A stretch of DNA of 64,000 bases from a virus. How positions within the stretch are numbered: the stretch's first letter is position 1; each line of letters begins with the position of its first letter. Under the pieces are notes generated by a model that saw only the letters and a program-made list of their open reading frames with translations, did no database searches and was not told where the DNA came from. A program made the position numbers and the translations under genes. The stretch lies in the IMG/VR virus record IMGVR_UViG_3300032397_000005, positions 1-64,000 of that record, one strand, 5' to 3'. Positions 1 through 64,000 of the stretch are shown one piece after another.

Positions 1-2517
1 CCGTACAATCTTCCGTTCAGGAGAAGCTACAAGAACCCATACTATGGCTGTTTGGTCGGCCTGTGGCAGGCGGACACTGCCGCAATAGCGGTCCGTCTAC
101 CGTGGGACGCCGCGTGGGAGCCACTGTCTGAATCATGGGCCAGCCATTACATTCCAATGGACCCTTTCGGCACTGGTCCGTTTGGCTACTGCGGTGGTCC
201 GTGGCAGGTGATTACCTATGCACGGGCGGCTGGTGTGTGGAGCCAGTTGGCCATTGGGAAGTTGGACCCTCTGGACTATTACGCCTACACGGCACCTGCT
301 AATCCTTGGCCAGACCCCAGCGGAGTGCCCACGTCCATCCGCGCGTCTCCGGCTTCCGTCTCCTCCCTTGCTGTGGGCGATGGAATTGTAGCTGTGGGTT
401 GCATCCGGCGGGGTTGGAACGAGTCCGTGCCAAGTTGGCCCGGGGTAAATTCCCACTACGGGTCCGGTGCGGTTACGGTGTTCAGCGGAGGGTCGGAGGT
501 TTGTTGCATCGATGACCCGGACAAGCACCCGGGGGAGTTTGTCACGCCTTGGCCCGCGTACGTCAACTACTTTGGGTCGAGCATCTCCATTTGTCCGTTG
601 ACTGGGACAACGATGGTGATTGGTGCCACCAAGGCTCCGCTTGGTTCTGGTCGAGGGCGGGTGTATGTCTTCACGGGTTCTGGTGGCAGCTGGTCTTTGC
701 AACAAACGATATCCCCCGCTACCGGATCTTGCTCCGGGTTTGGAACGAGTGTGGCGGTCTATGGCGACTACCTGGTTGTCGGCGCCCCCACGCTGGTCCG
801 TGGGGAGGTCCACATTTATAAGCGGACAGGTGGAGTCTGGGCTGAGCAGGCACTACTCACCGATGCTGCTGGAGTCTGGTTTGGTAGCACGGTAGGCATA
901 GACAGAGGTACCGTTGTCGTCGGCGACCCTGCTATGGGCGCCGGGTACGGGCAGATCTCGGCTTACTACAGGGCTGGGACGACCTGGACACTCATCGGCA
1001 GGAAGTATTCCACACCCACAGCCAACAGCGAATACATGACCCAGCAGGGTGTGGCGGCTCTTGCGGACAATGTCCCGACCTACATGGCTGCGGTACAGAA
1101 GTACTCCGCTGGCGACAACCGTGGAGCAGTGGTTGAGTTCTATGTGGCCAGTCCAGGACCGGGCTACTCGAGCATCACCAACAATTCCCCGACCGGATCG
1201 GGGGTGCTCTCCAACGTGGACCTTACCTTCCGGTTGATAGACCCGGACCTGCGCGACGACTTGGACCCCACCAAGACCCGGGTATGGGTCAACGGCGCCG
1301 TGATCTACGAAAACGAGGTGCCGGTCAGTGGCTGGTTTGTGTCCCGGGCCAACTTGGCAGATGGGTACGCCTACACGCTATACAAGGCCCAGTACGAATG
1401 GGGGGCAGGGCTGAACACGGTAAGGGCATACGGCGAGGACTATGAGGGGAACGCGGCGGACAGGACGTGGACCTTCACGGTCACCGACCGCCCATGGGTT
1501 GAGGCGACATACCCGGCCGCGAAGGCTCCCCCATACACGTTTGACGTGGACCCTGCCACCATCATCCAGTTCAACGCCGTTACCAGTAACTCCACCATCG
1601 ACAACGCCCAGACGGTCATCATGGTAAATGGTGCTGTGGTCTACACCGGGGGGGTGGCCGCGCCTGGGTGGGGTGTTAGTTCTGTCCCGGTTGGCGTGCC
1701 GGGGAGGATAGGGCTGAGGTATACGCTAACCCACTCCGTGCCGTTTGTGTCGCTGTCAACCGTCACGGTTGCGGTCACGCTTAAGAACAATGCCGGAGAG
1801 ACGATCCCACCCTCATCCTACCCTAACCCTCCGTGGAACCCGTGGTCCTTCGTAATCATGGACGCCACGTCGCCCGTCATCAACAACAAGTTCCCGGCGG
1901 ACGGGTCCTCGGATCAGGCCACGGACGTCAGCATCTGCTTCGACGTCACGGACGTGGACCTCAACGTGGATCCGGTCCAGACGGACGTCTTGGTGGACGG
2001 GGTCCCGGTCTACGCGGTGGAGGCGAGCATCCCTGGGTGGACGGTGGTCAGGTCCTCCCTCCCGACGGGGTATCGGTACGCGGTGACCGGTCCCGGGTTC
2101 GCCCCGGGCGCGGAGGTCTCCGTCGCGGTCCACGCGGAGGACCTCACGTACCTATTTGCGGACGCCGCGTGGACCTTCTCCGTTGTGTGGCGAGCCGCGG
2201 ACGTCTGCTCCTACGGGACCGTGTACGGTCCGTTCGGGAGGTGCGTCCTGACACCGGTCCCGACGCCTATCCCGGGACTGGGGCCAATTGTCATCAAGAT
2301 TGACACGCCGACGCCGCGGATCGCCGTGGTCACGTTCAACCGCGTGATGTTCAACAACGCGGACCTGGTGGATCGTCGCGCCTACCTCCTCACGCGGGGG
2401 GTCAAGGTGCTATCCGTCACGCGCCTCAACGGGATTCAGGTCATGCTGCATCTGGACCGGGACCTGAAGTCCCACAAACTCTACTACCTGACAGTTCTAG
2501 CAAACCCGGGGAGCTGA
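1..2517 (+). CDS. Virion structural / tail-fibre-like protein with FG-GAP-like beta-propeller repeats and Ig-like repeats; 5'-truncated by the window edge
   Basis: Frame 1 is open from base 1. Repeated FG(S/T)S(I/V)...VVGAP...G.VY(V/I) motifs. Three repeats of D...T.V.VNG..VY.......GW. Confidence 0.65.
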   Translation, partial: PYNLPFRRSYKNPYYGCLVGLWQADTAAIAVRLPWDAAWEPLSESWASHYIPMDPFGTGPFGYCGGPWQVITYARAAGVWSQLAIGKLDPLDYYAYTAPANPWPDPSGVPTSIRASPASVSSLAVGDGIVAVGCIRRGWNESVPSWPGVNSHYGSGAVTVFSGGSEVCCIDDPDKHPGEFVTPWPAYVNYFGSSISICPLTGTTMVIGATKAPLGSGRGRVYVFTGSGGSWSLQQTISPATGSCSGFGTSVAVYGDYLVVGAPTLVRGEVHIYKRTGGVWAEQALLTDAAGVWFGSTVGIDRGTVVVGDPAMGAGYGQISAYYRAGTTWTLIGRKYSTPTANSEYMTQQGVAALADNVPTYMAAVQKYSAGDNRGAVVEFYVASPGPGYSSITNNSPTGSGVLSNVDLTFRLIDPDLRDDLDPTKTRVWVNGAVIYENEVPVSGWFVSRANLADGYAYTLYKAQYEWGAGLNTVRAYGEDYEGNAADRTWTFTVTDRPWVEATYPAAKAPPYTFDVDPATIIQFNAVTSNSTIDNAQTVIMVNGAVVYTGGVAAPGWGVSSVPVGVPGRIGLRYTLTHSVPFVSLSTVTVAVTLKNNAGETIPPSSYPNPPWNPWSFVIMDATSPVINNKFPADGSSDQATDVSICFDVTDVDLNVDPVQTDVLVDGVPVYAVEASIPGWTVVRSSLPTGYRYAVTGPGFAPGAEVSVAVHAEDLTYLFADAAWTFSVVWRAADVCSYGTVYGPFGRCVLTPVPTPIPGLGPIVIKIDTPTPRIAVVTFNRVMFNNADLVDRRAYLLTRGVKVLSVTRLNGIQVMLHLDRDLKSHKLYYLTVLANPGS

Positions 2518-2759
2518 TGGACGACCCGCAAGTCACTCGAATCCAAACCCCGGACCCGCGGACGATTGTGATCACGTTCGAGCGTGAGATGCTGGACAAC
2601 GCGGACCTGGTGGATCCGTACGCCTACCTCCTCAACGGAGGTGTTTGCGTACTCTCCGTCGAGCGTCTTGGTAGGACACAGGTCAAACTCACAACGAATC
2701 AGGACCTGAAGACGCTCCGACACTACCTACTGACCGTCCTGGCCAACCCGGGGACCTGA
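2517..2759 (+). CDS. 80-aa protein duplicating the C-terminal domain of the preceding ORF
   Basis: Both contain TP.PR...TF.R.M..NADLVD..AYLL..GV.VLSV.RL....V.L....DLK....Y.LTVLANPG. TGATG stop/start overlap. Confidence 0.8.
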   Translation: MDDPQVTRIQTPDPRTIVITFEREMLDNADLVDPYAYLLNGGVCVLSVERLGRTQVKLTTNQDLKTLRHYLLTVLANPGT

Positions 2760-2760
2760 G

Positions 2761-4254
2761 ATGACAATCACAGACCTTGGCCTCAGACCAATCCAACCGG
2801 GACCGTACCCATTCACGCCACTGTTCCCGGCGCCATTCGACATCTACATGTTCTTCATCCAGTCAATCCGGGACGCGGATCAGGCGGAGGGCGGCCTCCT
2901 CCTCCTACGGTGGTTGGACCAGATGCAGAACGAGTGGGGGGAGCTCTGGTGGAAGATCCTGGAGCTGCCAACGCTGTACAACGTGGACGAGACGTCCGTC
3001 GAGGCGCTCCGGCACGTCAAGGCGCTGGCGGGACTCTCCGGGGAGATGAACTTCCTGACCGGGGGACTGACGGACGCGGAGCTCCGGTTGCTGGTCTCCA
3101 TCGCGGTGCAGATGTGGAAGGTGCGGGGAACGGAGCTTGGGATCCAGACCATCCTGCGGACCATCCTCACAAACTTGGTCCGCGTCGACAATTGGTTTCG
3201 ATTCCGAACGCTCCAGTACGAGTGGGAACTCGGGTGGGCGGACGCGGAGGACGTGGACCTCTGGCTCACGGACCGTCCGGAGATCCCTACCTCCGTGGCT
3301 CCGGACGCGGTCTCCTGGGACGCCGTGGGGGAGGTTCTCACGTTCGACTTCACCTCCCTCCTTCAGAATCGCGAGGTTGTCGGGGAGGGGCTCCACGGAA
3401 CCTCGCGCGTGGTCCGGATCCTCTGCCTCCCGTCTCGGGAGACGGCGGAGGAGGTCTGGACGCTGGGGACGTCCGGGAACCTCTCCGCGGCCGTGGCGGG
3501 GCGGATGGGTCAACACGGGACGCCGTCCACCAACCCGCGGGACTACCGCGGCGGGACGGACCTGGCGGAGTTCACGTCCGACGTGCGGGTGATGGATGAC
3601 GGGACCACCAACCGGACGTTCGTGGAGAACCTGATCCGCGTCATGCGGCCGGCGCTAGAGAGGTACTTCATCAGGTACGTGACGTTCATCGAGGACTTTC
3701 GGGACCCGGACTGGACATCGGTCAGCGGGGGAGCGGTTTTTGACAACGACGCCGGGACGGTGGAACTCTTCCACGCGGCCGCGGTGAGCGCAATCACGTC
3801 GAACGAGACCGGGGACGCGGACTGGGAGGACTACCTGGCGCGGGCGCAGTTCAAACTGGAGCTGCAGGAGGCGGGGAAGTGGGGGGAGCTTCGGTTCTTC
3901 CAGGCGGACGCTAGCAACTTCTACGCCCTCCGCTTGGCGCCCACCGGAACGCTTGGCGTGACGTACTCGTTCGATGTGGTGGTTGCGGGGGCGCGGTCCG
4001 TTTTGGCATCCGCGGAGCTCCCGGTCTGGCACCAGAACGTGGACTACACGCTCCACGTCGACTCGGAGGGTGCTGGGAGGTTTCAGGTGTTTCTGGACGG
4101 AAACTACCTCATGGAGGTTGCGGACGGGACCTTTGTCAAGGGGGGCGTGGGGCTGGCCTGTGAGATTGGGCAGCGGTTGACATCCACCTACGTGGAGGTG
4201 GCGGAGAACCCAATGACGTCGGTCCGCGTTGGACCGCCAATGAGTAGCGGTTAG
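2761..4254 (+). CDS. Baseplate/tail protein (P2 gpI-like N-terminus, beta-sandwich C-terminus)
   Basis: L..L..L.G...R.L...A..MWKVRGTELGI pattern typical of baseplate wedge proteins; located in the tail module. Confidence 0.55.
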   Translation: MTITDLGLRPIQPGPYPFTPLFPAPFDIYMFFIQSIRDADQAEGGLLLLRWLDQMQNEWGELWWKILELPTLYNVDETSVEALRHVKALAGLSGEMNFLTGGLTDAELRLLVSIAVQMWKVRGTELGIQTILRTILTNLVRVDNWFRFRTLQYEWELGWADAEDVDLWLTDRPEIPTSVAPDAVSWDAVGEVLTFDFTSLLQNREVVGEGLHGTSRVVRILCLPSRETAEEVWTLGTSGNLSAAVAGRMGQHGTPSTNPRDYRGGTDLAEFTSDVRVMDDGTTNRTFVENLIRVMRPALERYFIRYVTFIEDFRDPDWTSVSGGAVFDNDAGTVELFHAAAVSAITSNETGDADWEDYLARAQFKLELQEAGKWGELRFFQADASNFYALRLAPTGTLGVTYSFDVVVAGARSVLASAELPVWHQNVDYTLHVDSEGAGRFQVFLDGNYLMEVADGTFVKGGVGLACEIGQRLTSTYVEVAENPMTSVRVGPPMSSG

Positions 4255-4264
4255 GAGAGGTCAA

Positions 4265-6742
4265 ATGGCAACTGGAAATAAGCGGACCAACTTCAGCGGC
4301 AAGCGCCACATGCCGCAGCAGCGGGTCAAGGACACCTTCTTCGACTACCTGGCAAACGAGATCTGGGACACGGCGCGGAGGATCTGGGCGGACCGGCGCG
4401 GGGTCTTCGGGGAGGCGATCCTCCAGGGGGACGGGAACGACAAGTTCAAGGTCTCCAACGTCCCGATCGACTGCCTGGACGGGGAGGGTCACATCCTGAC
4501 GTGCAGCGTCGCCACGGCGCAGGGGATCCAGTTCGAGAACACGGTGAGCGTGGTTTACCACGCGGGGATGCACCACTGCCTGGTTCCGTCCCTGGTCGCG
4601 CGGAACCCGCGGACCGGGATCCTGTTCTACGACCTGTTGGAGGACTGCGTCGGTCTCTCCGGGGTCCCGAACACCGTCCTCCAGGCGGGCGGGAGTATCA
4701 CGGTCACGGTCGACTCCGTCTTCGAGACGGGGGTGTCTCACGCCGGGAGGAAGGTCAGCGTGTGGTTGAACCTCCCCAAGTCCACAAACGAGGCGGTGGC
4801 CATCGAGCGGGACCTGACCGTGGAGTTCACGGGCGGGAAGAACGTGGTTCACACCGGCGGCCTCCTTGGGCAGTCCACCGTCTCCACCAACGCGTCGGAC
4901 TACGCGGTGGCGGCCACGGGCGTGACGGTTCGGCGAAACACGGACCTCCGAGCGGCGGACCCATACGCCTTCCTAGGGACGGTGACGGGCGCTGGCGCGG
5001 GAGTGACGCCGTCCGCGTTCGACGTCACGGAGCAGATCGACGTCACGTCCGGTCTGAACCCCACCCTGGACATCGCCTACGACGGCGGTCCAGGCGGAGG
5101 TCCAGGCGGGTCCGGGCGGGAGATCGTCGTCGACTCCGGGGCGGTGGAGCTCAACACCGTCCCAATTGGGGGCGCAAACGACACGGACGACGCGATGCAC
5201 GCCCAGATGCGGCTCTCCAGGCTGGAGTCGACGGACTGGTTCCAGGCGCAGCTGCAGCTCCTGTGCGGGGACATGTCCCACGTCCCGATTGCGGCGCTCC
5301 AGCCGGTTCAGCACGTCGGGTCCCCGGAGGTCTGCGCGGCCGCAATGGCGGCCAACCTCTCCGGGACCAACCTCATCACGCTCACCGGGGCGAGCATCGA
5401 CCTCACGGACCCGCGGGTCCGGACCAACAAGAAGCTCCACGCGGTGCTCCTGGAGGACTGCCCGCAGGCCGGGCTCTACGTGATCGACACGTTTGGCGCC
5501 AAGACGATCTACGTCAAGACGCTGGAGGACGGGGCACCCGCATCCTGGCCGGCGGGGACGGCCACCTGCCGCCTGATGGTCCCGCGGTTCACGCTTGGCG
5601 GGGCCTTGGTTCACCCCTCGGCGCTCAACTGGTGGCGCGGTCCGCTCTTCGTCCTCCGGGACGGGGACGGCGGTTCCGCCTCCCCGACGGACTTTCGGAT
5701 CATGTCGGAGGGCGCCGGACGGGTGGTCATCTACGACAACTCGAAGACCGCGATGACCTCCTACTACGAGCCGCGGGAACTGGTGGTGATCAACCCGGCG
5801 GAGATCGGGCAGGACCTCCTGTGGCCGGTGAGGTTCCACCGATCCGTCCTCATCGACGGCGGGGACGTCCAGGGGACGGGCGGGGAGGAGGTGGCCTACG
5901 ACCGGGACGGGCTCCGGATCTACGACGCGGGCGGGACGTTCGAGAACCGGGACACCGCGTTTGCGCTGGCCATCGACTTCGGGTTCCCGGAGGACATCCC
6001 CACGTACCACTCGCTGCCCACGTTCTCCCTGGAGACCACGGGCGCAATGAACCGCGGGCACCACTTCCGGGACGACTTCATTGCGTACCAGCTTGGGGCG
6101 TTCTCGACCCTGGGACCGTACACGACCACGCGGACGGGCGGTCGTGGGACGGCGACCATCTGTGATATCACGGACGGCGTGGGGTACGGTCACGGATGCG
6201 TGGAGCTTGTCAGCGGGAACCAAGCGGACGACGTCATCGAGGTGGCGCTAGACCCACTGGCGTTCAACCTGGACGCAGCGTTCGACTTCCGCTGGATGTA
6301 CCGGGCGCGCGTGAAGCTAGCCGACCTTGGGGACGTGACGGCGGACCACGGGTTCTACAGATGCTCGGAGAACCGGGCGTTTTGGTTCAACCTGGTGGCG
6401 GGCGTGTGGTACGGAGCGTGGATCGAGCCGGGACCGGTGGGCCACGCCACCGCCGCGATCTGCGCCGCAACGGCGGACACATACCAGTGGTTCGAGATCT
6501 TCATCTCCTCGAGCATGGTCATCTGGACCGTGGAGCAGAAGGACCACGCGGTGGGGTCCTTCGGGTCGGAGTCCGCGGCCATCACCACCCTCAACGCGCA
6601 GGCCGGGGCGCTGGGGATCAGCTGCCGCGTCAAGACGGCGACGACCGCGGCAAAGACAATGCTGCTGGATTACTGGGAGGTGTGGGACCGGGAGGCCATC
6701 GTGGGACGTCACGGAGCTTCCCACAACTTGCAGCATCCGTAG
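4265..6742 (+). CDS. Putative tail fibre / receptor-binding structural protein
   Basis: 825 aa, Gly/Thr/Val-rich, TLDIAYDGG motif, lectin-like C-terminus; follows the baseplate gene; GGAGAGG RBS. Confidence 0.55.
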   Translation: MATGNKRTNFSGKRHMPQQRVKDTFFDYLANEIWDTARRIWADRRGVFGEAILQGDGNDKFKVSNVPIDCLDGEGHILTCSVATAQGIQFENTVSVVYHAGMHHCLVPSLVARNPRTGILFYDLLEDCVGLSGVPNTVLQAGGSITVTVDSVFETGVSHAGRKVSVWLNLPKSTNEAVAIERDLTVEFTGGKNVVHTGGLLGQSTVSTNASDYAVAATGVTVRRNTDLRAADPYAFLGTVTGAGAGVTPSAFDVTEQIDVTSGLNPTLDIAYDGGPGGGPGGSGREIVVDSGAVELNTVPIGGANDTDDAMHAQMRLSRLESTDWFQAQLQLLCGDMSHVPIAALQPVQHVGSPEVCAAAMAANLSGTNLITLTGASIDLTDPRVRTNKKLHAVLLEDCPQAGLYVIDTFGAKTIYVKTLEDGAPASWPAGTATCRLMVPRFTLGGALVHPSALNWWRGPLFVLRDGDGGSASPTDFRIMSEGAGRVVIYDNSKTAMTSYYEPRELVVINPAEIGQDLLWPVRFHRSVLIDGGDVQGTGGEEVAYDRDGLRIYDAGGTFENRDTAFALAIDFGFPEDIPTYHSLPTFSLETTGAMNRGHHFRDDFIAYQLGAFSTLGPYTTTRTGGRGTATICDITDGVGYGHGCVELVSGNQADDVIEVALDPLAFNLDAAFDFRWMYRARVKLADLGDVTADHGFYRCSENRAFWFNLVAGVWYGAWIEPGPVGHATAAICAATADTYQWFEIFISSSMVIWTVEQKDHAVGSFGSESAAITTLNAQAGALGISCRVKTATTAAKTMLLDYWEVWDREAIVGRHGASHNLQHP

Positions 6743-6758
6743 AGGATAGGAGGATCAG

Positions 6759-7169
6759 ATGAAGACTCAGAAGTTCAAGGTGACGTGCGGGGATCACATG
6801 TTCCCCCTGACGCTGGAGTTGGAGGCGCTGGTCGCGTTACGGACCCGGAGCTCCGGGTCACTCGCGTTGATGTGCCCCACATGCGCATCCGCGCTGGCGG
6901 TCACGGCGCGGAGTCTGCTGGATCTGCGCGCGGCGGAGGCGCACCGCGCCTCCACCGAGGTCCTGGCCGCCATCCTGGTGAAGGCGGTTGATGCTGAGAA
7001 ACCCCCCACGGAGGACGCGGTGAGGAAGGAGGTGCGCATTGAGACGCTGAAGCTCCTGGATCGGAGCATCCTGAAGGTTCCGACGGGGTGCGTGCGCGCG
7101 CGAACGGAGATGACCCCACAGACCTGGTCTGGGAGGGTCGAGAGAAAAGCAAAGGAGAAGGGCAAATGA
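6759..7169 (+). CDS. Hypothetical protein (CxxH...CxxC, possible Zn binding)
   Basis: AGGAGG RBS; ATGA overlap with the next gene. Confidence 0.6.
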   Translation: MKTQKFKVTCGDHMFPLTLELEALVALRTRSSGSLALMCPTCASALAVTARSLLDLRAAEAHRASTEVLAAILVKAVDAEKPPTEDAVRKEVRIETLKLLDRSILKVPTGCVRARTEMTPQTWSGRVERKAKEKGK

Positions 7170-7804
7170 AGGTAAGAACCGTACTACTGAGCGTCGTCCT
7201 GCTCGTTGGACTCACCGGTCAGGTGAGTGGAAAGAAATCAGACGCCACCGCGGGGAAGGGCACGGTGAACAAGTCTACCTCCGGGAAGGTCACAAGCGTG
7301 GGGAAAGTCACGCTCACGGAGGTCACTTCGGAGAAGGTTACTCCCCCCGTCACATCCACATCCACGACGCGCGCGCAGTCAACGGTTCCGGCCGCGGAGG
7401 AACCCGCGCAGCAGAGGTGGTGGGAGTCCCTCCTGGTGGACCTGATCATGCTGGCGCTGGTGATCTTCGTCCCAAGCGTCTCCGCGCTGGCGTTCCTCCT
7501 CCTGCGGAAGCTGGGGATCAAGGTGGACCTCCAGAAGCTGGACAGCATTGCGACCTCCGCGGCCTCGTACGCAGAGCACCGGGCCAAGGCGGCGCTCAAG
7601 AGCGGGTTGCCGCCAACGCCCGGGGCCCAGAAGGAGAAGTGGGCCTGGGAGCTGGTGGACGCCCTGGACGCAAAGCTGAAGCTCAAGGATCTGGCGCGGG
7701 ACAAGCTGCGCCTCCTCATCATGTCCAAGATCCCGGCGGCGGAGGCGGAGGCGGCCGTTGCGGTCAACACCTACGCCTACCGCGGCGAAACCAAGGAGGT
7801 GTGA
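7166..7804 (+). CDS. Putative holin-like membrane protein (LL-H-like C-terminal region)
   Basis: N-terminal hydrophobic segment, Thr/Ser-rich linker, long TM segment, then IATSAASYAE...GAQKEKWA helical domain. Confidence 0.45.
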   Translation: MKVRTVLLSVVLLVGLTGQVSGKKSDATAGKGTVNKSTSGKVTSVGKVTLTEVTSEKVTPPVTSTSTTRAQSTVPAAEEPAQQRWWESLLVDLIMLALVIFVPSVSALAFLLLRKLGIKVDLQKLDSIATSAASYAEHRAKAALKSGLPPTPGAQKEKWAWELVDALDAKLKLKDLARDKLRLLIMSKIPAAEAEAAVAVNTYAYRGETKEV

Positions 7805-7805
7805 C

Positions 7806-8183
7806 GTGCCTTGGTGGGGGTGGATGCTGATTGGAGTTGGGATCTCCGGGGTGGTGGTCCTCGGCGTCTGGCTCCTCCTACCGCTCCGGAGGAAGGAACC
7901 AGCGGTGGACCGCGCCGGGATCCTGGAGTCCGAGAAGTTGCGCCTGGCGGAGGAGCGGGAGGCGGAGCGGCGCGGGCGGGAGGCGGCGGAGGCCGTGGCG
8001 CGGGAGTTGGAGGCGGAGATCCGCTCCATTGCGGACCTAAAGCGCAGGAAACTGGAGGAGCTAGATGCGCGTGAGTCGAAGACGTTTCGCGAGTTGGGTG
8101 ACGATCCTGACGCTATCCTCACTCGCCTGGACGGCATCCTGGGCAAGGTCGGTTCCGGCGACGTCGGTCCGGACAAACCTTGA
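7806..8183 (+). CDS. Putative inner-membrane spanin-like protein
   Basis: N-terminal TM helix followed by a charged coiled coil; AGGAGG RBS before GTG. Confidence 0.45.
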   Translation: MPWWGWMLIGVGISGVVVLGVWLLLPLRRKEPAVDRAGILESEKLRLAEEREAERRGREAAEAVARELEAEIRSIADLKRRKLEELDARESKTFRELGDDPDAILTRLDGILGKVGSGDVGPDKP

Positions 8184-8565
8184 GGACCTCCGGCGCGTGA
8201 AGGTCGCGACCGGGGAACCCGCGCCGTTTGCGGGGATCCTCCTGACGCCGGCAGCGCTGGCCAAGTTGATCACGGAGCTCGAGGCGCGGGCGGCGCGGCT
8301 CTCCGTGGAGCTTGAGGCGGTCCGGAGGGAGGCGGCGGCGCGGACCTCCGCGGCGGCAAGGGCGGCGGACGCCGCGTTGACCGCGGAGCGAGGGCGGAGG
8401 GCGGCCGTGGAGGGGGACCTCCTGAGACGCTCGGCCCTCTACGAGAAGGCGCTGGATCGACTCTCCGCGTCTGACCCCTGGTACAAGTCCGGTTACCTGA
8501 CGATGGGTCTGGGTCTCCTCATTGGAGGGGGAATCTGCGCGGGCGCAGCGGCGGCGGTTCACTGA
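8065..8565 (+). CDS. Putative spanin partner (signal peptide, coiled coil, C-terminal hydrophobic segment)
   Basis: Overlaps the upstream gene by 119 nt in another frame; GGAGGAG RBS; GEPAPFAGILLT motif. Confidence 0.45.
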   Translation: MRVSRRRFASWVTILTLSSLAWTASWARSVPATSVRTNLEDLRRVKVATGEPAPFAGILLTPAALAKLITELEARAARLSVELEAVRREAAARTSAAARAADAALTAERGRRAAVEGDLLRRSALYEKALDRLSASDPWYKSGYLTMGLGLLIGGGICAGAAAAVH

Positions 8566-8576
8566 GGATTCGATGC

Positions 8577-8646
8577 GGGGGGCGGACGGTTGGGTTGCGA
8601 AACAATAACCGCTCTCAACGGGTGATGCTCCCTCCGTCCGCTCCCC
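8577..8646 (+). other. Intergenic stem-loop element (13-bp closing stem)
   Basis: GGGGGGCGGACGG (8577-8589) pairs with CCGTCCGCTCCCC (8634-8646) with one G:U. Confidence 0.55.
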
Positions 8647-8715
8647 CCAATTTACCCGCATCTTGACTGCGCAAAATTCAAACCGTAGTGGTAGAAACGT
8701 AGAGGAGGACAACGC

Positions 8716-8937
8716 GTGGAACCTCTCCTGACGGGTCTCCTGAAGTCCGGCGCTCCCTGGGGACTCCTCTGCGCGGTCCTGGTTCTGGCGGTGGCGGCGC
8801 TCTGGAGGCGGGTCACTCAACTCTCAGACAAGCTGTACGACCTGGCAACCACTCAGGTGAAGGCAAACTCCGAGGTTCACGGGACCTTGTCCAACGCCCT
8901 GAAGGAGTTGGAGGAACTGCGGAGGATGTTCAAGTGA
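8716..8937 (+). CDS. Small membrane protein (TM plus coiled coil; possible holin/antiholin)
   Basis: GAGGAGG RBS, GTG start, one TM helix. Confidence 0.6.
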   Translation: MEPLLTGLLKSGAPWGLLCAVLVLAVAALWRRVTQLSDKLYDLATTQVKANSEVHGTLSNALKELEELRRMFK

Positions 8938-9320
8938 AGCGGGACCCTCGAGACGACACGGAGGTGTACTCCCTTGGGACCATCCTGGTCAAGATGAGGG
9001 CAACCACGCGGGAGTCCCTGGAGGCGGTCCTCCGGGAGCAGTCCCGGATGACGGAGGACGAGCTCGTCGGGGCGCTCCTGGTCCGAGCGGGGATCATCAC
9101 GGAGGAGCAGCTCGAGGTGGCGCTGTCCGCGCAGGCGGGGTTGAGGTCCAGCAAACCCCACGTGCGCGCCCTGGCGGCGGCGGACCTGGCGTGTAGATCC
9201 TCCGAGAAGGTTCGCTCCCTGGCGGGACTTCTTCGGCGGGCGGTGAGTGAGGTTCGGAAGAAGCGGACGGGGGAGGAGTTCCCGGCGGTTCAGATGCTGG
9301 GGAAGAAGGACACTCAGTAA
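8934..9320 (+). CDS. Stand-alone MshEN-like (c-di-GMP receptor fold) protein
   Basis: Two tandem 24-aa motifs, SLGTILVKMRATTRESLEAVLREQ and LVGALLVRAGIITEEQLEVALSAQ, match RLGxxLLxxGLIxxxxLxxxLxxQ except for the Arg. Confidence 0.7.
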   Translation: MKRDPRDDTEVYSLGTILVKMRATTRESLEAVLREQSRMTEDELVGALLVRAGIITEEQLEVALSAQAGLRSSKPHVRALAAADLACRSSEKVRSLAGLLRRAVSEVRKKRTGEEFPAVQMLGKKDTQ

Positions 9321-9326
9321 CAGATG

Positions 9327-9404
9327 TTCCACCCCTAGGAGCTCGTTTGCCCTAGCCTCGCGTCGTTTGAGTGAGCGCACAGGCGGCCTAGGGGTGGGGT
9401 TTTT
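9327..9404 (+). terminator. Long inverted repeat followed by a T-tract (terminator-like)
   Basis: CCACCCCTAGG (9329-9339) pairs with CCTAGGGGTGG (9387-9397), followed by GGTTTTT. Confidence 0.45.
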
Positions 9405-9495
9405 CCCGGGAGGTGAGATGAGCGCGCACGGCGTCGTTGTCATCGGGTTCTACGCGGTCCTGGTGTACCTCCTCTACAGATCGTGGAGGTGACGA

Positions 9496-9744
9496 ATGCG
9501 GAGCTCAGACAGGGTCAACTTGATCGGGAAGGTTCAGGATCTGCTGCGGGAGAACCTGGAGTTGCGCTCCAAGATCCTGAAGTTGGAGGGCATCAACATG
9601 GAGCTGCGTTCCCGCTTAACCGAACTGGATCGGAAGTTGACCGCGGAGGACTGGGCGGCGGAACCCACGGCGCGGGACGCCACTCGTCCGGTCGTTCGAG
9701 TGACGCCAATCGACCGCGGACCAAGTGACGAGGAGCCGGAGTGA
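9496..9744 (+). CDS. Hypothetical coiled-coil protein
   Basis: GGAGGTG RBS; leucine heptads. Confidence 0.6.
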   Translation: MRSSDRVNLIGKVQDLLRENLELRSKILKLEGINMELRSRLTELDRKLTAEDWAAEPTARDATRPVVRVTPIDRGPSDEEPE

Positions 9745-10358
9745 ATTCAACGTACTTCTTTGGGGAGTTGACGCTGCACCCACCGGAGGGAAGCCGTCTC
9801 GACCTACTGTGCTCTGAGATGCGGTGCGAGTTCCCAAGGTTGACAATGCAGCGGAAGTCAGATCACTGGTACTGGCGATGGGTCGCCGCGTTCCTGAGGG
9901 TGATCACCCTCGGTAAGCAGGGGGCGTTCCTGACGCGTTTCACCACCACGGTGGGGATGCACCTGGCGTTTGGGTCGAATGAGTTGGAGGACGTGACCAA
10001 GATGCCGGTGGGTTGGGACGCCAGGTTGTGGGCGACGCTCCTACATGAGAGGCGGCACCTGCGGCGCTTCAAGCGGTTAGGAGTTCTCCTTGTCACCTTA
10101 ATCTACGTGTTCGGACCTCTCCCGGTGGGGTTGGCGTGGGGGCGAGCGTGGTTCGAGCGAGAGGGGTACCTCGAGACGCTGCGCGCCTGGTTCGTCACAA
10201 ACCCGGCCTGGGCCAAGTCCGCTGAGGCGCGGGAGTGGTGGGTCAAGCAGTTCATCGGGCCCAACTACCTCTGGGCCTGGCCGTTCCGACGGCACGTGGA
10301 GGGGTGGTTCGACGCGGAGTTGATCAGACTTCAGTTGGGAGGGGACGTCTGGCGGTGA
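9741..10358 (+). CDS. Putative membrane-associated zincin metallopeptidase
   Basis: LLHERRH (HExxH), downstream FEREGY Glu, hydrophobic segments. Confidence 0.6.
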   Translation: MNSTYFFGELTLHPPEGSRLDLLCSEMRCEFPRLTMQRKSDHWYWRWVAAFLRVITLGKQGAFLTRFTTTVGMHLAFGSNELEDVTKMPVGWDARLWATLLHERRHLRRFKRLGVLLVTLIYVFGPLPVGLAWGRAWFEREGYLETLRAWFVTNPAWAKSAEAREWWVKQFIGPNYLWAWPFRRHVEGWFDAELIRLQLGGDVWR

Positions 10359-10384
10359 GCAACGCAAGTAAGGAGGAGGCCGAG

Positions 10385-10858
10385 ATGACAGAAGAGGACA
10401 CCACCGTTCAGGAGCCTAGCAGGCGCTACGGGCGCTTGTTGGCGTACACCCTAGCCTACGCCCTGGCTGCGCTTCCGGGCGTCTTTGCGGCGGTCCAGGG
10501 ACGCTACGCGGCATCCAGGGAGACGGTCTCGAAGGTCAACGCGGAGAAGGGGAGGGAGGTCTCCCAACTGCAGGAGTGGGCGAAGGCCAGCCGGGCGGAC
10601 CTGGACGCCGTGGCCAAGTCTTGTGAGGCGCGGACGGACAAGCTCCGGGAGGAGGTCCAGCGCTGGCAGGCGGAGACCACCCGCGCACTCCTCGAGCTGG
10701 CAAACGCGCGGCGTTTCCGAGCCTCCACCAGGGCGGCGCTGGAGCGGGAGCCGGTGGTCAAGTCCCTGCCTCCGGCGCGTCCGGCGTTGCGGAAGTTGCC
10801 CAAGTTTGCCCCGCCGTCCACCTCCCTCGAGCAGACGGAGCGGCGCATTCTCCCTTAA
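10385..10858 (+). CDS. Hypothetical membrane-anchored coiled-coil protein
   Basis: AGGAGGAGG RBS before ATG 10385; one TM segment. Confidence 0.55.
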   Translation: MTEEDTTVQEPSRRYGRLLAYTLAYALAALPGVFAAVQGRYAASRETVSKVNAEKGREVSQLQEWAKASRADLDAVAKSCEARTDKLREEVQRWQAETTRALLELANARRFRASTRAALEREPVVKSLPPARPALRKLPKFAPPSTSLEQTERRILP

Positions 10859-10866
10859 TTCCTGAC

Positions 10867-12486
10867 ATGAAGACGTTGACAATCGAGGTTGGTTCCCACT
10901 TCTGCCTCAAGAAAGCGGACGTGAAGGCGGCGGGACTCCTCCGGGAGCTCCGGGAGGCGTTCGAGCACGACAATCCGGACTTCTGGAAGAAGACTAAGAT
11001 GGGTTTCTGGGCGGGTGAGACGGAGCGGCACCTGACGCTCCTCAGGGTGGACGACTCCAGCGTCCAGGTGCCTAGGGGAGGGTGGGCCAAACTCAAGCGG
11101 ATGCTGGAGCGAGCGGAGGTTGCCTGGCAGTTCGTGGACGGGACCGTCTCCGGGACCGGTTCGTTGGGGTTGACGTACCGGACGCCGGGTGAGTGGGCAC
11201 TTGGTCCGGATCAGCGGAGCGCGGTGAAGGCGCTGGTCCGCGGGCGTCAGGGGATCCTCCTCGGGGTATGCGCATCTGGGAAGACGGAGGTGCTTCTATC
11301 CGCCATATCCCAGATCGACGAGCGGACGCTGGTGGTGGTCCACACGGAGCGGATCATGTCAAACTGGGTCCGAACCGCGGCGGAGCGGTACGGGATCCGG
11401 GAGCGTGACGTTGGGGTGCTCCACGGGAAGGAGAAGCGGGAGCGAAACTTGACGGTTGGGATGGTCAGAACGGTCCTCAACCGCCTGCGGGCGGATCCCA
11501 AGTGGGCCGGCACGTGGGGGTGCGTCGTATTAGATGAAGCTCACCACTGTCCAGCGAGCACCTTCTCCGAGCTCATCTCGGCCTTCCCGGCGCGGTTTCG
11601 ACTGGCGGCCACCGCCACGCCCAAGCGGAAGGACGGGAAGGAGCCTTTATTTTATGACGCGTTTGGCGTGGAGTCCGTACCAAAGCGCGGTGGCGGGAGC
11701 ACGTGGGGACCGCGCACCCTGTTCGAGATCCGGGACGCGGACCTGGATCACTACGGTCGGATCGTCCCGGTGGACGTGGTGGTGGTCCCGACGGACTTTT
11801 GGTTCGACCTGAATCTGGAGGAGTACCTGGAGGACGAGGGGTGGGAGCGGGAGGAGCGGGAGACCGGAGCGGCCTCCGTCCGTCGGTGGGCAAAGCAAGT
11901 GAGATTCTCCGGTTCCCTGAACACGTACGCGGACATGTTGGATGGTATTGTCAAGAACGACCAGCGTCGGGCGCGCGTCCTGGCCTACCTCCTGCCGGAG
12001 ATCCGGGCGGGACGGACCTGCCTCCTACTGGCGGATCGGCGGGAGATGTGCCTCGAGATCCAGGCGTGGCTCAAGCGGCGGGGGGTGGACGCCGGGCGGC
12101 TCATGGGCGGTCTGGACAGCAAGGACCAGGATCGGACGGCGGACGGCCTGGAGGACGGGACCCTCCGCGTGGCGGTGGGGACGACGGTGGCGGACGAGGG
12201 CATGAATATTAAGCGTCTGGACCGCGGCTTCGGGTTGACGCCGGCGGCCTCCAACGCGGGACGGCTGACGCAGCAGACCGGGCGATTCAAGCGGCGACAT
12301 CCGGACAAGGTGGATGCCGTCTACTTCTACTTCTGGGACCGGCGGATCCGCGGACTCCGGGGGCACGCTCGGGCAATTCTAGCGGCCATCCAGGCGCCCC
12401 ACCGGGTCTGGTTCTCGACGGAGCCGGGGGAGCGGGTCCAGCTGACGCAGGAGCTCCTGCGTCAGCTCGAGGAGGTGCGGAAGTGA
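10867..12486 (+). CDS. Superfamily 2 DEAH helicase (UvsW/XPB-like)
   Basis: ASGKT Walker A, DEAHH, TATP.RKDG, EGMNI, QQTGR..R. Confidence 0.9.
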   Translation: MKTLTIEVGSHFCLKKADVKAAGLLRELREAFEHDNPDFWKKTKMGFWAGETERHLTLLRVDDSSVQVPRGGWAKLKRMLERAEVAWQFVDGTVSGTGSLGLTYRTPGEWALGPDQRSAVKALVRGRQGILLGVCASGKTEVLLSAISQIDERTLVVVHTERIMSNWVRTAAERYGIRERDVGVLHGKEKRERNLTVGMVRTVLNRLRADPKWAGTWGCVVLDEAHHCPASTFSELISAFPARFRLAATATPKRKDGKEPLFYDAFGVESVPKRGGGSTWGPRTLFEIRDADLDHYGRIVPVDVVVVPTDFWFDLNLEEYLEDEGWEREERETGAASVRRWAKQVRFSGSLNTYADMLDGIVKNDQRRARVLAYLLPEIRAGRTCLLLADRREMCLEIQAWLKRRGVDAGRLMGGLDSKDQDRTADGLEDGTLRVAVGTTVADEGMNIKRLDRGFGLTPAASNAGRLTQQTGRFKRRHPDKVDAVYFYFWDRRIRGLRGHARAILAAIQAPHRVWFSTEPGERVQLTQELLRQLEEVRK

Positions 12487-12929
12487 GGGACCTCATCCTG
12501 CCCGTCGAGGAGCAACCCGGGGAGCTCTCCTTTGTCCGGGGCGGTTGCCTGCACTGCCAAGCGGATCTCTCCTGGAGCGGGACGCCGTTCGTGAGCGAGA
12601 ACCGTCCGCTACGCTGCCCAAGGTGCGGGACGGAGCACCTGGTGGACCTCTCCGCCAACGGGACGCGGGTCAAGGTGCGCCTTCCGCGGAACTGCGACGC
12701 CTGGTTCGAGGTGGAGAGCTCCAACGTGGCGGCCGTGGGGGCGCGCGGTCCGGACCTGATTGTCAGGTTCCGGAGCGGCGGGAGCTCGTCGGAGTACCTG
12801 TACGTCGGCGGCGGGGATCTCCTCCCGGAGTTCCTGCGGGCGGAGAGCAAGGGTCGATTCTTCCAGGAGCGGGTCCGCTCCCTCCTGACCGTCAACCTGA
12901 GTCTGGAGAAAAAGGAAACCCGACCGTGA
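12483..12929 (+). CDS. Zn-ribbon plus KTSC-domain protein
   Basis: CxxC...CxxC followed by VESSNVAAVG...L.VRF.SG...Y.Y...AESKGRFF. Confidence 0.75.
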   Translation: MRDLILPVEEQPGELSFVRGGCLHCQADLSWSGTPFVSENRPLRCPRCGTEHLVDLSANGTRVKVRLPRNCDAWFEVESSNVAAVGARGPDLIVRFRSGGSSSEYLYVGGGDLLPEFLRAESKGRFFQERVRSLLTVNLSLEKKETRP

Positions 12930-12952
12930 GGTGTGTCGGCCTCCCGGTCGGG
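12918..12952 (+). terminator. Hairpin after the KTSC gene
   Basis: ACCCGACCG(T)GAGG pairs with CCTC(C)CGGTCGGGT; no clear U-tract. Confidence 0.4.
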
Positions 12953-13053
12953 TCCTTCCTCACCGTGAGGACCACGGTTGCGTGAGTGGGTGGTACGGTA
13001 GCAGATCCCCGCACCCGCGTCTACTGGTTGGTTGAACCGCAAAGGAGCGAGCA

Positions 13054-14346
13054 ATGAAGGAGCGAGCAATGAGGGCGGAGGACTACACCTTCAGCATGAT
13101 CCCGGATCCGCTGGCGGCAACCAAGCGGGTTGGAGGACCCGCAAAGCGCGTCTGGACGTGCATCTACAGCTGGAGGCGGATGGGACGGGAGCAGTGGAAG
13201 CTCACCGGGCAGCGACTCTCCCGGATAGTCAACATTGATCGACGCCACCTCCAACGCACCGTGGAGGAACTCGAGGAGGCCGGCCTCCTCGAGTACCGAG
13301 TCATCACCCAGCGGAACGGGAGCAAGCGGACGGAGTACCGGGACCTCTGGCCCGGCTGGCTCTCGAAGGAGGGCGCCCGCTTTCTCCTCGCTCAGTGCAT
13401 TGGCAGCGGATCCGACGAGGACGAGGACGCGTTTGAGAGGTGCGGATCCGAAGAAGTTTGTACAGTACCCCATACAGTAGAAGAGGAAGAAGTTTGTATA
13501 GTACCCCATACAGTAGCAAAAGAGCGAAAGACCCCATGTTCCAACGGTGCGCCGACCATGTTCCATGGGGTCTCCAACCATGTTCCGACGGGGCGCACCA
13601 TTAAGAGTCCTTCCCGGGAGAGCCCTTCTTCTCTTTCTCCTGAAGGAGAAAGTGAGGAGAGTTCATATTTGGACGATTCCGCGGAATCGTCCAGATTTGA
13701 GGGGGACCCCACATCCACGGGGACCGTGAACCTCGATGACGATTCCCCGGAGGCTCGGGACGTCCTGGAACTCCAGAGGGTCCAGCGGGCGGAGCGTCGG
13801 GAGGCGCTCATGAAGCGTCCTCGAGTGAGGAAGGTCACCGAGGTCAAATCTGGGGAGGAGTTCCGGAACTCCCCCAGCTCCAGGCCGGAGTGGAACGCCT
13901 GGCGGGATAAGAACGTCACCGCGTGGACCGGTAGGGACCTCGTTGGCTTCTGGGTCTGCAGGTTCCGGGAGGTTCGGGGGGCGGAGGATCCGGACTTTAG
14001 CGCGGCCTCCCTCTCCGTGGGGTACGCTCCCGCGGCCATGCGGTTGGTCAAGCAGTTCGTGAGCCTCAACCTTGGGAGCGCGGTCAAGTACCGGGACTTG
14101 GTGGAGAGGGTCCTCGCCGAGGCGGAGGCTCTAGGGAGACCGGTCTCCCTCCGCTATTGGTTTGGGACGCCCTCGAACCCGCGGACCCTTGCATCCCTGG
14201 ATAAGGGGAAGGGAGGGCGGGAGATGTCTCCCGCGGAGAGGAACGATCTGGACGGGGCGAATCTGGAACTCCACGAGCGGCGCGGCCGGGAGTGGTATGA
14301 ACGTCAGTTGGAGAAGGATCGGGAGGATGCGGCAGTTGGACGCTGA
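13054..14346 (+). CDS. Replication initiator (lambda O-like, N-terminal winged HTH)
   Basis: HTH GQRLSRIVNIDRRHLQRTVEELEEAGLLEY; low-complexity middle with internal repeats; followed by DnaC-like and DnaB genes. Confidence 0.7.
   Translation: MKERAMRAEDYTFSMIPDPLAATKRVGGPAKRVWTCIYSWRRMGREQWKLTGQRLSRIVNIDRRHLQRTVEELEEAGLLEYRVITQRNGSKRTEYRDLWPGWLSKEGARFLLAQCIGSGSDEDEDAFERCGSEEVCTVPHTVEEEEVCIVPHTVAKERKTPCSNGAPTMFHGVSNHVPTGRTIKSPSRESPSSLSPEGESEESSYLDDSAESSRFEGDPTSTGTVNLDDDSPEARDVLELQRVQRAERREALMKRPRVRKVTEVKSGEEFRNSPSSRPEWNAWRDKNVTAWTGRDLVGFWVCRFREVRGAEDPDFSAASLSVGYAPAAMRLVKQFVSLNLGSAVKYRDLVERVLAEAEALGRPVSLRYWFGTPSNPRTLASLDKGKGGREMSPAERNDLDGANLELHERRGREWYERQLEKDREDAAVGR
13450..13680. repeat. Putative replication origin (iteron-like repeats inside the initiator gene)
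   Basis: 36-bp near-perfect tandem duplication from 13450; CCATGTTCC at 13534, 13556 and 13578 (22-bp period); adjacent AT-richer tract. Confidence 0.65.
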
Positions 14347-14944
14347 GGCGCTGCGGAAGTTTATCACTCGGACGGGTTGCCCGCGGGTCTTCGCGGATCT
14401 CGAGGTCTCCGACATGGAGGGGGACGCCGCGTACCAACGGGTGCTGATCCACGTTGGGAATCTAGCGGAGGAGCGGCTCGCCTCCCGGGACTTCCTGCGT
14501 CGTCCGATCTACCTGCGCTTCACCGGGGCGTTTGGGAGCGGAAAGACGCGCCTGGCGTGCTGGACACTCCGGCACGCCTACCTGGGGATGCTCCCCATCT
14601 GCAACGCCGCGGTCAACCCGCTATTTGTGAAGGCAAGTGACCTGGTGGAACTCCGCTTCCAGAAGCGGTTTGGGGAGGCAGACGAGGACGACGAGCGGGC
14701 GTCTGCGGTTCGGGACCGTCTCTTCAGCTCCGCGTTCCTAGTGATCGACGACGTCTCTCGAGTGGCCGGTTACCGCGGGGAGGAACTCTTCGTGGAGCAC
14801 GTGGTGGAGCGGCGCTGGGAGGACCTCCGCTCGACGGTCCTGACCATGAACTCCAACAACTCTCTCAGCGTCAGGTTTGCAGACTTCCTTAATTACTTTG
14901 ATGAGTTACCACTGGTTGGGGGGAGCAGGAGGGCGCGTGACTAA
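14327..14944 (+). CDS. DnaC/IstB-like AAA+ helicase loader
   Basis: GAFGSGKT, FLVIDD, R.....STVLTMN. Confidence 0.8.
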   Translation: MRQLDAEALRKFITRTGCPRVFADLEVSDMEGDAAYQRVLIHVGNLAEERLASRDFLRRPIYLRFTGAFGSGKTRLACWTLRHAYLGMLPICNAAVNPLFVKASDLVELRFQKRFGEADEDDERASAVRDRLFSSAFLVIDDVSRVAGYRGEELFVEHVVERRWEDLRSTVLTMNSNNSLSVRFADFLNYFDELPLVGGSRRARD

Positions 14945-16262
14945 GGAGTCATCAGAGCGACTGATCCTGGACGTCCACGTCGAGAACGAGCAGGTTGTCC
15001 TGGCGGCCGTCATCCTCGACCCGGGGACATTTCGACGGGAGGTCCCCGGTCTCCGCCTGGAGTGGTTCAACTCCCCGAACCACCGAGACATCGTCCGGAC
15101 CCTCCGGCAGATCCTCCGGGGCGGCGGCGCGTACGCGGCGGACACGGTCGTTCACCTCTCCAACGGGGCGGTCAAGCTCGAGTACCTCCGCGGACTGGAG
15201 GACAAGTTCTCACCCCTCCCGGCGGAGAACTTCTCGATGCATTTGGGCATCCTCAAGCGGGACTCCGCCAAGTTTGCCGCCAACACTCCCTTCACGGCGC
15301 TCTACGGGGACCTGGACGACCCCCACGCGACGCCGGAGGAGGCGGCGGGGCACGCCCTCGACGTTCTGAGGTGCCTCCGCGGCGGGATTGCCGGGGAGGC
15401 GCGGGTCAGACGCGGGCGGGCGCTCCGGGAGGAGTGGTTCTCCGACCTGTCCGACGTGCGGACGGGGAAGGACGTCAACTTTGTGCCGACCCACTTCTCG
15501 GAGCTGGACGCCTTCCTCTACGAGGGGCTGCGCCCGGGGCGCGTGGTCGTTGTCGCCGGTCGCCCGGGGATGGGGAAGAGCACCTTCTGCTCCAACCTCA
15601 CGCGTCGGCTGGGGAACCACGGTCGCCGGGTCCTCTCCGTTCCGGTGGAGGCGGGGACGATGTCCGTGGTGGAGCAGATGGCGTGCGCTCGAGCGCAAGT
15701 CGCGGCGGAGAAGGTGATCAAGACACCTCACCTCCTGACGGACCTGGAGATGATGAGTCTGCGGGCGGCGGCGAAGCTCATCCTGGACAGCGAGTACCTG
15801 GTCTTTGACGACGAGGTGGCGAACCTGGATGAGTTGGAGCTCCGGGTGGAGGAGGAGAACTTCGACGTGGTGATCCTGGACCTGTTTGAGTACCTGATTC
15901 AGGGGGAGGTGGACGCCGCGCGGGTGACGGAGGACCTCCGTCGCCTGAAGAAGCTGGCTAAGCGCCGGAGGTTTGCCGCCGTGGTAGTCCAGCAGATCCG
16001 GCGCATCAAGCGGGTCAAAAACCCGAGACCGCAGCTCCATGAGCTCAAGAATTCCGGTGGGTACGAGGAGGTGGCGGATCTGGTCCTGCTCCTCCATCGT
16101 TCGAAGTATTACGACCCGGACTCCGAGGACTCGGACGTGCTTGAGATCAAGGTGGCCAAGCAGCGGCGGGGACCCCAGAACGTGACCGTGGGGTATGAGT
16201 TTGAGCCGGAGATCTGCCGGGTTGGCAAGTTCACAACGGACCACTCCGGGGGGCGCGGGTGA
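14937..16262 (+). CDS. dnaB: Replicative DNA helicase
   Basis: AGRPGMGKS, VVILD, QQIRR...RPQL.ELKNSGGYEEVADLVLLLHR, VAKQRRGP. Confidence 0.92.
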   Translation: MTKESSERLILDVHVENEQVVLAAVILDPGTFRREVPGLRLEWFNSPNHRDIVRTLRQILRGGGAYAADTVVHLSNGAVKLEYLRGLEDKFSPLPAENFSMHLGILKRDSAKFAANTPFTALYGDLDDPHATPEEAAGHALDVLRCLRGGIAGEARVRRGRALREEWFSDLSDVRTGKDVNFVPTHFSELDAFLYEGLRPGRVVVVAGRPGMGKSTFCSNLTRRLGNHGRRVLSVPVEAGTMSVVEQMACARAQVAAEKVIKTPHLLTDLEMMSLRAAAKLILDSEYLVFDDEVANLDELELRVEEENFDVVILDLFEYLIQGEVDAARVTEDLRRLKKLAKRRRFAAVVVQQIRRIKRVKNPRPQLHELKNSGGYEEVADLVLLLHRSKYYDPDSEDSDVLEIKVAKQRRGPQNVTVGYEFEPEICRVGKFTTDHSGGRG

Positions 16263-17419
16263 GCTCCCGGCGGGAACTCGAGCGGGAGCAGCGCCTGCTG
16301 CGTCACCTCGATCTGGAGGAGGTCCTGGAGGAACTTGGCCTGGAGGTCCTCTGGCGCAACGGGTCCGACGCGTACCTACTCTGTCCGGACCCAAATCACG
16401 TGGAGGGCAACCCGTCGTTCCACGTCTGCGTGGAGGACGTCTACGACGCGCGCGGACGGGCCCATATTGGCTGGTTCAACTGCTGGAGCCATCCCGGTGG
16501 GGACCTGCGCTCACGCAGCTTCCTGGAGCTTGTGGCGCGCGTCAGGAGTGACGTTTGGGGTGAGGACCGGTGGCCAACGGAGGAGGAGCGGGGGGCGGCG
16601 GCTAGTTGGCTCCGGCGGAAGTTTGTCCGCGGCGGGGACGCTCAGTCCGACGAGGACGCCCGGATGACTCCGCTGCGTCGGCGGGACGCCTTCCGTCGGC
16701 AGGTGGACTGGCGGGAACTACTCTGGCCGCCGAACTTCCCAATCCGACGCGCGCGGAGGGAGTTCCGGGACTACCTACTGAGGCGCGGTGTCTCCCTCGA
16801 GCGGGCGGAGGAGCTGGACGTTCGTGCGGTCCCGTCGTCCGGTGAGGTACTCCGCGGTGTGCTTCGGGAGACGGCGCCGGGCGTGCTGTTCCCGATCTGG
16901 GAGGGTGGGAAGCCGGTCAACTGGTACGTCCGTTCGATCTTCAAAGTTCCGTCCAGGGTGAAGGGGAGGTACTGCCCGGGCCTCCCGTTTGTCAAGGACG
17001 CCGGGATCATCTGGGCGCCGGACGGCGTGGACGACACCCGTCCGGTGGCGCTTGTCGAGGGAATCTTCGACGCGGAGCGGGTCCGGGCGGTGATCCTCCG
17101 GAATCCGGGGCTTTCTTTCGTTCCAATGAGTAATGTGGTGGCGGTCCTCGGTGGGAGGATCTACCCTATGCAGGCGCGACGCCTCCGAACGGTCCCCGCA
17201 ATCCTCCACCTGGCGGACGGGGACGCCGGCGGACTGAACCTCTTCGAGACGGTGGAGGGGGAGCTTGGCAGGTTCACTAGACTTGAACTCCGGCAGATGC
17301 CGGAGCGGGCGGATCCGGGGGATGCCCCGGAGGACGCGATCCTGGCGGCGCTCAGACCACCGGAGGACGTACAGCTGGTTTCGGTGCGCTTTCGGGTCCC
17401 ACCGCGGAGGACCGCATGA
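16259..17419 (+). CDS. DNA primase (Zn-binding domain plus TOPRIM)
   Basis: CPDPNH...PSF...FNCWS; LVEGIFDA; DGDAGG; DPGD. Confidence 0.85.
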   Translation: MSSRRELEREQRLLRHLDLEEVLEELGLEVLWRNGSDAYLLCPDPNHVEGNPSFHVCVEDVYDARGRAHIGWFNCWSHPGGDLRSRSFLELVARVRSDVWGEDRWPTEEERGAAASWLRRKFVRGGDAQSDEDARMTPLRRRDAFRRQVDWRELLWPPNFPIRRARREFRDYLLRRGVSLERAEELDVRAVPSSGEVLRGVLRETAPGVLFPIWEGGKPVNWYVRSIFKVPSRVKGRYCPGLPFVKDAGIIWAPDGVDDTRPVALVEGIFDAERVRAVILRNPGLSFVPMSNVVAVLGGRIYPMQARRLRTVPAILHLADGDAGGLNLFETVEGELGRFTRLELRQMPERADPGDAPEDAILAALRPPEDVQLVSVRFRVPPRRTA

Positions 17420-17640
17420 TGATTGACAACGGATCCGTCGTTCAGAGGGTTCCAAATCGGGCCTTCGTGGGGATACCGGAGATTGCCCGGAAGAAGGGCG
17501 TTTCGCGCGTGGCCGTGCTCTACGCCATTCGGACCGGGAAGCTCCGGGCGCACCGGACGCCGGGCGGGCGTCAGTGGTTGATCCACGTGGACGACGCTCG
17601 CGCGTACATCTCCACCCCGGTCCGCGGGCGCGCCTCGTAA
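17416..17640 (+). CDS. Excisionase/MerR-like HTH DNA-binding protein
   Basis: IPEIARKKGVSRVAVLYAIRTGKLRA...GRQWLI. Confidence 0.8.
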   Translation: MMIDNGSVVQRVPNRAFVGIPEIARKKGVSRVAVLYAIRTGKLRAHRTPGGRQWLIHVDDARAYISTPVRGRAS

Positions 17641-17670
17641 ACCACCCTCGTAAACCACCCTCATAAACCC
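17633..17670. repeat. 13-bp tandem repeat, about 3 copies (CCTCRTAAACCAC)
   Basis: Copies start at 17633, 17646 and 17659. Confidence 0.85.
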
Positions 17671-17696
17671 TACTTTTAACCGGTGAGAAGAAGATG

Positions 17697-17753
17697 CACC
17701 TCCCCTCATTTTTCCTCTGGACAAATTGTTTCTATCTGGTAAGATGATACATG
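17697..17753 (+). promoter_or_regulatory. Repeated phage promoter, copy 1
   Basis: TGGACA 17718, TG-G-TAAGAT 17740, ATG 17751; 53 bp identical to 61419-61471. Confidence 0.85.
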
Positions 17754-19244
17754 AACACGGAAGTCCCAGAAAGGAGTCCGAAAATGAGGAACTGGAGCAC
17801 CTACCAAGAGGAGATCTTCACCGCGGTCGAGACGATCCACGCCGGCGGGCGGGACCTGGTGGTCTTGGCGCGCGCGGGGACCGGGAAGACCACGACCGTG
17901 ATCGAGGCGGTCATCCGCTACTGCCGGAGGAACGTCGGGCGGAAGGTCCTCACCTGCGCGTTTAACGTGAAGAACGCCAAGGAGCTGGACGCCCGTCTCC
18001 AGGAGGCCGGTCTGGACTGGAAGACCGCTTCCGCCAAGACGCTAAACGCCGTGGGTCTCGCCACGGTTCGGAAGGCGTGGGGGAAGGGCGTGCAGGTTGA
18101 CGCCAAGAAGGGCAAGGAGGTGGCGAAGGAGGCGTGTCGTCAGCTGGCGGCGGTTGCGCAGCGGGTCATCACTCCAGCGGGGAAGGTCCAGCGTCTGGCC
18201 ACGTTGGCCAAGATCACCCTGATGGACCCGGCGGACCTCGACTCGATTGAGGATCTGGCGCGGAGGTTCGCGGTGGGCGACGAGGACGCGGAGGTCGACG
18301 CGCTGGCCAGGCTCGCCGCCCGGGCCATGGAACTCTCCGCGGAGGACCGCTCTAGGGTCGACTTCGACGACCAACTCTGGTTTCCGCATCACTTCAGCCT
18401 CACGCCCTGGCAGCACGACCTGGTGGTGGTGGACGAGGCTCAGGACATGAACCCGTCCCAGCTGGCCCTGGCCCGGAAGTCCGTGAAGCGGGGCGGGCAG
18501 CTCATCGCCATCGGCGACGATCGCCAGGCCATCTACGGTTGGCGCGCGGCGGACAGCGGCTTCCTCTCCCGGATGGTCGAGGAGCTGAACGCCCGCACCC
18601 TCCTCCTCCCCCGCACCTACCGCTGCGGGACCTCCATCGTCACGGAGGCCAAGCGTCTTGTCCCGGACTACGAGGCGGACGTGAGCAACCCCCCGGGGAT
18701 CGTGAGGAGCACCTCCTCCGCGAAGATGCTGGTTGAGGTTGTCCGCGGGGACTTCATCCTCTGCCGCGCCAACGCTCCCCTCCTCCCCATCTGCCTCGAG
18801 CTGCTCCGGAATCGGATCCCGGCGGCGATTCAGGGGCGGGACATCCTGGGTCAGATCCTGGGGATGATTGACAAGTCACAGTGCGTCACCACGGCGGACC
18901 TGGCCGACTGGCTCCATGACTACGAGACGAGGGAGCGCGGGAAGTTGTTGGATCAGGACGCGGAGGAGGACCTCCTCCAGGCGCTGTCCGATCGCTGCGC
19001 CTGCCTTCGAGCCCTGATGCCGGAGGCGGACAGCACGGCGGAGCTCAAGGAGCGGTTGGACGAGCTGTTCTCGGACACGGACGACGCCTCCCGCGTGACC
19101 CTCTCCACGGCGCACCGCGCCAAGGGACTGGAGCGGGATCGCGTGTGGCTCCTCCGGGACTCCTTCCGGGAGGGCGGGCAGGAGAGCAACTGCCTGTACG
19201 TGGCAATTACCAGGGCGCGCAGTGAGCTGGTCTACGTTTCCTGA
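17751..19244 (+). CDS. Superfamily 1 UvrD/Rep-like helicase
   Basis: ARAGTGKTT, VDEAQD, GDDRQAIYGWRAAD, TYRC, STAHRAKGLE, YVAITRA; second SD-led ATG at 17784. Confidence 0.92.
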   Translation: MNTEVPERSPKMRNWSTYQEEIFTAVETIHAGGRDLVVLARAGTGKTTTVIEAVIRYCRRNVGRKVLTCAFNVKNAKELDARLQEAGLDWKTASAKTLNAVGLATVRKAWGKGVQVDAKKGKEVAKEACRQLAAVAQRVITPAGKVQRLATLAKITLMDPADLDSIEDLARRFAVGDEDAEVDALARLAARAMELSAEDRSRVDFDDQLWFPHHFSLTPWQHDLVVVDEAQDMNPSQLALARKSVKRGGQLIAIGDDRQAIYGWRAADSGFLSRMVEELNARTLLLPRTYRCGTSIVTEAKRLVPDYEADVSNPPGIVRSTSSAKMLVEVVRGDFILCRANAPLLPICLELLRNRIPAAIQGRDILGQILGMIDKSQCVTTADLADWLHDYETRERGKLLDQDAEEDLLQALSDRCACLRALMPEADSTAELKERLDELFSDTDDASRVTLSTAHRAKGLERDRVWLLRDSFREGGQESNCLYVAITRARSELVYVS

Positions 19245-19255
19245 TCACTTGGACG

Positions 19256-19289
19256 GGGGAGGAGGTGAAAATCCTCCTCCCCTCATTTT
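19256..19289 (+). terminator. Hairpin terminator overlapping promoter copy 2
   Basis: GGGGAGGAGG-TGAAAAT-CCTCCTCCCC followed by TCATTTT. Confidence 0.6.
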
Positions 19290-19330
19290 CTCCTGGACAT
19301 TTTGTTTCTACATGGTAATATGAGAGTATG
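19276..19330 (+). promoter_or_regulatory. Repeated phage promoter, copy 2
   Basis: TGGACA 19294, TAATAT 19316, ATG 19328. Confidence 0.8.
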
Positions 19331-19558
19331 AACAAAATAACGAACAAGAAGAAGCTCACCGACCACCAGCTCCGTTACCTTCGCCGCCTTCGTCGCGGGG
19401 AGCGGGACTTCCCGGCATCCGCCAAGATGCGGGACGCCCTCCACTCGCTTGGTCTCTTGACGCTGGAGCCGGGCGGGCCATCCACCCTTCGGGACGTCTT
19501 GACTCCCGCCGGGGAAGCGGCCGCGGACGCGGGGATGCCGGCGAGGGTGCCGTCATGA
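19328..19558 (+). CDS. Small hypothetical protein (possible winged helix), probably leaderless
   Basis: LT..QL..L...L...GLL....LTPAGEAA; ATG 6 nt after the -10 box with no SD. Confidence 0.65.
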   Translation: MNKITNKKKLTDHQLRYLRRLRRGERDFPASAKMRDALHSLGLLTLEPGGPSTLRDVLTPAGEAAADAGMPARVPS

Positions 19559-20277
19559 AGCGCAGGGTGAAGACGTTGGCTCCGGTTGGGAAACCCAAAT
19601 ATATCGGATACATCCGAGTGAGTACAGAGGAACAAGCGCGGGAGGGGGTCTCCCTGGAGGCGCAGCGGAGGAAGGTTGAGGCGTACGTCTCGTTGGTCGA
19701 CGGGGAGCTGGTGGACGTGCTCTCCGACGCCGGGCTCTCCGGGAAGAACCTGGAGCGGCCGGCGCTCCGTGAGGCGCTGGACCGCGTGGAGGCGGGGGAG
19801 GCGGACGCCCTGATCGTCTACTCCCTGGATCGGCTCTCCCGCTCGACGCTCGACTTCCTGTCCGTGATTGCGCGCCTCCGGGACGCCGGGCGTGGCTTTG
19901 TTTCCGTTCGGGAGCAGATGGACACCTCCACGCCTCACGGGCGGTTCACCATGACAATCCTGGCGGCGCTGGCGGAGATGGAGCGGGAGATGATCGTCTC
20001 CCGCTGCCGGGAGGCATCGACGCTCCTAAAGCGGACGGGGCGGGTCTACGGGCGGACGCCGTTTGGGTTCTCCCGGGAGGGGGATCGTCTGACGGTGGAC
20101 GTGGATGAGAGCGCGTCCCTCGCCGTCATCGAGGACCTCCGGGCGGGAGGGGTCTCGTACGGTGGGATCGCGGAGGAGCTGAACCGCTACGGGGTGCCAC
20201 CAAAGCGCGGATCCCGGTGGTACGCGTCCTCTGTTCGCTCGGTTCTCCTGACCTCCGCTTCCCTTGCTGCTGAGTGA
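19555..20277 (+). CDS. Serine recombinase (resolvase domain plus short Recombinase-type DNA-binding domain)
   Basis: YIRVSTEEQ, SGK..ERPAL, LDRLSRS, DTSTPHGRF...AEMERE, GRTPFGF...IAEELN..G.....G.RW. Confidence 0.92.
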   Translation: MKRRVKTLAPVGKPKYIGYIRVSTEEQAREGVSLEAQRRKVEAYVSLVDGELVDVLSDAGLSGKNLERPALREALDRVEAGEADALIVYSLDRLSRSTLDFLSVIARLRDAGRGFVSVREQMDTSTPHGRFTMTILAALAEMEREMIVSRCREASTLLKRTGRVYGRTPFGFSREGDRLTVDVDESASLAVIEDLRAGGVSYGGIAEELNRYGVPPKRGSRWYASSVRSVLLTSASLAAE

Positions 20278-20374
20278 TTCTAAGCTCATGTGGGATGGTT
20301 GTTTTTCTCTTTACTTATTGGTAAGGTCGTGATAAGCCGGGGAACTCGATTGGACCCCCCACCAGGAGAATCGG

Positions 20375-20998
20375 ATGACCCCAGATCTTGCTCTGAGTAC
20401 TTACCGTGCGGATCCTAGTAACTTGAATTTTAGAAAAGTTGCGGAGATTTATAATCCTTGGCTCCATACAACGGGACTGCGGACGCTCCGTGAGTTCCCT
20501 AGTCTACACCCGGGAAATGACCTGGATGACGTCGTGAATGAGGGACTCCACGCAATCTCCCGGAACGCCAGGCGATTCGTCTTCTTCTGCGGCTCCTGCG
20601 GGGACGTGTTCCTGTACTCCGCGGATCTCCGGGCGCACGCCCTCCTGAAGCACTCCGTCCGCGGTCCCGCGGAGCTGGTCAGCATTGGGACGTTCTGTGA
20701 GTGCGGGGCCAGGATGACGATGCGGCGCGCGGCTCGAAACGTACTGACCCCGGAGATCCCGGAGGCGGAGGTGGAACTTGGGGGGGACGACTGGTCTGAG
20801 GATCTGGCGCTTCTCAACCTGCTTGTCAAGCGGGCGGAGGCGCGACTCTCCGAGGGTGCGCGTGCCGTCTTACTCCGCGTGCTCTGCGAGGGTTGCGCGG
20901 ACGTTCACCCAGATCATCGCTGGAGGAGTGTTCGCGCGGGGGTGGAGGAGGTTGCATCTGCACTCTCCTCATTTGGACTACTGAGAGATGTGAGATAA
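20375..20998 (+). CDS. Sigma70-region-2-like transcription factor with an inserted C2H2 zinc finger
   Basis: Y.PWL...DLDDVVNEGLHAISRNARRF, then CGSCGDVFLYSADLRAHALLKH, later LSEGARAVL (region-4-like). Confidence 0.55.
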   Translation: MTPDLALSTYRADPSNLNFRKVAEIYNPWLHTTGLRTLREFPSLHPGNDLDDVVNEGLHAISRNARRFVFFCGSCGDVFLYSADLRAHALLKHSVRGPAELVSIGTFCECGARMTMRRAARNVLTPEIPEAEVELGGDDWSEDLALLNLLVKRAEARLSEGARAVLLRVLCEGCADVHPDHRWRSVRAGVEEVASALSSFGLLRDVR

Positions 20999-21008
20999 AA
21001 CGGAGGAC

Positions 21009-21872
21009 GTGATGAGCAAGTTGAAGAAGGAGAAGGGCAAGGGCAAGTTGAAGAAGGAGAAGGCGGAGGAGAAGGCGGAGGAGAAGGCGGAGGAGAAGGC
21101 GGAGGAGAAGGCGGAGGAGAAGGCGGAGGAGAAGGCGGTTGAGGAGGAGGTGTCGACACCTGGCATCGACGGTCCAAAGTGGAAGCTCATGAACCTGGCC
21201 GGTCTGAGTGAGTCCACCAAGGAAGTCCTGAAGTTCAAAGCGAGCAAACGGACGCTCAAGGGCGCGTACGAGGAGGTTCTTGCGTACCTTCGCGGAAGGA
21301 ACGTCGAGTTGCCCTACAACTGCGGGAGGTGCAACGCGCCGATTGACGCTGAGATGGGCCAGTGCTGGGCGTGCGGCTCCGCGTTCTCGGATTCTACTGG
21401 GGAGGGGGAGCCGGAGATCTCCTTCACGGAGCTCAAGGAGCGCGCAAAGCGACTTGGGATCGAGGTGAAGGGGAAGGATCCGGCAACGCTGGTCGGTGAG
21501 ATCGAGGCGGCGGAGGCGCGGCGACGCGCGTCTAGCAAGGCCAGAGACGCCGACCTGGTGGGGATCGAGGCGGTTCAACTGAACCTGAAACTGGTGGAGC
21601 TGATGGGGGATCGCTGGCGCCCGCGAGTGAGTAATCAGTACACCACCTACTCGGATCCCAACGGAGTTCGCAGGATTGCCGTCATTACGAAGGGGTTGGT
21701 GGTTCACTTCTCCGTTGATGACGGGTTCCTGGACGGGATCAACGGCCTGGTGTTCCTGACAAAGGAGGACCGGCGAAAGAGACATTACGGGAGGACCAAC
21801 TACATCTACAACGGGGACATCTCCAAGGACGTCCTGGAGATCTGCAAGAAGGTCCTCAGGCACTACAGGTGA
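21009..21872 (+). CDS. Hypothetical protein with KAEE repeats and a Zn ribbon
   Basis: (KAEE)6; CGRC...CWAC; GGAGG RBS. Confidence 0.7.
   Translation: MMSKLKKEKGKGKLKKEKAEEKAEEKAEEKAEEKAEEKAEEKAVEEEVSTPGIDGPKWKLMNLAGLSESTKEVLKFKASKRTLKGAYEEVLAYLRGRNVELPYNCGRCNAPIDAEMGQCWACGSAFSDSTGEGEPEISFTELKERAKRLGIEVKGKDPATLVGEIEAAEARRRASSKARDADLVGIEAVQLNLKLVELMGDRWRPRVSNQYTTYSDPNGVRRIAVITKGLVVHFSVDDGFLDGINGLVFLTKEDRRKRHYGRTNYIYNGDISKDVLEICKKVLRHYR
21060..21131 (+). repeat. 12-bp coding tandem repeat, 6 copies (AAGGCGGAGGAG)
   Basis: Seen directly. Confidence 0.9.
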
Positions 21873-21875
21873 GTG

Positions 21876-22769
21876 ATGGACACCTTGGTCCTTGGGTTGG
21901 GGCCCGTTGGGCTGCTGACCTCCTACATCAAGAAGGTCCCGTGCGTTGGGGAGCAACTTGGGGGGGACGCTAGGCTCCGGCGCTTGGTCCCAACCGTCAT
22001 ATGGTACTCTCCGGCGACGTCCGGGATCCTCCAGGAACTGGAGCTCTCTCAGGAGGTGGAGGAGGTCCGGTTTGGTTTCTGGGGTCCGCGTGGTATAACG
22101 CAGGACGTCACACCAACGGAGCGGGCGGAGTACCTCCGTCGGAGTGGACGTGACCCCGCAGCGGAGTTGACCTCCGCAATCTCCTCCGGGGCGTCTGGAT
22201 CTCTACTGGGCTACAAGGTCACCGTTGAGGAGCTCTGCGCCGCGCTGGGGGCGCGTTGTGACGTCAGGGTGGGGAAGGTCTCGGGTATTCTACCGGACCT
22301 GCTTGAAGGGCGCGTGCGCGTTCAGGCGACGTGCGGGGAGCTACTCCCGGACCTCCTGATCAACACCCTCCCGGCGCCGGTGTTCGATAAGCTCCTCCGC
22401 GGGGAGTTCACCACGCGGCCGTGGTGCGCCGGGTCGAAGTGGTTCATCGAGGGGCTGTCCTGGTCCGCTCTACTCCGGGAGGCGCGGGACTCCGGCCTTC
22501 GGTGGCTCTACGTGTCGGATCCGTGCGTCCCGTTTGACCGGGTGACAATCCGTCCGCACGGGTTCTCCTACGAGTTCAACTCACAACCTCCTACCTGGTT
22601 CTGGGATGACGTCGTTGGGGAGGTTGTTGGTCCGCTACCGCTTCAGGTGCTTGGGGATCCGCGGGCGGCGATTGAGTTCGGTGGTCTCGTTCGGCACGTT
22701 GGTCGGATGGCCAGGTGGGATCATAGGATACGGATCCACAACGTGGTTGATGAGGTGGTCTATGTCTGA
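21876..22769 (+). CDS. FAD-dependent oxidoreductase-like protein (UDP-galactopyranose mutase/PPOX-like fold)
   Basis: N-terminal VLGLGPVG (GxGxxG), LINTLP, YVSDP.VPF.RVT, C-terminal GRMARW. Confidence 0.65.
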   Translation: MDTLVLGLGPVGLLTSYIKKVPCVGEQLGGDARLRRLVPTVIWYSPATSGILQELELSQEVEEVRFGFWGPRGITQDVTPTERAEYLRRSGRDPAAELTSAISSGASGSLLGYKVTVEELCAALGARCDVRVGKVSGILPDLLEGRVRVQATCGELLPDLLINTLPAPVFDKLLRGEFTTRPWCAGSKWFIEGLSWSALLREARDSGLRWLYVSDPCVPFDRVTIRPHGFSYEFNSQPPTWFWDDVVGEVVGPLPLQVLGDPRAAIEFGGLVRHVGRMARWDHRIRIHNVVDEVVYV

Positions 22770-23742
22770 GGCGTTCAAGGACCTTCTGGCGCGGCAGCTC
22801 GAGTTCAACCTGCGCTTCTTCGCGGACCGGGGCCTTGGGGACGTCCGCCTCCTCTCCGCGCGGGATCGGGTGGAGTGGACGAAGCAGTTCATCCTCCACG
22901 TAGAGGGGGAACTTCATGAGCTTCTAGGGGAGACATCCTGGAAGATGCACCGCCCGTCGCGGGATGAGGCTGTCCGCTCTAATGTTTTGGAGGAGTGGGT
23001 CGACTGCTTCAAGTTCCTCCTCGGGCTGGCGAACGTCTGGGACTTCTCCGCGGCGGAGATCGAGGCGGAGTTCCACCGGAAGACATCCGTGGTCGAGTAC
23101 CGGTACGGGATGGAGCAGCGCCTGCGCGCCATCCGACCCGGGGTCGACCACTTAGTTGGCGTGGACATCGACGGGGTCCTCTCGGACTACCCCGACGTGT
23201 TCTGTGAGTGGGTCTGCCAAACCGTCCCGGAGTTCTCCTTCGAGAAGCGGGGGGACCTGCCCTTCCTCTCCACGCTCCGGGAGGAGCTTGGGTCGAAGCG
23301 ATACCGCGAGCTGAAGGACCGCTACCGGGAGAGCGGGGCGAAGCGGTCCCAGCGGGTCCGCCCGGGCGCGAAGGCGCTCCTCGACGGGCTCCGCGCGGCG
23401 GGGTTCTCCGTCATCCTCCTCTCCGCGCGGCCATACTGGCGCTTTTCACGCATCTACGCGGACACGCTGGAGTGGCTCGCTGAGAACGGGCTCCGGCACG
23501 ACGCGGTCCTCTTTCACCCGGAGAAGCACCGGAAGATCTTGGAGGACTTTCCCGGGCTCCTGGCGATGGTGGAGGACGACCCGGTTGTTGCTGCGGAGAT
23601 GGTCTCCGTGGGGGTATCCGTGGTTCTTGTGAGTAACCAGCTGAACGAGCGTCAAGAGGTTCCGGGCGCGGTGCGCGTGGCCGGTCCTATTGAGGCGCTT
23701 GAAGCAATCCTTGAGATTGCGTTGAGGAGAGTGAGAAAGTGA
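22762..23742 (+). CDS. All-alpha NTP pyrophosphatase (dimeric dUTPase/MazG-like) fused to a HAD 5'-nucleotidase
   Basis: GELHELLGETSWKMH...LEEWVDCFKF; VGVDIDGVL, LSAR, K, MVEDD. Confidence 0.8.
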   Translation: MSEAFKDLLARQLEFNLRFFADRGLGDVRLLSARDRVEWTKQFILHVEGELHELLGETSWKMHRPSRDEAVRSNVLEEWVDCFKFLLGLANVWDFSAAEIEAEFHRKTSVVEYRYGMEQRLRAIRPGVDHLVGVDIDGVLSDYPDVFCEWVCQTVPEFSFEKRGDLPFLSTLREELGSKRYRELKDRYRESGAKRSQRVRPGAKALLDGLRAAGFSVILLSARPYWRFSRIYADTLEWLAENGLRHDAVLFHPEKHRKILEDFPGLLAMVEDDPVVAAEMVSVGVSVVLVSNQLNERQEVPGAVRVAGPIEALEAILEIALRRVRK

Positions 23743-24812
23743 GTGACAGAGCGGAGAAGATCAGGGAGATGCGTCGGAGGATGGGGACGCTTCCCCACCA
23801 GGCGCCGAAGGTCAGCACGCGGTTCTTCCGCGGGGTGGAGGGGATCCAGGTTTCCCTCATCGACGGTCCGGTGAACCCGTATCGGGCGATCTTCACCATG
23901 GCAACGTCCACCTGGGGGGCGGCAACGGCGGACGTTGCGGCGCGTTGGTCCTCCGTTACCCCGGAGGATCGCTTCGAGGTGATTAGATCCGTCCTCCTTG
24001 GGCAGGCACTCCCGTTGGCGCTCGAGGCACCAAAGTTCACCTTTTCCATCGCCGGTCTCTCCCGCTGGTCATTTGACCAGATTGTCCGGGCGCGTCTTGG
24101 GGTGGTCTACGCTTCTCTGGGGACGCGGGACAACTGCCACGCGGACATCCCGTTCCGCTTTCACGAGGCCACGTGGCGGAATCCGGACAAGTTGCGACTT
24201 GCGATGGAGGTTGCTCTACGCGCTAAGACGACGTACGGGATGTTCATGGACTCCGGACTTTCCTCCTGGCAGGAGGCGCGGGAGTTGCTCCCAATCTCGG
24301 TGGTTCACCGCTTTGTGATGGCCATCAACTACGCCTCCCTGCGGACAATGTGCGCGTCTCGGATGACATTCTCCGAGGCGGAGGACACGGTTGCCGTGGC
24401 GTGGCTCCTCCGGGATCGCCTCCTCCAAGAGGATGCCTACCCGTACCTGGCCGCCTGGCTTCGTCCGCGGTGCGACGTTGTTGGATCCTGCTGCTACCAC
24501 CGGGCGTACACCTCGGCGGAGGCGTTTGGGTGTCTCTACAGATCCTGCGGTAGAAACCCGGTCAAGTCGGCTCCCGGGATGCCTCCAATAGACTACGAGG
24601 TGGCGGAGTTTAACGAGGCGTGCTCCGACAGGGAGACGATCTCCCGTCAACTCGGAATCGGGATTCCCGGTTCTGAGGAGGGTCGAGCGGAGAATATCAC
24701 CTTCGCGGACCTGTCTCCGCGAGATAATCACCTGCTGGAGGAGAATGGAAACGCTTTCTACCACGGTTCATCCGGAGTCGATAGCTTGGGTGAATTTGGG
24801 TGGGGAGGATGA
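23739..24812 (+). CDS. Divergent ThyX-family flavoprotein (canonical RHRx7S motif altered)
   Basis: LE...FTFSIAGLSR...QIVRAR..., QEARELLP, N.ASL......R; Cys-rich C-terminus. Confidence 0.7.
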   Translation: MSDRAEKIREMRRRMGTLPHQAPKVSTRFFRGVEGIQVSLIDGPVNPYRAIFTMATSTWGAATADVAARWSSVTPEDRFEVIRSVLLGQALPLALEAPKFTFSIAGLSRWSFDQIVRARLGVVYASLGTRDNCHADIPFRFHEATWRNPDKLRLAMEVALRAKTTYGMFMDSGLSSWQEARELLPISVVHRFVMAINYASLRTMCASRMTFSEAEDTVAVAWLLRDRLLQEDAYPYLAAWLRPRCDVVGSCCYHRAYTSAEAFGCLYRSCGRNPVKSAPGMPPIDYEVAEFNEACSDRETISRQLGIGIPGSEEGRAENITFADLSPRDNHLLEENGNAFYHGSSGVDSLGEFGWGG

Positions 24813-25369
24813 TCCTAGCGTTGGAGGGAATCTCCGCGGTTGGTAAGTCATCCATCGCTACGGCGCTGAGTCGGGCGTTTGGCTTCGACGTGTATCAGGA
24901 TCAGGTGCGTCACGGGATCCTCGGGGAACTCTCCCGGCGGGAGATGTACCTGACCGGGAATCAGTGCGGCCTGGACCTCAGCTTTTTCTCGGGGCTCCTG
25001 GACTTCGTGGCGGACCGCTGGTGCCTGTCTTCCTACGTCTACGACACCTGGGGCGACGTTTCGCTCGAGGGAGCGTACGTGACGCAACTCCTCCCAATGT
25101 ACGTCAGGGCGTCTTCTCGGGTGTACCTCCTTCGATTGGACCCGGAGCTTGCGTTGTCTCGAATGCTCAAGCGGTCCGCTCGGGCGGAACGCGCGGTTGG
25201 GCCGTCCTACTCCCTGCAGCAGCTCCGGGATCTGGATGTAGGTTTTTCCCGGGCTGCGCGCATCTGGGGGGATCTTGGGGGTTGCGTCCTCGAGGTGGAC
25301 GCAACGGACGTTGCGGCGGCGGCGCGAGTGGTCATCGAGGACGTTCTGCTGTCCGGGATTCTCCGGTGA
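24809..25369 (+). CDS. Thymidylate-kinase-like dNMP kinase
   Basis: ILALEGISAVGKSS; ADRW..SSYVY; L.LDPE.AL.R...R. Confidence 0.8.
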   Translation: MILALEGISAVGKSSIATALSRAFGFDVYQDQVRHGILGELSRREMYLTGNQCGLDLSFFSGLLDFVADRWCLSSYVYDTWGDVSLEGAYVTQLLPMYVRASSRVYLLRLDPELALSRMLKRSARAERAVGPSYSLQQLRDLDVGFSRAARIWGDLGGCVLEVDATDVAAAARVVIEDVLLSGILR

Positions 25370-25944
25370 GGATGCTGGTTGAGAGGACCGTGGACTGCCG
25401 TGCTTGCGACCTGGGGTTCCTTGGGCTCCCCAGGTGCGTGGGGTATGGTCCGGTGGTAGCGGAGGTGGCGGTTGTTGGGATCAACCCCTCCGTCCGGGCG
25501 GTGGACGGGGAGACCGCGTTCCGCGTTGCGGATTTTGTTCGAGTTGGGGAACGCGCGGCGGGGTTGAGGTTGACGGGGGCGCTCCGGGCGTTTTGGCACC
25601 TCTCCAGGCTCTCCGGTCTTGAGCTCAGTCTCGCCTACGTCACAAATGCGGTCAAGTGCGCAACGCCGGGGAATCGAGTACCGACCGCGGAGGAGATCGA
25701 AGCGTGCCTGAGAAGCCACTTGACGTTGGAGATGAGTTCCTTGGGGAACCTGCGGAGGGTCTTGGTTCTGGGGAGGATCGTTGGCGCCCACCTCGGGTTA
25801 AGCGACTTCGGGTGCCACCGGACGCTGGACGGTACGCTGGCGGAGGCAACGCTCCTCCGTCACCCGGTGGCCACGCTCCGGCGGTGGACGAGACTCCCGG
25901 TGGAGGCGGCCGCGTGGCGTTCCGCTCTGGGTCGTCCCTCCTAG
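25366..25944 (+). CDS. Uracil-DNA glycosylase superfamily protein (family-4-like Fe-S cysteines)
   Basis: CRACDL, VGYGP..A.V.VVGINP, YVTNAVKC...GNR.PT.EEIEAC, VLVLG, LRHP. Confidence 0.8.
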   Translation: MRMLVERTVDCRACDLGFLGLPRCVGYGPVVAEVAVVGINPSVRAVDGETAFRVADFVRVGERAAGLRLTGALRAFWHLSRLSGLELSLAYVTNAVKCATPGNRVPTAEEIEACLRSHLTLEMSSLGNLRRVLVLGRIVGAHLGLSDFGCHRTLDGTLAEATLLRHPVATLRRWTRLPVEAAAWRSALGRPS

Positions 25945-25994
25945 CGGACGCGGACTCCCAGGCACTCGTCTCAGACATCTCCGGGGACGCGCGG

Positions 25995-28900
25995 ATGAAG
26001 GTCGTTGTCCACAAGGAGTACGCCCAGAGCATCTCCGCGGAGGAGGTGACGGACAAGCGGGACGTGGTTGACCTCCGGGACGCCACGGACTTCGACGACA
26101 TGAAGGACCTCCGCTTCTTCAACGAGCGGGAGTATTACCACGGTTGGTCGGAGGGGGAGGACATTGTCCTCCTACGGCGGGACCCGGAGACGGGGAGGCG
26201 GATCAAGGAGGTCCACCCGTTCGAGTGGTACTTCTACCTGGCGCGGGAGGACTTTGACCGACTCCCGGCGGACAAGGTGGCGTGGCTCTGCCGCCACCAC
26301 GCCAAGCGGGTCGAGCCGGATCCGGCCTTCCCGGATCGCTACGTGCGCGTGTACGTCCCCTATAAGTACCCTAAGATCGATCACGATCGGATCTTCCAGC
26401 GGGTGGGGGATCCGGACGCCGGCGCAATGTGGTTGGCACCGTACGTCCTGGGTGAGCGGCCGCACGCCGTCCGGTTCCCCCAGGATCGGGAGCGCTGGAC
26501 GCACCTTCACGAGGCGCTGGAGTGGTGTCAGCGGAAGGGGCTCACTCCGCTCGAGGCGGACCTGACGCCGAAGCAGCGCTTCCTGACGGACTACGACCTG
26601 CACATTCAGGCGCGCTACCACCTGGGCTTCGTCGACATCGAGACGGACGACACCGTCGGCGGCTTCGACAACAAGGAACACAACCGGATCCTCTCTATCG
26701 CCTGGGAGGGGGACCGCGTGGAGAAGGACCCGGATGATCGCGGATTCGTCATCCTGGAGGCGGAGACGGACGAGGCGGAGCGGGAGATGCTCCTGCGCTT
26801 TAAGAGGGAGTGCCTGGCGCGGTACGACGTTGTGGCGGCTTGGAACGGGTTCGGCTTTGACTTCCCCATCATCATCTACCGGTTCCGGAAGCACCGGATC
26901 CCGATTGACTGGAGGTACCACCTCTTTGCGGATCCGCTACCGGTGTTCAAGCGGCACTACGTCCGGGCGGGGGCGGACGCCATCTCCTACTCCCTGGACG
27001 CAATTGGGTCGGCCGTCCTGAAGATGAGCAAGCTGGACTGGCGGACGGAGTTCCGCCGACGTCAACCTGGGGTGGTCCCGAAGTTCATCAACCTCTACCG
27101 GAGGGAACCGGGGCTCCTGGAGGAGTACAACCGCTACGACGCCACGATACTCCGGAAGCTCGAGGCGTTCACCGGCTTCGTAGCCATCGAGCAGATCTTC
27201 TGCCGCGTTGCCAACGGCTTCGCCAACGATTGGAACATCTCGACCAAGATCGACCAGCTCCTCTTGAAGAAGGGGTTCAAGGACGGGCACCATTTCCCGA
27301 CTCGGTTCTGGTCTCCTGGTCGCCCGGAGCAGTACGAGGGGGCCTACGTTTTCCCACCCAAGGTGGGGATGCACGAGAACGTCTGCGCCTTCGACTTCAA
27401 GTCCCTGTATCCGTCGATGGTCCGGGCGTTCAACATCTCCCCGGAGAGCATTGTCAAGGCGGTGGACCGGGAGGACTTCCTCCGGAAGTACGGTCCGGAC
27501 TCCCTCTGCCGTTGTCCGGTTGTTGACTGCGGCGGCGTGATGAAGGGTGGGGCCACCTTCCGGAAGGATCGGGAGGGGTATATCTCCCAGATGTTTGTCC
27601 GGACGCTGGAGCGGCGGCGGAAGTACACGACGCTCCAGTCCGAGCGACTCAAGGAGGTTGGGAGCACTCAGGATGACCTGTTCCTCCTCTACTACCGCCT
27701 GGCCTACTCCTTCAAGCGACTGGGGCTCTCCTTCTACGGTGATTTGGGGAACCCGCGCTCGCGCTACTACGACACGGAGTTGGCGGAGGCCATCACGCTC
27801 GCTGGGCGGTTCTTCATTCAGCAGACGGCCAAGTATGCGGAGGAAGTTGGCGGATATAAAGCAATTTATGGGGATAGCGTCACCGGGCGCCGGAACCTGG
27901 TGCTGCTCGACCCCGCCGGGCGGCTCCGCGTCCTCCCGGTCGAGCGTCTCTGGGCGGAGCTTTCGGGGGAGGCGGAGGCGCGGTCTGACGGTAAGGAGGT
28001 GAAGCGGGCGGACGGCTGGCGCTCGATGTCCGCGCTCGAGGGTGGGGGCTCTACCTGGGCGCCAGTGGCGGAGGTGATCCGGCACCGGACCGGGAAGCGG
28101 ATCCTGCGTCTGACGACCCCGGAGGGGCAGGTGGAGGTGACCGAGGACCACGGCGTCACCGTCCTGCGGGACGGAGCCCTGGCGGAGAGGACGGCGGCGG
28201 AGGTTCACCGGGACGGGGAGGAGCTGGTCCGCGTGGACGTCCCGCCGGTGGCGGAGGTGGCGGAGGTGGACCTCCTTGCGGAGGTTGGTTCCTACCGCCG
28301 GGAGTACGCGCGGGAGGTCTCCCAGGCGCGGCACGTCCGGCGCGCGGAGGTGCGACTGGGGAGCGAGCGCGCGTCGGACGGGATGGACTTCCTCCTGCTG
28401 ACGTTCGAGGGGGAGATCGGGTTCGAGCCTACCGAGCGGGTCCGCTTCCGACGCCGCTTCCGGGTGGGGACCCCGGAGCTTGATGCCCTCCTGGACCTCC
28501 TCGGGACGTTCTGCGCGGAGGGATCCGTGTCCGTTGTCGGGGACCGCTTTGGCGGGGCTTCTATCGGGATGGAGGACCGCGCGCGGATGGCGGAGCTTTC
28601 CGCCGTCTACCAACTCCTGTGCCCAACCGCGGGGTCTGACGGGCTGACCGATGACGGGCGGAAGCTCCAGATGCGCTGCGAGTTGATCTCCTTGCTCTTT
28701 GCGCGACTCTGCGGCGTCGGGGCGGACGGGAAGCGGGTCCCCGGGTTCGTCTACCACCTCCCGGAGCGGGAGCGGCGGCGCTTCCTCTCCGCCTACCTGC
28801 GCGGGGACGGGCACTTCTGGAATGACCGCCGCGGGGGCGCTACCTGGGAGGACTTCGACGGGTGGGAGTGCGGGAGTAACTCCCTCGAGCTTTCCTCCGG

Positions 28901-30119
28901 CCTGGCCGTCCTCTGCCGTCAGCTCGGGGTCCCCTACGGGGTCCGGACGGGCGTCTCCGCGCTCTCCGGTAACGTCTGGTACGGGCTCCGGACGAAGAAG
29001 CTTCGCGGGCGCAGTCACTGCTTCCTGCGGCGGCACGGGCGCGCCACCCCGCGGCTGGAGGAGGTCCCCGGGGACGGGTTCGTCTACGACCTCTGTGTAC
29101 CGGGATCCCAGCGATTTACGGAGGCGCTCGGTTGCGTTTCCCTCCACAACACTGATTCGCTGTATATCCAGCTCGCGCCCACCGGGAGGACCTGGTCGTC
29201 GGAGGAGGCGCGCATCGCGGAGCTCAACGGGAAGGCGGAGAAGTTCCTCGAGTACGTCCAGACGCGGTACGACGCGCACCTCCGGTCCTTTGGTTGCCGG
29301 ATGGACTGGAACGTGGTTCTACTTGAGTACGAGGACGTGTACGACCGCATCTTCTTCGTGGTCAAGAAGCGGTACGCGGGGCGGCTCCTGGTTCACAAGG
29401 GGGAGCGGACGGATAACGTGGAGGTGAAGGGGCTGGAGGTGATGCGCTCCGACTGCTCCGGGATGACGCGTCGCCTTCAGCAGCGGGTCCTCGACGGCAT
29501 CCTCATGGAGCGGATGAGTGGGGAGGAGATTGAGCGGACGATCATTGCGCCGGAGTTCACCCGTTGCGCGGAGAACCAGCTGACCGCGGCGGAGGTCTCC
29601 ATTGGGAAGGGCATCTCCAAGGAGCCGGAGCGGTATAAGACGAAGGCGCTCCACGTCAAGTTGGCGGAGGAGATCCGGGCCACCGGGCGGGAGTTCTTCG
29701 TTGGGATGAAGGTTGAGTACGTGGTCACCTCCGTGAAACCGAACTTGAACGGGGTCCTCCGGGAGGACTTCGAGGACGCGGCGGGCGCGATCACCTACGC
29801 GGCGGAATACTACTGGGACCGCGTCATCTACCCGGCAAGTTTGCGGATCTTACAGGTCTGCTTTCCGGAGAAGGACTGGAAGCGGTGGTTGGTGGAGAAC
29901 CGGCGGCGGCGGCGGGACTTGGTCCAGCGCTACCAGCGCTGGTTCCTGGATCCCAAGCGCGTGGGGAAGGCGGTTGAGCGGATCCGAGAGAACGTACGTG
30001 GTCTACTTCAGGAGGAGGATCTGGTGGAACTTCGGCGCAGTCCACGCATCAGGACTATTGCTGGGAGAGGGAGTGAGCATGAGACGCGTGAAGAAGTTGA
30101 CCTCAGCGGCGACGCTTGA
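25995..30119 (+). CDS. polB: Family B DNA polymerase with intein
   Basis: DIETD (ExoI), WNG.GFD (ExoII), YNRYD (ExoIII), FDFKSLYPS, K...LSFYG, YGD^TDS, KKRYAG, KGLE..RSD. Confidence 0.95.
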   Translation: MKVVVHKEYAQSISAEEVTDKRDVVDLRDATDFDDMKDLRFFNEREYYHGWSEGEDIVLLRRDPETGRRIKEVHPFEWYFYLAREDFDRLPADKVAWLCRHHAKRVEPDPAFPDRYVRVYVPYKYPKIDHDRIFQRVGDPDAGAMWLAPYVLGERPHAVRFPQDRERWTHLHEALEWCQRKGLTPLEADLTPKQRFLTDYDLHIQARYHLGFVDIETDDTVGGFDNKEHNRILSIAWEGDRVEKDPDDRGFVILEAETDEAEREMLLRFKRECLARYDVVAAWNGFGFDFPIIIYRFRKHRIPIDWRYHLFADPLPVFKRHYVRAGADAISYSLDAIGSAVLKMSKLDWRTEFRRRQPGVVPKFINLYRREPGLLEEYNRYDATILRKLEAFTGFVAIEQIFCRVANGFANDWNISTKIDQLLLKKGFKDGHHFPTRFWSPGRPEQYEGAYVFPPKVGMHENVCAFDFKSLYPSMVRAFNISPESIVKAVDREDFLRKYGPDSLCRCPVVDCGGVMKGGATFRKDREGYISQMFVRTLERRRKYTTLQSERLKEVGSTQDDLFLLYYRLAYSFKRLGLSFYGDLGNPRSRYYDTELAEAITLAGRFFIQQTAKYAEEVGGYKAIYGDSVTGRRNLVLLDPAGRLRVLPVERLWAELSGEAEARSDGKEVKRADGWRSMSALEGGGSTWAPVAEVIRHRTGKRILRLTTPEGQVEVTEDHGVTVLRDGALAERTAAEVHRDGEELVRVDVPPVAEVAEVDLLAEVGSYRREYAREVSQARHVRRAEVRLGSERASDGMDFLLLTFEGEIGFEPTERVRFRRRFRVGTPELDALLDLLGTFCAEGSVSVVGDRFGGASIGMEDRARMAELSAVYQLLCPTAGSDGLTDDGRKLQMRCELISLLFARLCGVGADGKRVPGFVYHLPERERRRFLSAYLRGDGHFWNDRRGGATWEDFDGWECGSNSLELSSGLAVLCRQLGVPYGVRTGVSALSGNVWYGLRTKKLRGRSHCFLRRHGRATPRLEEVPGDGFVYDLCVPGSQRFTEALGCVSLHNTDSLYIQLAPTGRTWSSEEARIAELNGKAEKFLEYVQTRYDAHLRSFGCRMDWNVVLLEYEDVYDRIFFVVKKRYAGRLLVHKGERTDNVEVKGLEVMRSDCSGMTRRLQQRVLDGILMERMSGEEIERTIIAPEFTRCAENQLTAAEVSIGKGISKEPERYKTKALHVKLAEEIRATGREFFVGMKVEYVVTSVKPNLNGVLREDFEDAAGAITYAAEYYWDRVIYPASLRILQVCFPEKDWKRWLVENRRRRRDLVQRYQRWFLDPKRVGKAVERIRENVRGLLQEEDLVELRRSPRIRTIAGRGSEHETREEVDLSGDA
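27876..29150 (+). mobile_element. Intein (425 aa) with LAGLIDADG homing endonuclease, inserted in polymerase motif C
   Basis: Splits YGD|TDS; begins SVTG, block B VTEDHG, LLGTFCAEG and FLSAYLRGDG motifs, VYDL, ends LHN before Thr. Confidence 0.93.
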
Positions 30120-30669
30120 GGAGCACGAGGAGCGGGGGCGGCGCTTCGAGTTCCTTGGGCAGCGTCTACTCAACGTGGACGTGGAGGGGGTTTGGGGGAA
30201 GTTGGAGGAGGACCTGACCCTGGGGGACGGTCGCGCTAACCCAGATCGAATTCTTCGCGCTCTAGATGAGGCGGAGCACAACCTGCGGCGGGCCGGGATG
30301 ATCCTCCAGTGCGCGATCGAGGAGGAGGACATTTTCAACGTGCACTGGCGGGCGGCTTACTCGGAGTGGGCGGTGGTGGCGCGGGAGGCGCTCGAGCGGG
30401 CAAAGAAGGACGGGCGTCACTCTGGGCAGATCACTCAGGACATGGTTGAGGACTGGGTTGCTGCCCACATTCCGGATTACGGTAGGTGGCGGACGCAACG
30501 CCGGTCCCTCGAGCGGAATAAGAACATGTCAAAGCACCTATTCGCGGCCTGGGAGTCCAGAGCTGCCTCCATCCGGAAGCAGTCTGACCTCGTGGAACGT
30601 CGTCGTGGGGTGGACCCAAATATGCTCTCACGAAGGGAGCGCAAGGAGCGTGAAGATGGCACTGAGTAA
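30079..30669 (+). CDS. Helical protein, possible UvsY-like recombination mediator
   Basis: All-helical sequence, AWESRAASIR; located between the polymerase and SSB/RecA. Confidence 0.45.
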   Translation: MRRVKKLTSAATLEEHEERGRRFEFLGQRLLNVDVEGVWGKLEEDLTLGDGRANPDRILRALDEAEHNLRRAGMILQCAIEEEDIFNVHWRAAYSEWAVVAREALERAKKDGRHSGQITQDMVEDWVAAHIPDYGRWRTQRRSLERNKNMSKHLFAAWESRAASIRKQSDLVERRRGVDPNMLSRRERKEREDGTE

Positions 30670-31972
30670 AGAGGAGAGGATGGTCCGGGCGCGGGAGCGC
30701 ATGGACAAGCTCCGCACTGTGGCGAAGCAGCGCGGGCGTGGGGCGGACCGGATGGATTGGAAACCAAAGGCGAAGGTGTACCTGCACCCAGAGACGGAGA
30801 TGCACGATCGCCTCCGTGTGTGGTTCCCAAAGCTCATCGACGAGAAGGATCAGAAGGACGGCGGCAAGAAGGGCGGCGGTAAGGATAAGGACGTCAAGAA
30901 GAAGGTGGTCAACGTGCCCTTCAACGTCCCTCAAAACCCGAAGGCGTGCCCGTTCCAGACCCTCCGCGCGGTACTGAAGTTGCGGGAGGACCTTGACCCT
31001 GATGAGATCATCCTGTCCGTGGGGACCGGGCGAGGGAAGGTTGAACTCTGCAAGGGGGAGATCCTAGGTTTGGAGGGATACGACTTCCGTAAGGGAATTC
31101 GACCTCAGGCGGACTTCGTTTGCGGGGCGGTCATGATTGCGGACAGCAAGGGGAAGCGTCCAGACAAGTTGAAGTGCGAGGTCCTTGCAGGGGCCAAGAG
31201 CCTGGCCACGGAGATCCGGAAGGAAATTGACTCCGAGATCGACGAGTCCGGGGAGGAGAAGGGTAACCCGTTCTTCTCGCCGTACCCATTCATCATCGAG
31301 TTTGACGAGGCGGAGCGCGGGTCTGACATGTACTCCGCGCGGGCGCGTCCGCAGGAGTCGCCGGGGGAGGATGAGGATCTCCAGGCGCTCCTGGACGGGG
31401 ATCCTCCGGACCTCGAGGAGGAGATCAAGTTGTCCGACCCGGACGTGATGATGGCGGCGCTCATGGCGGCGCTTGTTCGGGATGACATCGAGATCGTCAT
31501 CGAGAACGTGGATGAGGTCTTCAAGAAGCCGAAGGCGGAGGTGAAGTCGAAGGAGGAGCCGAAGGAGCGGCGCGTGAAGGAGCCAGAACCGGAGCCAGAA
31601 CCGGAGCCAGAACCGGAGCCAGAACCGGAGCCAGAACCGGAGCCAGAACCGGAGCCAGAACCGGAGGAAGACGGATCCGACACCGTTGAAGCACCGGAGC
31701 AGAAGTCCAAACCCGCAGCCAAGCGGGAGGAACCTAAACCCGCCCCCAAACCTACCCCCAAACCCGCAGCTAAGCGGGAGGAACTCAAACCCACCGCCAA
31801 GCGGGAGAAGAAGGCGGCGGAGAAGCCCGCTGAGGAGTTGGGTTGGGAACCCGCCGAGGGGGAGGAGTACGACATCTGCCCGAAGTGTCGGCGGCCGGTA
31901 TCTCAGGACGCCCTAAAGTGCCCACATCCGAACTGCGGCGCCGAGTACTTGCCGGACGACAGCGAGTTCTAG
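30656..31972 (+). CDS. Putative single-stranded DNA-binding protein with EP linker and C-terminal Zn ribbon
   Basis: Directly upstream of RecA; acidic; (EP)14; CPKC...CPHPNC; ends DDSEF. Confidence 0.55.
   Translation: MALSKEERMVRARERMDKLRTVAKQRGRGADRMDWKPKAKVYLHPETEMHDRLRVWFPKLIDEKDQKDGGKKGGGKDKDVKKKVVNVPFNVPQNPKACPFQTLRAVLKLREDLDPDEIILSVGTGRGKVELCKGEILGLEGYDFRKGIRPQADFVCGAVMIADSKGKRPDKLKCEVLAGAKSLATEIRKEIDSEIDESGEEKGNPFFSPYPFIIEFDEAERGSDMYSARARPQESPGEDEDLQALLDGDPPDLEEEIKLSDPDVMMAALMAALVRDDIEIVIENVDEVFKKPKAEVKSKEEPKERRVKEPEPEPEPEPEPEPEPEPEPEPEPEPEPEEDGSDTVEAPEQKSKPAAKREEPKPAPKPTPKPAAKREELKPTAKREKKAAEKPAEELGWEPAEGEEYDICPKCRRPVSQDALKCPHPNCGAEYLPDDSEF
31580..31663 (+). repeat. 12-bp coding tandem repeat, 7 copies (GAGCCAGAACCG)
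   Basis: Seen directly. Confidence 0.9.
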
Positions 31973-31973
31973 C

Positions 31974-33095
31974 ATGGTTAAGAAGGTCAAGAGGGAGGTG
32001 GTCCATGTGGAGGGGAGACCACCTCCCATGTCTGAGCGGAGCAAGAAGCTATCTCGGGCGGTGTCGTCCATCGACGGCTTTCAGCTCTGGTCCACGGTGG
32101 AGCACCCGCTGGTGATGAGGTCACGCATCACCTCACTGAACCGGGCGATGAAGTGTGGTGGGATCCCTGGTGGGATGCTCGGGGTCCTCCACGGGCCTAG
32201 TCAAGGTGGTAAGACGCTCCTGCTGGCGGAGCTGCTCTACGACGCCTGGCGGACGGGGGGATGGGGACTCTTTGCGGACGCGGAGTGCCGGGCGGTGGAC
32301 CTCCGGTGGTTCCGAGCAATTTGCGGGGCCATCGAGGAGATTGCGTACTTCAAACCCCAGACGTTCGAGCTGGCGATATCGCGCATCCAGGAGTTCCGCG
32401 GGAAGTTCCGCGCGGCCAAGAAGGCAAAGGACGTCCCGGAGAACGCTTTTCTAGTGATCGGCGTGGACTCCATCAACCGGCTCACTCCCGCGACTGAGCT
32501 GGACGAGATCCTCGAGGGGAAGGTTGCGCCGCGGGGCTACCCGCTCCGGGCGCTCCTGACGTCCAAGTGGTTGGACAAGATCATACCAACGCTGGAGCGG
32601 GACGAGGTGGTGGTCTTCGTTCAGCGGGAGGGGAGGAAGATGGACGTGAAGCCCGGGCAGAAGACGTGGACACTGAAGGGTGGGTCCGCAATTGCGTACG
32701 ACGCCGGGTGGTCAATCCGCGTCACGGCGGCCGGGAGGCAGAAGTGCAGGGACGACGACAAGGGCGGCGCCCTGTGCGGGGAGAAGCACTCCATTGAGCT
32801 GGAGAAGAACTCCCTTGGACCGCACCTGAACGAAATTGCCAACTTCTACTCCTCGACGGGGGCGGAGGAGGGGATGCCGCTCGGGCTTGACTTTGCGCGG
32901 GAGGTGCGGGAGGAGACGATCAACCGGGGTTTTGCGGTCTATAAGAAGGGGACCGGTTACCTGTTTCGCGGGGAGGCGGTGGCGGAATCGAAGCGAGAGT
33001 ACCTGGCTTGGATTCAGGCGGAGGAGGACGGACAACCGCGCTGGGTGAGACTTCAGGGGGAGCTCGATGCAGATGAGCAAGTTGACGCGGAGTGA
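31974..33095 (+). CDS. recA: RecA/UvsX-like recombinase
   Basis: GGIPGG...HGPSQGGKT, DAE, IGVDSI, GG.AI.Y.A...I, KN.L.P. Confidence 0.85.
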   Translation: MVKKVKREVVHVEGRPPPMSERSKKLSRAVSSIDGFQLWSTVEHPLVMRSRITSLNRAMKCGGIPGGMLGVLHGPSQGGKTLLLAELLYDAWRTGGWGLFADAECRAVDLRWFRAICGAIEEIAYFKPQTFELAISRIQEFRGKFRAAKKAKDVPENAFLVIGVDSINRLTPATELDEILEGKVAPRGYPLRALLTSKWLDKIIPTLERDEVVVFVQREGRKMDVKPGQKTWTLKGGSAIAYDAGWSIRVTAAGRQKCRDDDKGGALCGEKHSIELEKNSLGPHLNEIANFYSSTGAEEGMPLGLDFAREVREETINRGFAVYKKGTGYLFRGEAVAESKREYLAWIQAEEDGQPRWVRLQGELDADEQVDAE

Positions 33096-33357
33096 CAGGC
33101 TGCGGACGTTCATCCGCGCCTGTTCCTTCCGGACGGCCTGCGTTGAGGATCCGGATCCGGACCGGATACTCGAGGTTATGAACCTGCTGATTCCGGACAT
33201 TGCGGGTCGGCCGGACCGCGTCGCGCTGAAGGCGGCAATCTGCACGGTCGCGTTCTTCCAGCAGATGAGGGAGTTACTCGCGGGGGAGGTGAGCTTGGAT
33301 TTTCGGGAGGAGGCCATCCTGGAGGCCATCCTGAAGCACCTGGAGGAGGTGTCGTGA
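33073..33357 (+). CDS. Hypothetical protein
   Basis: Fills the gap and overlaps both neighbours. Confidence 0.55.
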   Translation: MSKLTRSDRLRTFIRACSFRTACVEDPDPDRILEVMNLLIPDIAGRPDRVALKAAICTVAFFQQMRELLAGEVSLDFREEAILEAILKHLEEVS

Positions 33358-34130
33358 GAGTGCTGGTCACCGGGGATAAGCACCTGGGTCTGGTTTCGGA
33401 CGGGGTGAGTCGCTTGGAGGAGCAGGGGGTCATCCTGGAGCGCTGCGTGGAGCTACTGAGTCACTTCAACCCGGACGTGTACGTGGACCTTGGGGACATG
33501 TTCCACTCACCTCGACCGGGTCCGGACGCCTACGAGCTTGCGTTTCGGTACCTTCGGGATCTGGCGGCGTGGCGGTGGGAACGGAAGGGGCGGCACGCGT
33601 TCGTCCTGGCTGGAAACCACGACAAGTCCACGCGGGGGTGCAGCAACGCCCTCAGTCCGCTCCTTGGGTTCCAGAAGCTCCCCCAGGTGATCCTGGCCCC
33701 GATGGAGAAGGGTATCGGACTGGCGGACGGAGTTCCGCCGACGTCAACCTGGGGTGGGGCGCTATTCCTGTTCCTCCCGTTTGTGACGGAGTGGGAGGCT
33801 CGGACGGTGTTTGGCGTTGACGGAGCTCAGACGTTGCTGGATAACGCGGCGGCGCGCGCGCTGGCGGTTGCTACGAAGGACGCTCCGGTCGTTGTCTTCT
33901 CACACCTGGAGGTGCCGGGGGCGAAGCGGAACGACTGGGACGTCTCCCAGCGGGACGTCGGACTCCACGTCCCGGACGTTCTCCTCGATGACGATAGGGT
34001 GCTTGGGATCTACGCGGGTCACATTCACCGGCACCAGGTTCTGGGGAACGTGGTCGTGGTTGGTTCCGCAATTCACGTTGACTTCGGGGAGGCATCCGAC
34101 CAAAAGGGTGCCCTCCTGGTGGAGTTTTGA
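33354..34130 (+). CDS. SbcD/Mre11-like metallophosphoesterase (nuclease domain only)
   Basis: GDKHLG, LGDMFH, GNHD, SH, AGHIH, GS....DFGE...KG.LLV. Confidence 0.88.
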   Translation: MRVLVTGDKHLGLVSDGVSRLEEQGVILERCVELLSHFNPDVYVDLGDMFHSPRPGPDAYELAFRYLRDLAAWRWERKGRHAFVLAGNHDKSTRGCSNALSPLLGFQKLPQVILAPMEKGIGLADGVPPTSTWGGALFLFLPFVTEWEARTVFGVDGAQTLLDNAAARALAVATKDAPVVVFSHLEVPGAKRNDWDVSQRDVGLHVPDVLLDDDRVLGIYAGHIHRHQVLGNVVVVGSAIHVDFGEASDQKGALLVEF

Positions 34131-34131
34131 G

Positions 34132-34404
34132 ATGGATGAGTCTGTTCTCAAGCGGTTGAAGCTTCCTACGGGCGGGACCGGGGTTCAGCGACCGGCGCCT
34201 CTGGCGGAGCCGGACCGTGTCTGGGTCCAGGTGAGTAGGAAGGTGAATCTGGTGAAGTACGACATGCTGGAGGTGGGGTGCGGTGCCACGGTCTCCCTTC
34301 TCCCGGGGGAGACGCTGCGGGACGCCATCAAGCGCGCGGCGGAGGACGTTAAAGCGGAGCACGATGACCTCCTGGAGGTCCTTAGGGTGCAGGCTGGTGT
34401 CTAA
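34132..34404 (+). CDS. Hypothetical protein lying between the two SbcD parts
   Basis: 90 aa; RKVNL.KYD.LEV pattern. Confidence 0.6.
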   Translation: MDESVLKRLKLPTGGTGVQRPAPLAEPDRVWVQVSRKVNLVKYDMLEVGCGATVSLLPGETLRDAIKRAAEDVKAEHDDLLEVLRVQAGV

Positions 34405-34804
34405 GATCGCTCGCTGCACCTTCCTCCCTCTCCCGGCGGAACCGACGCGGGAGTTGGTCCTTGAACTCGGGGATGATTGGGACGGGGCGTGGGAGTTTGA
34501 CCCGGAGGTGGTTCGAGGGGCGCGGGTCAAACCCGTGGTCTACGTTCCGGAGGGACGGCTTGCGCTGCTGGATCGGGATGCCCTCAGGAAGGCGATCGTC
34601 GAGGCGGGTGCCACCTACTGTCGGACCCCAACGATCCACGTGAGCCGGTTACGGGAGAAGCGGGACGCTCGACACGACGCGGAGCTCCCGCTGGAGGAGA
34701 GCCTACGGATCTTTGGGGAGGAGACCCGGGCGCGGGACCTGGCGGAGAAGGTGGCGTTTGCGGCGGAGTTGGCTCGAGAGGCGGACGCCGGGGTGACGGA
34801 GTGA
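34397..34804 (+). CDS. Probable SbcD C-terminal (capping/Rad50-binding) part
   Basis: Begins ARCTFLPLP..R.LVLEL...GARVK; ends with a helical hairpin. Confidence 0.5.
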   Translation: MSKIARCTFLPLPAEPTRELVLELGDDWDGAWEFDPEVVRGARVKPVVYVPEGRLALLDRDALRKAIVEAGATYCRTPTIHVSRLREKRDARHDAELPLEESLRIFGEETRARDLAEKVAFAAELAREADAGVTE

Positions 34805-34989
34805 CGCGAGAGGACCGGGAGCGATTGCTGGAGATCCGCAAGCGCGGGAAGATGGGGCGCGTGCCGGTTTCCAAGGAGGAGCACAACTTCTGCACCGAGA
34901 TGTGGATGACGAATCCGAAGGAGTACGCGGAGGTGGAGGCGGAGATGACGGACTGGCTTCTCAATCGCCCGTGGTGGGAGTTTGTATGA
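34801..34989 (+). CDS. Hypothetical 62-aa protein
   Basis: GTGA and ATGA overlaps on both sides. Confidence 0.55.
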   Translation: MTREDRERLLEIRKRGKMGRVPVSKEEHNFCTEMWMTNPKEYAEVEAEMTDWLLNRPWWEFV

Positions 34990-37205
34990 TCATCAAGCGG
35001 TTGACCGTGGAGAACGTGGGGCCCTTCTTTGGGTCGTGGGAGGTGCTCCTGGAAACGGGCGTCACCGTCTTCGTCGGGGAGTACGAGGGGGCGGAGGACC
35101 GGAGCAACCGGTCCGGGAAGTCTTGGTTGGCGGTGGACGTGCCCACGTACGCCATCTTCGGGGTCTTCCGCGGCGCGCGGGTCGAGGACCTGCCGCATCG
35201 CCTGGTGCGCGGGCGGGAGTCCGCGTGGGCGGAGGTGGAGGTGGAGTCGTCGGATGGGTTGGAGTGGGTCGTCAGACGCGGGCGGACCGCGGGAGGGGAC
35301 CCCATTCGGGAACTCAACGGATCTCAGATCTCCGAGAGAGACTTGGAGCGCGTGGTCAGGGAGGAGGTGGTTGGGCTCTCCTGGGAGGAGTACCTCCTGA
35401 CGCTTGGCGCGGTGCAGGGGGAGATGCACGCGTTCATGCGACTGACCGCCGGGGAGAAGCGGCGCGTGGTTAGTCCGTGGTTCTCCACGGACCGCTGGGT
35501 CCCGCGAGCTGACCTGGCGCGCGTCAGACTTTTGAGGGCGCAGTCCAAGTTGTGGGAGTTGACGGAGGAGGAGCGCGTCCTGAGGGAGATGTTGGCGGGG
35601 ATGTCGGATCTGGTGGACGCGGAGCGGTTGGCGCACGTATCCTACGAGGAGGCCAGCGCGCGATACGCCAGTTGCTTGGAGGCGCGGTTGGCGGCGGACG
35701 CTCGGTTCAAGGCGCGTGGTGAGCGGCGGGCGAAGTTCGAGCGGCTCTCCGCGGACGTGGCGCGGCTCTCGGCGGATGTGGCGGCGGAGATGTCCGCGGC
35801 GATTCGAGCGCACTCGTGCGCGGAGGATGGGTTGACTCTCGGGTACGCGGAGCTCCGCCGCGCTCAGGAGCGGGCTGAGTGCGCCCGGACGCTCGAGAGG
35901 CAGGAGGTGGAGCTCGAGGAGCGGCGCTCCCTGGTTGGGGAGGTTCTGGCGGGCGTGACTCGTCAGGAGGGGGAGGAGGAGAGCCACGCGCGGGAGCGGG
36001 AGGAACTCCTGACGCGCTACCGGGAACTGGAGCGGACCCGGACGGGTGTCTGCCCGATTTTGAGGGAGGGGTGTGACCGCGTGGTGCGGGATGAGGGGGT
36101 ACTCCGGAAGATGAAGGTCGAGGGGTTGGGCCACCGGCGGGCGTTTCTCCGCGCGGCGGAGTTGCTGAAGGAACTTCGCTGGAAGTTGGACATGTCCCGG
36201 GCGGACGTAGATCTGGCGGAAGCGTCTGTCAAGCAGCTCCGTGATCTCCGCGGGATGCGGACGGTGACGCAGGCGGAGGCGGACGTGGAGGTGCTCAAGC
36301 GGAACCGGGACGTTGCGCTGAGCGCGTTGAACCGCGTCAAGACCGGGCGGACGGAGGCGGCGCTTGCGCTCCACCGGACCAAGAAGGAACTCGCCCAGCT
36401 CTCGGGGGAGGGCGGGGATGGGGAGGGGCTCGATGAGTTGAGTGAGCTGAGTGAGCTGGTGGAGGAGTATCAGGCGGAGTGCCGGGAACTGGAGGAGGAC
36501 CTCGTCAACGCGCGGGCGGCCGTGGCGGAGGTTCGGCGGGCGGAGGAGCGACTGGTGGAGATTGTCAGCTCTCGGGAGGTTACCTCTGCGCACGTTGAGC
36601 GGCTGGCCTGGGCGTCCTACGCGTTTGGCGCGGCGGGGATCCCAAGCCGGGAGCTGGAGAACGCCTTTGGGGTGGCGGAAGACTCCATGAACCGCGTCCT
36701 CAGGGAGCTTCAGACGCCGCTCCGCGTGGCGTTTGCGCCCACTCGGGAGCTCCAGGACTGGGAGGCGGCCTGTCTGGGGTGCGGGACCGCGTTCCAGAAG
36801 GGGGAGCGCACGCACGTCTGCGCCCTCTGCGGGGCTCCGCGGAGGAGACGCCGGCGGGACGAGTTGCGCCTAGAGGTCCAGGACGGCGGGAACTCCGCGA
36901 GCTGGGAGGTTGACTCCGGCGGCGGGAAGGTGCTCCTGAGCCTCGGCGTGCGCCTGGGGTTGGCCGCACTACCGGGGTCGCGGAGGCGCGTGCGCTGTGA
37001 GTCCCTACTCATAGACGAGCCGGATGGCGCCCTGGATGAGCCGAATCGGGCGGCGCTCCACGCCCTCCTCATTGGGGGTCTTGGGTCTCTTGGGGTCAGG
37101 CAGACGCTCCTGGTCACGCACGCGGACGTTCGGCGGGAGTTCCGGAACGTGGTTGTGGTTCACCGCTGGGAGGCGGAGGATCGCTCCGGGGCGTGGAATG
37201 AGTAG
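34986..37205 (+). CDS. SbcC/Rad50-like ATPase
   Basis: IKRLTVENVGPF, NRSGKS, VQG, coiled coil with CPIL...C hook, SGGGK, LLIDEPDGALD, LVTH. Confidence 0.9.
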   Translation: MIIKRLTVENVGPFFGSWEVLLETGVTVFVGEYEGAEDRSNRSGKSWLAVDVPTYAIFGVFRGARVEDLPHRLVRGRESAWAEVEVESSDGLEWVVRRGRTAGGDPIRELNGSQISERDLERVVREEVVGLSWEEYLLTLGAVQGEMHAFMRLTAGEKRRVVSPWFSTDRWVPRADLARVRLLRAQSKLWELTEEERVLREMLAGMSDLVDAERLAHVSYEEASARYASCLEARLAADARFKARGERRAKFERLSADVARLSADVAAEMSAAIRAHSCAEDGLTLGYAELRRAQERAECARTLERQEVELEERRSLVGEVLAGVTRQEGEEESHAREREELLTRYRELERTRTGVCPILREGCDRVVRDEGVLRKMKVEGLGHRRAFLRAAELLKELRWKLDMSRADVDLAEASVKQLRDLRGMRTVTQAEADVEVLKRNRDVALSALNRVKTGRTEAALALHRTKKELAQLSGEGGDGEGLDELSELSELVEEYQAECRELEEDLVNARAAVAEVRRAEERLVEIVSSREVTSAHVERLAWASYAFGAAGIPSRELENAFGVAEDSMNRVLRELQTPLRVAFAPTRELQDWEAACLGCGTAFQKGERTHVCALCGAPRRRRRRDELRLEVQDGGNSASWEVDSGGGKVLLSLGVRLGLAALPGSRRRVRCESLLIDEPDGALDEPNRAALHALLIGGLGSLGVRQTLLVTHADVRREFRNVVVVHRWEAEDRSGAWNE

Positions 37206-37214
37206 GAGGGACCG

Positions 37215-38078
37215 TTGAAGCGGGTCTTGAAGCGGGTCAGGCGGGAGATCACGCCGGGGTTTGTCTGGGAGGACGTGCCCGGGGAGCACGTCCTGGCCTG
37301 CGGAGACGCCCGGGACGCTGCTTTCCTGAGAGAGGTCCTCGGGCGCGTGACCGGTCCGGTTGACCTCCTCCTGACGGATCCACCCTACGCGGTGTCGTCT
37401 GACGCGGTCATTGGGAACATGAGTGGGCATAAGGACCACGTCCTGAACGAACCCTGGGATCGACTCTCCGAACCGGAGTTGGAGGAACTCCTCGGCTCGA
37501 TCTGCAGGACCGCGGCGGAGCTCCTTCCCGGGGGGAACGTCTGGATCTGGACCTCCGACTGGTGGCTCTCCTTCCTCAAGCGCTGGATGAGGACGTTGGG
37601 TTACCAGGTCCGCTCGTCCTTCGTCTGGTGCAAACCAAACCCGGCTTGCTCCGTTCGGAAGCGGAACTTCGTCTCCGCCTGTGAGTTTCTGGTGGTTGCT
37701 CAGGGGGTGGGGGCGTTCTTTGACTTGGGCGCGATGCCACGTCAGCGAAACTACTTCGTGGCGCTCCCGGAGGGGGAGTGGGCGCCGGCGGTCTGCCCGA
37801 ACTGGGTCGAGCGCGGCGTGGTCTCCCAGGCGGAGCGGGTCAAGCGCGGGGACGGTGTGGACCTGAATCGAGCGCAGAAACCTCTGGACCTCACGGAGGC
37901 GCTGGTCCGGGCCGGTTGCCCACCGGGCGGTCTGGTACTGGACGTCTGCGGGGGGACGGGGACCACGCTCGTGGCGGCGGACCGGGCGGGGCGCCGGTGC
38001 GCTTACCTGGACGCGGACCCGGCGCAGGTGCGGGCGGCCGTCAACCGGTTGTTGCGGGATCGGAGGGCGCGTGCCTGA
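37215..38078 (+). CDS. N4-C/N6-A DNA methyltransferase (beta class)
   Basis: TDPPY, WCKPN, QKP..L, VLDVCGGTGTT. Confidence 0.88.
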   Translation: MKRVLKRVRREITPGFVWEDVPGEHVLACGDARDAAFLREVLGRVTGPVDLLLTDPPYAVSSDAVIGNMSGHKDHVLNEPWDRLSEPELEELLGSICRTAAELLPGGNVWIWTSDWWLSFLKRWMRTLGYQVRSSFVWCKPNPACSVRKRNFVSACEFLVVAQGVGAFFDLGAMPRQRNYFVALPEGEWAPAVCPNWVERGVVSQAERVKRGDGVDLNRAQKPLDLTEALVRAGCPPGGLVLDVCGGTGTTLVAADRAGRRCAYLDADPAQVRAAVNRLLRDRRARA

Positions 38079-38766
38079 GAAGCGACTGCGCAAGGCGGGG
38101 GACGCGGCGGCGATCATCGGGATTGACCAGTCCGCCACGGGGACGGCGGCGGTCGCGCTCGACGCGGGGGGGAAGCTCCTGGGCGTCCTCTTCTGGGCGG
38201 ACACAAAGACCTCCGCCAAGTTGCTTGCGGCGCGCGGCGCCCTCCCTCCGCGGGCGGTGAAGGCGGGGGATGAGGCGGGGCGGACGGCGCGGCTCGAGGA
38301 GCTGCGCGTCCGGCTTGGGGGGTTTCTCAGCGAGTGGACGCCGGAGTACGCGGCGCTCGAGGACTACGCCCTGGCGAGGATGGCGTACTCCCACCACCTT
38401 GGGGAGGTCGGCGCCGTGGTTCGCCTCCTCCTCTGGGCGCGGGGGATCCCGTTCCGAGTCTACGACGTTCAGGCGGTCAAGATGTTTGCAACGGGGAACG
38501 GGAACGCGGAGAAGGCGGAGGTGGTGCTGGCCTGCCGGGATAGGTGGGACCTCAACTTCCTCGAGTTCGGGAAGACCACGGGCGCCGGCGGGAACGTGGC
38601 GGACGCGTACGTCATCGCGCAGATGCTCCGGAGTGAGCTGGCGCTTCGGGAGGGAAGTCTGGTCATGGAGCGCATTCCGGAGGCGGAGCGGCGCGTCTTC
38701 CAGCGAACGACGAAGCAGCGTCCGGAGAACGTCCTATCAACGCCCTTTGCGGTTAGGGGGATCTGA
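38071..38766 (+). CDS. RuvC-like Holliday junction resolvase
   Basis: IGIDQSATGTA, ALEDY, VKMFATGNGNAEK, NVADAY. Confidence 0.85.
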   Translation: MPEKRLRKAGDAAAIIGIDQSATGTAAVALDAGGKLLGVLFWADTKTSAKLLAARGALPPRAVKAGDEAGRTARLEELRVRLGGFLSEWTPEYAALEDYALARMAYSHHLGEVGAVVRLLLWARGIPFRVYDVQAVKMFATGNGNAEKAEVVLACRDRWDLNFLEFGKTTGAGGNVADAYVIAQMLRSELALREGSLVMERIPEAERRVFQRTTKQRPENVLSTPFAVRGI

Positions 38767-39035
38767 TGGCTAATCGGTACCTTGACATGAGTTCCGCGGA
38801 TCAGGCGGAGTTCTCCGAGGTGGTTGGTGACGTCTTCCTGGCGAATCGGAGTGAGCGCGGGGGCCGAGGGGTCGCGGAGTGCGTTGCTGATGAACTTGGT
38901 CTCCGTGGGTGGGAGGTTTACCCACCATCTGAGGTGCGTAAGTTGTACGGCGCGCTACAAAGTGGGCGGAAAGTTGGAGATGAGACCTCTACAACGGTTA
39001 AGATGCCACGCGTCAAGAGAATGAAGGAGCGGTGA
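38766..39035 (+). CDS. Hypothetical protein
   Basis: TGATG coupling. Confidence 0.55.
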   Translation: MANRYLDMSSADQAEFSEVVGDVFLANRSERGGRGVAECVADELGLRGWEVYPPSEVRKLYGALQSGRKVGDETSTTVKMPRVKRMKER

Positions 39036-39036
39036 G

Positions 39037-39249
39037 ATGGACGTCGACGAGGCCGTGGAGATGTGCGACAAGATCCTCGAGGACCTGGACCTGCTCCCGG
39101 AGCGCGCGGCGGAGTTCTCGGACTCCGTGGCGGAGAAGGTTGGCGGGATGCGGGACTGGATCGAGGAGCACCAGGCCGTGACGGATCGTATGTCCACCGC
39201 ACTGGAGAACATCCGCGGGGGCGTTGACAAGTGGTTGGGGAACGCGTGA
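39037..39249 (+). CDS. Hypothetical acidic protein
   Basis: AGGAG RBS; tight packing. Confidence 0.6.
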   Translation: MDVDEAVEMCDKILEDLDLLPERAAEFSDSVAEKVGGMRDWIEEHQAVTDRMSTALENIRGGVDKWLGNA

Positions 39250-39767
39250 CGCCGCTCCTGGCAAAGGCGCTCTACGCGTTGCTGTCCCTCCTGGAGTTGG
39301 ACGGTTCACTTGCGTTGTCCGCGGTCCGCGTCGACATTGGGCGCCTGAGCGTCTACCGGCCTGGTGACGGCTGGAATCTGGGGGAGCTGGCCTGCGGCGG
39401 GAGGTACACGTCGACACAGGTCCACCTGGCGCACCGTGAGTGGAGGAGGCTTGGTTGCGGGCGGTCCGTGTACGTCTGCGCGCACCTCACCGGGCGGTGC
39501 GTACTGACGCGAGTCATGGACGCCGGTCCCTGGGGGATTTATCGCGGACCCATTCGAAACGCGGTCCCAGACGGGCGCTGGCGGATCTGGGCGAACCCAC
39601 GACCGCCCAAGGGTTGGCGGTTTCGGGCGCTGGCGGATCTCTCCTGGGCCCTCTGGAAGCAACTTGGGCGGCCTCGAGGGCTCTCTGAGGTGACGCTGTA
39701 CATCCTGCCGCGCGGTTGGAGATCACCGGAGCTCCGGACCGTTGCGGGGTTGGGTGGTGAGCGGTGA
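39246..39767 (+). CDS. RlpA/double-psi beta-barrel-like protein (possible cell-wall enzyme)
   Basis: Signal-like N-terminus, ACGG, AHR...LGCG..V.V, V.DAGP, ADLS.A..KQLG. Confidence 0.6.
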   Translation: MTPLLAKALYALLSLLELDGSLALSAVRVDIGRLSVYRPGDGWNLGELACGGRYTSTQVHLAHREWRRLGCGRSVYVCAHLTGRCVLTRVMDAGPWGIYRGPIRNAVPDGRWRIWANPRPPKGWRFRALADLSWALWKQLGRPRGLSEVTLYILPRGWRSPELRTVAGLGGER

Positions 39768-40084
39768 AGTTGCGGGACGTCAAGCTACGGCGCGGGACCC
39801 GAGCTGAGATTGTTGGGCTCGCGATGGCGGAGGAGGGGTTGCTGAATGCGGATCCGCGGGACTACGTGATACTGAACGGGTGTTCCATTATCACGCTCTT
39901 CGGGGAGTACCGCGTCACCTCCAAGCTGGATGGGCGGGAGGTGGACGCAACGAACGTGGGGGCGGACGGCGCGGTTGACCCCGGTGTGAAGCGGACCGTG
40001 GTTCACCGTCGGGTCCTCTGGCGCTTCCTGGGTTCCGTGGAGTCGAAGCGGTTCTGGAGATATGGGCACCGAACGCGGAAGTGA
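39764..40084 (+). CDS. Hypothetical protein
   Basis: GTGA overlap. Confidence 0.5.
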   Translation: MKLRDVKLRRGTRAEIVGLAMAEEGLLNADPRDYVILNGCSIITLFGEYRVTSKLDGREVDATNVGADGAVDPGVKRTVVHRRVLWRFLGSVESKRFWRYGHRTRK

Positions 40085-40499
40085 GGCGCGCGTGTACTGC
40101 AAGATGGACGTCGACGATGCGTTCTACCGGAGTGACGCGTCCCAGTGGCGCAAGCGGGCGTGTCGATGCGCGGTTCTCCCGGAGGTCCCAAGCGTCAACT
40201 TTGGTTGCCAGTGTCCCAAGTGCGGGAGGGCGTGTCTGCAGTGCCCCGGGTTTGGGTTTGCGTCGCCACCCATCCGGAGGTTCTGGCAGATCCTATCCAG
40301 CGTCCGGTCTCAACTGCGCCGGCGGCTTCGGCGGGGGAGCAACCTGGGGTTTGTCCGCCTGCCACTGGCGGAGATCGGGATCTTACTTCGGAAGCGGGAG
40401 GAGGAGGCGCCGGATCACTGGATCGTCCAGTACGTCGATCCTGGTCCTCCGCTTCGGATCTGCGACGTTTACGTAGTCACCGACAGGAGACGTGAATGA
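40062..40499 (+). CDS. Hypothetical Cys-rich protein
   Basis: Fills the gap; ATGA overlap with the amidase gene. Confidence 0.45.
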   Translation: MGTERGSEARVYCKMDVDDAFYRSDASQWRKRACRCAVLPEVPSVNFGCQCPKCGRACLQCPGFGFASPPIRRFWQILSSVRSQLRRRLRRGSNLGFVRLPLAEIGILLRKREEEAPDHWIVQYVDPGPPLRICDVYVVTDRRRE

Positions 40500-41611
40500 G
40501 CATTGTTCACTACACACCCGCGGAGGCGCGGGACTTCTTCGAGCGGCTGGCGGTCTACTCCGCGGCCTTCGTCCGGGAGACGCTTCCCCACGTCCACTCC
40601 TTCTGGCCAAGCAAGAACCACTACGAGGAGTGGCGAGACGGCGCCCCGATCGGGAACGTCCTGCACTACACGGCGGGGACGCGCTTCGGAGGGACGATCC
40701 GGCACTTTGTCCTGGAGCACCGGGCCTCCGCCAACTGGGTGGTGGCGCGCGGTCTGGACCCGAAGTTTTCGGAGCTCCGGAGGCAACTGGAGCTGGACCG
40801 TGACCTCCGGGCGGACGTGGTGCAGGTCATCCCTCCGGATCAACCGTCCTGGCACGCAGGTTGGGTGAACCGCTTCCTGACCGGGATCGAGGTCCGGAAC
40901 GCCGGGATCCTCCGGGCGCACCCCAAGAAGATGGGGCGGCCGGGGGCGCTTGCCGGTGGGATGAGTCGAGACGACTTCTTCAAGTACGGGAATCTGGCGC
41001 GGGAGGACCTAGACTTCTTCTGGTGGCCGGACGGGTGGACGTCTAGGTTCGAGGGGGAGGTGACGCACTGTCACGGGAGCTGGTGGGAGACCTGGACCCG
41101 GGGGAGCGTGGCCACGGTTGTGACGCTCCTGCGCTACCTGAACGCCCTCTACCCCGGGAAGATGCGTCCGGAGTGGATGCTGGCTCACCACAACGTGCTC
41201 TCGACGAAGAGCGACTGTGTGTACGCTCCAGACCTGGCCTCCATCCGGAGCTCCGTCCTGACCTCCCGGGAGCACGTGGACAACTTGGAGTGGCTGTCTC
41301 TGCTAGACGACGCCGAGGACACGTTCGAGGACGAGGACGACCCGTGGATGCTCCGGGACCTCTCCGAGCGGCAGGCGGACCGCGCGGAGGAGGACGTGGA
41401 CGACTTTCACGTTGTGGACGGGCGCGTCGACCGTCCGGAGGAGGCGCGGGAGGCGCTTCGGCGGTTGGGGTATCACGTGGAGGGGGACGACTCGCTCCTG
41501 ACCAGCGTCCGGATCTACCAGCAGTCGCGCGGTTTGGACGTGGACGGGGACGTTGGGTCCCAGACCTACGCGGCGCTGGATAAGGAACTGAAGTCATGGA
41601 GGCTAAGGTAG
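40496..41611 (+). CDS. N-acetylmuramoyl-L-alanine amidase (Amidase_2) with C-terminal peptidoglycan-binding domain; endolysin
   Basis: VLHYTA, SWHAG..N...GIEV, AHH....KSDC; L.RLGY...V..YQ...GL.VDG.VG.QT..AL. Confidence 0.85.
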   Translation: MSIVHYTPAEARDFFERLAVYSAAFVRETLPHVHSFWPSKNHYEEWRDGAPIGNVLHYTAGTRFGGTIRHFVLEHRASANWVVARGLDPKFSELRRQLELDRDLRADVVQVIPPDQPSWHAGWVNRFLTGIEVRNAGILRAHPKKMGRPGALAGGMSRDDFFKYGNLAREDLDFFWWPDGWTSRFEGEVTHCHGSWWETWTRGSVATVVTLLRYLNALYPGKMRPEWMLAHHNVLSTKSDCVYAPDLASIRSSVLTSREHVDNLEWLSLLDDAEDTFEDEDDPWMLRDLSERQADRAEEDVDDFHVVDGRVDRPEEAREALRRLGYHVEGDDSLLTSVRIYQQSRGLDVDGDVGSQTYAALDKELKSWRLR

Positions 41612-41615
41612 GGTC

Positions 41616-41879
41616 ATGAGCGAGCCAACCTACGTGAAGATCTACCGGGTCAGCGAGGCGTTTGAGGTGGAGGTGGATGAGGACGCGTTGGGTCCTCCCG
41701 GTCCCGGGGATGAACCCGGGCGACCTGCGCTCCGGGAGGCGCTCCGGATGGTTCGCGCTGGGGAGCTGGAGGGCGGTCCACCGGACGCTGAGTTCGTGGC
41801 CTTGGCCTGGGATGAGACGGCGCAGGTGAGTGCGGCCGCGCTGATGGGGCTGGAAGAAGTGAGGGGGAGGCGGCGATGA
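41616..41879 (+). CDS. Hypothetical protein
   Basis: ATGA overlap with the next gene. Confidence 0.55.
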   Translation: MSEPTYVKIYRVSEAFEVEVDEDALGPPGPGDEPGRPALREALRMVRAGELEGGPPDAEFVALAWDETAQVSAAALMGLEEVRGRRR

Positions 41880-42502
41880 GGATCCTTGTGACGGGTGGCG
41901 CTGGATTCGTGGGATCCCACGTGGTGGACGAGTTGGTCTCCCGGGGTCACGCGGTCCTGGTGCGGGACGACCTCTCGACGGCGGAGCTGGAGGAAGACGG
42001 GAAGACGCCGCGCTGGTTTCGGAAGGGGGCTGCCTACGTTGACTGCGCGATGCCGTACATGAAGAAGGATCTGAATATCCTGGAGGCGGTCGTTCACCTG
42101 GCGCTCCGGCACCCGCTGGAGCGGGAGCGCGCGTGCTGGGTCGCCGCCTTCGACGGTTACGTTACGGGTGGGGTCAGACTCCTGATGGACCTCCTGAACG
42201 CGGGGGCTCCGCTGAAGCGATTCGTCTTCGCGGGTCCGGTTAACGTCCAGGGCGTGAAGAAGTCTGCGGAGTTCTCCATGGTGAACGGGCTAGTCGACTT
42301 GCTTGGGTACTGGCACCGTCCACCGATGTTGGCGGTTCATTGCCTGCGGCTTCCGGAGCTCTCCGGGGAGCGGAGGGCGGTCCCCATGCCGGACGGGGTG
42401 ACGGGTCAGCGCGTGGAGACGGCGGCAATGATCCTGGCGAACCTGGCGGACGGCACATCACCCCATCACTTACACGTTGAAGTTCACTACGGTGACGCGT
42501 GA
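41876..42502 (+). CDS. Shortened NAD-dependent epimerase/dehydratase-like protein
   Basis: MRILVTGGAGFVGSHVVDEL, DDLS, VVHLA; no YxxxK; only 208 aa. Confidence 0.7.
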   Translation: MRILVTGGAGFVGSHVVDELVSRGHAVLVRDDLSTAELEEDGKTPRWFRKGAAYVDCAMPYMKKDLNILEAVVHLALRHPLERERACWVAAFDGYVTGGVRLLMDLLNAGAPLKRFVFAGPVNVQGVKKSAEFSMVNGLVDLLGYWHRPPMLAVHCLRLPELSGERRAVPMPDGVTGQRVETAAMILANLADGTSPHHLHVEVHYGDA

Positions 42503-42849
42503 TGGACGGCTACGCGGTGGTGAGGAAGTCGACGTTGGCCTGGCTCCTCGAGCTCTATCGGGAGGCGGGGGAGCGGCCGGACCTCCCGGAGGAGGTGGCG
42601 CGTGACCTCCGCGTACAGGTGACGCGGGACGTGAGCGTGCCCGTTGACAAGGATCGCCTCCGGGTGGTTGGTCCGGTCCTCTCCGCGGAGGAGCACGTCC
42701 AACTCCTGGAGGCGTGTGATGACTTGGATCTCCCCCGAGAGAAGCAGGCCGGGGCGTTCTGGCGCCTGGTGGTTCAGGTGGTCCATGAGATGCTGCGAAA
42801 CGAGGGGGATGCGGTACTGAGACTCATTGGAGGAGAAGATGGCAAGTGA
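42502..42849 (+). CDS. Hypothetical protein
   Basis: TGATG coupling. Confidence 0.55.
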   Translation: MDGYAVVRKSTLAWLLELYREAGERPDLPEEVARDLRVQVTRDVSVPVDKDRLRVVGPVLSAEEHVQLLEACDDLDLPREKQAGAFWRLVVQVVHEMLRNEGDAVLRLIGGEDGK

Positions 42850-43522
42850 GGGAAGTCTGCGCTCGATCAAGGTGGCGCGCAAGAAGAAGAAGGACTTCGA
42901 GGCGGAGGTGCGGGAGGGGTTGAAGTCGGCCTCTGAGCAAATTCAGCGCATCAACGAGCACCTGGCCAAGATATTCTCGACCCTGAAGGAGGTGGTCAAC
43001 GCCAACAACGCGGCGTCGCTGATCACGGCCTCCGTGGAGCGGTTCCTGGACGGGAAGCACCCGGGTTGGGACGACGGGATCCGGGACGACATCCTCCGGA
43101 GGCGAAACCTCCTAGCGGAGCGGAAGGCGCTCCATGCGGAGGCGGTGGCGCAGATGAAACCGGACGCGGAGATCCCTTGTAGTCCTCAAACGGTACTTTT
43201 CCGATCGGAGCGAAGGGTCGAGTTGGCGGATCGTCTGTGGGAGGTGGGGAAGGAGCTTGGGACGGAGGTTCAAGATGGTGCGATCTCCGTCTCTCTCCTG
43301 CTCAAGAGCAAGTTGCCGGAGCGGGCGGACGCCAGGATCAAGGAACTGCGGGGGATGACGCGGGAGACGACGCCGGAGATCTCTCCGGAAGGCAGGAACA
43401 AGGAACTGCGGGGGACGACGCCGGAGATCTCACCGGAACTTGAGGTGATATTCAAGAAGTTGGAGGAGCGGGTGGCGGAGGTGAGGCGCTCCGAGCGCAG
43501 GCCCGTTGTCCCCGGAGAATGA
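42839..43522 (+). CDS. Hypothetical coiled-coil protein with an internal duplication
   Basis: GGAGGAG RBS; KELRG...TTPEISPE occurs twice. Confidence 0.6.
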   Translation: MASEGSLRSIKVARKKKKDFEAEVREGLKSASEQIQRINEHLAKIFSTLKEVVNANNAASLITASVERFLDGKHPGWDDGIRDDILRRRNLLAERKALHAEAVAQMKPDAEIPCSPQTVLFRSERRVELADRLWEVGKELGTEVQDGAISVSLLLKSKLPERADARIKELRGMTRETTPEISPEGRNKELRGTTPEISPELEVIFKKLEERVAEVRRSERRPVVPGE

Positions 43523-43805
43523 CGCCATCAACGTGGTCGCCGCTTTGGGTGGAGGGGTAGGCTGGAAACTTCCGATCGCGGAGTCCCAACGAACGTGAAG
43601 CAAACACTCTCCGGCAAGCGACGGCAGTCCCTCCCACGGAGGATGGACTCCAAGGTTGCTCCGGGGACCCTTCTTGGGCGGAAGTTGACGGGTTGCTACA
43701 GGTGCGGCCTGGAGTTCACACCGGAGGAGCTCCGGACGTTTCCAACGGAAGCGACCGTGGACCAATCTCGGATCTACGTCTGCGCGGGATGCGCTGGAGG
43801 GGAAG

Positions 43806-44159
43806 ATGTCAAGGATCCTGACGCCTGAGGCGCTGGTGGACGCGGCGGTGTGTCGGTTCTCCCGGTGGACGGAGCGGGACGCGGAGTTCAAGCGGAGATT
43901 TGGGCGGTGGACGCGTCCAAGCTTTGCTAGGCGCTACCCGTTGGCGGAGATGAAGCGGCTCATCCGCTGGTCCACCCTGGATCCGGAGATCCTTGACTTG
44001 GCTCCGTTCATCAACGAGATGCTCAAGGAGGACCGGAGGATTGCCGGGGAGATCGCCCTCTTTGTCTTCGAGGAGTTTAGGGATGCCTTCGCGACGGACA
44101 AGACGCTCAACCTGTTCAGGCTCAGCTACCTCAGACGCCTGGATACCTGCGGATTCTAA
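43806..44159 (+). CDS. Hypothetical protein
   Basis: GGAGGGG RBS. Confidence 0.55.
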   Translation: MSRILTPEALVDAAVCRFSRWTERDAEFKRRFGRWTRPSFARRYPLAEMKRLIRWSTLDPEILDLAPFINEMLKEDRRIAGEIALFVFEEFRDAFATDKTLNLFRLSYLRRLDTCGF

Positions 44160-44168
44160 GGAGTCAAC

Positions 44169-46877
44169 ATGTCCGACGCTGACGTCACCTGCGCTCAACC
44201 TGCGTCCGCATCTCGTTTCACATGTAAGTCCGGGGATCCGCGGCCGGTCCGCCACTTCTCCAGGGAGGGGGAGGACGTCTGGGACGCCGCTGGGCCGTGG
44301 ACGCGTAGGACGGCGCGGATCGAGGGCGCGGGGGGAGCGGCGCTCTTCGAGCAGGAGAACGTGGAGGCGCCGGCCAGTTGGAGTCAGATGGCCGTCGATG
44401 TGGTGGCGTCGAAGTACTTCCGCGGGCGACTTGGGACCGTAGGAAGGGAGTATTCCGTCCGGCAGTTGGTGGATCGGGTGAGTAAGGAGATCTCGTACTG
44501 GGGCGGTCAGGATGAGTACTTCGAGGACGTCCCGCTCCGGGACGTCTTCCGGGATGAGTTGACGGTCCTCCTCCTCACTCAGCGACTCTCGTTCAACTCC
44601 CCAGTCTGGTTCAACGTTGGGGTGGAGCAGACCCCCCAGTGCTCGGCCTGCTTCATCAACTCCGTCGATGACTCCATGGAGAGCATCATGGACCTGGCCA
44701 AGACGGAGGGTCTCATATTCAAGCGCGGGAGCGGGGCGGGCGTCAACCTCTCCGCGTTGCGCGGGAAGAACGAGCCGCTTAGTGGGGGCGGGACGGCCTC
44801 CGGTCCGGTTTCGTTCATGCGGGGATACGACGCCTTTGCGGGCGTCATCAAGAGCGGAGGTCGCACGCGGCGCGCGGCCAAGATCATCATCCTAAACGTG
44901 GATCACCCGGACATCCTGGACTTTATTCGCTGCAAGCCGGAGGAGGAGCGGAAGGCGCGGGTACTGGCGAGCGCCGGCTTTGGCTCCGGGTTGGACGGGG
45001 ACGCGTCCGTCTGCTACCAGAACGCCAACAACGCCGTGCGCGTGACGAATGCGTTCATGATGGCGGCGGAGCGGGGGGATGCTTGGAAACTGTACGCGCG
45101 CAAGACCGGGGAGGTCATGGAGACCGTGAATGCGGCGGATCTCTGGGACGAGATCGTCTCGGCCGCGCACGACTGCGGGGACCCGGGACTGCAGTTCGAC
45201 GACGCCGCGAACGCGTGGAACACCTGCTTGGTGGACGGTAGGATCAACTCATCCAACCCTTGCTCTGAGTTCACGTTCCTCGACAACTCCGCCTGCAACC
45301 TGGCCTCCCTGAACCTCCGAAGGTTCCAACTAGAGGACGGTTCCCTGGACGTGGCGGCGTTCTCCGCGGCCGTGGAGGTCTCCATCTTGGCGCAGGACGT
45401 CCTGGTCGATCACTCCAGTTACCCCACGTCGAAGATTGCGGAGAACTCCAAGCGGTTCAGAGCGCTGGGTCTCGGGTACACCAACCTGGGGGCGTTCCTG
45501 ATGGCGGCCGGTCTTCCGTACGACTCGAACGTTGGTCGAGCCTACGCGGCCTCGTTGACGGCGCTCATGACGGGCGTGGCGTACCGCAGCAGCGCGCGGA
45601 TTGCGCGGAGGAAGGGGTCATTCGAGGCGTGGCCGCGCAACTCTCGCGCCATGACGCAAGTTCTTCAGAAGCACCAAAACGCAATCCGAGGCATCGACGC
45701 CGGTCTAGCGCCGATGGCGGTCCTCGAGGCGGCGCGGGACGTCTGGGACGAGGCTCTGGCGGAGGGGGTGGCCGGGTGGAGGAACGCGCAGGTGACCCTC
45801 CTCGCCCCAACCGGGACGACTTCGTTCATGATGGACGCCGACACCACGGGGGTTGAGCCGGACTTCTCCCTCATCAAGCGGAAGCGGCTCTCCGGTGGCG
45901 GGGAACTCCTCATGGAGAACGGCTCCATTGCGCGGGCGCTGGAGCGGCTCCTGTACGACGGGGTGGAGATCGAGCTGACGCTGAAGCACCTCCGGGATAA
46001 GGGGACGCTGCAGGGTTCCGAGGTCCTACCGGAGGACCTCGCGGTCTTCGACTGCGCGGCGGAGGACGCGGCGGGTCGGAAGATCTCCTGGACGGGACAC
46101 GTCCTGATGGTGGCGGCGGTCCAGCCGTTCCTCTCCGGGGCGGTCTCGAAGACGGTCAACCTACCGGCGGACGCCACCCCGGAGGACGTTGGTCAGGTCT
46201 ACCGCCTGGCGTGGCGGGAGGGTCTCAAGGCGGTCAGTGTCTACCGGGACGGGTGTAAGCGGGTTCAACCACTGGAGCGCAAGAGCGGGAACGGGGGGAA
46301 CGGGAAGTCCGTGGGGTGGGTCGCGTCGGTCCAGGTGGAGCGGGCGGCCGGGAGGGAGCGGATGCCGAGGGAGCGGGACTCCCGGACGCACAAGTTCGAC
46401 ATTTCCGGGCACGAGGGGTACGTCACCGCGGGGATGTACCCGGATAGGCGGCTCGGGGAGCTCTTCGTGGTGATGGCCAAGGAGGGGAGTACGGTTCGGG
46501 GCCTCCTGGACGCCTGGGCAACCTCCGTGTCCATTGCCCTCCAGTACGGCGTGCCGTGGGACGCCTTGGCGGACAAGTTCCGGCGGATGAGGTTCGAGCC
46601 AAGCGGGTTCTCGGACAACCCGGATATTGGGGCCACGACCTCCCCACTCGACTACATCACGAGATGGGTGGATCTGCGCTTCCCGGAGGGGAGGTTCGCG
46701 GATGTTCCACCGAGGGAGGAGGCGCCGGCGGCGGTCCGGGATGTCATCCAGCGCGTGGCGGAGGTGCTCCGAGTTCACGACTCCGGACCTCCCTGCGTGT
46801 CGTGCGGCGCCATCACGGAGCCCAGCGGCGCTTGCCACCGTTGCCCAACATGTGGAACCAGCACTGGTTGCGGATAG
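44169..46877 (+). CDS. nrdJ: Class II (adenosylcobalamin-dependent) ribonucleotide reductase with C-terminal TSCPD/Zn-ribbon domain
   Basis: FNSPVWFN, QCSACFI, GGRTRRAAK, SNPCSE, ACNLASLNL, APTGT, SGAVSKTVNLP, YRDG.K; no NrdB gene nearby. Confidence 0.93.
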   Translation: MSDADVTCAQPASASRFTCKSGDPRPVRHFSREGEDVWDAAGPWTRRTARIEGAGGAALFEQENVEAPASWSQMAVDVVASKYFRGRLGTVGREYSVRQLVDRVSKEISYWGGQDEYFEDVPLRDVFRDELTVLLLTQRLSFNSPVWFNVGVEQTPQCSACFINSVDDSMESIMDLAKTEGLIFKRGSGAGVNLSALRGKNEPLSGGGTASGPVSFMRGYDAFAGVIKSGGRTRRAAKIIILNVDHPDILDFIRCKPEEERKARVLASAGFGSGLDGDASVCYQNANNAVRVTNAFMMAAERGDAWKLYARKTGEVMETVNAADLWDEIVSAAHDCGDPGLQFDDAANAWNTCLVDGRINSSNPCSEFTFLDNSACNLASLNLRRFQLEDGSLDVAAFSAAVEVSILAQDVLVDHSSYPTSKIAENSKRFRALGLGYTNLGAFLMAAGLPYDSNVGRAYAASLTALMTGVAYRSSARIARRKGSFEAWPRNSRAMTQVLQKHQNAIRGIDAGLAPMAVLEAARDVWDEALAEGVAGWRNAQVTLLAPTGTTSFMMDADTTGVEPDFSLIKRKRLSGGGELLMENGSIARALERLLYDGVEIELTLKHLRDKGTLQGSEVLPEDLAVFDCAAEDAAGRKISWTGHVLMVAAVQPFLSGAVSKTVNLPADATPEDVGQVYRLAWREGLKAVSVYRDGCKRVQPLERKSGNGGNGKSVGWVASVQVERAAGRERMPRERDSRTHKFDISGHEGYVTAGMYPDRRLGELFVVMAKEGSTVRGLLDAWATSVSIALQYGVPWDALADKFRRMRFEPSGFSDNPDIGATTSPLDYITRWVDLRFPEGRFADVPPREEAPAAVRDVIQRVAEVLRVHDSGPPCVSCGAITEPSGACHRCPTCGTSTGCG

Positions 46878-46957
46878 ACGTTCACTCCTAGTCAAATTTT
46901 GGTAAGGTTCCACCCACTCCATCCCTCATCTTCACCTACTCCCATCTGAGGTGGTAA

Positions 46958-47377
46958 ATGGATCGAGATCAAGTCAACTTGGTGGACCCCACCCTGGAGC
47001 CGACGGAGCTTGCGGCGCTCCGGGAGCTGGTCAAGGAACTCCAGGCGGAGGGGTGGGAGGTCATCTCCACGGCTGTTGTTGGGATGGACAGGACGCCGGC
47101 GGCGGTGGTCCTCCGGAGGGGGGCGGTCGAGCCGCTGCGGACGTTTGTGGCCGCGTGTCGGAGCTTACTCCGGGCGGCGGAGAAGGTTCGGCAGGTCCCC
47201 GCGCTCTCGGCGGAGGAGCACGAGACGGTTCAGGCGGCGCGGTTGACCTGTCGGATCATGGCGGAGCGCGCAACGGTCTCCGGGGCCTCGTTTGGGACGT
47301 TTGCCCACGCGGTCATGGCTTCGGCGGTCCGCGCATACGAGGATAAGAAGGATCAAGGGCAAGGAGAGGGAAGATGA
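46958..47377 (+). CDS. Hypothetical protein
   Basis: GAGGTG RBS; ATGA overlap. Confidence 0.55.
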   Translation: MDRDQVNLVDPTLEPTELAALRELVKELQAEGWEVISTAVVGMDRTPAAVVLRRGAVEPLRTFVAACRSLLRAAEKVRQVPALSAEEHETVQAARLTCRIMAERATVSGASFGTFAHAVMASAVRAYEDKKDQGQGEGR

Positions 47378-48183
47378 ATCACTCACTAGGCTGGCGGAGG
47401 GACCTCCCGGATCACCGGGACTACACTCAGACGCACCCAAGCGTTGGCCCAACGCTGGCGCTATCCAAGCCGCTCATGCAGGTCTACGTGTCCGGGAGGG
47501 CGGGTAAGAAGGACCTGCGGGCGTTCTGCTCCCCAATCGAGGATCAGGGGGAACTGGGGTCCTGCACGGCACACGCGGGCGTTGGACTCATGGAGTGGTT
47601 CCAGCGCCGGGCGTTTGGGAGGCACCTCGACATGAGTCGCCTGTTCCTCTACCTTGTTGCCCGGAGAATGGTTGGGATCCGGGGGGACGAGGGTTGCTAC
47701 CTCCGGACGGTGATGCAGGCCATGGTGATGTTTGGGGTCCCTCCGGAGCAATTCTGGCCCTACAAGACGGCGGACTTCGACCGGGAGCCGGACGCGTTTG
47801 TCTACTCCCTGGCGGATGACTTCAAGGCGTACAGCTACTACAGACTCACGCCAAACGCGGGGAAGTCTCAGTTGGAGGTCCTCCTCGACCACCTGGACGG
47901 CGGGCTCCCGTTCATGTTCGGGTTCACGGTGTTCTCCAACATCTCAAACAACGGTTGGATTCCGGAGCCTCAACCGGGAAACACCGTCCTCGGCGGTCAC
48001 GCCGTGGCGGCGTTTGGGTACGACGACAAGATGAAGGCGTTCCTCATTCGGAACTCGTGGGGGACGTCCTGGGGCCACGAGGGGTACGGGTGGCTACCCT
48101 ACTCCTACGTGGAGCGGGGCCTGGCGGATGACTTTTGGACGCTCATTAAGGCGAACTTTGTCAACACGGAGCTCTTCAAGTAG
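47374..48183 (+). CDS. Papain-like cysteine protease (C1 family)
   Basis: GW..D.PD.RD, DQGELGSCTAHA, SRLFLY, GGHAV...GYDD, IRNSWG..WG..GY. Confidence 0.92.
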   Translation: MNHSLGWRRDLPDHRDYTQTHPSVGPTLALSKPLMQVYVSGRAGKKDLRAFCSPIEDQGELGSCTAHAGVGLMEWFQRRAFGRHLDMSRLFLYLVARRMVGIRGDEGCYLRTVMQAMVMFGVPPEQFWPYKTADFDREPDAFVYSLADDFKAYSYYRLTPNAGKSQLEVLLDHLDGGLPFMFGFTVFSNISNNGWIPEPQPGNTVLGGHAVAAFGYDDKMKAFLIRNSWGTSWGHEGYGWLPYSYVERGLADDFWTLIKANFVNTELFK

Positions 48184-48192
48184 GAGGCGCGG

Positions 48193-48639
48193 ATGGATGA
48201 AGACGCGGATCTGAGATGCACCGGGAGCTTGTCTCCCGGATCTCAGGGGGGTCACCCGTCGAGGAGAGTGTGGTCACTCAGATCAGGAAAGGAACCGGAG
48301 GCGGTCAAGGAGGAGATTGAGGTGGAGGTGAGCCTGAAGATGACGGTTCGGAACGGCAAGGGCGGCCGGGCAATCTCGAGGTGGGTTGTGCTCAGTCACT
48401 TTGGGTTCAACGTGGATAGGCTCAGGGTGGCGGCGGATCCCGTTCTACTCCTGGGAGCGCAGCGGTCCCTACCGGCCACGCTGAAGGTGTTTGTCGATGG
48501 TCACGGGGGAACGATCTGCGAGCAGCTTCGGGACCTTCAGGTCCGCGTTGCGCGGGAGGGTATCGTCGAGGTGATGGTGGGTCCCGAGGAGGAGTTGAAC
48601 CTCACTTCACTGGAGAACGTAGATGACAAGGGAAGTTGA
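48193..48639 (+). CDS. Hypothetical protein
   Basis: AGGAGG RBS. Confidence 0.5.
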   Translation: MDEDADLRCTGSLSPGSQGGHPSRRVWSLRSGKEPEAVKEEIEVEVSLKMTVRNGKGGRAISRWVVLSHFGFNVDRLRVAADPVLLLGAQRSLPATLKVFVDGHGGTICEQLRDLQVRVAREGIVEVMVGPEEELNLTSLENVDDKGS

Positions 48640-48913
48640 GCCAGATGTTCACGTTGACGGGACCTCCTTGATGGTGAACGGAGTCAGGATCCACCTCCAC
48701 TTCCTGGACGCGTTCCGGGAGCTCCCGGAGGGGGGAACGGTGCCGCTGGTCAAGGTCTACTGCCAGGGCTGTCGGAAGTACAAAGTCGTCTCCCGGGTTG
48801 GCCTCCGTCACATGGGCGGCGGGGTGGTTGCCCTCCAGTCGAACTGCCACGAGTGTCGGGGCGTCATGAACGCCAGGAAGGCGGAGGAAGATGGGAGAAG
48901 GGCCACTCGCTGA
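48623..48913 (+). CDS. Hypothetical Zn-ribbon protein
   Basis: YCQGC...CHEC. Confidence 0.55.
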   Translation: MTREVEPDVHVDGTSLMVNGVRIHLHFLDAFRELPEGGTVPLVKVYCQGCRKYKVVSRVGLRHMGGGVVALQSNCHECRGVMNARKAEEDGRRATR

Positions 48914-49763
48914 GAGACCCCTGATTGCGGCGGTTAGGGACGCCTTGTCGGAGGCGGAGCGGCGCGGGCGGGAGGCGGGGCTCCGGGAGCGGCTCCGGAT
49001 CCCAAGGCTCCCCTGGGATCAGTTCTTCATGCTCCACGCTCACCTGACGGCCACTCGGTCCACGTGTGATCGCGGGCCGGAGCTCCTCCTGGATCCCGGG
49101 CGGCACGGCGTGGGGGCGGTGATTGTCCGGGAGAACCGGATGGTGGCCGGGGGCTACAATGGGTCACCTCCTGGGGAACCGCACTGCTCGGATCTGGTTT
49201 GCGCCAATTGCGCCGCGGACTACGTGAGGGACCCCATCGACCCGTCTAAGGACGACCGTGGCTTTGCCCGGGCGGAGATCAATGCGGGGAGGTGCCCGAT
49301 CTGCGGCGGGAAGATCCTGGGTGGTCACATAATGCGGGATGGTCATTGCGTCAGAACACTGCACGCGGAGGAGAACGCCTTGCTCCAGTGCGCCCTGGAC
49401 GGGACCACCCCGGAGGGGGCCGCGATCTACACGTCCGCCTCTGCGTGCTGGGACTGCTCCAAGCGGATCCTGAGGGCCAAGGTGGCGCGCGTGGTCTTTG
49501 CGGACGTGTATGACTCGCGCTACGGGCTCTCACTTGACGCCGTGGAGTTGCTCCGGCGGAATGAGGTGCAGATTGAGTACCTGGACGTTCGAGATGCGCT
49601 TAGTTGGGCCAGAGCTTCCTCTTTCAAGGTAGTAGGGGCCCGGGGTCGCGTCCGGTCCCACCCAGAGCGACTTGAGCGAGGAGAGGACGGGGGTGAGCCA
49701 AAGCAGGAGACCAGGAAGGGTCATCCGGTGGTGAATAACTCACCCGGGGATTGGGATCCCTGA
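48891..49763 (+). CDS. dCMP deaminase with an inserted Zn ribbon
   Basis: WDQFFM..A...ATRSTC, VGAVIV, GYNGSP.G..HC, HAEENAL, CWDC. Confidence 0.88.
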   Translation: MGEGPLAERPLIAAVRDALSEAERRGREAGLRERLRIPRLPWDQFFMLHAHLTATRSTCDRGPELLLDPGRHGVGAVIVRENRMVAGGYNGSPPGEPHCSDLVCANCAADYVRDPIDPSKDDRGFARAEINAGRCPICGGKILGGHIMRDGHCVRTLHAEENALLQCALDGTTPEGAAIYTSASACWDCSKRILRAKVARVVFADVYDSRYGLSLDAVELLRRNEVQIEYLDVRDALSWARASSFKVVGARGRVRSHPERLERGEDGGEPKQETRKGHPVVNNSPGDWDP

Positions 49764-49955
49764 TGCCTCCCTGCGTCATCTGCCTGAAGCGACCGCGTAT
49801 TGGGAGCCTGTTGTGCGACGTCTGCGGGCGGAGCTACGACCGGGACCTGCGGATTGGGGACGGGACGATCGCCGGGGCGATCCGGTGGGCGGCGCGCCGG
49901 GCGCGGTTCTTCGAGCGGCGCAGAGCGAGCTTCATTCTGAGAGAAGGAGGGAAGC

Positions 49956-50450
49956 GTGACCAAGTTTGAGATGGAACTGAGGGACCTCATTAACAAGCAC
50001 AGCCTGGAGAACGCAAGTGACACCCCGGACTTCATCCTGACCCAGTACATCACCGGGTGTCTGGTCAACTTCTCCAACCGGGCGCGGGAGCGGGAGGGTT
50101 GGTTTGGGAGGATCCGCTCGCGGGAGGACGGGGAGGAGCTTGCGTTCAAGGTTGGGGAGCCCCTGAATAACCCCCACCGCGTGGCGGAGGCGGAGGAGTG
50201 CGAGCTGCTCTCCGCGCTGGTTCAGATCTTCCCGGACGCTAGTCACCGGGCGGAGGCGGAGCGGCGTCTGGCGGACGCATGTCAACCGTTCCTGGTCTGC
50301 ATCAACGGGACCGGGACGCGGGCGCGGATCTCCGCGGCGGCGCAGGTTGTCCTGGATGAGATGCGGGCGGAGGGGAAGACGGACGTTCAGGCGGTGGTTT
50401 CGGCGGAGGGGCGGGCGTCACGCGTGAACCTGACGTTCCGGAAGGTCTGA
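49956..50450 (+). CDS. Hypothetical protein
   Basis: FE.EL..LINKHSLEN.SDTPDFIL..Y motif; GGAGG RBS. Confidence 0.6.
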   Translation: MTKFEMELRDLINKHSLENASDTPDFILTQYITGCLVNFSNRAREREGWFGRIRSREDGEELAFKVGEPLNNPHRVAEAEECELLSALVQIFPDASHRAEAERRLADACQPFLVCINGTGTRARISAAAQVVLDEMRAEGKTDVQAVVSAEGRASRVNLTFRKV

Positions 50451-51013
50451 TGGGTCCGGTCCTGACCAAGCGGGAGAACCTCCGGAGGATCGAGTTGGGA
50501 CTCTACGGCAACCGCCTGCGGACGTGGCGGACGCTCGGGGATCTCCGCGCAAGTGGTTGGGCCGGGTTGGTGACGATCCGGACCCTCATGGGGGGCGGCG
50601 GACCCTGCGTCTACGACGTACCGGCGCTCAGCGTGGGGTTCGTGGTTGAAGCTCTCGGTCTCCCGGAACGGGACGTGTACTTCAACCAGGGCGCGGTGGA
50701 CTCCAGCGTGATCATTCAGGGGGAGTACCTGAACGACGTGGTCCGCGTGGACGGGCGGACGTTTGACGGGGTCCTCCTGTTCTCCACCGTCAAGCTGAAG
50801 ATGCGGGACGCCCTCCGGGCGGAGTCTCGGACCGTCTACGGCCTGGCGGGTCAGACGGCGCTCCGGGCGGAGATGACGCCCTCCAGCTGGGCGGACTTCG
50901 AGGCGCTCCTGGAGCTCTACCCGAGTCACGTCCTGGAGGTCTCCGTCTACGCTGGGACGGTTGGGGACGTTCCGGGAAGAAACGCGGTGGTGTGGGAGGT
51001 TCGTAGGTATTGA
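50450..51013 (+). CDS. Hypothetical protein
   Basis: TGATG coupling. Confidence 0.6.
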   Translation: MGPVLTKRENLRRIELGLYGNRLRTWRTLGDLRASGWAGLVTIRTLMGGGGPCVYDVPALSVGFVVEALGLPERDVYFNQGAVDSSVIIQGEYLNDVVRVDGRTFDGVLLFSTVKLKMRDALRAESRTVYGLAGQTALRAEMTPSSWADFEALLELYPSHVLEVSVYAGTVGDVPGRNAVVWEVRRY

Positions 51014-51142
51014 TTGGAGGTGCTTGGTGATTGCGTACATCCTGGCGACGGTGGGAAGTTCCTGGTTCCGGACCTTTCTACTGGTCTTGACCATCGTCGG
51101 CGTGCTCCTGTACGCCCTGGTTCACCTAGAAGGGAGGGATGA

Positions 51143-51970
51143 ATGAGTAAATTTAGCATTTTGGAGGTTGTGGAACCGCACGCGTACCTTGTGGGGGAGG
51201 CGGGAAGCAGCCCGGAGACTTGGGCGGAGCGGGCACTTCTGCTCATCGAGGAGTGCGGGCGGGTCTCCCACAAGAGCGAGGGGCGGATCAAACCCGGGAG
51301 CGCGGTCCCGTTCGTGCGGAAGGTGGCCATCGAGTGGGGGCACGAGTCGATTCTGGAGCACGCCAGCCTGACGGTCTGCTTCGTGGGCTCCCGGTCGATG
51401 AGTCACCAGCTGGTTAGACATCGAATCGCCGCCTACACTCAGGAGTCCCAGCGATTCTGCGACTACGCGACGCCGGCACTTGGTCTGGACGAACAACCGG
51501 AGTGCGAGCGGGTGAGTCGACTGAAGGTGGTCGTCCCCCCGTCCGTCTCCGCGGACCTCCCGGCGGGGAGCCTGGTGTACCAAGATAACGTGCGGATAAC
51601 CGACGCTAATTGCGTCCTGGAACGCCTCAGCGTGAGGCGAAGTGAGGAGCTGCCTCCGGAGGGAGTAGACCTCAGATCCCCAGTCGGGGTCTTCCTCGCG
51701 TCCGTCATGAGCTCATACGCCACCTATCAGAAACTTCGGGAGCTCAACATACCGGCGGAGGACGCGCGGGAGGTCCTGCCAAACGCCACGAAGACGGAGG
51801 TGTACACCACCTTCAACCTCCGGGAGTGGCGCCACTTCTTCAAGATGAGACTGGACAAGCACGCTCAGTGGCAGATCAGGAAGGTTGCCCGGGAGGTCTT
51901 CAACTTCCTCCTGGCGGTCTGCCCTGTGGTGCTGGAGGGGTTGAGGACGCACTCCGGGGAGGTGATATGA
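51143..51970 (+). CDS. thyX: Flavin-dependent thymidylate synthase (canonical)
   Basis: GHESILEH, SHQLVRHRIAAYTQESQRF (RHRx7S), EDAREVLPNA, NLREWRHFF..R...HAQWQIR. Confidence 0.93.
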   Translation: MSKFSILEVVEPHAYLVGEAGSSPETWAERALLLIEECGRVSHKSEGRIKPGSAVPFVRKVAIEWGHESILEHASLTVCFVGSRSMSHQLVRHRIAAYTQESQRFCDYATPALGLDEQPECERVSRLKVVVPPSVSADLPAGSLVYQDNVRITDANCVLERLSVRRSEELPPEGVDLRSPVGVFLASVMSSYATYQKLRELNIPAEDAREVLPNATKTEVYTTFNLREWRHFFKMRLDKHAQWQIRKVAREVFNFLLAVCPVVLEGLRTHSGEVI

Positions 51971-52191
51971 GGTTTGTCAAGTTCACCGCGGATAACGGCG
52001 ACCCAATCTATATCAACCCGGAGTCCGTGCAGCGGGTGAGTAGGCGGGACGTTCAAGGCGGGGGGAGCCTGGTGGTGATGACCTACGGATCCGCGTCCGC
52101 GCGTGTCACCGAGGAGCCGGAGGAGGCGGCGCGGCTCCTGGAGGAGTGCCCGCCCTGGCGGCACGTCGAGCCGACCAAGTTGCACCTATGA
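51967..52191 (+). CDS. Small hypothetical protein
   Basis: GGAGGTG RBS; F.KFT...G..IYINP..V...V.E.PEE. Confidence 0.6.
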   Translation: MRFVKFTADNGDPIYINPESVQRVSRRDVQGGGSLVVMTYGSASARVTEEPEEAARLLEECPPWRHVEPTKLHL

Positions 52192-52580
52192 GGGTGCGGA
52201 CTTCCGCTGGATGACGGGATGAGGTACGGTGAAGGCGGGTGCTACTGAGGCAAGTGAGGAGCTGAGAACAGTGGATCATCGAAGAAGTGGCACCCACCTC
52301 GCTCCGAACGGAGGCGGCGTTTCCCTGGACGGGCGCTTCCTGAGCATCTGGTCCGACAAGACGGGCCCGGGCGCAATGTACTTCCGCGTGGGCGGTCGGT
52401 GGGTCCTCCTGCCGGACTGGGTGGCCAACCTGGTCCGGGAGCTGCGCTCGTGACGTCACGTACGTCCCTAGACGTCCCAGCGCCACCAGGGGGGCTCCGG
52501 GGCGCCAACCGGTGTCTAGGGTCGGGGGCGGCAACGGAGGGGCCTCGAGGGCCGGCCAACGCGTCCACGCGTGATGTGAG

Positions 52581-52853
52581 GTGAGGATGCCTTCCTACGT
52601 GATCTGCGTCGAGGCGGTGATCTCCCTGTCAACGGAGGTGGAGGCAACTTCCCTCGAAGACGCCGTCTCCGCGGCGCAGCGGCGTGGAGTCCGGGATCTG
52701 TGCCATCAGTGCGCCGGCGGAGACCCCGCCTCTGAGTGGGTGACCAGCGGTGAGCTCGACTGCGATCCCGCGATCTCCACCCTCTCGAGCGTCACCGTCG
52801 ACGGGGAGGACGTTGACCTGGGAGCGGTCCGCGCGTGCTGGGAAGGTGGGTGA
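52581..52853 (+). CDS. Hypothetical protein
   Basis: GAGGTGAGG upstream of ATG 52587. Confidence 0.55.
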   Translation: MRMPSYVICVEAVISLSTEVEATSLEDAVSAAQRRGVRDLCHQCAGGDPASEWVTSGELDCDPAISTLSSVTVDGEDVDLGAVRACWEGG

Positions 52854-52856
52854 CGG

Positions 52857-53717
52857 GTGACGTTCCTCATCGACGGCTCCGGCTTCGCCAAGGCGGCCTT
52901 CGTGCCCGGTCAGCAGAGTGCCCTCGCCCACCGCTTCCTCTCCCGGGTCTTCCAGCTGAACCTGCGCGGGCGCGGCCGGCCAATCGTCGTGGCCTGGGAC
53001 GCGCCGGACCACGTCTCCGGGCGCCGGGCCCGCTTCCCGGCCTACAAGGCAAACCGCGGTCTCCGCCCAGATCCGTTCGGGGGCGAGTACGCGGAGCAGG
53101 TTGCGGAGCTCCGGTCCCTCCTCCCGTCCCTGGGCGTCCACCAGGCGCTCAGTCCAGGTTGGGAGGCGGACGACGTCCTGGCCACCCTGGCTCGATCCGC
53201 GCCGGGGGAGGTGCTCGTCCTGACGCGGGACCGGGACATGATCCAGCTCGTTGATGAGCGGGTCTCCGTCCTGCTCAAGGTGGGCTCGAGGGAGCACCTC
53301 CTCGGGGAGCGGGGCGCGGAGAAGTTCCTCGGCTTCTCACCGCACGTCCACCGAGATTGGAAGGCGCTGGCGGGCGACTCCGGCGACGGCGTGCCCGGGA
53401 TGCCGGGGATCGGGGAGAAGACGGCCACGGCGCTCCTCGAGTTCCGCCCCACGCTCGTTCCGGACCTCCTCGGGGGCTCCGTCTACTACGGGCCGAACGG
53501 GCTCCAGGAACTCGAGCCGCGGGTCCGGACCGCCTTCCTGGGACTGCTCAAGCCGGAGGCGCGGGACCGACTCGAGCTGATGCGCTGGCTGGTCTCGCTT
53601 CACGAGGTCCCAATCCAAGTCCTGCGCGGGCGCCTGGACCTGGTGGAGGCGCGGACCTTCTTCTCCGCCTCGGGACTCCGGCTCCTTGGGTCTCGACTCC
53701 CGGAGTGGTCAAAATGA
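52857..53717 (+). CDS. 5'-3' exonuclease / flap endonuclease (PolA N-terminal-like)
   Basis: LIDGS, AWD, YKANR, EADDV.ATL, DRD..QL, L.GDSGDG.PG.PGIGEKTA. Confidence 0.92.
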   Translation: MTFLIDGSGFAKAAFVPGQQSALAHRFLSRVFQLNLRGRGRPIVVAWDAPDHVSGRRARFPAYKANRGLRPDPFGGEYAEQVAELRSLLPSLGVHQALSPGWEADDVLATLARSAPGEVLVLTRDRDMIQLVDERVSVLLKVGSREHLLGERGAEKFLGFSPHVHRDWKALAGDSGDGVPGMPGIGEKTATALLEFRPTLVPDLLGGSVYYGPNGLQELEPRVRTAFLGLLKPEARDRLELMRWLVSLHEVPIQVLRGRLDLVEARTFFSASGLRLLGSRLPEWSK

Positions 53718-54040
53718 GCAACGTCTGGTTCGTCTACCTGGTCCGCGCGGCGGACGGTTCCCTCCACTGCGGGATCTCCACGGACGTCGAGCGGCGGGTC
53801 CGGGAGCACAACGAGGGCTGGCGCGGCGCCAAGTGCCTCCGGGGGAAGCGGCCGGTTTCCCTGGCCTGGCGGAGCGCGGGGATGACCAAGTCGGCCGCCC
53901 TCCGACTCGAGGCGCGCCTCGAGCCACTTCACCCGCACTGGAGCGAGCGCCTGGCCGCGGAGTGGGCGGAGGTCAACGACCGATGGGGAGGAGTGGAGGA
54001 GTGGAGGAGTGGAGGAGTGGAGGAGGTTCGCCGCCGTTGA
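53714..54040 (+). CDS. GIY-YIG nuclease (UPF0213-like)
   Basis: WFVYLVR.ADGSL..GISTDV.RR..EHN.G..GAK..RG..PV.L. Confidence 0.8.
   Translation: MSNVWFVYLVRAADGSLHCGISTDVERRVREHNEGWRGAKCLRGKRPVSLAWRSAGMTKSAALRLEARLEPLHPHWSERLAAEWAEVNDRWGGVEEWRSGGVEEVRRR
53987..54025 (+). repeat. 8-bp tandem repeat, about 5 copies (GGAGGAGT)
   Basis: Seen directly. Confidence 0.9.
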
Positions 54041-54385
54041 TACCTTGGTGAGTGAGCTGCCCGTCTTGGCCGTCCTGGCGAAGAGGGGTCCAACGTGACG
54101 GCTAATGACCTGGTACTCTTCAGGAAGGTTCGTGATCCTCATTGGGGCACCACTGGTTCGAGCTGGCGCTATCCAAGCCGTCCTGGCGAATGATCCGTAC
54201 TGTGGCTCCTTTACTCAGGAATTTCACATTGAGATGCAGCGAGTCGGTCCCCCGCTCGAGGTTCGTACACTTCCCCTGGGTAGTGTACATGAAAAGGCGA
54301 GGGGATCCCGAGGGCGGGCGGGGCGGCGGGCGCGGGAGGGGTCCCTCCCGCGTAAGCGGGCGCCCTCCTGGGAGGGGCTGAATGT

Positions 54386-54403
54386 CTGCCTACATGTAGG
54401 CAG
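54386..54403. promoter_or_regulatory. 18-bp perfect palindrome CTGCCTACATGTAGGCAG (putative operator)
   Basis: Related copies at 61912-61929 and 63247-63264. Confidence 0.55.
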
Positions 54404-54472
54404 GAGGGGGGTGGGGGGCGGTCCGGGGTCGGGGGGCGGGTCGCTCCGGGCGGGGCTGACTCGCGCCCCGGG

Positions 54473-54589
54473 CGGGACCCAAGTTGGGACCAACTTGTTA
54501 TCGTTCAGAAACGGGACCCAAGTTGGGACCAACTTGTTATCGTTCAGAAACGGGACCCAAGTTGGGACCAACTTGTTATCGTTCAGAAA
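54473..54589. repeat. 39-bp perfect tandem repeat, 3 copies, each with an internal inverted repeat
   Basis: Unit CGGGACCCAAGTTGGGACCAACTTGTTATCGTTCAGAAA; contains CAAGTTGG-GA-CCAACTTG. Confidence 0.95.
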
Positions 54590-54626
54590 CGGGGTTCAGA
54601 AATGGAGTCCCGGTTTAGGTCCAACG

Positions 54627-54845
54627 CTAGGCCAGTCTCTTGACGCGGGCGACGTGACCGGACGCGTTCCGGACGCTCCGGGAGTACGCCCTTGGGGACC
54701 ACCCCTCGGCGTCCACCTCCCGGACGACCCACATCGAGCCGACGCGGGTCCCGGGCAGCCTCCCGTCTCGGATTGCGTACAGGACGCAGACGCGGGTGAC
54801 GCCCCGCAGCGCGGCAACCTCGGACACCGACAGGAGCTTGTCCAA
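54627..54845 (-). CDS. Excisionase/MerR-like HTH protein (paralogue of 17416-17640)
   Basis: LSVSEVAALRGVTRVCVLYAIRDGRLPG.RVG..W.V; TTG start; has its own promoter. Confidence 0.75.
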   Translation of the reverse strand: MDKLLSVSEVAALRGVTRVCVLYAIRDGRLPGTRVGSMWVVREVDAEGWSPRAYSRSVRNASGHVARVKRLA

Positions 54846-54872
54846 CTCGAACCTCGCTCTCTCTCTCCCTAT

Positions 54873-54901
54873 ATCTTAGCGAACGAAAGGTCTCCCGTCC
54901 A
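54873..54901 (-). promoter_or_regulatory. Sigma70-like promoter TGGACG-N17-TAAGAT for the HTH gene
   Basis: Same -10 hexamer as the repeated promoter. Confidence 0.55.
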
Positions 54902-55056
54902 TCACTTTTCACTCCCAATCGGTAACGAACTGGCAACGCTCCCGGGCTTCGAGTCGGCGGAGGTCCGCCTCGGGTCTGAGGTGGTCGACGTTGGCGCGGA
55001 CGGATCGGTCCGCGTTCGCCCGGAGTGAGGCGTCCGTGGACTGGATCCTGCGGACG

Positions 55057-55755
55057 ATGGAGGACCTGGTGGTCACGCTCCCCTCCGGTGAGAGGGTGGA
55101 GGCGGCCTTCCGGAGGCCGTCGACGTCCGGACCCACCTCGCTGGCCGCCTCCGTCCGGTCCTGGCGCGGGGCCACGGTCTCCCTGGGGGACGGTTTCATG
55201 ACGCTCACCCTGGGTCGCGCGATCCTCCGCGTGAGGACGCGTCCGGTCTCGATCCAACGTCCCCAAGTGCCGGCGTACTTCCGGACGGGTTCCATCCACG
55301 TTGTCCTCGGGGATCCCGGGTGGATCCTCCTGCGCGTTGAGGGGCGTACGGTGGCGATCCTGCGGGCGGATCTGGCGCCGTGGGCGCCGGTTGTGCGCTT
55401 GGTGGTCCCGGATCCCGGGGTTGAGGCGCTGCTGAATGCGTCCGCCGGTCCGGCGCGTTTCCTCCCGGCGATTAGAACTGGTACCGGGGTGCTACTGTCC
55501 GGCGTTCGCTGGGTGAACGCGGGCGGGGCGGTGGTCCCGGTGGACTTCCTGCGGGCGCTCCCGGTTGGGACGGTCGTCTCGGTGGCTGAAAACGTCCTGC
55601 GGGCACCCGGGTTTGGGGCGGTAACCGGAACGACGGACTTCCTGGCGTGCGTGGAGGAGGAGACCGGGGTGCTCCCGCCCTCCCGGACGTCCTACTGGAC
55701 TGATCTTCTCCTCTTCTTATTTCCCTGGACATATTCTTTCTACGTGGTAAGATGA
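55057..55755 (+). CDS. Hypothetical protein (stops inside promoter copy 3)
   Basis: Long ORF; start uncertain. Confidence 0.45.
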   Translation: MEDLVVTLPSGERVEAAFRRPSTSGPTSLAASVRSWRGATVSLGDGFMTLTLGRAILRVRTRPVSIQRPQVPAYFRTGSIHVVLGDPGWILLRVEGRTVAILRADLAPWAPVVRLVVPDPGVEALLNASAGPARFLPAIRTGTGVLLSGVRWVNAGGAVVPVDFLRALPVGTVVSVAENVLRAPGFGAVTGTTDFLACVEEETGVLPPSRTSYWTDLLLFLFPWTYSFYVVR

Positions 55756-55762
55756 AAGTATG
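55715..55762 (+). promoter_or_regulatory. Repeated phage promoter, copy 3
   Basis: TGGACA 55726, TAAGAT 55748, ATG 55760. Confidence 0.85.
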
Positions 55763-56404
55763 ACAAACAACGCGGTGATTGAGACCACCTTCCAGCTCCT
55801 GAGCGTTCGCGACGTCCGCCCGGTGGACTGGTTCTCCGGTGAGCGGGTTGCAATCCCGGATGGTGAACTCCCGGAGTGCGCGCGCTGTGGGCGGCGCCAC
55901 GCCGTGGTCTGGACCCTCCGGGAGCTCCCATCCGGCGGGACGGTGACGGTTGGCTCCGGTTGCGGGCCCAAGCTCCTGGCGGAGGGGCTCCTCCCGGGTG
56001 TGGACCTCCACGCGGTTGCGGCGGCCAAGAAGGTCGCGGCGGCGGAGGTCAGGGCGATCCGGCGCGTGGGCGCGGAGGTGCGGGCGCGGGAGCTGGCGGA
56101 GCTGGCCCGGGCGGCGGATCTGGCGGCGGGTGACCCACCGGCGCCGGTCTGGACCGCGGACGTGTACGGGCGGGCGGAGTTCGTGACCGTGACCGTCGGC
56201 GCCGTGGTCCGCTGCGCCGTCGCCCGCCAGCTGGACCGCGTGGCGCTCGAGCGGATGGCCGCCTCCCAGTGGCGGGACGAGGTCCGGATGGCCGCGGTCG
56301 TCGCCGCCGGCTGCCCGCGCGGCGCGCAGCACGCGGTGGTCCGCCTGGCGAACGCGGAGACCGAGGGGACCCTCCGGGACGCCGCGGCCGCCCTCCTCGG
56401 GTAG
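55760..56404 (+). CDS. Hypothetical Zn-binding protein, probably leaderless
   Basis: CARCGRRH...VGSGC. Confidence 0.7.
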   Translation: MTNNAVIETTFQLLSVRDVRPVDWFSGERVAIPDGELPECARCGRRHAVVWTLRELPSGGTVTVGSGCGPKLLAEGLLPGVDLHAVAAAKKVAAAEVRAIRRVGAEVRARELAELARAADLAAGDPPAPVWTADVYGRAEFVTVTVGAVVRCAVARQLDRVALERMAASQWRDEVRMAAVVAAGCPRGAQHAVVRLANAETEGTLRDAAAALLG

Positions 56405-56408
56405 TGAG

Positions 56409-56499
56409 AAAAAAAACGCACGCGGCTCGTCTTTTCCCTGTACATATTCTTTCTGCATGGTAAGATGAGAGTATGAGCAAGACGACGGAGAGCAAGATG
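56409..56499 (+). promoter_or_regulatory. Repeated promoter/leader, copy 4
   Basis: TGTACA 56439, TAAGAT 56461, ATGAGCAAGACGACGGAGAGCAAGATG 56473-56499. Confidence 0.88.
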
Positions 56500-56676
56500 G
56501 CAAAGCGGAACGGACGCGAGGTGATGGAGCGGCTGGACGCGGAGCGGACGGACCGGATGCTCCGGGAGCTGGCCTCGGACCTGGCGGACCTCGTCGCCTC
56601 CGGTGACCTGACGGAGGCGGAGGCGAACGAGTGGATGACCCGGAAGCAGGACCAGTGGAACGGGGGTGACCGGTGA
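56473..56676 (+). CDS. Hypothetical protein (MSKTTESKM leader)
   Basis: Second start at 56497. Confidence 0.7.
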   Translation: MSKTTESKMAKRNGREVMERLDAERTDRMLRELASDLADLVASGDLTEAEANEWMTRKQDQWNGGDR

Positions 56677-56912
56677 CCGCTAAGAAGGACCCGCGCGCCG
56701 CAATCCGCGCCGCGCTCGAGGTGGCGATGGCGATCGCGGATGCCATCCGGGAGCTGGGGACGGTCCCGTCGGGCGTGCTCTACGCCCAGGTGGCGTCGGT
56801 CCTGACGCTGGAGGACTTCCTCTGCGTCGTCCGGAACCTGAAGGAGGCGGGCGTCGTCGCGGAGGCGAACCACGTCCTCCGCTGGACCGGACCCGCGTGG
56901 GGTGGCAAGTGA
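56673..56912 (+). CDS. Hypothetical winged-helix-like protein
   Basis: AIRELG.VPSG.LYA...L...G.V....H.L.W.GP. Confidence 0.7.
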   Translation: MTAKKDPRAAIRAALEVAMAIADAIRELGTVPSGVLYAQVASVLTLEDFLCVVRNLKEAGVVAEANHVLRWTGPAWGGK

Positions 56913-57298
56913 CCGCCCGGGTCTCCTGCGCGTCGGACGTCGCCGCGGTCTCCCGCCCGGTCTTCCGTCGCTGGCGGTGGGAGCAGGAGGCGTTCGTGGT
57001 CCTCCTCCTCAACGCGAAGCACGACGTCATCGGGCGCCCGGAGGTCTCGGCGGTCGGGACGGTCACCTCCGTCACGGTCCACCCGCGGGACGTCTTCCGG
57101 GCGGCGGTCCGCCGGAACGCGGCCGCGGTCATCGTCGCGCACTGCCACCCGAGCGGGGACGTGGCGCCCTCCGCGGACGACCTCCTCCTGACCCGGCGCC
57201 TCCGGGAGGCCGGGGAGCTTCTCGGGATCCCGCTCCTGGACCACGTCATCGTCGGCCGGGACGCCCTCCGGTCCCTGGCGGAGACCGGGCAGCTGTGA
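56909..57298 (+). CDS. RadC/UPF0758 JAB-domain protein
   Basis: E.F.VLLLNAK, HPRDVF..A, AHCHPSGD..PS.DD...T..L, LLDHVIVG. Confidence 0.9.
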   Translation: MTARVSCASDVAAVSRPVFRRWRWEQEAFVVLLLNAKHDVIGRPEVSAVGTVTSVTVHPRDVFRAAVRRNAAAVIVAHCHPSGDVAPSADDLLLTRRLREAGELLGIPLLDHVIVGRDALRSLAETGQL

Positions 57299-57386
57299 AA
57301 AAACGCACGCGCCCTCATTTTTCCCTGGACAGATTCTTTCTGCATGGTAAGATGAGAGTATGAGCAAGACGACGGAGAGCAAGATG
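57299..57386 (+). promoter_or_regulatory. Repeated promoter/leader, copy 5
   Basis: TGGACA 57326, TAAGAT 57348, ATG 57360 and 57384. Confidence 0.88.
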
Positions 57387-57539
57387 ACGAAGACGACGAA
57401 GACGGTCCACGTCCTGTCCCTCGGCGGGGAGCCCATCCACTTCGAGACGGCGGCCGCGGCGCGCCGGTTCCTGGACGCCCTCCCGGCCGGGCGACGCTGC
57501 GAGTGCGCCTACCTCGGGACGGTCGAGGTGCCCCGATGA
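57360..57539 (+). CDS. 59-aa hypothetical protein (not in the ORF track)
   Basis: MSKTTESKMTKTTKTVHVLSLGGEPIHF...EVPR*; ATGA overlap with the next ORF. Confidence 0.7.
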   Translation: MSKTTESKMTKTTKTVHVLSLGGEPIHFETAAAARRFLDALPAGRRCECAYLGTVEVPR

Positions 57540-57754
57540 CGCGCCCGGGCCGCTTCGAGGACACGACGATCTACATCTACTTCCGGCAGTTCCGCGTCCG
57601 CTGCGCGGTCACCGGCCGCGTGGAGCACGGGTGCGCGGCGGCCGGGCCGGCCAAGAAGATGCTTCGGGAGCTGGGCTGGGACTACCTCCCGCGCCAGGGC
57701 TGGGTGAGCCCGGAGGGTCTCGAGACGCTGAGGAAGGAGAGCACCAATGGCTAG
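57536..57754 (+). CDS. Hypothetical protein
   Basis: GAGGTG RBS; translationally coupled. Confidence 0.6.
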   Translation: MTRPGRFEDTTIYIYFRQFRVRCAVTGRVEHGCAAAGPAKKMLRELGWDYLPRQGWVSPEGLETLRKESTNG

Positions 57755-58007
57755 GTTCAACGAGGGCGCGATGGCGGAGCTGCTGGCGGAGGTCCTCGGG
57801 ACGCCGGAGGCGGCGGAGCTGGTGGAGGAGATCCTCGGCGCGCAGGCGGCGGTCTCCTCCACCTCCTTCCGGGAGGCGGGCGTCCTGACCAACAACGCGG
57901 GCCTGGTCGTTCGCGTCGGCCGCCGGGAGTTCCAGCTCACGGTGGTCGAGAGCACGCCCTCCTACCTCCGGGAGGACGACGGGGAGGATGACGATGACGA
58001 TGAGTAG
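57747..58007 (+). CDS. Hypothetical protein with an acidic tail
   Basis: TSFREAGVLTNNAGLVV....EFQLTVV motif; AGGAG RBS. Confidence 0.7.
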   Translation: MARFNEGAMAELLAEVLGTPEAAELVEEILGAQAAVSSTSFREAGVLTNNAGLVVRVGRREFQLTVVESTPSYLREDDGEDDDDDE

Positions 58008-58272
58008 GCGCAGGCGGTTCCGCCCGGAGGGTCTCCTCCGCGTCCGCGTCCTCCAGGGCGCGCGCGGCTTCATCCAGAAGTTCCTCGAGCACGAGCTTTG
58101 GTACGGGGGAGCGGAGGAGCAGGGCTTCGCGGACGGCTCGACGGTCTGGCAGGTCTACTTCTGGACGCGGCTCGAGGCGGCGGACGTTCAGGAGCGGATC
58201 TGGGCGCAGAACGGCGGCGGCTGGTGTGAGGTCGTCGAGGTGGACCCGGAGACCGGGGAGGTGGCGCGGTGA
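58000..58272 (+). CDS. Hypothetical protein (paralogue of 60634-60900)
   Basis: Shared G(F/Y)A(D/E)GST.WQVY...QE.IWA.NGGGWCEV.E. Confidence 0.75.
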   Translation: MSRRRRFRPEGLLRVRVLQGARGFIQKFLEHELWYGGAEEQGFADGSTVWQVYFWTRLEAADVQERIWAQNGGGWCEVVEVDPETGEVAR

Positions 58273-58511
58273 GAGGTCGCGACCGGATCCCCTTCGAGCG
58301 GAGCGCTGACCTCCGTCTCCTCCTCCCCGGGGGCTGGGAGGCGTTCGCGCTCCCGCGGACCGAGTTGGCGGCGCTCGAGGAGACCTTCGGAGCCGGGGCG
58401 GGTCCGTGGATAGGTCAACAGGCGGAGGCATTCGGAGGCGGTGAAAAAAACGCACTGAGTTCATCTTTTCCTATGGACAGATTCTTTCTGTATGGTAAGA
58501 TGAGAGTATGA
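58269..58511 (+). CDS. Hypothetical protein reading into promoter copy 6
   Basis: GAGGTG RBS; GTGA overlap; C-terminus encoded by the repeat. Confidence 0.45.
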   Translation: MRGRDRIPFERSADLRLLLPGGWEAFALPRTELAALEETFGAGAGPWIGQQAEAFGGGEKNALSSSFPMDRFFLYGKMRV

Positions 58512-58534
58512 ACAAGACGACGGAGAGCAAGATG
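58444..58534 (+). promoter_or_regulatory. Repeated promoter/leader, copy 6
   Basis: TGGACA 58474, TAAGAT 58496, ATG 58508 and 58532. Confidence 0.88.
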
Positions 58535-58714
58535 AACCGGATCGAGATCGTCTCCTCCCGCAGCGCCAACACCGTCTCCATCGTTGACGGCCTGACGGTC
58601 GTCAACATCATCCGGTTCCCCTCCGGGAATTTCTTCAAGACGTCCACCAAGTGCGCGTCCGTCGAGCGGGCGCGCGCGCTGGCCGCCTCCCTGGCGGCGG
58701 AGGAGGTGCTCTAG
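58508..58714 (+). CDS. Hypothetical protein (MNKTTESKM leader)
   Basis: Follows the repeat. Confidence 0.7.
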   Translation: MNKTTESKMNRIEIVSSRSANTVSIVDGLTVVNIIRFPSGNFFKTSTKCASVERARALAASLAAEEVL

Positions 58715-58947
58715 TGGGGACCGCGCGCGTGAACTTCACCCTCCCCTCCTACCCGGGCGGGGAGGCGCGGCTGGACGAGATCGCGCACCGGCTGGTGGAG
58801 GACCTCCCGGCGCACATGCGGCGCGGCGCGGTCCTGGTGGTGGCTCAGGACTGGGACGGGCGGACGATCTGCTGGACCTCCCTCCGCTGCGGGGAGAGCC
58901 GGCCCAACCACCTGGCGTGGGCGCCCGCGTCCATGCCCTGGGAGTAG
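58714..58947 (+). CDS. Hypothetical protein
   Basis: GGAGGTG RBS; TAGTG coupling. Confidence 0.6.
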   Translation: MGTARVNFTLPSYPGGEARLDEIAHRLVEDLPAHMRRGAVLVVAQDWDGRTICWTSLRCGESRPNHLAWAPASMPWE

Positions 58948-58956
58948 GAGAGGACG

Positions 58957-59268
58957 ATGAAGGTCTCCCTGGAGTGCACGAGCCTGGCCGCCCTGGCGGC
59001 CGCCCTGACGGACCGGATGCTGAAGCACGCGGACTACGCGGCGGAGATGTGCGCGGACGGCGACGAGCCCGGGGACGCGGCGCGCTGGATCGCCTTCGCG
59101 CGGCTCCTCCGCCGCGGCGGGTCGGTGGAGGTCAACGCCTCCCTCGAGGCGGCGCTCGACTGCCTCATCGTCGAGCAGGAGACCCTCCCGCCCTGTCCCC
59201 GCTGCGGCGGGCAGCGGGACCGGGACCCGGGCGGGGAGGTCTACTGCACCGAGTGTCACCCGGGGTAG
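58957..59268 (+). CDS. Hypothetical protein with a C-terminal Zn ribbon
   Basis: CPRC...CTECH; GGAGAGG RBS. Confidence 0.65.
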   Translation: MKVSLECTSLAALAAALTDRMLKHADYAAEMCADGDEPGDAARWIAFARLLRRGGSVEVNASLEAALDCLIVEQETLPPCPRCGGQRDRDPGGEVYCTECHPG

Positions 59269-59356
59269 AAAAGCGCACGCGGCTCATCTTTTCTCTGGAC
59301 ATATTCTTTCTGCATGGTAAGATGAGAGTATGAGCAAGACGACGGAGAGCAAGATG
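59269..59356 (+). promoter_or_regulatory. Repeated promoter/leader, copy 7
   Basis: TGGACA 59296, TAAGAT 59318, ATG 59330 and 59354. Confidence 0.88.
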
Positions 59357-59524
59357 AAGACCGCCACCGAGTACGGGATCCGCTGGTTCGAGTTCGACCG
59401 GAGCGACCGCCGGGTCCAGCGGGAGAAGTTCTTCAAGACGGAGAAGGCGCGCGCAGCCTTCGCGGCGCGGCTGGAGACCAAGGACAACTTCGCGGGTGAC
59501 TTCACCTGGAGCGAGGAGGCGTAG
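59330..59524 (+). CDS. Hypothetical protein (MSKTTESKM leader)
   Basis: YGIRW.EFD...R.Q.EKFFKT..AR.AF. Confidence 0.7.
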   Translation: MSKTTESKMKTATEYGIRWFEFDRSDRRVQREKFFKTEKARAAFAARLETKDNFAGDFTWSEEA

Positions 59525-59812
59525 ATGGCCAGCAAACGGAAGAAGGCGGCGCCGGAGTACCTCCCGCCGGCGGAGCGGATCCTGGCGGCGAAGTTCCTGG
59601 CGACCTCGAACCTGGGGCAGCCGGAGCCGCGGAGCGCGGACCCGTTGGCGAGCAGCTGGTGGACGGGCGCCCGTCCACGGTCCGTGGGCGGAGATGTGCG
59701 TCTCCTGCCACGCGCGCGTTGGGCTCGGTTTTGGGCTCGGGCGGGGTCAACTCTACCAGTTGGCTCCGGACGGAACCTGGGTGAAGGTGCGGCGAACGTG
59801 AGGGATCCCTAG
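59525..59812 (+). pseudogene. Probable chimeric/frameshifted gene
   Basis: N-terminus is paralogous to 60890-61171; the downstream DGR / VHGPWAEMCVSCH...GLGFGLGRGQLY motif lies in other frames. Confidence 0.5.
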
Positions 59813-59831
59813 GTGTTGGGAGGGCGCGAAT

Positions 59832-59936
59832 AAAAAGCGCATGAGCTTATCTTTTTCCCCTGGACATATTGTTTCTATCTGGTAAGATGATAATATGAGA
59901 ACCGAGAGAGAAACCCAGACCAAGGAGACGAAGATG
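59832..59936 (+). promoter_or_regulatory. Repeated promoter/leader, copy 8
   Basis: TGGACA 59861, TAAGAT 59883, ATG 59895 and 59934. Confidence 0.85.
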
Positions 59937-60302
59937 AACTCCCAGACCGTGACCTTCCCCGTCCGTTCCATCCCACTGACCATCAGCGCCAGCGCGGCGG
60001 CGGCGCTCCTGAACGTCTCCACGGACTTCGAGCTGGTGGTGAGGTTCCTGGGCTACGGCTCGGACTACTCCCGCCTGATGACGGGTGCCGAGAAGGACGT
60101 CGTTCGCTACCTGGCGGACGGCTTCGGGACCCTCACCGCGGCGGACGCGGTGGAGACGGACGAGCACCAGGACCTCCTCCGCGACTGGAGCCACGTCCGC
60201 GACTCCTCGCCGGAGGCGGTGGCGAACATGGCGGCGGCCATCCGCGCCTTCTTCGCGGCGCACACGGTCCAGGATGAGGAGACCTTCCTGAGCGGTTACT
60301 AG
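59895..60302 (+). CDS. Hypothetical protein
   Basis: Follows the repeat; followed by a hairpin at 60310-60336. Confidence 0.7.
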   Translation: MRTERETQTKETKMNSQTVTFPVRSIPLTISASAAAALLNVSTDFELVVRFLGYGSDYSRLMTGAEKDVVRYLADGFGTLTAADAVETDEHQDLLRDWSHVRDSSPEAVANMAAAIRAFFAAHTVQDEETFLSGY

Positions 60303-60353
60303 AGACGTCGACCCTGGGGGAGCTCCTCCCGGGGTCTTGGGAGGAGGTGCGCG

Positions 60354-60572
60354 ATGCTGATTGAGGCGACGGATCCGCGGGAGGCGGCGCTGGGGATCCT
60401 CCGTCGGGACTTGACGGGGGACGCGCGGGGGGCGCTGGCGTACCTCCTGAACAACGCCCTCTGCCCGCTGGTCTGCGATCTCTCGTTCGACGACGCGGCG
60501 CTCAACCTGGGGTACGTCCGGGACGCGGTCATGCAGCTCCGGGCGATGGTTCTGGAGATCGTTTCTGGGTGA
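60354..60572 (+). CDS. Hypothetical protein
   Basis: GGAGGAGGTG RBS. Confidence 0.65.
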   Translation: MLIEATDPREAALGILRRDLTGDARGALAYLLNNALCPLVCDLSFDDAALNLGYVRDAVMQLRAMVLEIVSG

Positions 60573-60636
60573 TAAAAACGCCTCCCCCCACTTTTCCCCT
60601 GGACATATTGTTTTTATCTGGTAAGATGATAATATG
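60573..60636 (+). promoter_or_regulatory. Repeated promoter, copy 9
   Basis: TGGACA 60600, TAAGAT 60622, ATG 60634. Confidence 0.85.
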
Positions 60637-60900
60637 AGAACAAAGAAAGCAACCAAGAAGCTCCTCAGGATTCGGATGGGTCAGGCGTTCCGCGGGTTCC
60701 TGCTGGGCGTTTGCCAGGAACTCCGGCTCGAGGTGGAGTCCACGGGGTACGCGGAGGGGTCGACGGCGTGGCAGGTCTACGTGCGGACGGAGATCCCGGC
60801 GGACGTGATTCAGGAGACGATCTGGGCGCGCAACGGCGGCGGGTGGTGCGAGGTCAATGAGATCAACGGTCAGGACAACGGAGGGAGAGATGTCAAGTAA
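60634..60900 (+). CDS. Hypothetical protein (paralogue of 58000-58272), probably leaderless
   Basis: Shared motif with 58000-58272. Confidence 0.75.
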   Translation: MRTKKATKKLLRIRMGQAFRGFLLGVCQELRLEVESTGYAEGSTAWQVYVRTEIPADVIQETIWARNGGGWCEVNEINGQDNGGRDVK

Positions 60901-61171
60901 GAAGAGAGCGAAGCAGCCGGTCTTTATCCCGGAGGCGGAGCGGGACCTGGCGGCAAAGTGGTTGGCCACCTCGAACCTGGGGCAGCCGGAGGCAGAGACG
61001 GCGGACCCAGAGGCAATTTTGCGCGCATGGGAGGCGTGCGTCCGGGCGCACGGGGACGAGGGGATCGACGTGATGCCGGAGTTCAGGGGTTGGAAGCGGG
61101 ACATTGCGGCGGGTGACGCCTTCTGCGCGGAGGAGTGGGGGAAGTTCAAGGCTCAGAAGGAGGTGCGTTGA
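60890..61171 (+). CDS. Hypothetical protein
   Basis: AER.LAAK.LATSNLGQPE is shared with the 59525 ORF. Confidence 0.7.
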   Translation: MSSKKRAKQPVFIPEAERDLAAKWLATSNLGQPEAETADPEAILRAWEACVRAHGDEGIDVMPEFRGWKRDIAAGDAFCAEEWGKFKAQKEVR

Positions 61172-61411
61172 TGGATCACGCGGCGGTTGTGAGGGCGGCG
61201 ATGATGTGGTGCGCGGAGCTCCTTGAGGCGGCGCTCGAGGGCCTGGTGACCCGGAGGCGAGGGAGGTCTTTCTGGCGGACGCTACGGGTCTGCGGGACCG
61301 CCAGGAGGTGGTCTTTGTGACGTACCTCATTCGGCACCAGATCTGCGAGCTCCGTGCCCGGGCGGATGTGATGGGGAAGAAGGTTTGACGGGTACCTCCT
61401 GATACGTGAAG

Positions 61412-61500
61412 AAAACGTCACCTCCCCTCATTTTTCCTCTGGACAAATTGTTTCTATCTGGTAAGATGATAATATGAGAACCACGAAGGAGACGCAGATG
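61412..61500 (+). promoter_or_regulatory. Repeated promoter/leader, copy 10
   Basis: TGGACA 61440, TAAGAT 61462, ATG 61474 and 61498. Confidence 0.88.
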
Positions 61501-61692
61501 ACGAAGACGATGAAGGCGGTTCGGAAGTTCACGGCGGGCCTGGCGGTTGGGCGCTCTGACCTCAACCGGAACGGTTACGCCTGGATGGCGCGGAACGTGG
61601 CGACGCTCATCCGCCTCACCAAGGACGAGCCCAACTGGCTCCGCGGTTACCGCGCGGCGCTCGAGGACGCGCAGGACGGGGAGGTGCTTTGA
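61474..61692 (+). CDS. Hypothetical protein
   Basis: Follows the repeat. Confidence 0.7.
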   Translation: MRTTKETQMTKTMKAVRKFTAGLAVGRSDLNRNGYAWMARNVATLIRLTKDEPNWLRGYRAALEDAQDGEVL

Positions 61693-61910
61693 TGCGGAAG
61701 AAGGGCGTGCGTGGCAGCGTGGTCTCCGCGCTGCGGCTCCTGCGGGACGCGCGGCTCCTCCTCCGCGGGGAGGTGGAGGCGGGTGAGTGGGGGGACGCGG
61801 ACGCAATCGAGCTCTCCCAGCGCCTCGCGGAGGTGACCGCGGAGACGCTCACGCTGCGGCGGGAGCTGGCGTCCTGGTTCCTATTTGTCCGTCCGGCGGA
61901 CATTGACTGA
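61692..61910 (+). CDS. Hypothetical protein
   Basis: GGAGGTG RBS; TGATG coupling. Confidence 0.6.
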   Translation: MRKKGVRGSVVSALRLLRDARLLLRGEVEAGEWGDADAIELSQRLAEVTAETLTLRRELASWFLFVRPADID

Positions 61911-61953
61911 TGCGCCTATATGTAGGCGCCTGACACTTTGGAGGAGGTGAAGG

Positions 61954-62208
61954 ATGAGTGAAGTCATGTTTAAACGCGGGGACCCGGTGGAGGTCATGAT
62001 CGGCGGCGCGTGGAGGGCGGGTCGAGTTGCTTACGCGAGGATGCTTGGTCCGGAGTACAGGAGGGTCGCCGCCTACTCCGTCGTGCTGCATGATCTCGAG
62101 CTGAAGCCGGGTTATATGGGGACAAACATCGTGTCCGTGTGCTGCTCAGGCGTGATGGTGTCCGTGGAGTTCGTTCGCGCGGTGACGATTGACGGAGGGT
62201 TGAAATGA
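61954..62208 (+). CDS. Hypothetical SH3/Tudor-like protein
   Basis: FKRGD.VEV...G.W..G.V...YSV; strong RBS. Confidence 0.6.
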   Translation: MSEVMFKRGDPVEVMIGGAWRAGRVAYARMLGPEYRRVAAYSVVLHDLELKPGYMGTNIVSVCCSGVMVSVEFVRAVTIDGGLK

Positions 62209-63197
62209 GAAGAATGGTGCTTGCGCTGCTCCTCCTCCCCTCACTGAACGCGGTGGGGGATCCGCTGGTTCTTCCGCGGGACTTCCGGGTACGCTGCTTC
62301 CCGAGGAACCTGAGGTTCAAGCCGGATTGCCTGGTGCCATGCGAGCGTGCAGGGCGGGAGGGACGGGCACTGGACGAGGTCCTCCCCCTGGATGCCCTCC
62401 TGACCGCGGGAACCGGGTCCCACGCCACGGAGACCTTCGCGGCGGTGTGTTCATCTAGGTGGCAGGAGCTCATCCCTCAGGAGGCGCTGGCGCGTCTGAG
62501 TCGATGCAACCCGCGGCGGGACGTGATCCAGTACGCCCTCGAGCTCCGCCTGACGCACCTCCGGAAGACGCGGGGTAAGGTCCCAAACTACGTCGCCCCG
62601 GATCTCGACGGGACGCCACCGGTGGTCAAGGGCTCGATGGCGGCAAGTAAGCGGGCTTACATCAACAGACACCTCGCGCTCCTGGCCGGGGTCCTAGACT
62701 GTCCCCTCATCTCGGACGCGGAGGGCGTGCGGACCGTTGCCCTGGAGCTCCGGGACCGCGCGAGGGAGAAGTTAGTGGCGATTGAGCGGGAGGCGGCGGA
62801 GGAGGTGGAACGCGCGACCAGGCGGGCGGAGTCGATCGCGCGGATCCGGGCGGAGCTGGCTCCCCTCCTCCGGGGGGCGGTGGGTTGCCCGCGGTGCTCG
62901 GTCGACGCCGTCTGGGAGGCGCATGAGTACGCGGAGGCGATCTGCGGAGCGATCCAGAGTAGAGCGGAGGCGGTTGCGGAGCTCGCCAGGCTCCGGCGCT
63001 ACGGCGCTCGCCACGGCGTGGTGGACCTCTCGGACCTCAAGGACCAGTCAGACGCCATCCGGGAGGCGGAAGACAGCATCCGCGGGAATCGGAGCGAGTT
63101 CCTCAGGGTGACCAAGCGGGTGTTCAGTCCGGGTTGCTGCCGGAACCTCCCGAATGTTGCGGAGCGGCTCGAGGCGGCGTCCAACAAGGTCAGGTAG
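62205..63197 (+). CDS. Putative exported Cys-containing protein
   Basis: MRRMVLALLLLPSLNA signal peptide; several Cys; coiled coil. Confidence 0.6.
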   Translation: MRRMVLALLLLPSLNAVGDPLVLPRDFRVRCFPRNLRFKPDCLVPCERAGREGRALDEVLPLDALLTAGTGSHATETFAAVCSSRWQELIPQEALARLSRCNPRRDVIQYALELRLTHLRKTRGKVPNYVAPDLDGTPPVVKGSMAASKRAYINRHLALLAGVLDCPLISDAEGVRTVALELRDRAREKLVAIEREAAEEVERATRRAESIARIRAELAPLLRGAVGCPRCSVDAVWEAHEYAEAICGAIQSRAEAVAELARLRRYGARHGVVDLSDLKDQSDAIREAEDSIRGNRSEFLRVTKRVFSPGCCRNLPNVAERLEAASNKVR

Positions 63198-63945
63198 GCG
63201 CGAGCTGCTTGACGCGCGGCGCGCGCGGTTCCGCGGGGATTGGTTCTTGCTTATATGTAGGCAACTGGAGTGACGCGTCAATCACCTTCCCACCCTCCTC
63301 CACCGGTTGCGTGATGCGGCGGAGGACGGCGCCAACCGTTCCCTGGAGGCGTTTCTGGGGATCCGCTAGGTATGCCTGGAGACCGGTCACCTCCTTTGAT
63401 AGGTGAACCTGGAGCTCGGAGATGGACATCGAGCGGATGTCCACGTGCCCGTGGATCTGGAGCTCCCGGGCGGCGCGCTTGATGACCCCCAGCTCCTGCC
63501 CGACCTTGATGATCTGCTCCAGGATGCTGGACCGGGCCTTGATCGCGGTGGTGAGTGCGGCAAACTGCTTCGACCCGCGGAAGATCTCCGCCATGTCCTG
63601 CAGTTCCTTACAGCAGAGCATCTGCTGCTCCCGGTACTCCGCAAACAGCAGCGTGGAGTCCGCGGAGTCCCACATGCGCCGGTATTCGTCTCGGCTCGTG
63701 CGCTCCACGCTCATCAGGCGCTGCAGGCTCCAGCCGGTTTCCTGGAGGATCTGGTCACGAGACCACATCAAGGAAATACAGGCTCTGTACTGAGTGATGT
63801 CGCGTCTATCTCGGCGGATCTCCTGTGATTCCGTTAGGTCTTGGATACCAAACTTGGCTAGGTTCCTAGTTCTGGCCTTGGCGCCTGCGCACCCGGACGC
63901 GACGTCCGAGAGTTCGAGTTCCTTGGCGTTTGAGTGCTGTGACAT
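63190..63945 (-). CDS. Possible terminase small subunit-like protein
   Basis: HTH-like N-terminal part, helical core, ...GQELGVI...ELQIHGHVDIRSMS..EL tail; GGAGGAGG RBS; TGC-TAAGAT -10 box at 63964-63972. Confidence 0.4.
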   Translation of the reverse strand: MSQHSNAKELELSDVASGCAGAKARTRNLAKFGIQDLTESQEIRRDRRDITQYRACISLMWSRDQILQETGWSLQRLMSVERTSRDEYRRMWDSADSTLLFAEYREQQMLCCKELQDMAEIFRGSKQFAALTTAIKARSSILEQIIKVGQELGVIKRAARELQIHGHVDIRSMSISELQVHLSKEVTGLQAYLADPQKRLQGTVGAVLRRITQPVEEGGKVIDASLQLPTYKQEPIPAEPRAPRVKQLAPT

Positions 63946-64000
63946 CCGCTCCCTCCTCCCCCCATCTTAGCAACTGTTCCGGTTGCGGACTAGGGTTCTC

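Follow-up and report, generated by a model that had tools for sequence, protein, structure and literature searches.

A conserved flavoprotein, dNTPase-phosphatase and ThyX-like gene set in the replication module of an uncultured phage, probably for an altered DNA pyrimidine

We describe a gene set from an uncultured tailed bacteriophage (105 kb, bacterial host) that, judged from its sequence, probably makes an altered DNA pyrimidine. Comparison of related loci indicates that its conserved core is a trio formed by a flavoprotein (gene A), a MazG/HAD fusion protein (gene B) and a ThyX-like protein (gene C), and that a kinase, a uracil-DNA-glycosylase-superfamily protein (UDG) and an SDR are accessory members of the module. 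For the altered-pyrimidine mechanism as a whole, with a non-canonical ThyX-fold enzyme, we estimate a probability of about one in three. A base-substitution pathway had been proposed in a sequence-only reading of the window (the whole stretch of 64,000 nucleotides that was analysed); what that reading had observed was confirmed, and its interpretation is partly supported.

Gene structure, folds, motif changes and co-conservation were observed directly. All five ORFs (A to E) were confirmed at the strand and positions first described (Table 1); they are co-directional, their successive stop and start codons overlap, as seen in both translations and sequence, and the gene for a family-B DNA polymerase (PolB) lies immediately 3'. 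The domain identities proposed earlier (ThyX fold, flavoprotein, dNTPase-HAD, dNMP kinase, UDG-like, PolB) were all correct, and profile scores and motif verified the intact ThyX and the dCMP deaminase reported elsewhere in the genome. The only homologues of the ORF upstream of A came from the close relatives L002-L006 and L018, each lying directly 5' of A; the stop of this ORF abuts the start of A, and the two are therefore possibly co-transcribed. Neither a convincing promoter nor a strong terminator was found in 20375-30119, and the signals nearest to the block were a terminator at 19255-19283 and a promoter-like site at 19294. A single translationally coupled replication-module operon would best explain this arrangement.

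Table 1. Features of the block and of its pathway context (window positions).
Feature	Coordinates	Strand	Start and overlap	Basis
Upstream ORF, 287 aa	21009..21872	+		no match in Pfam and PHROG searches
Gene A, small FAD-type flavoprotein, UGM/protoporphyrinogen-oxidase/amine-oxidase fold, 298 aa	21876..22769	+	ATG 21876 (alternative GTG 21873)	motifs, AF2, Foldseek, VIA-align
Gene B, all-alpha dNTP pyrophosphatase (dimeric d(C/U)TPase/MazG type) fused to NT5C-like HAD phosphatase	22762..23742	+	ATG 22762; 8 nt overlap with A	Pfam, PHROG, PDB profile
Gene C, ThyX-fold paralogue, remodelled active site, Cys/His-rich C-terminal extension	23739..24812	+	GTG 23739; GTGA overlap with B	Pfam Thy1 E 9e-11; AF2 and Foldseek
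Gene D, P-loop dNMP (thymidylate-kinase-like) kinase	24809..25369	+	ATG 24809; ATGA overlap with C	GxxxxGKS P-loop; PHROG 761
Gene E, Fe-S UDG-superfamily protein	25366..25944	+	GTG 25366 (GTGA overlap with D) or ATG 25372	Pfam UDG 39.6 bits
PolB with intein-like insert in motif C	25914..30119	+	likely GTG 25914 or ATG 25995	Pfam DNA_pol_B E 3e-39
dCMP deaminase (pathway context; dUMP supply)	48891..49763	+		PHROG 174 E 7e-37; TIGR02571 E 1e-36
Canonical ThyX (pathway context; ordinary dTMP synthesis)	51143..51970	+		TIGR02170, Thy1, motif

Gene C had been taken for a degenerate ThyX paralogue, which was wrong, as it belongs to a subfamily that is conserved and has invariant residues of its own. 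It shares the fold of canonical ThyX (T. maritima TM0449, M. tuberculosis ThyX; PF02511, TIGR02170; Foldseek E 3e-10), and its AF2 model (pLDDT 93) matched only ThyX and PolB UMP-methylase structures in Foldseek, at 18-20% identity. However, gene C scored 20.7 bits against TIGR02170, under the cut-off of 87.9, and thus failed the equivalog test, whereas the true ThyX of the same genome reached 134.7 bits (Thy1 E 3.5e-49; motif RHR...ESQRF). Gene C is also extended at its N-terminus and ends in a tail of about 110 aa rich in Cys and His. When residues were mapped using M. tuberculosis ThyX and the phage's own canonical ThyX as references, the ThyX signature residues His, Ser and Tyr proved to be substituted in the subfamily (RHR to RAR, S-x-R-Y to G-T-R-D), with H69, H96, S105, Y108 and H91 of M. 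tuberculosis corresponding to L91, A118, G128, D131 and D113, and with Leu, Gly and Asp at the positions of T. maritima His53, Ser88 and Tyr91. In ThyX, His53 stacks on the folate and the reduced flavin, Ser88 hydrogen-bonds the flavin, and mutation of Tyr91 slows flavin oxidation about 1000-fold (PMC11940539). In contrast, the phosphate- and base-binding arginines were retained (equivalents of M. tuberculosis R87, R95, R97, R107 and R199), as were the Ser-Arg pair and both RxR arginines.

The invariant residues of gene C include R109, F112-D113-Q114, R117, R119, G128, R130-D131-N132, R181, R208, C245, C251, H254 and C270. In a profile search, 90 clusters reached E<=1e-30, and the number rose to 753 at the looser limit of E<=1e-10; more than 140 homologues had intact ORFs with 40 invariant or near-invariant positions (mean column identity in the subfamily, 33-44%). 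The subfamily is well conserved, virus-only and strongly constrained. Inteins were present in some of its members.

Gene A, also from a virus-only family, has a GxGxxG motif at its N-terminus and GRxARWDH at its C-terminus, and its AF2 model (pLDDT 93) matched amine oxidases and UGM in Foldseek (E 1e-11 to 1e-9). The best VIA-align match was UDP-galactopyranose mutase 4dsg (Z 19.5, 292 of 298 residues aligned), followed by PPOX (Z 17.7), with renalase-type proteins at Z 15.5 (3kkj) and 13.9 (3qj4). Gene B matched Pfam dUTPase_2 (28.1 bits, cut-off 22.9) and the NTP-PPase and phosphatase families of PHROG. Its PDB profile matches were the C. jejuni dUTPase 1w2y (E 1e-8), described as prototypic for the dimeric d(C/U)TPases, among which T4 dCTPase is counted, as well as Leishmania and T. 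cruzi dUTPases and DCTPP1; the HAD side matched the 5'(3')-deoxyribonucleotidase 2jao (E 0.02), and its motifs (DIDGVL, S/T, K, EDD) are all intact. In L007, L008 and L012, each half of B is encoded by its own gene. No trimeric dUTPase was found in the genome, of which the MazG half is the sole dUTPase-like domain. Gene D matched the thymidylate kinase family PHROG 761 (E 5e-7), with dNK, Thymidylate_kin and TIGR00041 below threshold. Gene E exceeded the Pfam UDG cut-off of 24.3 bits and has four cluster cysteines, GINPS as motif A and HPVA as motif B; family-4 matches were weak. PolB is 66-72% identical to the polymerases of L002-L006 and L018, from which the intein-like insert (about 27876-29150, about 425 aa, with a weak LAGLIDADG_3 match) is absent.

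About 20 IMG/VR contigs carried the trio, with differing gene orders, and its linkage recurred in 3 further MAG contigs. Co-conservation exceeded what chance would give: in 19 of the 21 related viral loci, a MazG/HAD homologue lay no more than 10 kb from the ThyX-like gene, and in about 18 an A-family flavoprotein was near it. Gene D homologues or TMK analogues were inside the module in most relatives, an SDR epimerase/RmlD-like gene accompanied it in 10 of the 21 loci and in Hawkeye, and a UDG domain was within 10 kb in 9; in L017 it forms a single protein with PolA, and in L021 with DnaE. The sequence-only reading had staked its pathway on co-conservation in related phages, which held for the trio; the UDG and the kinase are accessory, and the coupling to PolB that it had claimed is not specific, since the trio adjoins PolA or DnaE in relatives. 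The paralogue was also surveyed for coexistence with canonical ThyX, which was frequent: both occurred in G000, G003, G004, G005, G006 and G012, that is, in four of the six complete genomes, arguing against simple redundancy. The complete genomes G001 and G009 have the paralogue without canonical ThyX or ThyA, which fits a paralogue that makes dTMP. As first supposed, the literature and 50,697 phage records yielded no characterised pathway that combines these genes; nor was a cultured phage with this exact ThyX-like subfamily found.

For the altered-pyrimidine mechanism, we infer all substrates, the product and its incorporation into DNA as follows. The MazG half of B and the dCMP deaminase would bring dUMP into the pool. 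Gene C would bind a dNMP through the kept ThyX arginines together with flavin, and would add at C5 a group other than plain methyl, since the residues with which ThyX stacks folate and drives its reductive step are replaced; 5-hydroxymethyl-dUMP is the most likely product, with a longer carbon side chain as a further possibility. Gene A may re-reduce or handle the flavin, or tailor the product. The HAD half would strip the competing monophosphate, kinase D and host NDP kinase would yield the triphosphate, and the phage polymerase would insert it, with the UDG-like protein as a guard against uracil. Replacement of T would be only partial because canonical ThyX is retained, and would parallel that in SP-15, likewise with two Thy1 genes. 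We counted in support the confident ThyX fold that yet failed the equivalog test, and the persistence of trio linkage despite gene-order changes and three replicase families. Counted against were the HAD substrate, the weakest link, as destroying dTMP would be futile if canonical ThyX makes it; the paralogue-only genomes G001 and G009; Pbunavirus and actinophages with a related RxR-type ThyX alone; and a genome in which no GT-1 or GT-2 glycosyltransferase was found.

Phages of the SPO1, phi-e and PBS2 type encode a dTTPase-dUTPase, dTMP nucleotidase, dCMP deaminase, dUMP hydroxymethylase and hmdUMP kinase, and T4 uses gp56, gp42 and gp1. The proposed mechanism follows the same scheme, in which a pyrophosphatase, a nucleotidase, a deaminase, a C5-transferase and a kinase serve the phage's own polymerase; however, its C5 enzyme has the ThyX rather than the ThyA fold, it has a second, obligatory flavoprotein of UGM fold, and pyrophosphatase and nucleotidase are fused. 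That one of two Thy1 copies serves a modified base is already published, as a hypothesis only, for Bacillus phage SP-15, whose gp130 was proposed as hydroxymethyluridylate synthase (PMC5977210). SP-15 resembles this phage in its two Thy1-family genes, in its own UDG-associated polymerase and in the idea that the second copy supplies a modified pyrimidine precursor with T partly replaced, but no A-family flavoprotein was detectable there and its Thy1 proteins were unmatched by the gene C subfamily profile. Polymerase-UDG coupling, including a PolA-UDG fusion, is reported from phages with T-modified DNA (PMC13697223).

Pbunavirus DNA contains hypermodified thymidine, for which the responsible genes are unassigned (PMC12191111). 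Its members PB1, F8, 14-1 and LS1 have gp66, gp72 (ThyX) and gp74 in a replication-module operon beside the replicase, with distant homologues of gene C (hhalign probability 97.6; the beginning of the Cys motif is shared) and of A (95.9); similarity of the HAD protein to gene B was not detectable. Their ThyX is of a different subfamily (T-H-Q...RTR...TSRA versus F-D-Q...RAR...GTRDN) and, unlike here, is the sole ThyX. In RB69 and DLP3, flavin-using ThyA homologues make 5-hydroxy-dCMP (PMC13326640), which resembles our proposal in pairing a thymidylate-synthase-family enzyme with flavin, in a non-methyl C5 group at the mononucleotide level and in a dNMP kinase partner; the fold (ThyA) and substrate (dCMP, demonstrated experimentally) differ, and these enzymes are not homologous to those described here.

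A tentative alternative, which we consider a serious minority possibility, is that C is a divergent, perhaps two-component thymidylate synthase and the DNA is canonical. Lacking its own NAD(P)H-handling histidines, C would have its flavin reduced by A, which resembles renalase-type NAD(P)H-oxidising flavoproteins in size and fold; the MazG half, with no other dUTPase-like domain in the genome, would be the phage dUTPase, and the HAD half a salvage or house-cleaning nucleotidase for pool hygiene. Every dUMP-binding arginine is kept in C. The paralogue is the only thymidylate-synthase-like gene of G001 and G009, and an RTR/RSR-type variant is the sole ThyX in the more distant, cultured phages Pbunavirus LS1 and Streptomyces phage Dryad, so plain dTMP synthesis is possible. 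However, four of the six complete genomes also have fully canonical ThyX, an 18%-identical duplicate with a partner flavoprotein is hard to explain in a phage for one product, the residues equivalent to His53, Tyr91 and Ser88, whose mutation cripples ThyX, are all replaced by different invariant residues, and A comes closest in structure to UGM rather than to a reductase.

It is rather unlikely that C follows the logic of T4 in a ThyX fold and places a methyl, hydroxymethyl or hydroxyl group on C5 of dCMP, with the d(C/U)TPase half of B converting dCTP to dCMP like gp56, D in the role of gp1, and canonical ThyX and dCMP deaminase sustaining dTMP like td and cd. Each of the five T4 functions has an analogue in the genome, most complete genomes keep a canonical thymidylate synthase, as C-replacing phages do, and among PDB entries the MazG half comes closest to 1w2y, a dimeric dUTPase. 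The subfamily-specific, invariant His-to-Asp change (D113) beside the base-binding Gln is reminiscent of the Asn-to-Asp switch that sets specificity in ThyA-type dCMP enzymes (PMC13326640). Nevertheless, the known flavin/folate C5 transferases all use uracil (PMC8989533), and activity on cytosine is not known for any of them; the arginine with which ThyX polarises O4 of uracil (R199 in M. tuberculosis, R208 in gene C) is invariant, the HAD half would have no role, and dUMP-derived bases better match uracil-glycosylase coupling.

We regard as improbable a trio that makes a small molecule (a modified deoxynucleoside or sugar nucleotide, released last by the HAD phosphatase) for host takeover, signalling or counter-defence. 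A fused nucleotidase would naturally end a pathway at the nucleoside, actinophages have an A-HAD pair without an adjacent ThyX-like gene, and the SDR gene counted above would suit such a product; but the module always lies within the replication module, adjoining a polymerase, its usual companion dNMP kinase points to triphosphates, and the inteins in ThyX-like genes suggest a replication-essential enzyme. Finally, that C is a decaying, non-functional ThyX copy in an incidentally operon-like order is hardly credible: the weak Pfam score and the lost RHR and SxRY motifs would fit, but the confident fold, new conserved motifs, conserved linkage and the intact ORFs and constrained positions of its many homologues contradict it.

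Five genes (A to E) lie directly upstream of PolB on the + strand, and their ORFs and stop/start overlaps (22762/22769, 23739/23742, 24809/24812 and 25366/25369) were as described in the sequence-only reading. The canonical ThyX and the dCMP deaminase that it had placed elsewhere in the genome proved to be real and intact. No convincing promoter or strong terminator was found within 20375-30119.

Features discussed in the text, in window positions unless a related locus (L) or genome (G) is named
Feature	Coordinates	Remarks
Promoter-like site and strong terminator	19255-19321	Only ones of the region
Serine recombinase	19555-20277	240 aa; resolvase domain, Recombinase domain represented by its start only; between UvrD-type helicase and genes A to E, downstream of the promoter-like site and terminator
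Gene A	21876-22769	Flavoprotein fold
Gene B	22762-23742	Dimeric-dUTPase/MazG-type pyrophosphatase fused to HAD phosphatase
Gene C	23739-24812	ThyX-like paralogue
Gene D	24809-25369	P-loop kinase, thymidylate-kinase/dNK type
Gene E	25366-25944	UDG-superfamily protein
tRNA-Pro(GGG)	25438-25540	ARAGORN, 103 nt, wholly within gene E; probably a false positive
PolB insert	27876-29150	About 425 aa, intein-like
DNA methyltransferase	37215-38078	N6/N4 type; in recombination/repair part of the module
NAD-dependent epimerase/dehydratase (SDR)	41876-42849	N-terminal half (208 aa), then overlapping 116-aa ORF; may be split or frameshifted
dCMP deaminase	48891-49763	
Canonical ThyX	51143-51970	
UDG-DnaE fusion	L021:5734-9957	UDG domain at N-terminus of an intein-bearing DnaE
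PolA-UDG fusion	L017:10920-13319	UDG domain at PolA C-terminus; likewise in L010 and L020
ThyA-like fragment	L007:9333-9989 (G004:C1:24672-25013)	PF00303, E 1e-13; one TAG within the match; directly adjoins ThyX-like gene

The AF2 model of the gene C protein (pLDDT 93) matched ThyX-family chains only (3gwc, E 2.9e-10; 1o2a, TM-score 0.74 normalised by target length). The protein passed the superfamily-level Pfam Thy1 model (42.3 against 24.8), and scored 20.7 bits with the TIGR02170 thyX equivalog, below the cut-off of 87.9, compared to 134.7 for the canonical ThyX. Two references, the canonical copy of this phage and the M. tuberculosis enzyme, were used to map its residues. The ThyX motif RHRxxS(x)4SxR(Y/F) is absent and reads RAR...G-T-R-D, and the histidine that stacks on folate and flavin (T. 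maritima His53, M. tuberculosis His69) is missing, both across 118 family members. The histidine equivalents in gene C are L91, A97, D113 and A118. In M. tuberculosis numbering, the conserved substitutions are H69 to Leu, H75 to Ala, H91 to Asp, H96 to Ala, S105 to Gly and Y108 to Asp, and the arginines equivalent to R87, R95, R97, R107 and R199 are retained. In T. maritima ThyX, His53 stacks on folate and reduced flavin, Ser88 is hydrogen-bonded to the flavin, and Tyr91 is a probable general acid, mutation of which slows flavin oxidation ~1000-fold (PMC11940539). Gene C also carries an extra Cys/His-rich tail (P-x-C-D-x4-C-x-Y-H ... S-C-G-R).

The paralogue had been called degenerate, and this description did not hold, as the number of homologues and the invariant positions indicate a distinct, conserved subfamily. 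More than 140 metagenome homologues were found at 38-82% identity, and some 18 positions were invariant and about 50 near-invariant in an alignment of 118 of them. When 1.84 billion representatives were searched with the subfamily profile, 90 clusters (at 50% identity) matched at E<=1e-30, a number that rose to 753 with E<=1e-10. Motifs inspected in the 150 best profile matches formed a continuum of RxR-type ThyX variants, including F-D-Q...R-A-R...G-x-R-D-N in the group of gene C and T-H-Q...R-T-R...G-G-R-D-N in another variant. Among 185,579 species-representative genomes, the subfamily occurred on 7 MAG contigs only and in 0 isolate genomes. No cultured phage carrying it was found, the sole tblastn matches being to Pbunavirus ThyX (~25% identity), and the block had no megablast match among 50,697 phage records. 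Several members (P0093, P0142, P0147, P0168, P0177 and P0184) are 480-717 aa long with profile matches in two pieces, and one of these bears intein Pfam domains; inteins have repeatedly invaded the ThyX-like gene.

Gene A has GxGxxG at its start and GRxARWDH at its end, and neither Pfam nor NCBIfam placed it in a family at E<=0.01. Its AF2 model (pLDDT 93) has the fold of UDP-galactopyranose mutase (UGM), PPOX and amine-oxidase flavoproteins, and the best VIA-align match was the UGM 4dsg (Z 19.5, 292 of 298 residues aligned), with a Z of 16.9 for the bacterial UGM 3hdq. PPOX and amine oxidases lay within 2-4 Z units of the top match, which was ~2 units above the protoporphyrinogen oxidases. 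By sequence, gene A falls outside the UGM (GLF) family and its full-length domain set, at 298 aa compared to ~365-470 aa for UGMs, and nearly all clusters resembling it are viral. The role of flavoprotein A is predicted from its fold alone. Gene B scored 28.1 bits against 22.9 with Pfam dUTPase_2, and its profile matched dimeric dUTPases at E 1e-8; its acidic metal-binding motifs (E..E and EE..D) are conserved in the alignment, and HAD motifs I-IV are intact and conserved (DIDGVL, LLSARP, EKH and VEDD). Relatives of the HAD half are of NT5C type, the L017 orthologue passing Pfam NT5C (25.0 against 24.8), and matches to mdN/cdN structures in the PDB were weak (E 0.02 to 1). No trimeric dUTPase was found in the genome.

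Gene E was assigned by Pfam UDG (39.6 against 24.3) and scored below the family-4 cut-offs (NF040953, 42.9 against 250; TIGR00758, 38.1 against 125). Motif B is HPVA, and motif A is GINPS, not the family-4 GE(A/G)PG with its catalytic Glu. The protein therefore pairs family-4-type Fe-S cysteines (C9, C12, C97 and C113) with a MUG/TDG-like motif A, in which Asn takes the place of the Glu of family 4; in close relatives the motif is G(I/F)(N/G)P(A/G).

The block had also been proposed to be coupled to PolB, and its co-conservation in related phages had been set as a test. We examined 21 related IMG/VR loci obtained by an alignment-based scan; a single-protein pattern scan of viral contigs gave no match. 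In 19 of these, a gene B homologue lay no more than 10 kb from the ThyX-like gene, in most cases right next to it, with the two halves encoded by separate genes in L007, L008 and L012. The A family was present in about 18, a count that takes in a shorter 250-aa form aligning over both FAD motifs, and the trio of A, B and C was repeated on 3 further MAG contigs. Co-conservation was thus borne out for the trio, and the TMP-type kinase (most loci), an SDR epimerase/RmlD-like gene (10 loci), the UDG domain (9 loci, sometimes fused to PolA or DnaE) and dCMP deaminase were accessory. The coupling to PolB was not constant: PolB adjoins the trio in close relatives of the window, and eight loci have PolA in this place and four have DnaE. 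Gene orders included A-B-C, C-A-HAD with MazG apart, and A-B several kb from C. Since gene order and the adjoining replicase vary, the trio persists through rearrangement and replicase exchange, and this speaks for functional coupling more strongly than inherited synteny would.

Polymerase-UDG fusions have been linked to phages with T-modified DNA (PMC13697223). The UDG domain at the PolA C-terminus in L017, L010 and L020 is at the opposite end compared to the N-terminal UDG of SPO1-, N4- and SP15-like PolA (PMC13697223). The SDR gene, of the class found in the window, lies inside the ThyX-like module in the 10 relatives, unlike in the window itself.

Phage nucleotide-pool pathways for a modified pyrimidine are a known kind of system. 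In the literature and databases searched, we found no description of this enzyme set, namely a C5 enzyme of the ThyX fold together with an obligatory flavoprotein of the UGM fold and a pyrophosphatase fused to a nucleotidase. The T4-type hydroxymethylcytosine pathway uses a ThyA-fold dCMP hydroxymethylase, whereas this genome has no ThyA (PF00303) and its candidate is of the ThyX fold. GT-1 and GT-2 glycosyltransferases were absent. A ThyA homologue uses flavin to make 5-hydroxy-dCMP (PMC13326640), and therefore thymidylate-synthase-family enzymes have repeatedly been recruited for new C5 chemistry. SP-15 has two Thy1 genes, one of which is a hypothesised hydroxymethyluridylate synthase (PMC5977210); SP-15 was rejected as a member of the group, having no A-like gene and being unmatched by the subfamily profile.

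We consider the most likely reading, with a probability of roughly one in three, to be a pre-replicative pathway in which dUMP is substituted at C5 by the ThyX-like enzyme to give a product other than dTMP. The simplest product would be 5-hydroxymethyl-dUMP. The MazG half of gene B and dCMP deaminase would supply dUMP, kinase D would carry the product onward, and T would be replaced in part, as in SP-15.

The main ordinary rival is a two-component thymidylate synthase, accompanied by dUTPase and nucleotidase housekeeping. The distribution of canonical ThyX bears on this. Among genomes carrying the ThyX-like gene, G000, G003, G004 and G005 (CheckV at least 90% complete) and the incomplete G006 and G012 encode canonical ThyX as well. 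G001 and G009, also at least 90% complete and with terminal repeats, encode the paralogue only, which favours the two-component synthase, as does the presence, in Pbunavirus and actinophages, of a related RxR-type ThyX as the sole one. We regard this rival as a real possibility, on balance doubtful. ThyA (PF00303) was present in no record apart from the fragment in G004, which also has canonical ThyX.

In a serious T4-like variant, the ThyX-like enzyme would act on dCMP. This would account for the retention of canonical ThyX, but is without chemical precedent, and we hold it to be rather unlikely. The dUMP reading and the dCMP version jointly correspond to the general idea of the sequence-only reading, that a ThyX-fold enzyme and a second flavoprotein make a non-canonical pyrimidine nucleotide for PolB, and we give this idea about even odds.

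In Pbunavirus phages F8 and 14-1, ~1/4 of T positions, in TG context, are occupied by thymidine derivatives with masses of 362 and 390 Da, with no genes assigned (PMC12191111). By profile comparison, genes C and A are distantly related to gp72 and gp66, respectively, of Pbunavirus LS1; gp74 was rejected as a gene B orthologue, similarity being undetectable by BLASTP or hhalign. By our own arithmetic, the masses fit C14H22N2O9 and C15H22N2O10, respectively, and these formulas fit C-linked products and O-linked 5-hmdU derivatives equally well. The C-linked products belong to an improbable reading, a new reaction performed jointly by the ThyX-like enzyme and flavoprotein A. In this reaction, the reduced-flavin N5 iminium would be formed with an aldose (UGM chemistry) and not with formaldehyde/CH2-THF (ThyX chemistry), and dUMP C5 would capture it. 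The phage polymerase would incorporate the resulting deoxyuridine nucleotide, either C-glycosyl or with a polyol in C-C linkage, and the sugar donor would be prepared by the SDR and HAD proteins that often accompany the module.

Actinophages such as Hawkeye and Dryad carry an A-like 'oxidoreductase' and HAD 'nucleotidase' pair beside DnaE, with an RSR-type ThyX a few kb from the pair in Dryad and a ThyX-type match in Hawkeye. Hawkeye gp72 and Dryad gp58 were rejected as ThyX-like (hhalign probability <1%).

If the paralogue makes a non-canonical pyrimidine, such an activity would be shown for the ThyX fold for the first time. It would define a large enzyme family confined to viruses, with 90 to 750 clusters at 50% identity, and would also give the obligatory UGM-fold partner a function. 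Distant relatives are found in Pseudomonas therapy phages (Pbunavirus, with thymidine hypermodification lacking assigned genes) and in many SEA-PHAGES actinophages, and because of this the result would bear on restriction evasion, the sequencing quality of such phage DNA and the design of phage therapy. A two-component thymidylate synthase would also extend ThyX enzymology, though to a lesser degree.

The 105,443-bp IMG/VR virus record, of which the window is the first 64 kb, was rated complete by CheckV. GC content of the window is ~65%, and the + strand carries essentially all genes. The phage encodes DnaB, a UvrD-type helicase, RecA and an SbcCD-like pair, along with a class II ribonucleotide reductase, an N6/N4 DNA methylase and an amidase with a peptidoglycan-binding domain. 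Because the amidase with this domain, bacterial RecA and DnaB are encoded, we assign it to the tailed phages of bacteria; the same genes ruled out a haloarchaeal virus, suggested by weak PolB matches (25% identity). Given the methyltransferase, the phage DNA likely bears at least methyl marks, independent of the A-E block. The insert in PolB interrupts motif C (..IYGD / SVTGRR...VSLHN / ..), is absent from the PolB of L002 and L018 (66-72% identical), and contains a weak LAGLIDADG_3 match.

Follow-up and report, generated by a model that had tools for sequence, protein, structure and literature searches.

Does a phage that already encodes a canonical ThyX use a second, remodelled copy for thymidylate synthesis or for something else? 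This question was raised by an open reading frame at 23739..24812 (+ strand) of the window, by which we mean the whole 64,000-nucleotide stretch of viral DNA that was analysed. ThyX is a drug target and the textbook case of flavin-mediated methylene transfer, and to our knowledge the polyoxin-pathway protein PolB is the only ThyX paralogue characterised as neofunctionalised. A first-pass annotation had described the ORF as a ThyX copy with altered catalytic motifs, and the strings that it quoted were present in the window sequence. The ORF starts with GTG, encodes 357 aa and matched Pfam Thy1 with 42.3 bits, above the gathering threshold of 24.8.

An AF2 model of the protein (pLDDT 93, pTM 0.91) was used to analyse its fold, and the best Foldseek and VIA matches of this model were all ThyX. 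VIA aligned it to ThyX structures over ~200 residues with Z scores of 15-17 and rmsd values of 2.3-2.9 (Z 17.2, rmsd 2.9 and 209 residues for 2af6), the alignments extending to model residue ~315. Alignment of the model with T. maritima ThyX gave a Z score of ~17, as did that with M. tuberculosis ThyX; judged by this model, the target ORF has a ThyX fold. At the level of sequence the relationship is distant, as a phmmer search of the PDB with the single protein returned no match and ThyX was reached by the family profile only; nor did PHROGs hold a family for the protein. An N-terminal helix with an MGT.P motif (aa 1-30) precedes the ThyX core (aa ~31-240), which is followed by a Cys-rich insertion (aa ~241-297) and by the final ThyX helix with a conserved tail (aa ~298-357). 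The N-terminal extension of ~30 aa, the insertion of ~55 aa and the tail all distinguish the protein from ThyX.

In ThyX, the His of the GH.S..EH motif (H53 in T. maritima) stacks folate/NADPH. At this place the alignment put ALPLALEA (24006-24029, +), so that the loss of the His pointed out in the first-pass annotation was confirmed, with a replacement that is equally conserved in the family: L91 and P92 are at least 90% conserved, and E96 (T. maritima E58), the sole residue of the motif to be kept, is invariant. The ThyX signature loop, FDQIVRARLGVVYASLGTRDN (24072-24134, +), was also remodelled. When it was aligned through the family profile to the RHRx7SxRY of M. tuberculosis ThyX, RAR corresponded to RHR, G128 to the Ser of RHRx7S, R130 to the SxR arginine and D131 to the Tyr/Phe, with a one-residue insertion at G121, and the exchanges of RHR for RAR and of S-x-R-Y/F for G-T-R-D that had been read from the sequence were upheld in this register. 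The target reads RAR-x8-G-T-R-D and does not match the ThyX signature RHRx7-8S(xR[YF]). Among 118 sequences the loop residues F112-D113-Q114-..-R117-x-R119-x-G121-....-G128-x-R130-D131-N132 are invariant or nearly so, and the consensus of the family reads R-x-R-[ILV]-G-x2-[FY]-[SA]-[SA]-x-G-x-R-D, the middle residue of R-x-R being variable (A/T/Q/S/V/M/H).

Two further elements listed in the first-pass annotation as kept, EARELLP and the Arg of N..SL.....R, were found in place. R181 of QEARELLP (24270-24293, +) corresponds to the dUMP-phosphate arginine of ThyX (T. maritima R147), and in N197...R208...E213..D216, NYASLRTMCASR...E..D (24327-24386, +), the alignment to ThyX equated N197 with T. 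maritima N163 and R208 with R174, while S/C212 took the place of H178 and E213 appeared as a new invariant. The comparison with ThyX (T. maritima TM0449 and M. tuberculosis Rv2754c; PF02511, EC 2.1.1.148) thus separated two sides of the pocket. The dUMP-binding set (T. maritima Q75, R78, R80, R90, R147 and R174) was retained throughout the family, with Q114, R117, R119, R181 and R208 invariant and R130 at least 90% conserved (invariant in a 36-sequence set), and the view that the nucleotide-binding side of the scaffold had been preserved was borne out. Of the flavin-side equivalents, E58 and N163 were kept and H79, R165 and H178 lost; in addition, the window protein has G for S88, D for Y91 and D for R74.

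The Cys/His residues that the first-pass annotation had described as a CxxxxxCCxH...C...C tail were present (CDVVGSCCYHRAYTSAEAFGCLYRSCGR, 24471-24554, +). However, they lie in an insertion ahead of the last ThyX helix and its tail, and the second C of the 'CC' is not conserved in the family. The cluster reads C245-D246-x4-C251-x2-H254-x10-C265-x4-C270-G-R272, and its conservation in the 118-sequence alignment (C251, D246 and R272 invariant, C245 and C270 at least 90% conserved) points to a probable metal site, for Zn or an Fe-S centre; AF2 confidence across it was 74-91. H254, C265 or D246 may supply a fourth ligand, with no clean pattern of compensation among them. H254 is at least 90% conserved in the same alignment, but A/S stands in its place in the second of the two paralogues that make up the split forms described below; C265 is frequent. 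Mutual substitution of H254 and C265 as fourth ligand was rejected, as 28 sequences have neither.

In at least 140 metagenomic proteins and in 73 viral contigs from 26 lineages the remodelled motifs were invariant, and the 118 aligned sequences, in which they were invariant or nearly so, spanned 38-100% identity. With a cut-off of E <= 1e-30, the family profile collected 90 clusters built at 50% identity. Only six matches were found among the genomes of 185,579 species, every one in a MAG contig; the family is virus-restricted. None of the cultured phages carried the exact subfamily of the window protein, and no published characterisation of the family was found. Carriers of the gene module range from wetland to open-ocean phages and include many uncultured lineages. 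The ThyX-like gene is 60-73% identical to its counterparts in close relatives, on par with the PolB polymerase. Such a pattern, which answers the check on motif conservation proposed in the first-pass annotation with no sign of random degeneration, refuted decay. A degenerating second thyX copy might be suspected from the low Pfam score (42 bits, as against 163 for the canonical copy), but its probability is negligible given an intact, translationally coupled ORF, altered positions that are invariant in 26 lineages, complementary split paralogues and the absence of BLAST similarity to the canonical ThyX of the same phage.

In 36 loci the family occurred in a split form of two tandem paralogues, between which the invariants were partitioned with full complementarity (36/36 versus 0/36). 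ORF1 retains E96, R109, G128, R130, D131, N132, W177, Q178, R181 and N197, and ORF2 retains Q114, R117, R119, G121, R208, E213 and the Cys cluster. Such a division is predicted by a composite inter-subunit site, and it argues for the classical ThyX pocket, with an active site that would be shared between subunits as in ThyX. The split forms offer a natural map of the residues that make up one site. The positions of inteins appear to point at the same pocket: in the homologue P0089 an intein interrupts the signature loop (RxR...GxRD) between positions 125 and 126, and in the L028 homologue a Hint-type insert lies between F211 and C212, beside R208/E213. In a tree that was midpoint-rooted, as the poor alignment of canonical ThyX and Hawkeye gp78 to the family HMM precluded their inclusion, the window's type formed its own clade (support 0.88), a placement that shows single-clade status only.

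The ThyX-like gene lies in an operon of five genes that are translationally coupled by overlapping start and stop codons. The first (21873..22769, +) encodes a partner flavoprotein of 298 aa with a GxGxxG Rossmann motif and an amine-oxidase/PPO/UGM-type FAD fold, assigned from alignment A3, an AF2 model (pLDDT 90) and Foldseek, which ranked FAD amine oxidases highest and UGM 20th. It belongs to a virus-specific family that has no PHROGs entry and whose nearest Atlas clusters are 95-100% viral. Its gene overlaps by 8 nt the next (22762..23742, +), a fusion of a MazG-type, all-alpha NTP pyrophosphatase to a HAD domain (DIDGV, 5'-nucleotidase/PNK-phosphatase-like), which matched Pfam dUTPase_2 (27.7 bits) and HAD-type families as well as PHROG NTP-PPase and PNK phosphatase. 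The GTG start of the ThyX-like gene overlaps the stop of this fusion (GTGA) and has AGGAGAG upstream. There follows a thymidylate-kinase-like P-loop kinase (24800..25369, +), with Pfam dNK and Thymidylate_kin matches below cut-off and a PHROG thymidylate kinase match; its true start is likely the ATG at 24809, which forms an ATGA overlap with the stop of the ThyX-like gene. The last coupled gene ahead of PolB (25366..25944, +; Pfam UDG 37.4 bits), which has a GTGA overlap with the kinase stop, encodes a UDG-superfamily protein conserved in close relatives only. No glycosyltransferase was seen in the operon.

The flavoprotein and MazG-HAD accompanied the ThyX-like gene in effectively all 39 full neighbourhoods (20/20 lineages). 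By tblastn, MazG-HAD was matched at 53 of 73 loci, including every full neighbourhood, and a single-protein search of cultured actinophages recovered its HAD half only. The kinase was present in 18/20 lineages, with the module next to the replicase. The constant company of a flavoprotein and a nucleotide-hydrolase fusion suggests that the role of the ThyX-like protein is most likely to make, or to tailor, an unusual pyrimidine of DNA, as far as gene content can tell.

The canonical ThyX of the same phage (51143..51970, +) scored 163 bits against Pfam Thy1, matched ThyX entries in the PDB at 3e-23 and has GHESILEH and RHR..S.RF intact. A dCMP deaminase, which would supply dUMP, is encoded at 48891..49763 (+; Pfam dCMP_cyt_deam_1, 57 bits), and in 9/20 lineages such a gene is no more than 10 kb away from the ThyX-like gene. 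BLAST between the two ThyX copies of the window gave no significant similarity (E 0.24), so that recent duplication was rejected and the ThyX-like gene is better seen as an ancient paralogue; an hhalign comparison of the family with that one canonical copy was confined to the C-terminal half and had low probability. For jumbo phages, an anticorrelation between ThyA and ThyX has been reported (PMC7824862). Nevertheless, five of nine complete genomes and three incomplete ones encoded a canonical ThyX or ThyA alongside the ThyX-like gene, which makes plain dTMP synthesis unlikely for the ThyX-like protein and another chemistry or substrate the natural reading.

The protein could still be a thymidylate synthase, converting dUMP to dTMP with an unusual reductant or one-carbon supply, such as reduced flavin provided by the partner flavoprotein, and would then be redundant wherever canonical ThyX or ThyA is present. 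The dUMP-contacting arginines and Gln are kept, dCMP deaminase is often close by, relatives in cultured phages are annotated as ThyX, and a folate-free formaldehyde carbon can be used by ThyX, judging by PDB entries 7ndw and 7ndz. Moreover, the ThyX-like gene was the sole thymidylate synthase homologue in four complete genomes (G004, G006, G014 and G022), an observation that counts against our preferred reading, a modifying enzyme, and fits an odd dTMP synthase too. We regard this alternative as unlikely in view of the co-present canonical enzymes, the replacement of the S88, Y91, H53, H79 and H178 equivalents by other invariants, the new Cys cluster, and the obligatory MazG-HAD and kinase partners, which would be superfluous for plain dTMP synthesis.

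If only the ThyX binding pocket had been kept, the protein might instead be a non-catalytic nucleotide binder: a sensor of the nucleotide pool, a subunit with an allosteric or scaffolding role for the flavoprotein, kinase and polymerase, or a dNMP carrier. Such a role is improbable. While it would suit the loss of chemistry and cofactor residues (the His motif, H79, S88 and Y91) next to retained phosphate- and base-binding arginines, and a gene that always lies beside other enzymes and the replicase, the new invariant polar residues of the pocket region (D113, D131, N132, E213, W177 and Q178) and the conserved metal-type site resemble an active site rebuilt rather than stripped, and inteins target the remodelled motifs. 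Action on a polynucleotide, with DNA or tRNA modified post-synthesis by a logic like that of the flavin-dependent tRNA methylase TrmFO, is decidedly improbable. Distant relatives do occur in Pbunavirus, in which modified thymidine is found at TG sites only (PMC12191111), implying a DNA-level step; a pool enzyme would not account for this TG specificity, which also weighs against the reading that we prefer. However, a closed ThyX pocket with five phosphate/base arginines suits a mononucleotide, the partners (NTP pyrophosphatase, nucleotidase and TMK-like kinase) are pool enzymes, and Pfam and PHROG searches detected no DNA-binding domain in the protein.

Known systems offered several parallels. 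In T4-type pre-replicative pyrimidine modification, gp56 dCTPase, td ThyA, the ThyA-fold dCMP hydroxymethylase gp42 and the dNMP kinase gp1 act together. The window similarly combines a canonical synthase (ThyX) and a rewired paralogue with a predicted pyrophosphatase (MazG-HAD) and a candidate dedicated kinase, whose matches are below Pfam cut-offs, near the replicase; unlike the T4 pathway, it uses the ThyX rather than the ThyA fold and has an extra flavoprotein and HAD domain. That a TS-fold enzyme can change cofactor and chemistry is illustrated by flavin-dependent, ThyA-fold 5hodCMP synthases (PMC13326640). Polyoxin-pathway PolB, a UMP/dUMP C5-methylase (PDB 4p5a/4p5b; PMC5954106), is likewise a ThyX paralogue drafted into another nucleotide pathway beside a housekeeping thyX, and VIA matched it to the window model as well as it did ThyX (Z 16.2). 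In contrast to the window family, whose cofactor-side motifs are replaced, polyoxin PolB retains flavin/folate methylation and differs chiefly in sugar specificity. Mycobacterium phage Hawkeye gp70-gp78 (oxidoreductase, nucleotidase, FabG-like, DnaE, ThyX) resembles the module in gene order: flavoprotein, HAD, SDR, Pol III alpha, ThyX-like; a looser form of the module is carried by Gordonia DV-cluster phages and Pbunavirus as well. The Hawkeye protein and Pbunavirus Epa7 gp11 share with the window family the missing His, the R-x-R and a post-core PxC..GxC motif, but S-x-R-[FA] is still present in them, D113, GxRD, E213 and the complete Cys cluster are missing, and their scores against the family profile are just 38-55 bits (55 for Epa7 gp11). 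Bacillus phage SP-15, which has 5-dihydroxypentyluracil, also carries two ThyX-family paralogues, the Thy1-family genes gp9/gp130, and the divergent one was proposed, as a hypothesis only, to make modified dUMP (PMC5977210); SP-15 matched the AF2 model weakly (BFVD rank 14).

On balance, our preferred reading is that the ThyX-like ORF encodes an enzyme neofunctionalised to act on a pyrimidine dNMP, in a pathway that makes DNA precursors at the level of the nucleotide pool. The enzyme would be active, neither a reserve thymidylate synthase nor a copy undergoing decay, and would presumably oligomerise in the fashion of ThyX, with pockets across subunits. R117, R119, R130, R181, R208 and Q114 would hold the putative ligand, a pyrimidine deoxynucleoside monophosphate, and the canonical folate/NADPH site, its His motif replaced, would have been given up along with several of the presumed flavin contacts. 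The protein would perform the base-modifying step of a pathway formed with its constant neighbours, probably running as follows: the amine-oxidase-fold flavoprotein would contribute redox or flavin chemistry, MazG-HAD would hydrolyse the competing canonical dNTP/dNMP or supply the monophosphate, and the thymidylate-kinase-like kinase would re-phosphorylate the product for the adjacent replicative polymerase. The product would be a pyrimidine dNMP altered at C5 and distinct from the dTMP that is ordinarily made with folate, and virion DNA may contain the modified base. Against this stands the absence, from the window phage's complete 105-kb record, of the SDR and mini-ThyA that are partners of the module in other lineages; the module is also linked to replication genes, and part of the co-occurrence could reflect shared descent.

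More tentatively, the family may perform chemistry new to the ThyX fold, namely folate-independent C5 chemistry on a pyrimidine dNMP. One possible route would start with a dehydrogenation, mediated by flavin, of the methyl group of dTMP to an exocyclic methylene, the last ThyX step reversed, which a nucleophile would then capture; in another, dUMP would receive an aldehyde carbon that does not come from folate. Both would use the oxidase-fold flavoprotein encoded alongside, together with a metal bound by Cys.

The locus thus appears to represent a large, virus-only branch of ThyX in which, as read from conserved residues, the cofactor side of the pocket has been rebuilt and the nucleotide side kept. 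Looser relatives are found in mycobacteriophages and in Pseudomonas therapy phages, the latter having a modified thymidine to which no genes have been assigned. The reaction, once known, would provide a new route to modified phage DNA or a new way of making thymidylate, and modified phage DNA is relevant to the evasion of restriction and CRISPR, to phage therapy and to artefacts in sequencing. If the more tentative reading of folate-independent C5 chemistry is true, an undescribed base replacing T or C would be present in the DNA of many uncultured phage lineages, that of the window included.

The ThyX-like gene (23739..24812, plus strand) is, as the first-pass annotation had described it, a long intact ORF of 357 open codons, and every motif string quoted there was found in place. 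Its GTG start overlaps the upstream stop codon (GTGA) and is preceded by AGGAGAG. The canonical ThyX of the same phage (51143..51970, plus strand) scored 163 bits against Pfam Thy1, with GHESILEH and RHR..S.RF intact and with the ThyX proteins of M. tuberculosis (Mtb) and T. maritima (Tm) as its best PDB matches; the ThyX-like protein passed the same Pfam model with 42.3 bits against a threshold of 24.8. BLAST between the two copies gave no significant similarity (E 0.24), which rules out a fresh duplication of the resident thyX and indicates that the ThyX-like gene is an old paralogue.

An AlphaFold2 model built on a 118-sequence alignment (pLDDT 93, pTM 0.91) was compared with known structures using Foldseek and VIA-align, and ThyX structures took the top places (E 1e-10, Z 15-17), the UMP/dUMP methylase PolB of the polyoxin pathway among them. 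Between 195 and 212 residues, almost a complete ThyX chain, were superposed at 2.3-3.2 A. The N-terminus forms a conserved 30-residue helix with an MGT.P motif. The structural alignments pick up again beyond the Cys-rich stretch, which makes the Cys region (~aa 241-297) an insert placed ahead of the last ThyX helix; a conserved tail follows.

Residues were mapped by profile alignment to Mtb ThyX and by aligning the canonical copy to Tm ThyX, with the roles of the Tm residues taken from published work on ThyX and from mutant-structure titles (H53A/D, S88A/C, R90A, R174A/K, Y91F). Equivalents are kept for Tm E58 (E96), Q75 (Q114), R78 and R80 (R117 and R119), R90 (R130), R147 (R181), N163 (N197) and R174 (R208). 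The GH.S..EH motif, including Tm H53, is replaced by ALPLA.EA, the equivalent of Tm H79 is variable, and further exchanges, likewise to conserved residues, affect S88 (G128), Y91 (D131), R74 (D113), R165 (A/S) and H178 (S/C212). New invariants are W59, D113, D131-N132, Y166, W177-Q178, E213, D216, W222 and the Cys cluster. As predicted from these alignments, the pocket is conserved on its nucleotide side and rebuilt on its folate/NADPH side and part of its flavin side.

A word-indexed search with the ThyX-like protein recovered at least 140 relatives (38-100% identity), all metagenomic and none with an informative name. At a cut-off of E <= 1e-30, a profile search of the full library recovered 90 clusters (50% identity), rising to 753 with E <= 1e-10, and the gene lies on 73 IMG/VR contigs representing 26 lineages (60% identity). 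Among the genomes of 185,579 species there were only 6 matches, all in MAG contigs, and no member of the subfamily was found in cultured phages, where the best matches were Pbunavirus ThyX genes at 25% identity. In alignments of 36 and of 118 members, the most conserved columns were the remodelled positions: F112, D113, Q114, R117, R119, G128, R181, R208 and C251 were invariant in 118/118 members, R130, D131 and E213 were invariant in the smaller set and at least 90% conserved in the larger, and L91, P92, G121, N132, Q178, C245, H254 and C270 reached at least 90%. The ThyX-like protein shares 60-73% identity with its close relatives (58-74% per segment for the replicative PolB), more than the neighbouring flavoprotein and kinase genes. 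We infer that the ThyX-like proteins are a real family under strong selection.

Inteins usually lodge in essential motifs. One homologue, P0089, carries an intein within the remodelled loop (RARLGVVFS / C...HN / SMGWRD; Intein_splicing 40.7 bits), a second, at viral locus L028 (9986-11428), has a Hint-type insert between F211 and C212-E213, and additional long homologues are interrupted close to positions 117-131 and 216. Across these homologues (also P0121, P0126, P0147, P0156 and P0163), the inserts occupy two or three sites, all within remodelled motifs (125/126, near 117, and 211/212 or near 216).

At 36 loci, mostly marine, two adjacent paralogues replace the single gene (within L034-L073, for example L035:10001-10819 and L035:10809-11528, and also L072, L045 and L064). 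ORF1 (~270 aa) retains W59, E96, R109, G128, R130, D131, N132, Y166, W177, Q178, R181 and N197 in 36/36 and lacks R117, R119, R208 and the entire Cys insert in 36/36, with Q114 missing in all but two. ORF2 (~235 aa) has lost that set and retains Q114, R117, R119, G121, R208, E213, C245, C251, C265, C270 and R272 in 36/36. So clean a reciprocal partition is as expected if a single pocket spans subunits, as in ThyX, and selection acts on that pocket, one subunit giving the signature-helix and R208 side and another the loop and R181 side. It suggests that the split forms are obligate heteromers with half as many complete sites.

In the window, five plus-strand genes are chained by overlapping start and stop codons: a flavoprotein (21873-22769), a MazG-HAD fusion (22762-23742), the ThyX-like gene, a thymidylate-kinase (TMK)-like kinase and a UDG-superfamily gene (25366-25944). 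For the kinase, ATG 24809, which is preceded by GGAGGA and overlaps the ThyX-like stop codon as ATGA, is a likelier start than the ORF-finder's GTG 24800. Family-4 UDGs usually carry a GEAPG-type motif; the UDG-superfamily protein has VGINPS at that site and is perhaps not a typical uracil glycosylase. The replicative PolB (25656-30119) begins ~50 nt beyond this gene. It contains a ~390-aa insertion without counterpart in close relatives, whose PolB aligns contiguously to residues 2-630 and 1025-1346; the insertion splits the YGD/TDS motif, is flanked by S... and ...HN/T and looks like an intein, and Pfam reported no Hint domain in PolB at E < 0.001.

ORFs up to 10 kb from the ThyX-like gene were clustered over 73 loci, 39 of which (20 lineages) had at least 8 kb on each side. 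The flavoprotein and the MazG-HAD fusion were each found in 38/39 by clustering, and tblastn recovered each in the one locus left, giving effectively 39/39. By lineage, a TMK-like kinase occurred in 18/20, an SDR of the RmlD/epimerase type in 13/20, small ThyA-like proteins in 10/20 and a dCMP deaminase in 9/20. In nearly all, a replicative polymerase, either PolB or Pol III alpha, lay alongside; part of this linkage to replication genes may be inherited and not functional. The flavoprotein model (pLDDT 90) best matched FAD amine oxidases, with UDP-galactopyranose mutase further down, and its nearest language-model clusters were 95-100% viral. SDR and ThyA-like genes are absent from the phage's own complete 105-kb record, which therefore has a minimal module. 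The miniature ThyA-like proteins (160-255 aa; L022:8611-9135, L007:5208-5684, L059:770-1282, L056:6005-6487, L060:9252-9995) bear an RS.[DN] motif as well as a Cys motif; in several of them E. coli D169 corresponds to Asn and N177 to Asp, published signatures of 5-hydroxy-dCMP synthase and cytosine specificity.

On balance we favour an active, neofunctionalised dNMP-binding enzyme of the ThyX fold, which would act at the nucleotide-pool level with the flavoprotein, MazG-HAD fusion and kinase to yield a pyrimidine dNMP distinct from the dTMP of the canonical route. We lean towards a substrate of uracil or thymine type because R208 is retained and a TMK-like kinase and, frequently, a dCMP deaminase are present; dCMP stays open as an alternative, by analogy with T4 (td and gp42) and given D113 and D131, two acidic residues new to the family. 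An unconventional yet genuine dTMP synthase is unlikely. In whole-contig searches of nine records estimated at least 90% complete, the ThyX-like gene was the sole thymidylate synthase (TS) homologue in four (G004, G006, G014, G022), and the other five also encoded a canonical TS, which was ThyA in the 391-kb G005 and ThyX in the remaining four (the window, G008, G009, G011). Three incomplete records likewise had both genes. Among the close relatives compared (L001, L003, L005, L019), the ThyX-like gene was constant and canonical ThyX variable, being present in L005 and L019 but missing in the complete L001 record. In jumbo phages an anticorrelation of ThyA with ThyX has been reported (PMC7824862); that no such exclusion is seen here speaks against redundancy of the two ThyX-fold genes.

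A nucleotide-binding subunit devoid of catalysis is improbable, and we consider a modifier acting on polynucleotide very improbable. Random degeneration at the remodelled positions, for which the first-pass annotation had proposed a conservation check, was not found in either alignment, and a decaying gene copy has next to no probability.

No paper characterising any of these ThyX-like proteins was found in a literature search. Departures from canonical activity described in the literature include the PolB methylase, a neofunctionalised ThyX (PMC5954106), flavin-dependent 5hodCMP synthases with a ThyA fold (PMC13326640) and, as a proposal only, one of the two Thy1 genes of SP-15 as maker of a modified dUMP (PMC5977210); Pbunavirus DNA carries a TG-site modified thymidine of unknown genetic origin (PMC12191111). 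A bolder idea, which we rate as less likely than not, is that the family carries out C5 chemistry of a new, folate-independent kind, whose product would enter DNA as a new base.

In phages of Mycobacterium, Gordonia and Streptomyces, the HAD half of the fusion matches 'phosphatase/nucleotidase' genes that adjoin 'oxidoreductase' genes. Mycobacterium phage Hawkeye (L081, 47511-56052) has the same gene order, namely oxidoreductase, nucleotidase, small ORF, FabG-like SDR, Pol III alpha (DnaE) and ThyX, the last of which reads RQR and lacks the His motif. Hawkeye gp78 and Pbunavirus Epa7 gp11 (38 and 55 bits with the family profile) share with the family the missing His, R-x-R and the PxC..GxC motif, but unlike the window's family keep S-x-R-[FA]. 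A FastTree of 144 profile matches, rooted at its midpoint, grouped the window's type (D113, GxRD and E213) as one clade (support 0.88), which makes it the most derived branch within a broader radiation of virus-borne, His-less ThyX proteins. Hawkeye, a cultured mycobacteriophage, gives experimental access to the wider module.

What the first reader, a model, noticed from the sequence alone, without database searches (positions are those of the whole stretch)
55715..61910. Array of small-gene cassettes, each opened by the same promoter-leader repeat
Seen: eight copies (-35 box at 55726, 56439, 57326, 58474, 59296, 59861, 60600, 61440) of roughly AAAA(C/G)GC...TCAT(C/T)TTTTCC(C/T)TGGACA-N16-TAAGAT-N6-ATG divide the region into units of about 0.5-1.15 kb with 1-5 small ORFs. 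Copies 4-7 share about 90 bp, extending into the first nine codons. At 56404, 57298, 59268 and 60572 the repeat starts at or within a few bases of the upstream stop codon. At 55755 and 58511 the upstream ORF only stops inside the repeat, as if cut there. Paralogous genes recur in different cassettes. Known: promoter-containing repeats shuffle early-gene modules in T4-type phages (PeSL elements). Inference: this is an expandable, recombination-shuffled cassette platform for early host-takeover or anti-defence genes, in which the recombination substrate also supplies the promoter, RBS and start codon.
Basis: partly seen in the sequence, partly recalled or inferred. Interest (0 to 1): 0.8.

Follow-up and report, generated by a model that had tools for sequence, protein, structure and literature searches.

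The report
Promoter-repeat gene cassette array in phage
An uncultured 105-kb high-GC phage carries eight near-identical promoter-plus-start-codon repeats, each heading a short block of unknown small genes, and related phages show these blocks being gained, lost and swapped at the repeats, much like the PeSL cassettes of T4-type phages.

Summary
Eight copies lie at the stated coordinates and two more at 17718 and 19294. All ten are on the + strand, against 0.4 expected by chance.

Each copy has four parts:
- an A-run, a GC segment and a T-tract, which is the loop, 3' arm and tail of a terminator hairpin that is intact in only some copies;
- -35 TGGACA, a 16-bp spacer, and an extended -10 TGGTAAGAT;
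- an ATG exactly at the predicted +1, so the mRNA is leaderless;
- usually a 5-14 codon leader rich in K, T and E that holds a Shine-Dalgarno (SD) sequence and a second ATG, always in frame.

- Copy number at the array site is 1, 4 or 8.
- Genes are replaced immediately after the shared leader.
- A whole cassette is inserted between two repeats.
- One gene carries two different promoter-leader subtypes, with the crossover at the -35 box.
- About half of roughly 24 junctions fall in repeats that cover about 14% of the region. The rest are microhomology deletions or gene-boundary swaps.

Cassettes 1-5 are compositionally foreign (GC 0.70 against 0.65). They carry the promoter subtype of the 70%-GC relatives.

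This works like T4-type PeSLs but is not homologous to them. Early timing and anti-defence function remain untested, and 19 of 20 cassette ORFs have no family match. The same stretch was flagged in other windows of this scan.

The parts
55700..55762 (+). Repeat copy P1 (A subtype). It is truncated on the left, with no A-run. The leaderless ATG at 55760 is the only plausible start of gene 55760-56404.
56410..56499 (+). Repeat copy P2 (A subtype, -35 TGTACA). Leader MSKTTESK, then a second ATG at 56497.
57297..57386 (+). Repeat copy P3 (A subtype). An imperfect hairpin overlaps the end of the RadC-like gene.
58446..58534 (+). Repeat copy P4 (A subtype). Leader MNKTTESK. The orthologous gene in L014 has a different leader, MTSAENKK.
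59267..59356 (+). Repeat copy P5 (A subtype).
59833..59936 (+). Repeat copy P6 (B subtype, 13-codon leader). It marks the boundary between the GC-rich A block and the native-like B block. Relatives have the A subtype before the same gene.
60571..60678 (+). Repeat copy P7 (B subtype, 14-codon leader).
61411..61500 (+). Repeat copy P8 (B subtype). It heads gene 61474-61692, the only cassette gene found at the array site of relative G001.
17689..17786 (+). Repeat copy outside the array (B subtype; ~95% identical to P8 over 64 bp, measured on the near-identical contig L009). It heads the UvrD-like helicase 17751-19244.
19267..19330 (+). Repeat copy outside the array, with an intact 11-bp terminator hairpin just upstream. 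The gene after it is replaced in relative L010.
55760..57298 (+). Cassettes 1-2. Genes 55760-56404 (214 aa), 56473-56676, 56673-56912, and 56897-57298 (RadC-like JAB).
57360..59268 (+). Cassettes 3-4. Genes 57360, 57536, 57747, 57988, the doubtful ORF 58269-58511, and 58508, 58714, 58957. None has a family match.
59330..61910 (+). Cassettes 5-8. Genes 59330; 59525 (chimera left by a 329-bp deletion); 59895; 60354; 60634; 60890; 61172-61388 (frameshifted here, intact in L024 and L025); 61474; 61692.
54630..54845 (-). Small HTH_17 DNA-binding gene with its own TGGACG-N17-TAAGAT promoter at 54901-54873 on the minus strand. A paralogue of 17416-17640. One such gene adjoins each promoter-repeat locus in all three genomes. 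Candidate regulator.

Best explanation
The repeats are composite terminator-remnant / promoter / translation-start modules. Each has a sigma-70(sigma-A)-type promoter (-35 TGGACA, 16-bp spacer, extended -10 TGGTAAGAT) positioned so that transcription should begin on the A of an ATG. This gives a leaderless mRNA. Its first 5-14 codons form a T-poor, K/T/E-rich leader that usually holds an SD and a second in-frame ATG.

Ten such modules drive short operons of small ORFan genes, probably from the host RNA polymerase early in infection. The modules are the only long stretches of identity between otherwise unrelated cassettes. They therefore serve as substrates for general homologous recombination and gene conversion, within and between co-infecting relatives. 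This adds, removes, replaces and re-heads cassettes while always leaving the captured gene with a promoter and a start codon.

Basis of each step:
- Shown by sequence: the anatomy, the copy number, the variation among relatives, junctions in the repeats, and concerted evolution.
- Inferred: promoter activity, the +1 position, use of the first ATG, early timing, and the recombination pathway.
For: Promoter:
- 10 co-oriented copies against 0.4 expected, with 9 of 12 consensus matches plus a TG extension.
- In relative G002 the copies on the minus strand precede minus-strand genes.
- The geometry, with the ATG 6 nt after the -10, is kept in three genomes whose helicases are 72-84% identical.

Translated leader:
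- All 11 leader classes that have a second SD-led ATG are in frame and free of stops.
- GC by codon position is 0.34, 0.49 and 0.80 over 113 leader codons, the same third-position GC bias as the genome's genes, with only 7 T in 339 nt.
- Three copies have no alternative start.

Terminator part:
- An intact hairpin with an A-rich loop, followed by a T-tract, lies just before the -35 at P19294, at L010-1598, and at the P6 orthologues in L018, L020, L022 and L023.
- Other copies keep only the loop, the 3' arm and the T-tract.

Shuffling:
- Gene n27 replaces 56473-56676 exactly after the shared leader in L015 and L019, which come from two samples. In L013 the same gene is a separate cassette between two repeats.
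- A 60354-like gene replaces 58269-58511 up to the start of P4 in L014 and L015.
- L018 and L023 are identical upstream. They then diverge from the -35 box for about 400 bp and rejoin.
- An isolated 28-bp core lies inside an ORF in L013.
- About 13 of 24 junctions lie in or at repeats that cover about 14% of the region (binomial 6e-6).
- Array size is 1, 4 or 8 units.

Concerted evolution:
- Copies within a genome share genome-specific variants: TGG, TGC or TGA before TAAGAT.
- They are more alike (0.79-0.80) than orthologous copies between genomes (0.58-0.77).

Import:
- Cassettes 1-5 have GC 0.699 and GC3 0.95, against 0.648 and 0.82 for the genome (Mann-Whitney p = 7e-8).
- This matches the ~70%-GC relatives that carry the A subtype or a close variant of it.
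Against: - There are no transcript, protein or infection data, and the host is unknown.
- About half of the junctions are not in repeats. They include the microhomology deletions 58039|58315 and the one at 59644, the 61322|61511 deletion, and gene-boundary swaps.
- The junction count was made by hand, and alignment necessarily ends where shared sequence ends.
- All relatives are short-read metagenome assemblies, in which 60-95-bp repeats can create chimeras. Several arrangements do recur in independent samples.
- In L010, L021 and G001 the helicase copy has GTG or ATG-TGA instead of a clean leaderless ATG. The first start is therefore not universal.
- Part of the spacer (CTTTC) is conserved across diverged genomes, which homogenisation alone does not explain.
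Confidence: 0.7

Rival explanations
1. The repeats are only strong, selectively maintained early promoters. Rearrangements arise by illegitimate recombination anywhere. Junctions appear at repeat edges because only variants that keep an intact promoter and gene survive.
For: Clear microhomology deletions and gene-boundary replacements occur in the same array. A diverged promoter of the same class with an unrelated spacer exists at L019-5438, so the spacer is not needed for the promoter class.
Against: The L018/L023 patch starts at the -35 box and ends inside a homologous gene, which is typical of homologous exchange. Gene n27 is found in two contexts and is always joined through the leader. 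P17718 and P8, 44 kb apart, are about 95% identical over 64 bp (via the near-identical contig L009), while their orthologues in relatives are 63-77% identical.
Confidence: 0.15
2. The sequence identity, including the spacer and the T-tract, is imposed mainly by a trans-acting phage regulator that binds every copy, for example the adjacent HTH_17 proteins. On this view the repeats are a regulon of operators and recombination is incidental.
For: An HTH_17 gene adjoins both promoter loci in all three genomes. CTTTC in the spacer and the TTTTCC tract are kept across genomes. The variants are genome-specific.
Against: No dyad or direct-repeat operator is evident in the core. Identity extends well into the translated leader and the hairpin arm, where a regulator of initiation need not bind. 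This reading does not explain the cassette mosaics. It is not exclusive of the main explanation.
Confidence: 0.1
3. The apparent shuffling is an artefact of metagenome assembly across 60-95-bp repeats.
For: Several contigs begin or end in a repeat (L010, L021, L022, L025). This shows that assemblers break there.
Against: The n27 replacement is seen in L015 and L019. The 60354-like replacement is seen in L014 and L015. The A-type P6 is seen in L020 and L022. Each pair comes from different samples. Novel genes and non-repeat junctions cannot be chimeras of the window genome. Contigs L017, L018, L024 and L025, at 98-99.8% identity, confirm the window's cassette order.
Confidence: 0.04
4. This is an integron-like, site-specific cassette system in which a recombinase acts on the repeat.
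For: A truncated serine recombinase gene (19555-20277) follows one repeat copy.
Against: Junctions are spread over about 100 bp (A-run, -35 box, leader end) rather than falling at one crossover point. No recombinase lies in or next to the array. An apparent recombinase in L022 proved to be a wrong-frame artefact over a weak SprT-like gene. Every cassette has its own promoter.
Confidence: 0.01

Closest known systems
PeSL (promoter-early stem-loop) cassettes of T4-type phages (Arbiol et al. 2010, PMC2839356; Comeau et al. 2014, PMC4122927)
   Same: Both are conserved units of about 100 bp. Each has an AT-rich upstream part, a strong sigma-70-type promoter, a stem-loop or terminator, and the start codon of the downstream gene. 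Both are clustered in ORFan-rich hyperplastic regions. In both, indels and replacements between close relatives have endpoints in the repeats.
   Different: There is no sequence homology, and the phage is not T4-like: it is 65% GC, has PolB, and has nearly all genes on one strand. The start codon sits at +1 (leaderless), with a translated leader and a second in-frame SD-led ATG. The hairpin lies upstream of the -35 and is degenerate in most copies. Mini-circles and promoter or terminator activity have not been shown.
T-even internal-protein (IP) loci, called PeSL-like analogues in PMC2839356 (citing Repoila et al. 1994)
   Same: Both are highly polymorphic loci of small accessory genes flanked by conserved repeats based on early promoters (PMC2839356). 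From my own knowledge, the T-even IPs also share a conserved N-terminal peptide, as the cassette proteins here do.
   Different: The T4 IP N-terminal peptide is a capsid-targeting sequence removed by the prohead protease (my own knowledge). Nothing here indicates targeting or cleavage. The leaders vary in sequence and length.
Morons of lambdoid phages
   Same: Both are accessory genes that carry their own promoter and, in some copies here, a terminator.
   Different: Morons are not bounded by a shared repeat that acts as the recombination substrate. PMC2839356 draws the same contrast.
Integron gene-cassette arrays
   Same: Both are tandem, expandable arrays of small accessory genes.
   Different: Here there is no integrase, attI or attC. 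Each unit has its own promoter, and the junctions are not site-specific.

Membership tests
PeSL-type regulatory cassettes | Sigma-70-like -35 and -10 promoter in each repeat | tested here: met
   TGGACA-N16-TAAGAT with a TG extension. Seven of the eight array copies were flagged by the consensus scan, against 0.3 expected; the TGTACA copy was missed. Promoter activity itself was not assayed.
PeSL-type regulatory cassettes | Stem-loop that can act as a terminator or attenuator | tested here: inconclusive
   The hairpin is intact at P19294, at L010-1598 and at the P6 orthologues in L018, L020, L022 and L023. It is imperfect at P3. In the other window copies only the loop, the 3' arm and the T-tract remain.
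PeSL-type regulatory cassettes | AT-rich segment upstream, and an SD plus start codon at the 3' end | tested here: met
   An A-run and a T-tract in a 65-70% GC genome, with a GC dip at every copy. The leader holds GGAG followed by an ATG. In addition there is a leaderless ATG.
PeSL-type regulatory cassettes | Clustering in ORFan-rich variable regions, with indel endpoints in the repeats between close relatives | tested here: met
   19 of 20 ORFs have no Pfam or PHROG match. Junctions in repeats are shown.
PeSL-type regulatory cassettes | Excised mini-circles formed by repeat-to-repeat recombination | not testable with these tools
   This needs inverse PCR or long reads.
PeSL-type regulatory cassettes | Homology to the T4-type elements, or residence in a T4-like phage | tested here: not met
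   blastn against 50,697 phage records found nothing. The promoter consensus and the genome type differ. This is an analogue, not a homologue.
Integron | Adjacent integrase, a single crossover site (attC) and a common promoter | tested here: not met
   No recombinase lies in or beside the array. Junctions are dispersed over the repeat.
CRISPR array | Short repeats regularly spaced by short non-coding spacers | tested here: not met
   Spacing is 565-1148 bp and is filled with coding ORFs.

The most novel reading that the evidence does not exclude
The module is more than a PeSL analogue. It may be a portable expression adaptor whose translated leader gives unrelated captured proteins a common N-terminal peptide with a function of its own, for example targeting as in the T4 internal proteins, or a translation or stability signal. 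Its conserved spacer and T-tract may be the operator of the HTH_17 proteins that adjoin every repeat locus, so that the whole shuffled array is one switchable regulon.
Probability: 0.15. Interest if true: 0.75.

Novelty: new variant of a known kind. Interest (0 to 1): 0.55.

Why it matters
Repeat-mediated cassette shuffling, with the promoter and start codon carried on the recombination substrate, has been described for T4-type phages. Here it turns up in an unrelated, uncultured high-GC phage lineage, which suggests a convergent and general way for large phages to turn over accessory genes.

The natural variants from several metagenomes give an unusually direct population-level view of the process. 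Crossover points can be seen at the hairpin loop, at the -35 box and at the leader end. One whole block appears to have been imported from a relative of different GC content.

The leaderless ATG combined with an in-frame SD-led ATG is a compact dual-start design that could be tested directly. The array also marks about 20 ORFans as candidates for early host-interaction functions.

Tried and rejected
- blastn of the array against 50,697 phage records found no match.
- A flanking 330-aa anchor protein searched in IMG/VR found no relatives.
- The promoter pattern and the conserved 516-aa structural-side protein, searched in 185,579 prokaryote genomes, found nothing. No host clue or prophage relative emerged.
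- Rfam found nothing on either strand of 53.5-63 kb.
- Pfam and PHROGs on 20 cassette ORFs and the flanks matched only the RadC-like JAB protein.
- ESM Atlas gave only 'hypothetical viral' clusters for 55760-56404 and nothing for 59934-60299.
- My ORF clustering first suggested a serine recombinase inside the array of L022. Re-reading the frames and running Pfam showed a wrong-frame artefact over a weak SprT-like ORF. The integron-like idea was dropped.
- The single-base A/B 'hybrid' core in L025 is as well explained by a point mutation and is not counted as evidence.
- No phage RNA polymerase or sigma factor was found among the large ORFs tested. The temporal class of the promoters remains an inference.
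- Structure prediction was not run. The alignments would be shallow, and one protein's fold would not change the verdict.


Full report
CONTEXT. The window is the first 64 kb of a 105,443-bp IMG/VR virus record that CheckV rates as 100% complete. Nearly all genes are on the + strand. Recognisable genes include a family-B DNA polymerase, a 5'-3' exonuclease, a class II ribonucleotide reductase, DnaB-like and UvrD-like helicases, and a portal protein. Overall GC is 0.648. No similar record exists in the phage collection, and no relative was found in prokaryote genomes. The host is therefore unknown.

OBSERVATION. The repeat is real. TGGACA-N13-TGGTAAGAT with up to 3 mismatches occurs ten times, always on the + strand, against 0.42 expected. 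There are no further copies in the rest of the genome. Eight copies lie at the stated positions. Two more flank a UvrD-like helicase at 17718 and 19294.
- The spacings are as stated.
- Stop codons abut the A-run at four copies.
- Two ORFs end inside a repeat.
- Paralogues recur in different cassettes.
- The ~90-bp identity reaching nine codons holds, for the copies at 56439, 57326, 58474 and 59296.

ANATOMY. An alignment of all copies shows the following parts in order.
- An A-run, a GC-rich segment and a T-tract come first. In some copies these are the loop, 3' arm and tail of a good terminator hairpin: P19294, L010-1598, and the P6 orthologues in L018, L020, L022 and L023. P3 has an imperfect hairpin. 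In most window copies the 5' arm is absent and the upstream gene's stop codon sits at the A-run.
- Next come -35 TGGACA, a 16-bp spacer containing ATT(C/G)TTTCT, and an extended -10 TGGTAAGAT.
- Six nucleotides after the -10 (five in one copy) lies an ATG, exactly at the canonical +1.
- A leader of 5-14 codons follows, and in most copies it holds GGAG and a second ATG.
- Two subtypes exist. Subtype A covers P1-P5. Subtype B covers P6-P8 and P17718.

IS THE LEADER TRANSLATED? Three lines of evidence say it probably is.
- All eleven distinct leader classes with a second SD-led ATG keep it in frame with no stop. Their lengths are 15, 18, 24, 33, 36, 39 and 42 nt.
- Over 113 leader codons, GC by codon position is 0.34, 0.49 and 0.80. 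This is the same third-position GC bias as the genome's genes. Only 7 of 339 bases are T.
- Three window copies (55760, 19328, and effectively 60634) have no good alternative start.
The exception is the helicase copy in L010, L021 and G001, which has GTG or ATG-TGA at +1. I therefore rate use of the leaderless start as likely but not universal. I had reached it independently and re-tested it here.

RELATIVES. A scan of metagenome contigs for the promoter pattern returned 13 contigs from seven samples. These are 79-99.8% identical to the window where they align. A search with the helicase found two complete relatives. G001 is 105.9 kb, with 84% helicase identity. G002 is 101.8 kb, has direct terminal repeats, and shows 72% helicase identity. 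I fetched both in full. A profile of the repeat finds 10 copies in the window genome, 3 in G001 and 6 in G002.

At the array site, between the 5'-3' exonuclease side and a conserved minus-strand gene plus a 516-aa protein, the three genomes differ:
- G001 has one unit, heading the orthologue of 61474-61692.
- G002 has four units, two on each strand, and each points at genes of its own orientation.
- The window has eight.
Apart from the 61474-61692 orthologue in G001 and two partial matches in G002, no cassette gene has a detectable homologue in the complete relatives. The array is therefore expandable and hyperplastic.

JUNCTIONS IN OR AT THE REPEATS.
- In L015 and L019, which come from different samples, the sequence is identical to the window through the shared leader and then diverges right after the second ATG. 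An unrelated 74-aa gene (n27) replaces 56473-56676. Homology resumes at the next gene's start.
- In L013, n27 has its own repeat and sits as an extra cassette between the RadC-like gene and P3. This is the arrangement expected if repeat-to-repeat recombination inserts or deletes a cassette.
- In L014 and L015, a homologue of 60354-60572 replaces the doubtful ORF 58269-58511 up to the start of P4. P4's leader also differs there, although the downstream gene is the same.
- Upstream of P6, four different contents are found: the window's deletion remnant, the L025 form, gene n28 in L018 and L023, and n28 plus a SprT-like ORF in L022. All of them join at the A-run of the repeat.
- L018 and L023 are identical upstream of P6. 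From the -35 hexamer L023 switches to an L022-like A-subtype core, leader and 5' gene half. It returns to the window sequence inside the gene. This is a homologous exchange tract with one end in the repeat.
- L013 carries an isolated 28-bp B core inside an ORF.
- In L010, the genes after the P19294 orthologue are different.
- In L019, a 70-aa gene lies between the P1 orthologue and the 55760 orthologue. The window's P1 is fused directly to that gene.

JUNCTIONS NOT IN THE REPEATS.
- L017 has a deletion 58039|58315 at a TCTCCTCC microhomology. It also has a lower-GC insert that replaces most of gene 55760 and ends just before the -35 of P2.
- The window has a 329-bp deletion at 59644 between GCGGACCCG repeats, which makes ORF 59525-59812 a chimera.
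- L025 has a deletion 61322|61511 that removes P8 and fuses two ORFs in frame.
- The window has a frameshift in 61172-61388.
- L013 shows gene-boundary replacements.

By my hand count, about 13 of 24 junctions lie in or within 7 nt of the repeats, which cover about 14% of the region. The binomial probability is 6e-6, or 5e-3 on a conservative count. This count is approximate, and alignments necessarily end where shared sequence ends. Even so, the enrichment and the individual mosaics point the same way.

CONCERTED EVOLUTION AND IMPORT. All copies in a genome share genome-specific variants. The window has TGGTAAGAT, G001 has (T/A)GCTAAGAT with TTTC(C/T) in the spacer, and G002 has TGATAAGAT with ATACTTTCTA. 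Mean identity within a genome is 0.79-0.80. Orthologous copies between genomes are 0.58-0.77 identical. P17718 and P8, 44 kb apart, are about 95% identical over 64 bp (measured on the 99.6%-identical contig L009).

The A-subtype part of the array (55760-59812) has GC 0.699 and mean GC3 0.95. The rest of the genome has 0.648 and 0.82 (p = 7e-8). The B-subtype part has GC 0.647. The ~70%-GC relatives L010, L019 and L021 carry the A subtype, and G001 carries a close variant of its spacer. The simplest reading is that cassettes 1-5 were imported, promoters included, from such a relative. The ends of the imported block lie in P1, which is truncated on its left and overlaps the 3' end of native ORF 54991-55755, and at the A-run of P6.

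MECHANISM. Taken together, the repeats are strong host-type promoters with built-in starts. Their shared ~60-100 bp acts as portable homology for general recombination and gene conversion. Crossover points are spread over the unit: the hairpin loop, the -35 box and the leader end. This argues against site-specific recombination, and no recombinase lies in the array. The hit I first saw in L022 was a frame artefact.

This is how PeSLs of T4-type phages are described: units of about 100 bp with an AT-rich part, a sigma-70 promoter, a stem-loop, an SD and a start codon, clustered among ORFans, with indels between close relatives and mini-circles (PMC2839356, PMC4122927). The same authors note analogous elements at the T-even internal-protein loci. 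The present element is an analogue, not a homologue. It differs in the leaderless +1 ATG, the translated leader with a second in-frame start, and the upstream, often degenerate hairpin.

WHAT REMAINS OPEN.
- Promoter activity, the transcription start, early timing and gene functions are all inferences.
- Only 56897-57298 has a family match, a RadC-like JAB domain (E = 8e-38).
- The conservation of CTTTC in the spacer and of the TTTTCC tract across diverged genomes is not explained by homogenisation alone. An HTH_17 gene lies next to both repeat loci in all three genomes. A regulator that binds the units is therefore a live possibility.
- All relatives are short-read assemblies. Recurrence of several arrangements in independent samples argues against chimeras, but long reads are needed.

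Noticed in passing
window 54473-54593: A perfect 3.1-copy tandem repeat of 39 bp. Each unit holds the 8-bp inverted repeat CAAGTTGG/CCAACTTG. It lies in a gene-poor stretch just downstream of the minus-strand HTH_17 gene and is conserved in L017. It may be a set of binding sites or an origin.
   Followed up: partly
window 17416-17640 (+) and 54630-54845 (-); G001 and G002 equivalents: Two paralogous small HTH_17 (excisionase/MerR-like) genes. One adjoins each promoter-repeat locus, and this holds in all three complete genomes. They are candidate regulators of the repeats.
   Followed up: partly
window 54388-54401, 61914-61927, 63249-63262: The 14-bp palindrome GCCTA(C/T)ATGTAGGC, allowing one mismatch, occurs only three times in the 105-kb genome. 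All three bracket the array region: upstream of the HTH gene, 4 nt after the last cassette gene, and after gene 62205-63197. G001 has ACCTACATGTAGGG upstream of its HTH gene.
   Followed up: partly
window 59644; 61172-61388; 58269-58511: Signs of decay specific to the window genome. A 329-bp microhomology deletion truncates a 60857-like gene. A frameshift splits a 73-aa gene that is intact in L024 and L025. The ORF that runs into P4 has weak coding statistics.
   Followed up: yes
window 55760-59812: GC is 0.70 and GC3 0.95, against 0.648 and 0.82 for the rest of the genome. This block looks imported from a ~70%-GC relative.
   Followed up: yes
window 19555-20277: A serine recombinase of only 240 aa, with a Resolvase domain and the start of a Recombinase domain. 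It may be truncated. It lies after the P19294 cassette.
   Followed up: no
window 53715-54030: The ORF starting MSNVWFVYLVRAADGSLHCG looks GIY-YIG-like by eye only and was not tested. It is followed by a 4.9-copy tandem repeat of GGAGGAGT at 53987-54025.
   Followed up: no
window 20319 and 46900 (+), 63972 (-): Three further extended -10-like sites, TGGTAAGGT or TGCTAAGAT, lie in intergenic positions outside the repeat family. They may be other promoters of the same class.
   Followed up: no
L013 1185-1212: An isolated B-subtype promoter core, 28 bp with one mismatch, lacks the T-tract and the ATG. It is embedded in an extended n27 ORF and looks like a recombination scar.
   Followed up: partly
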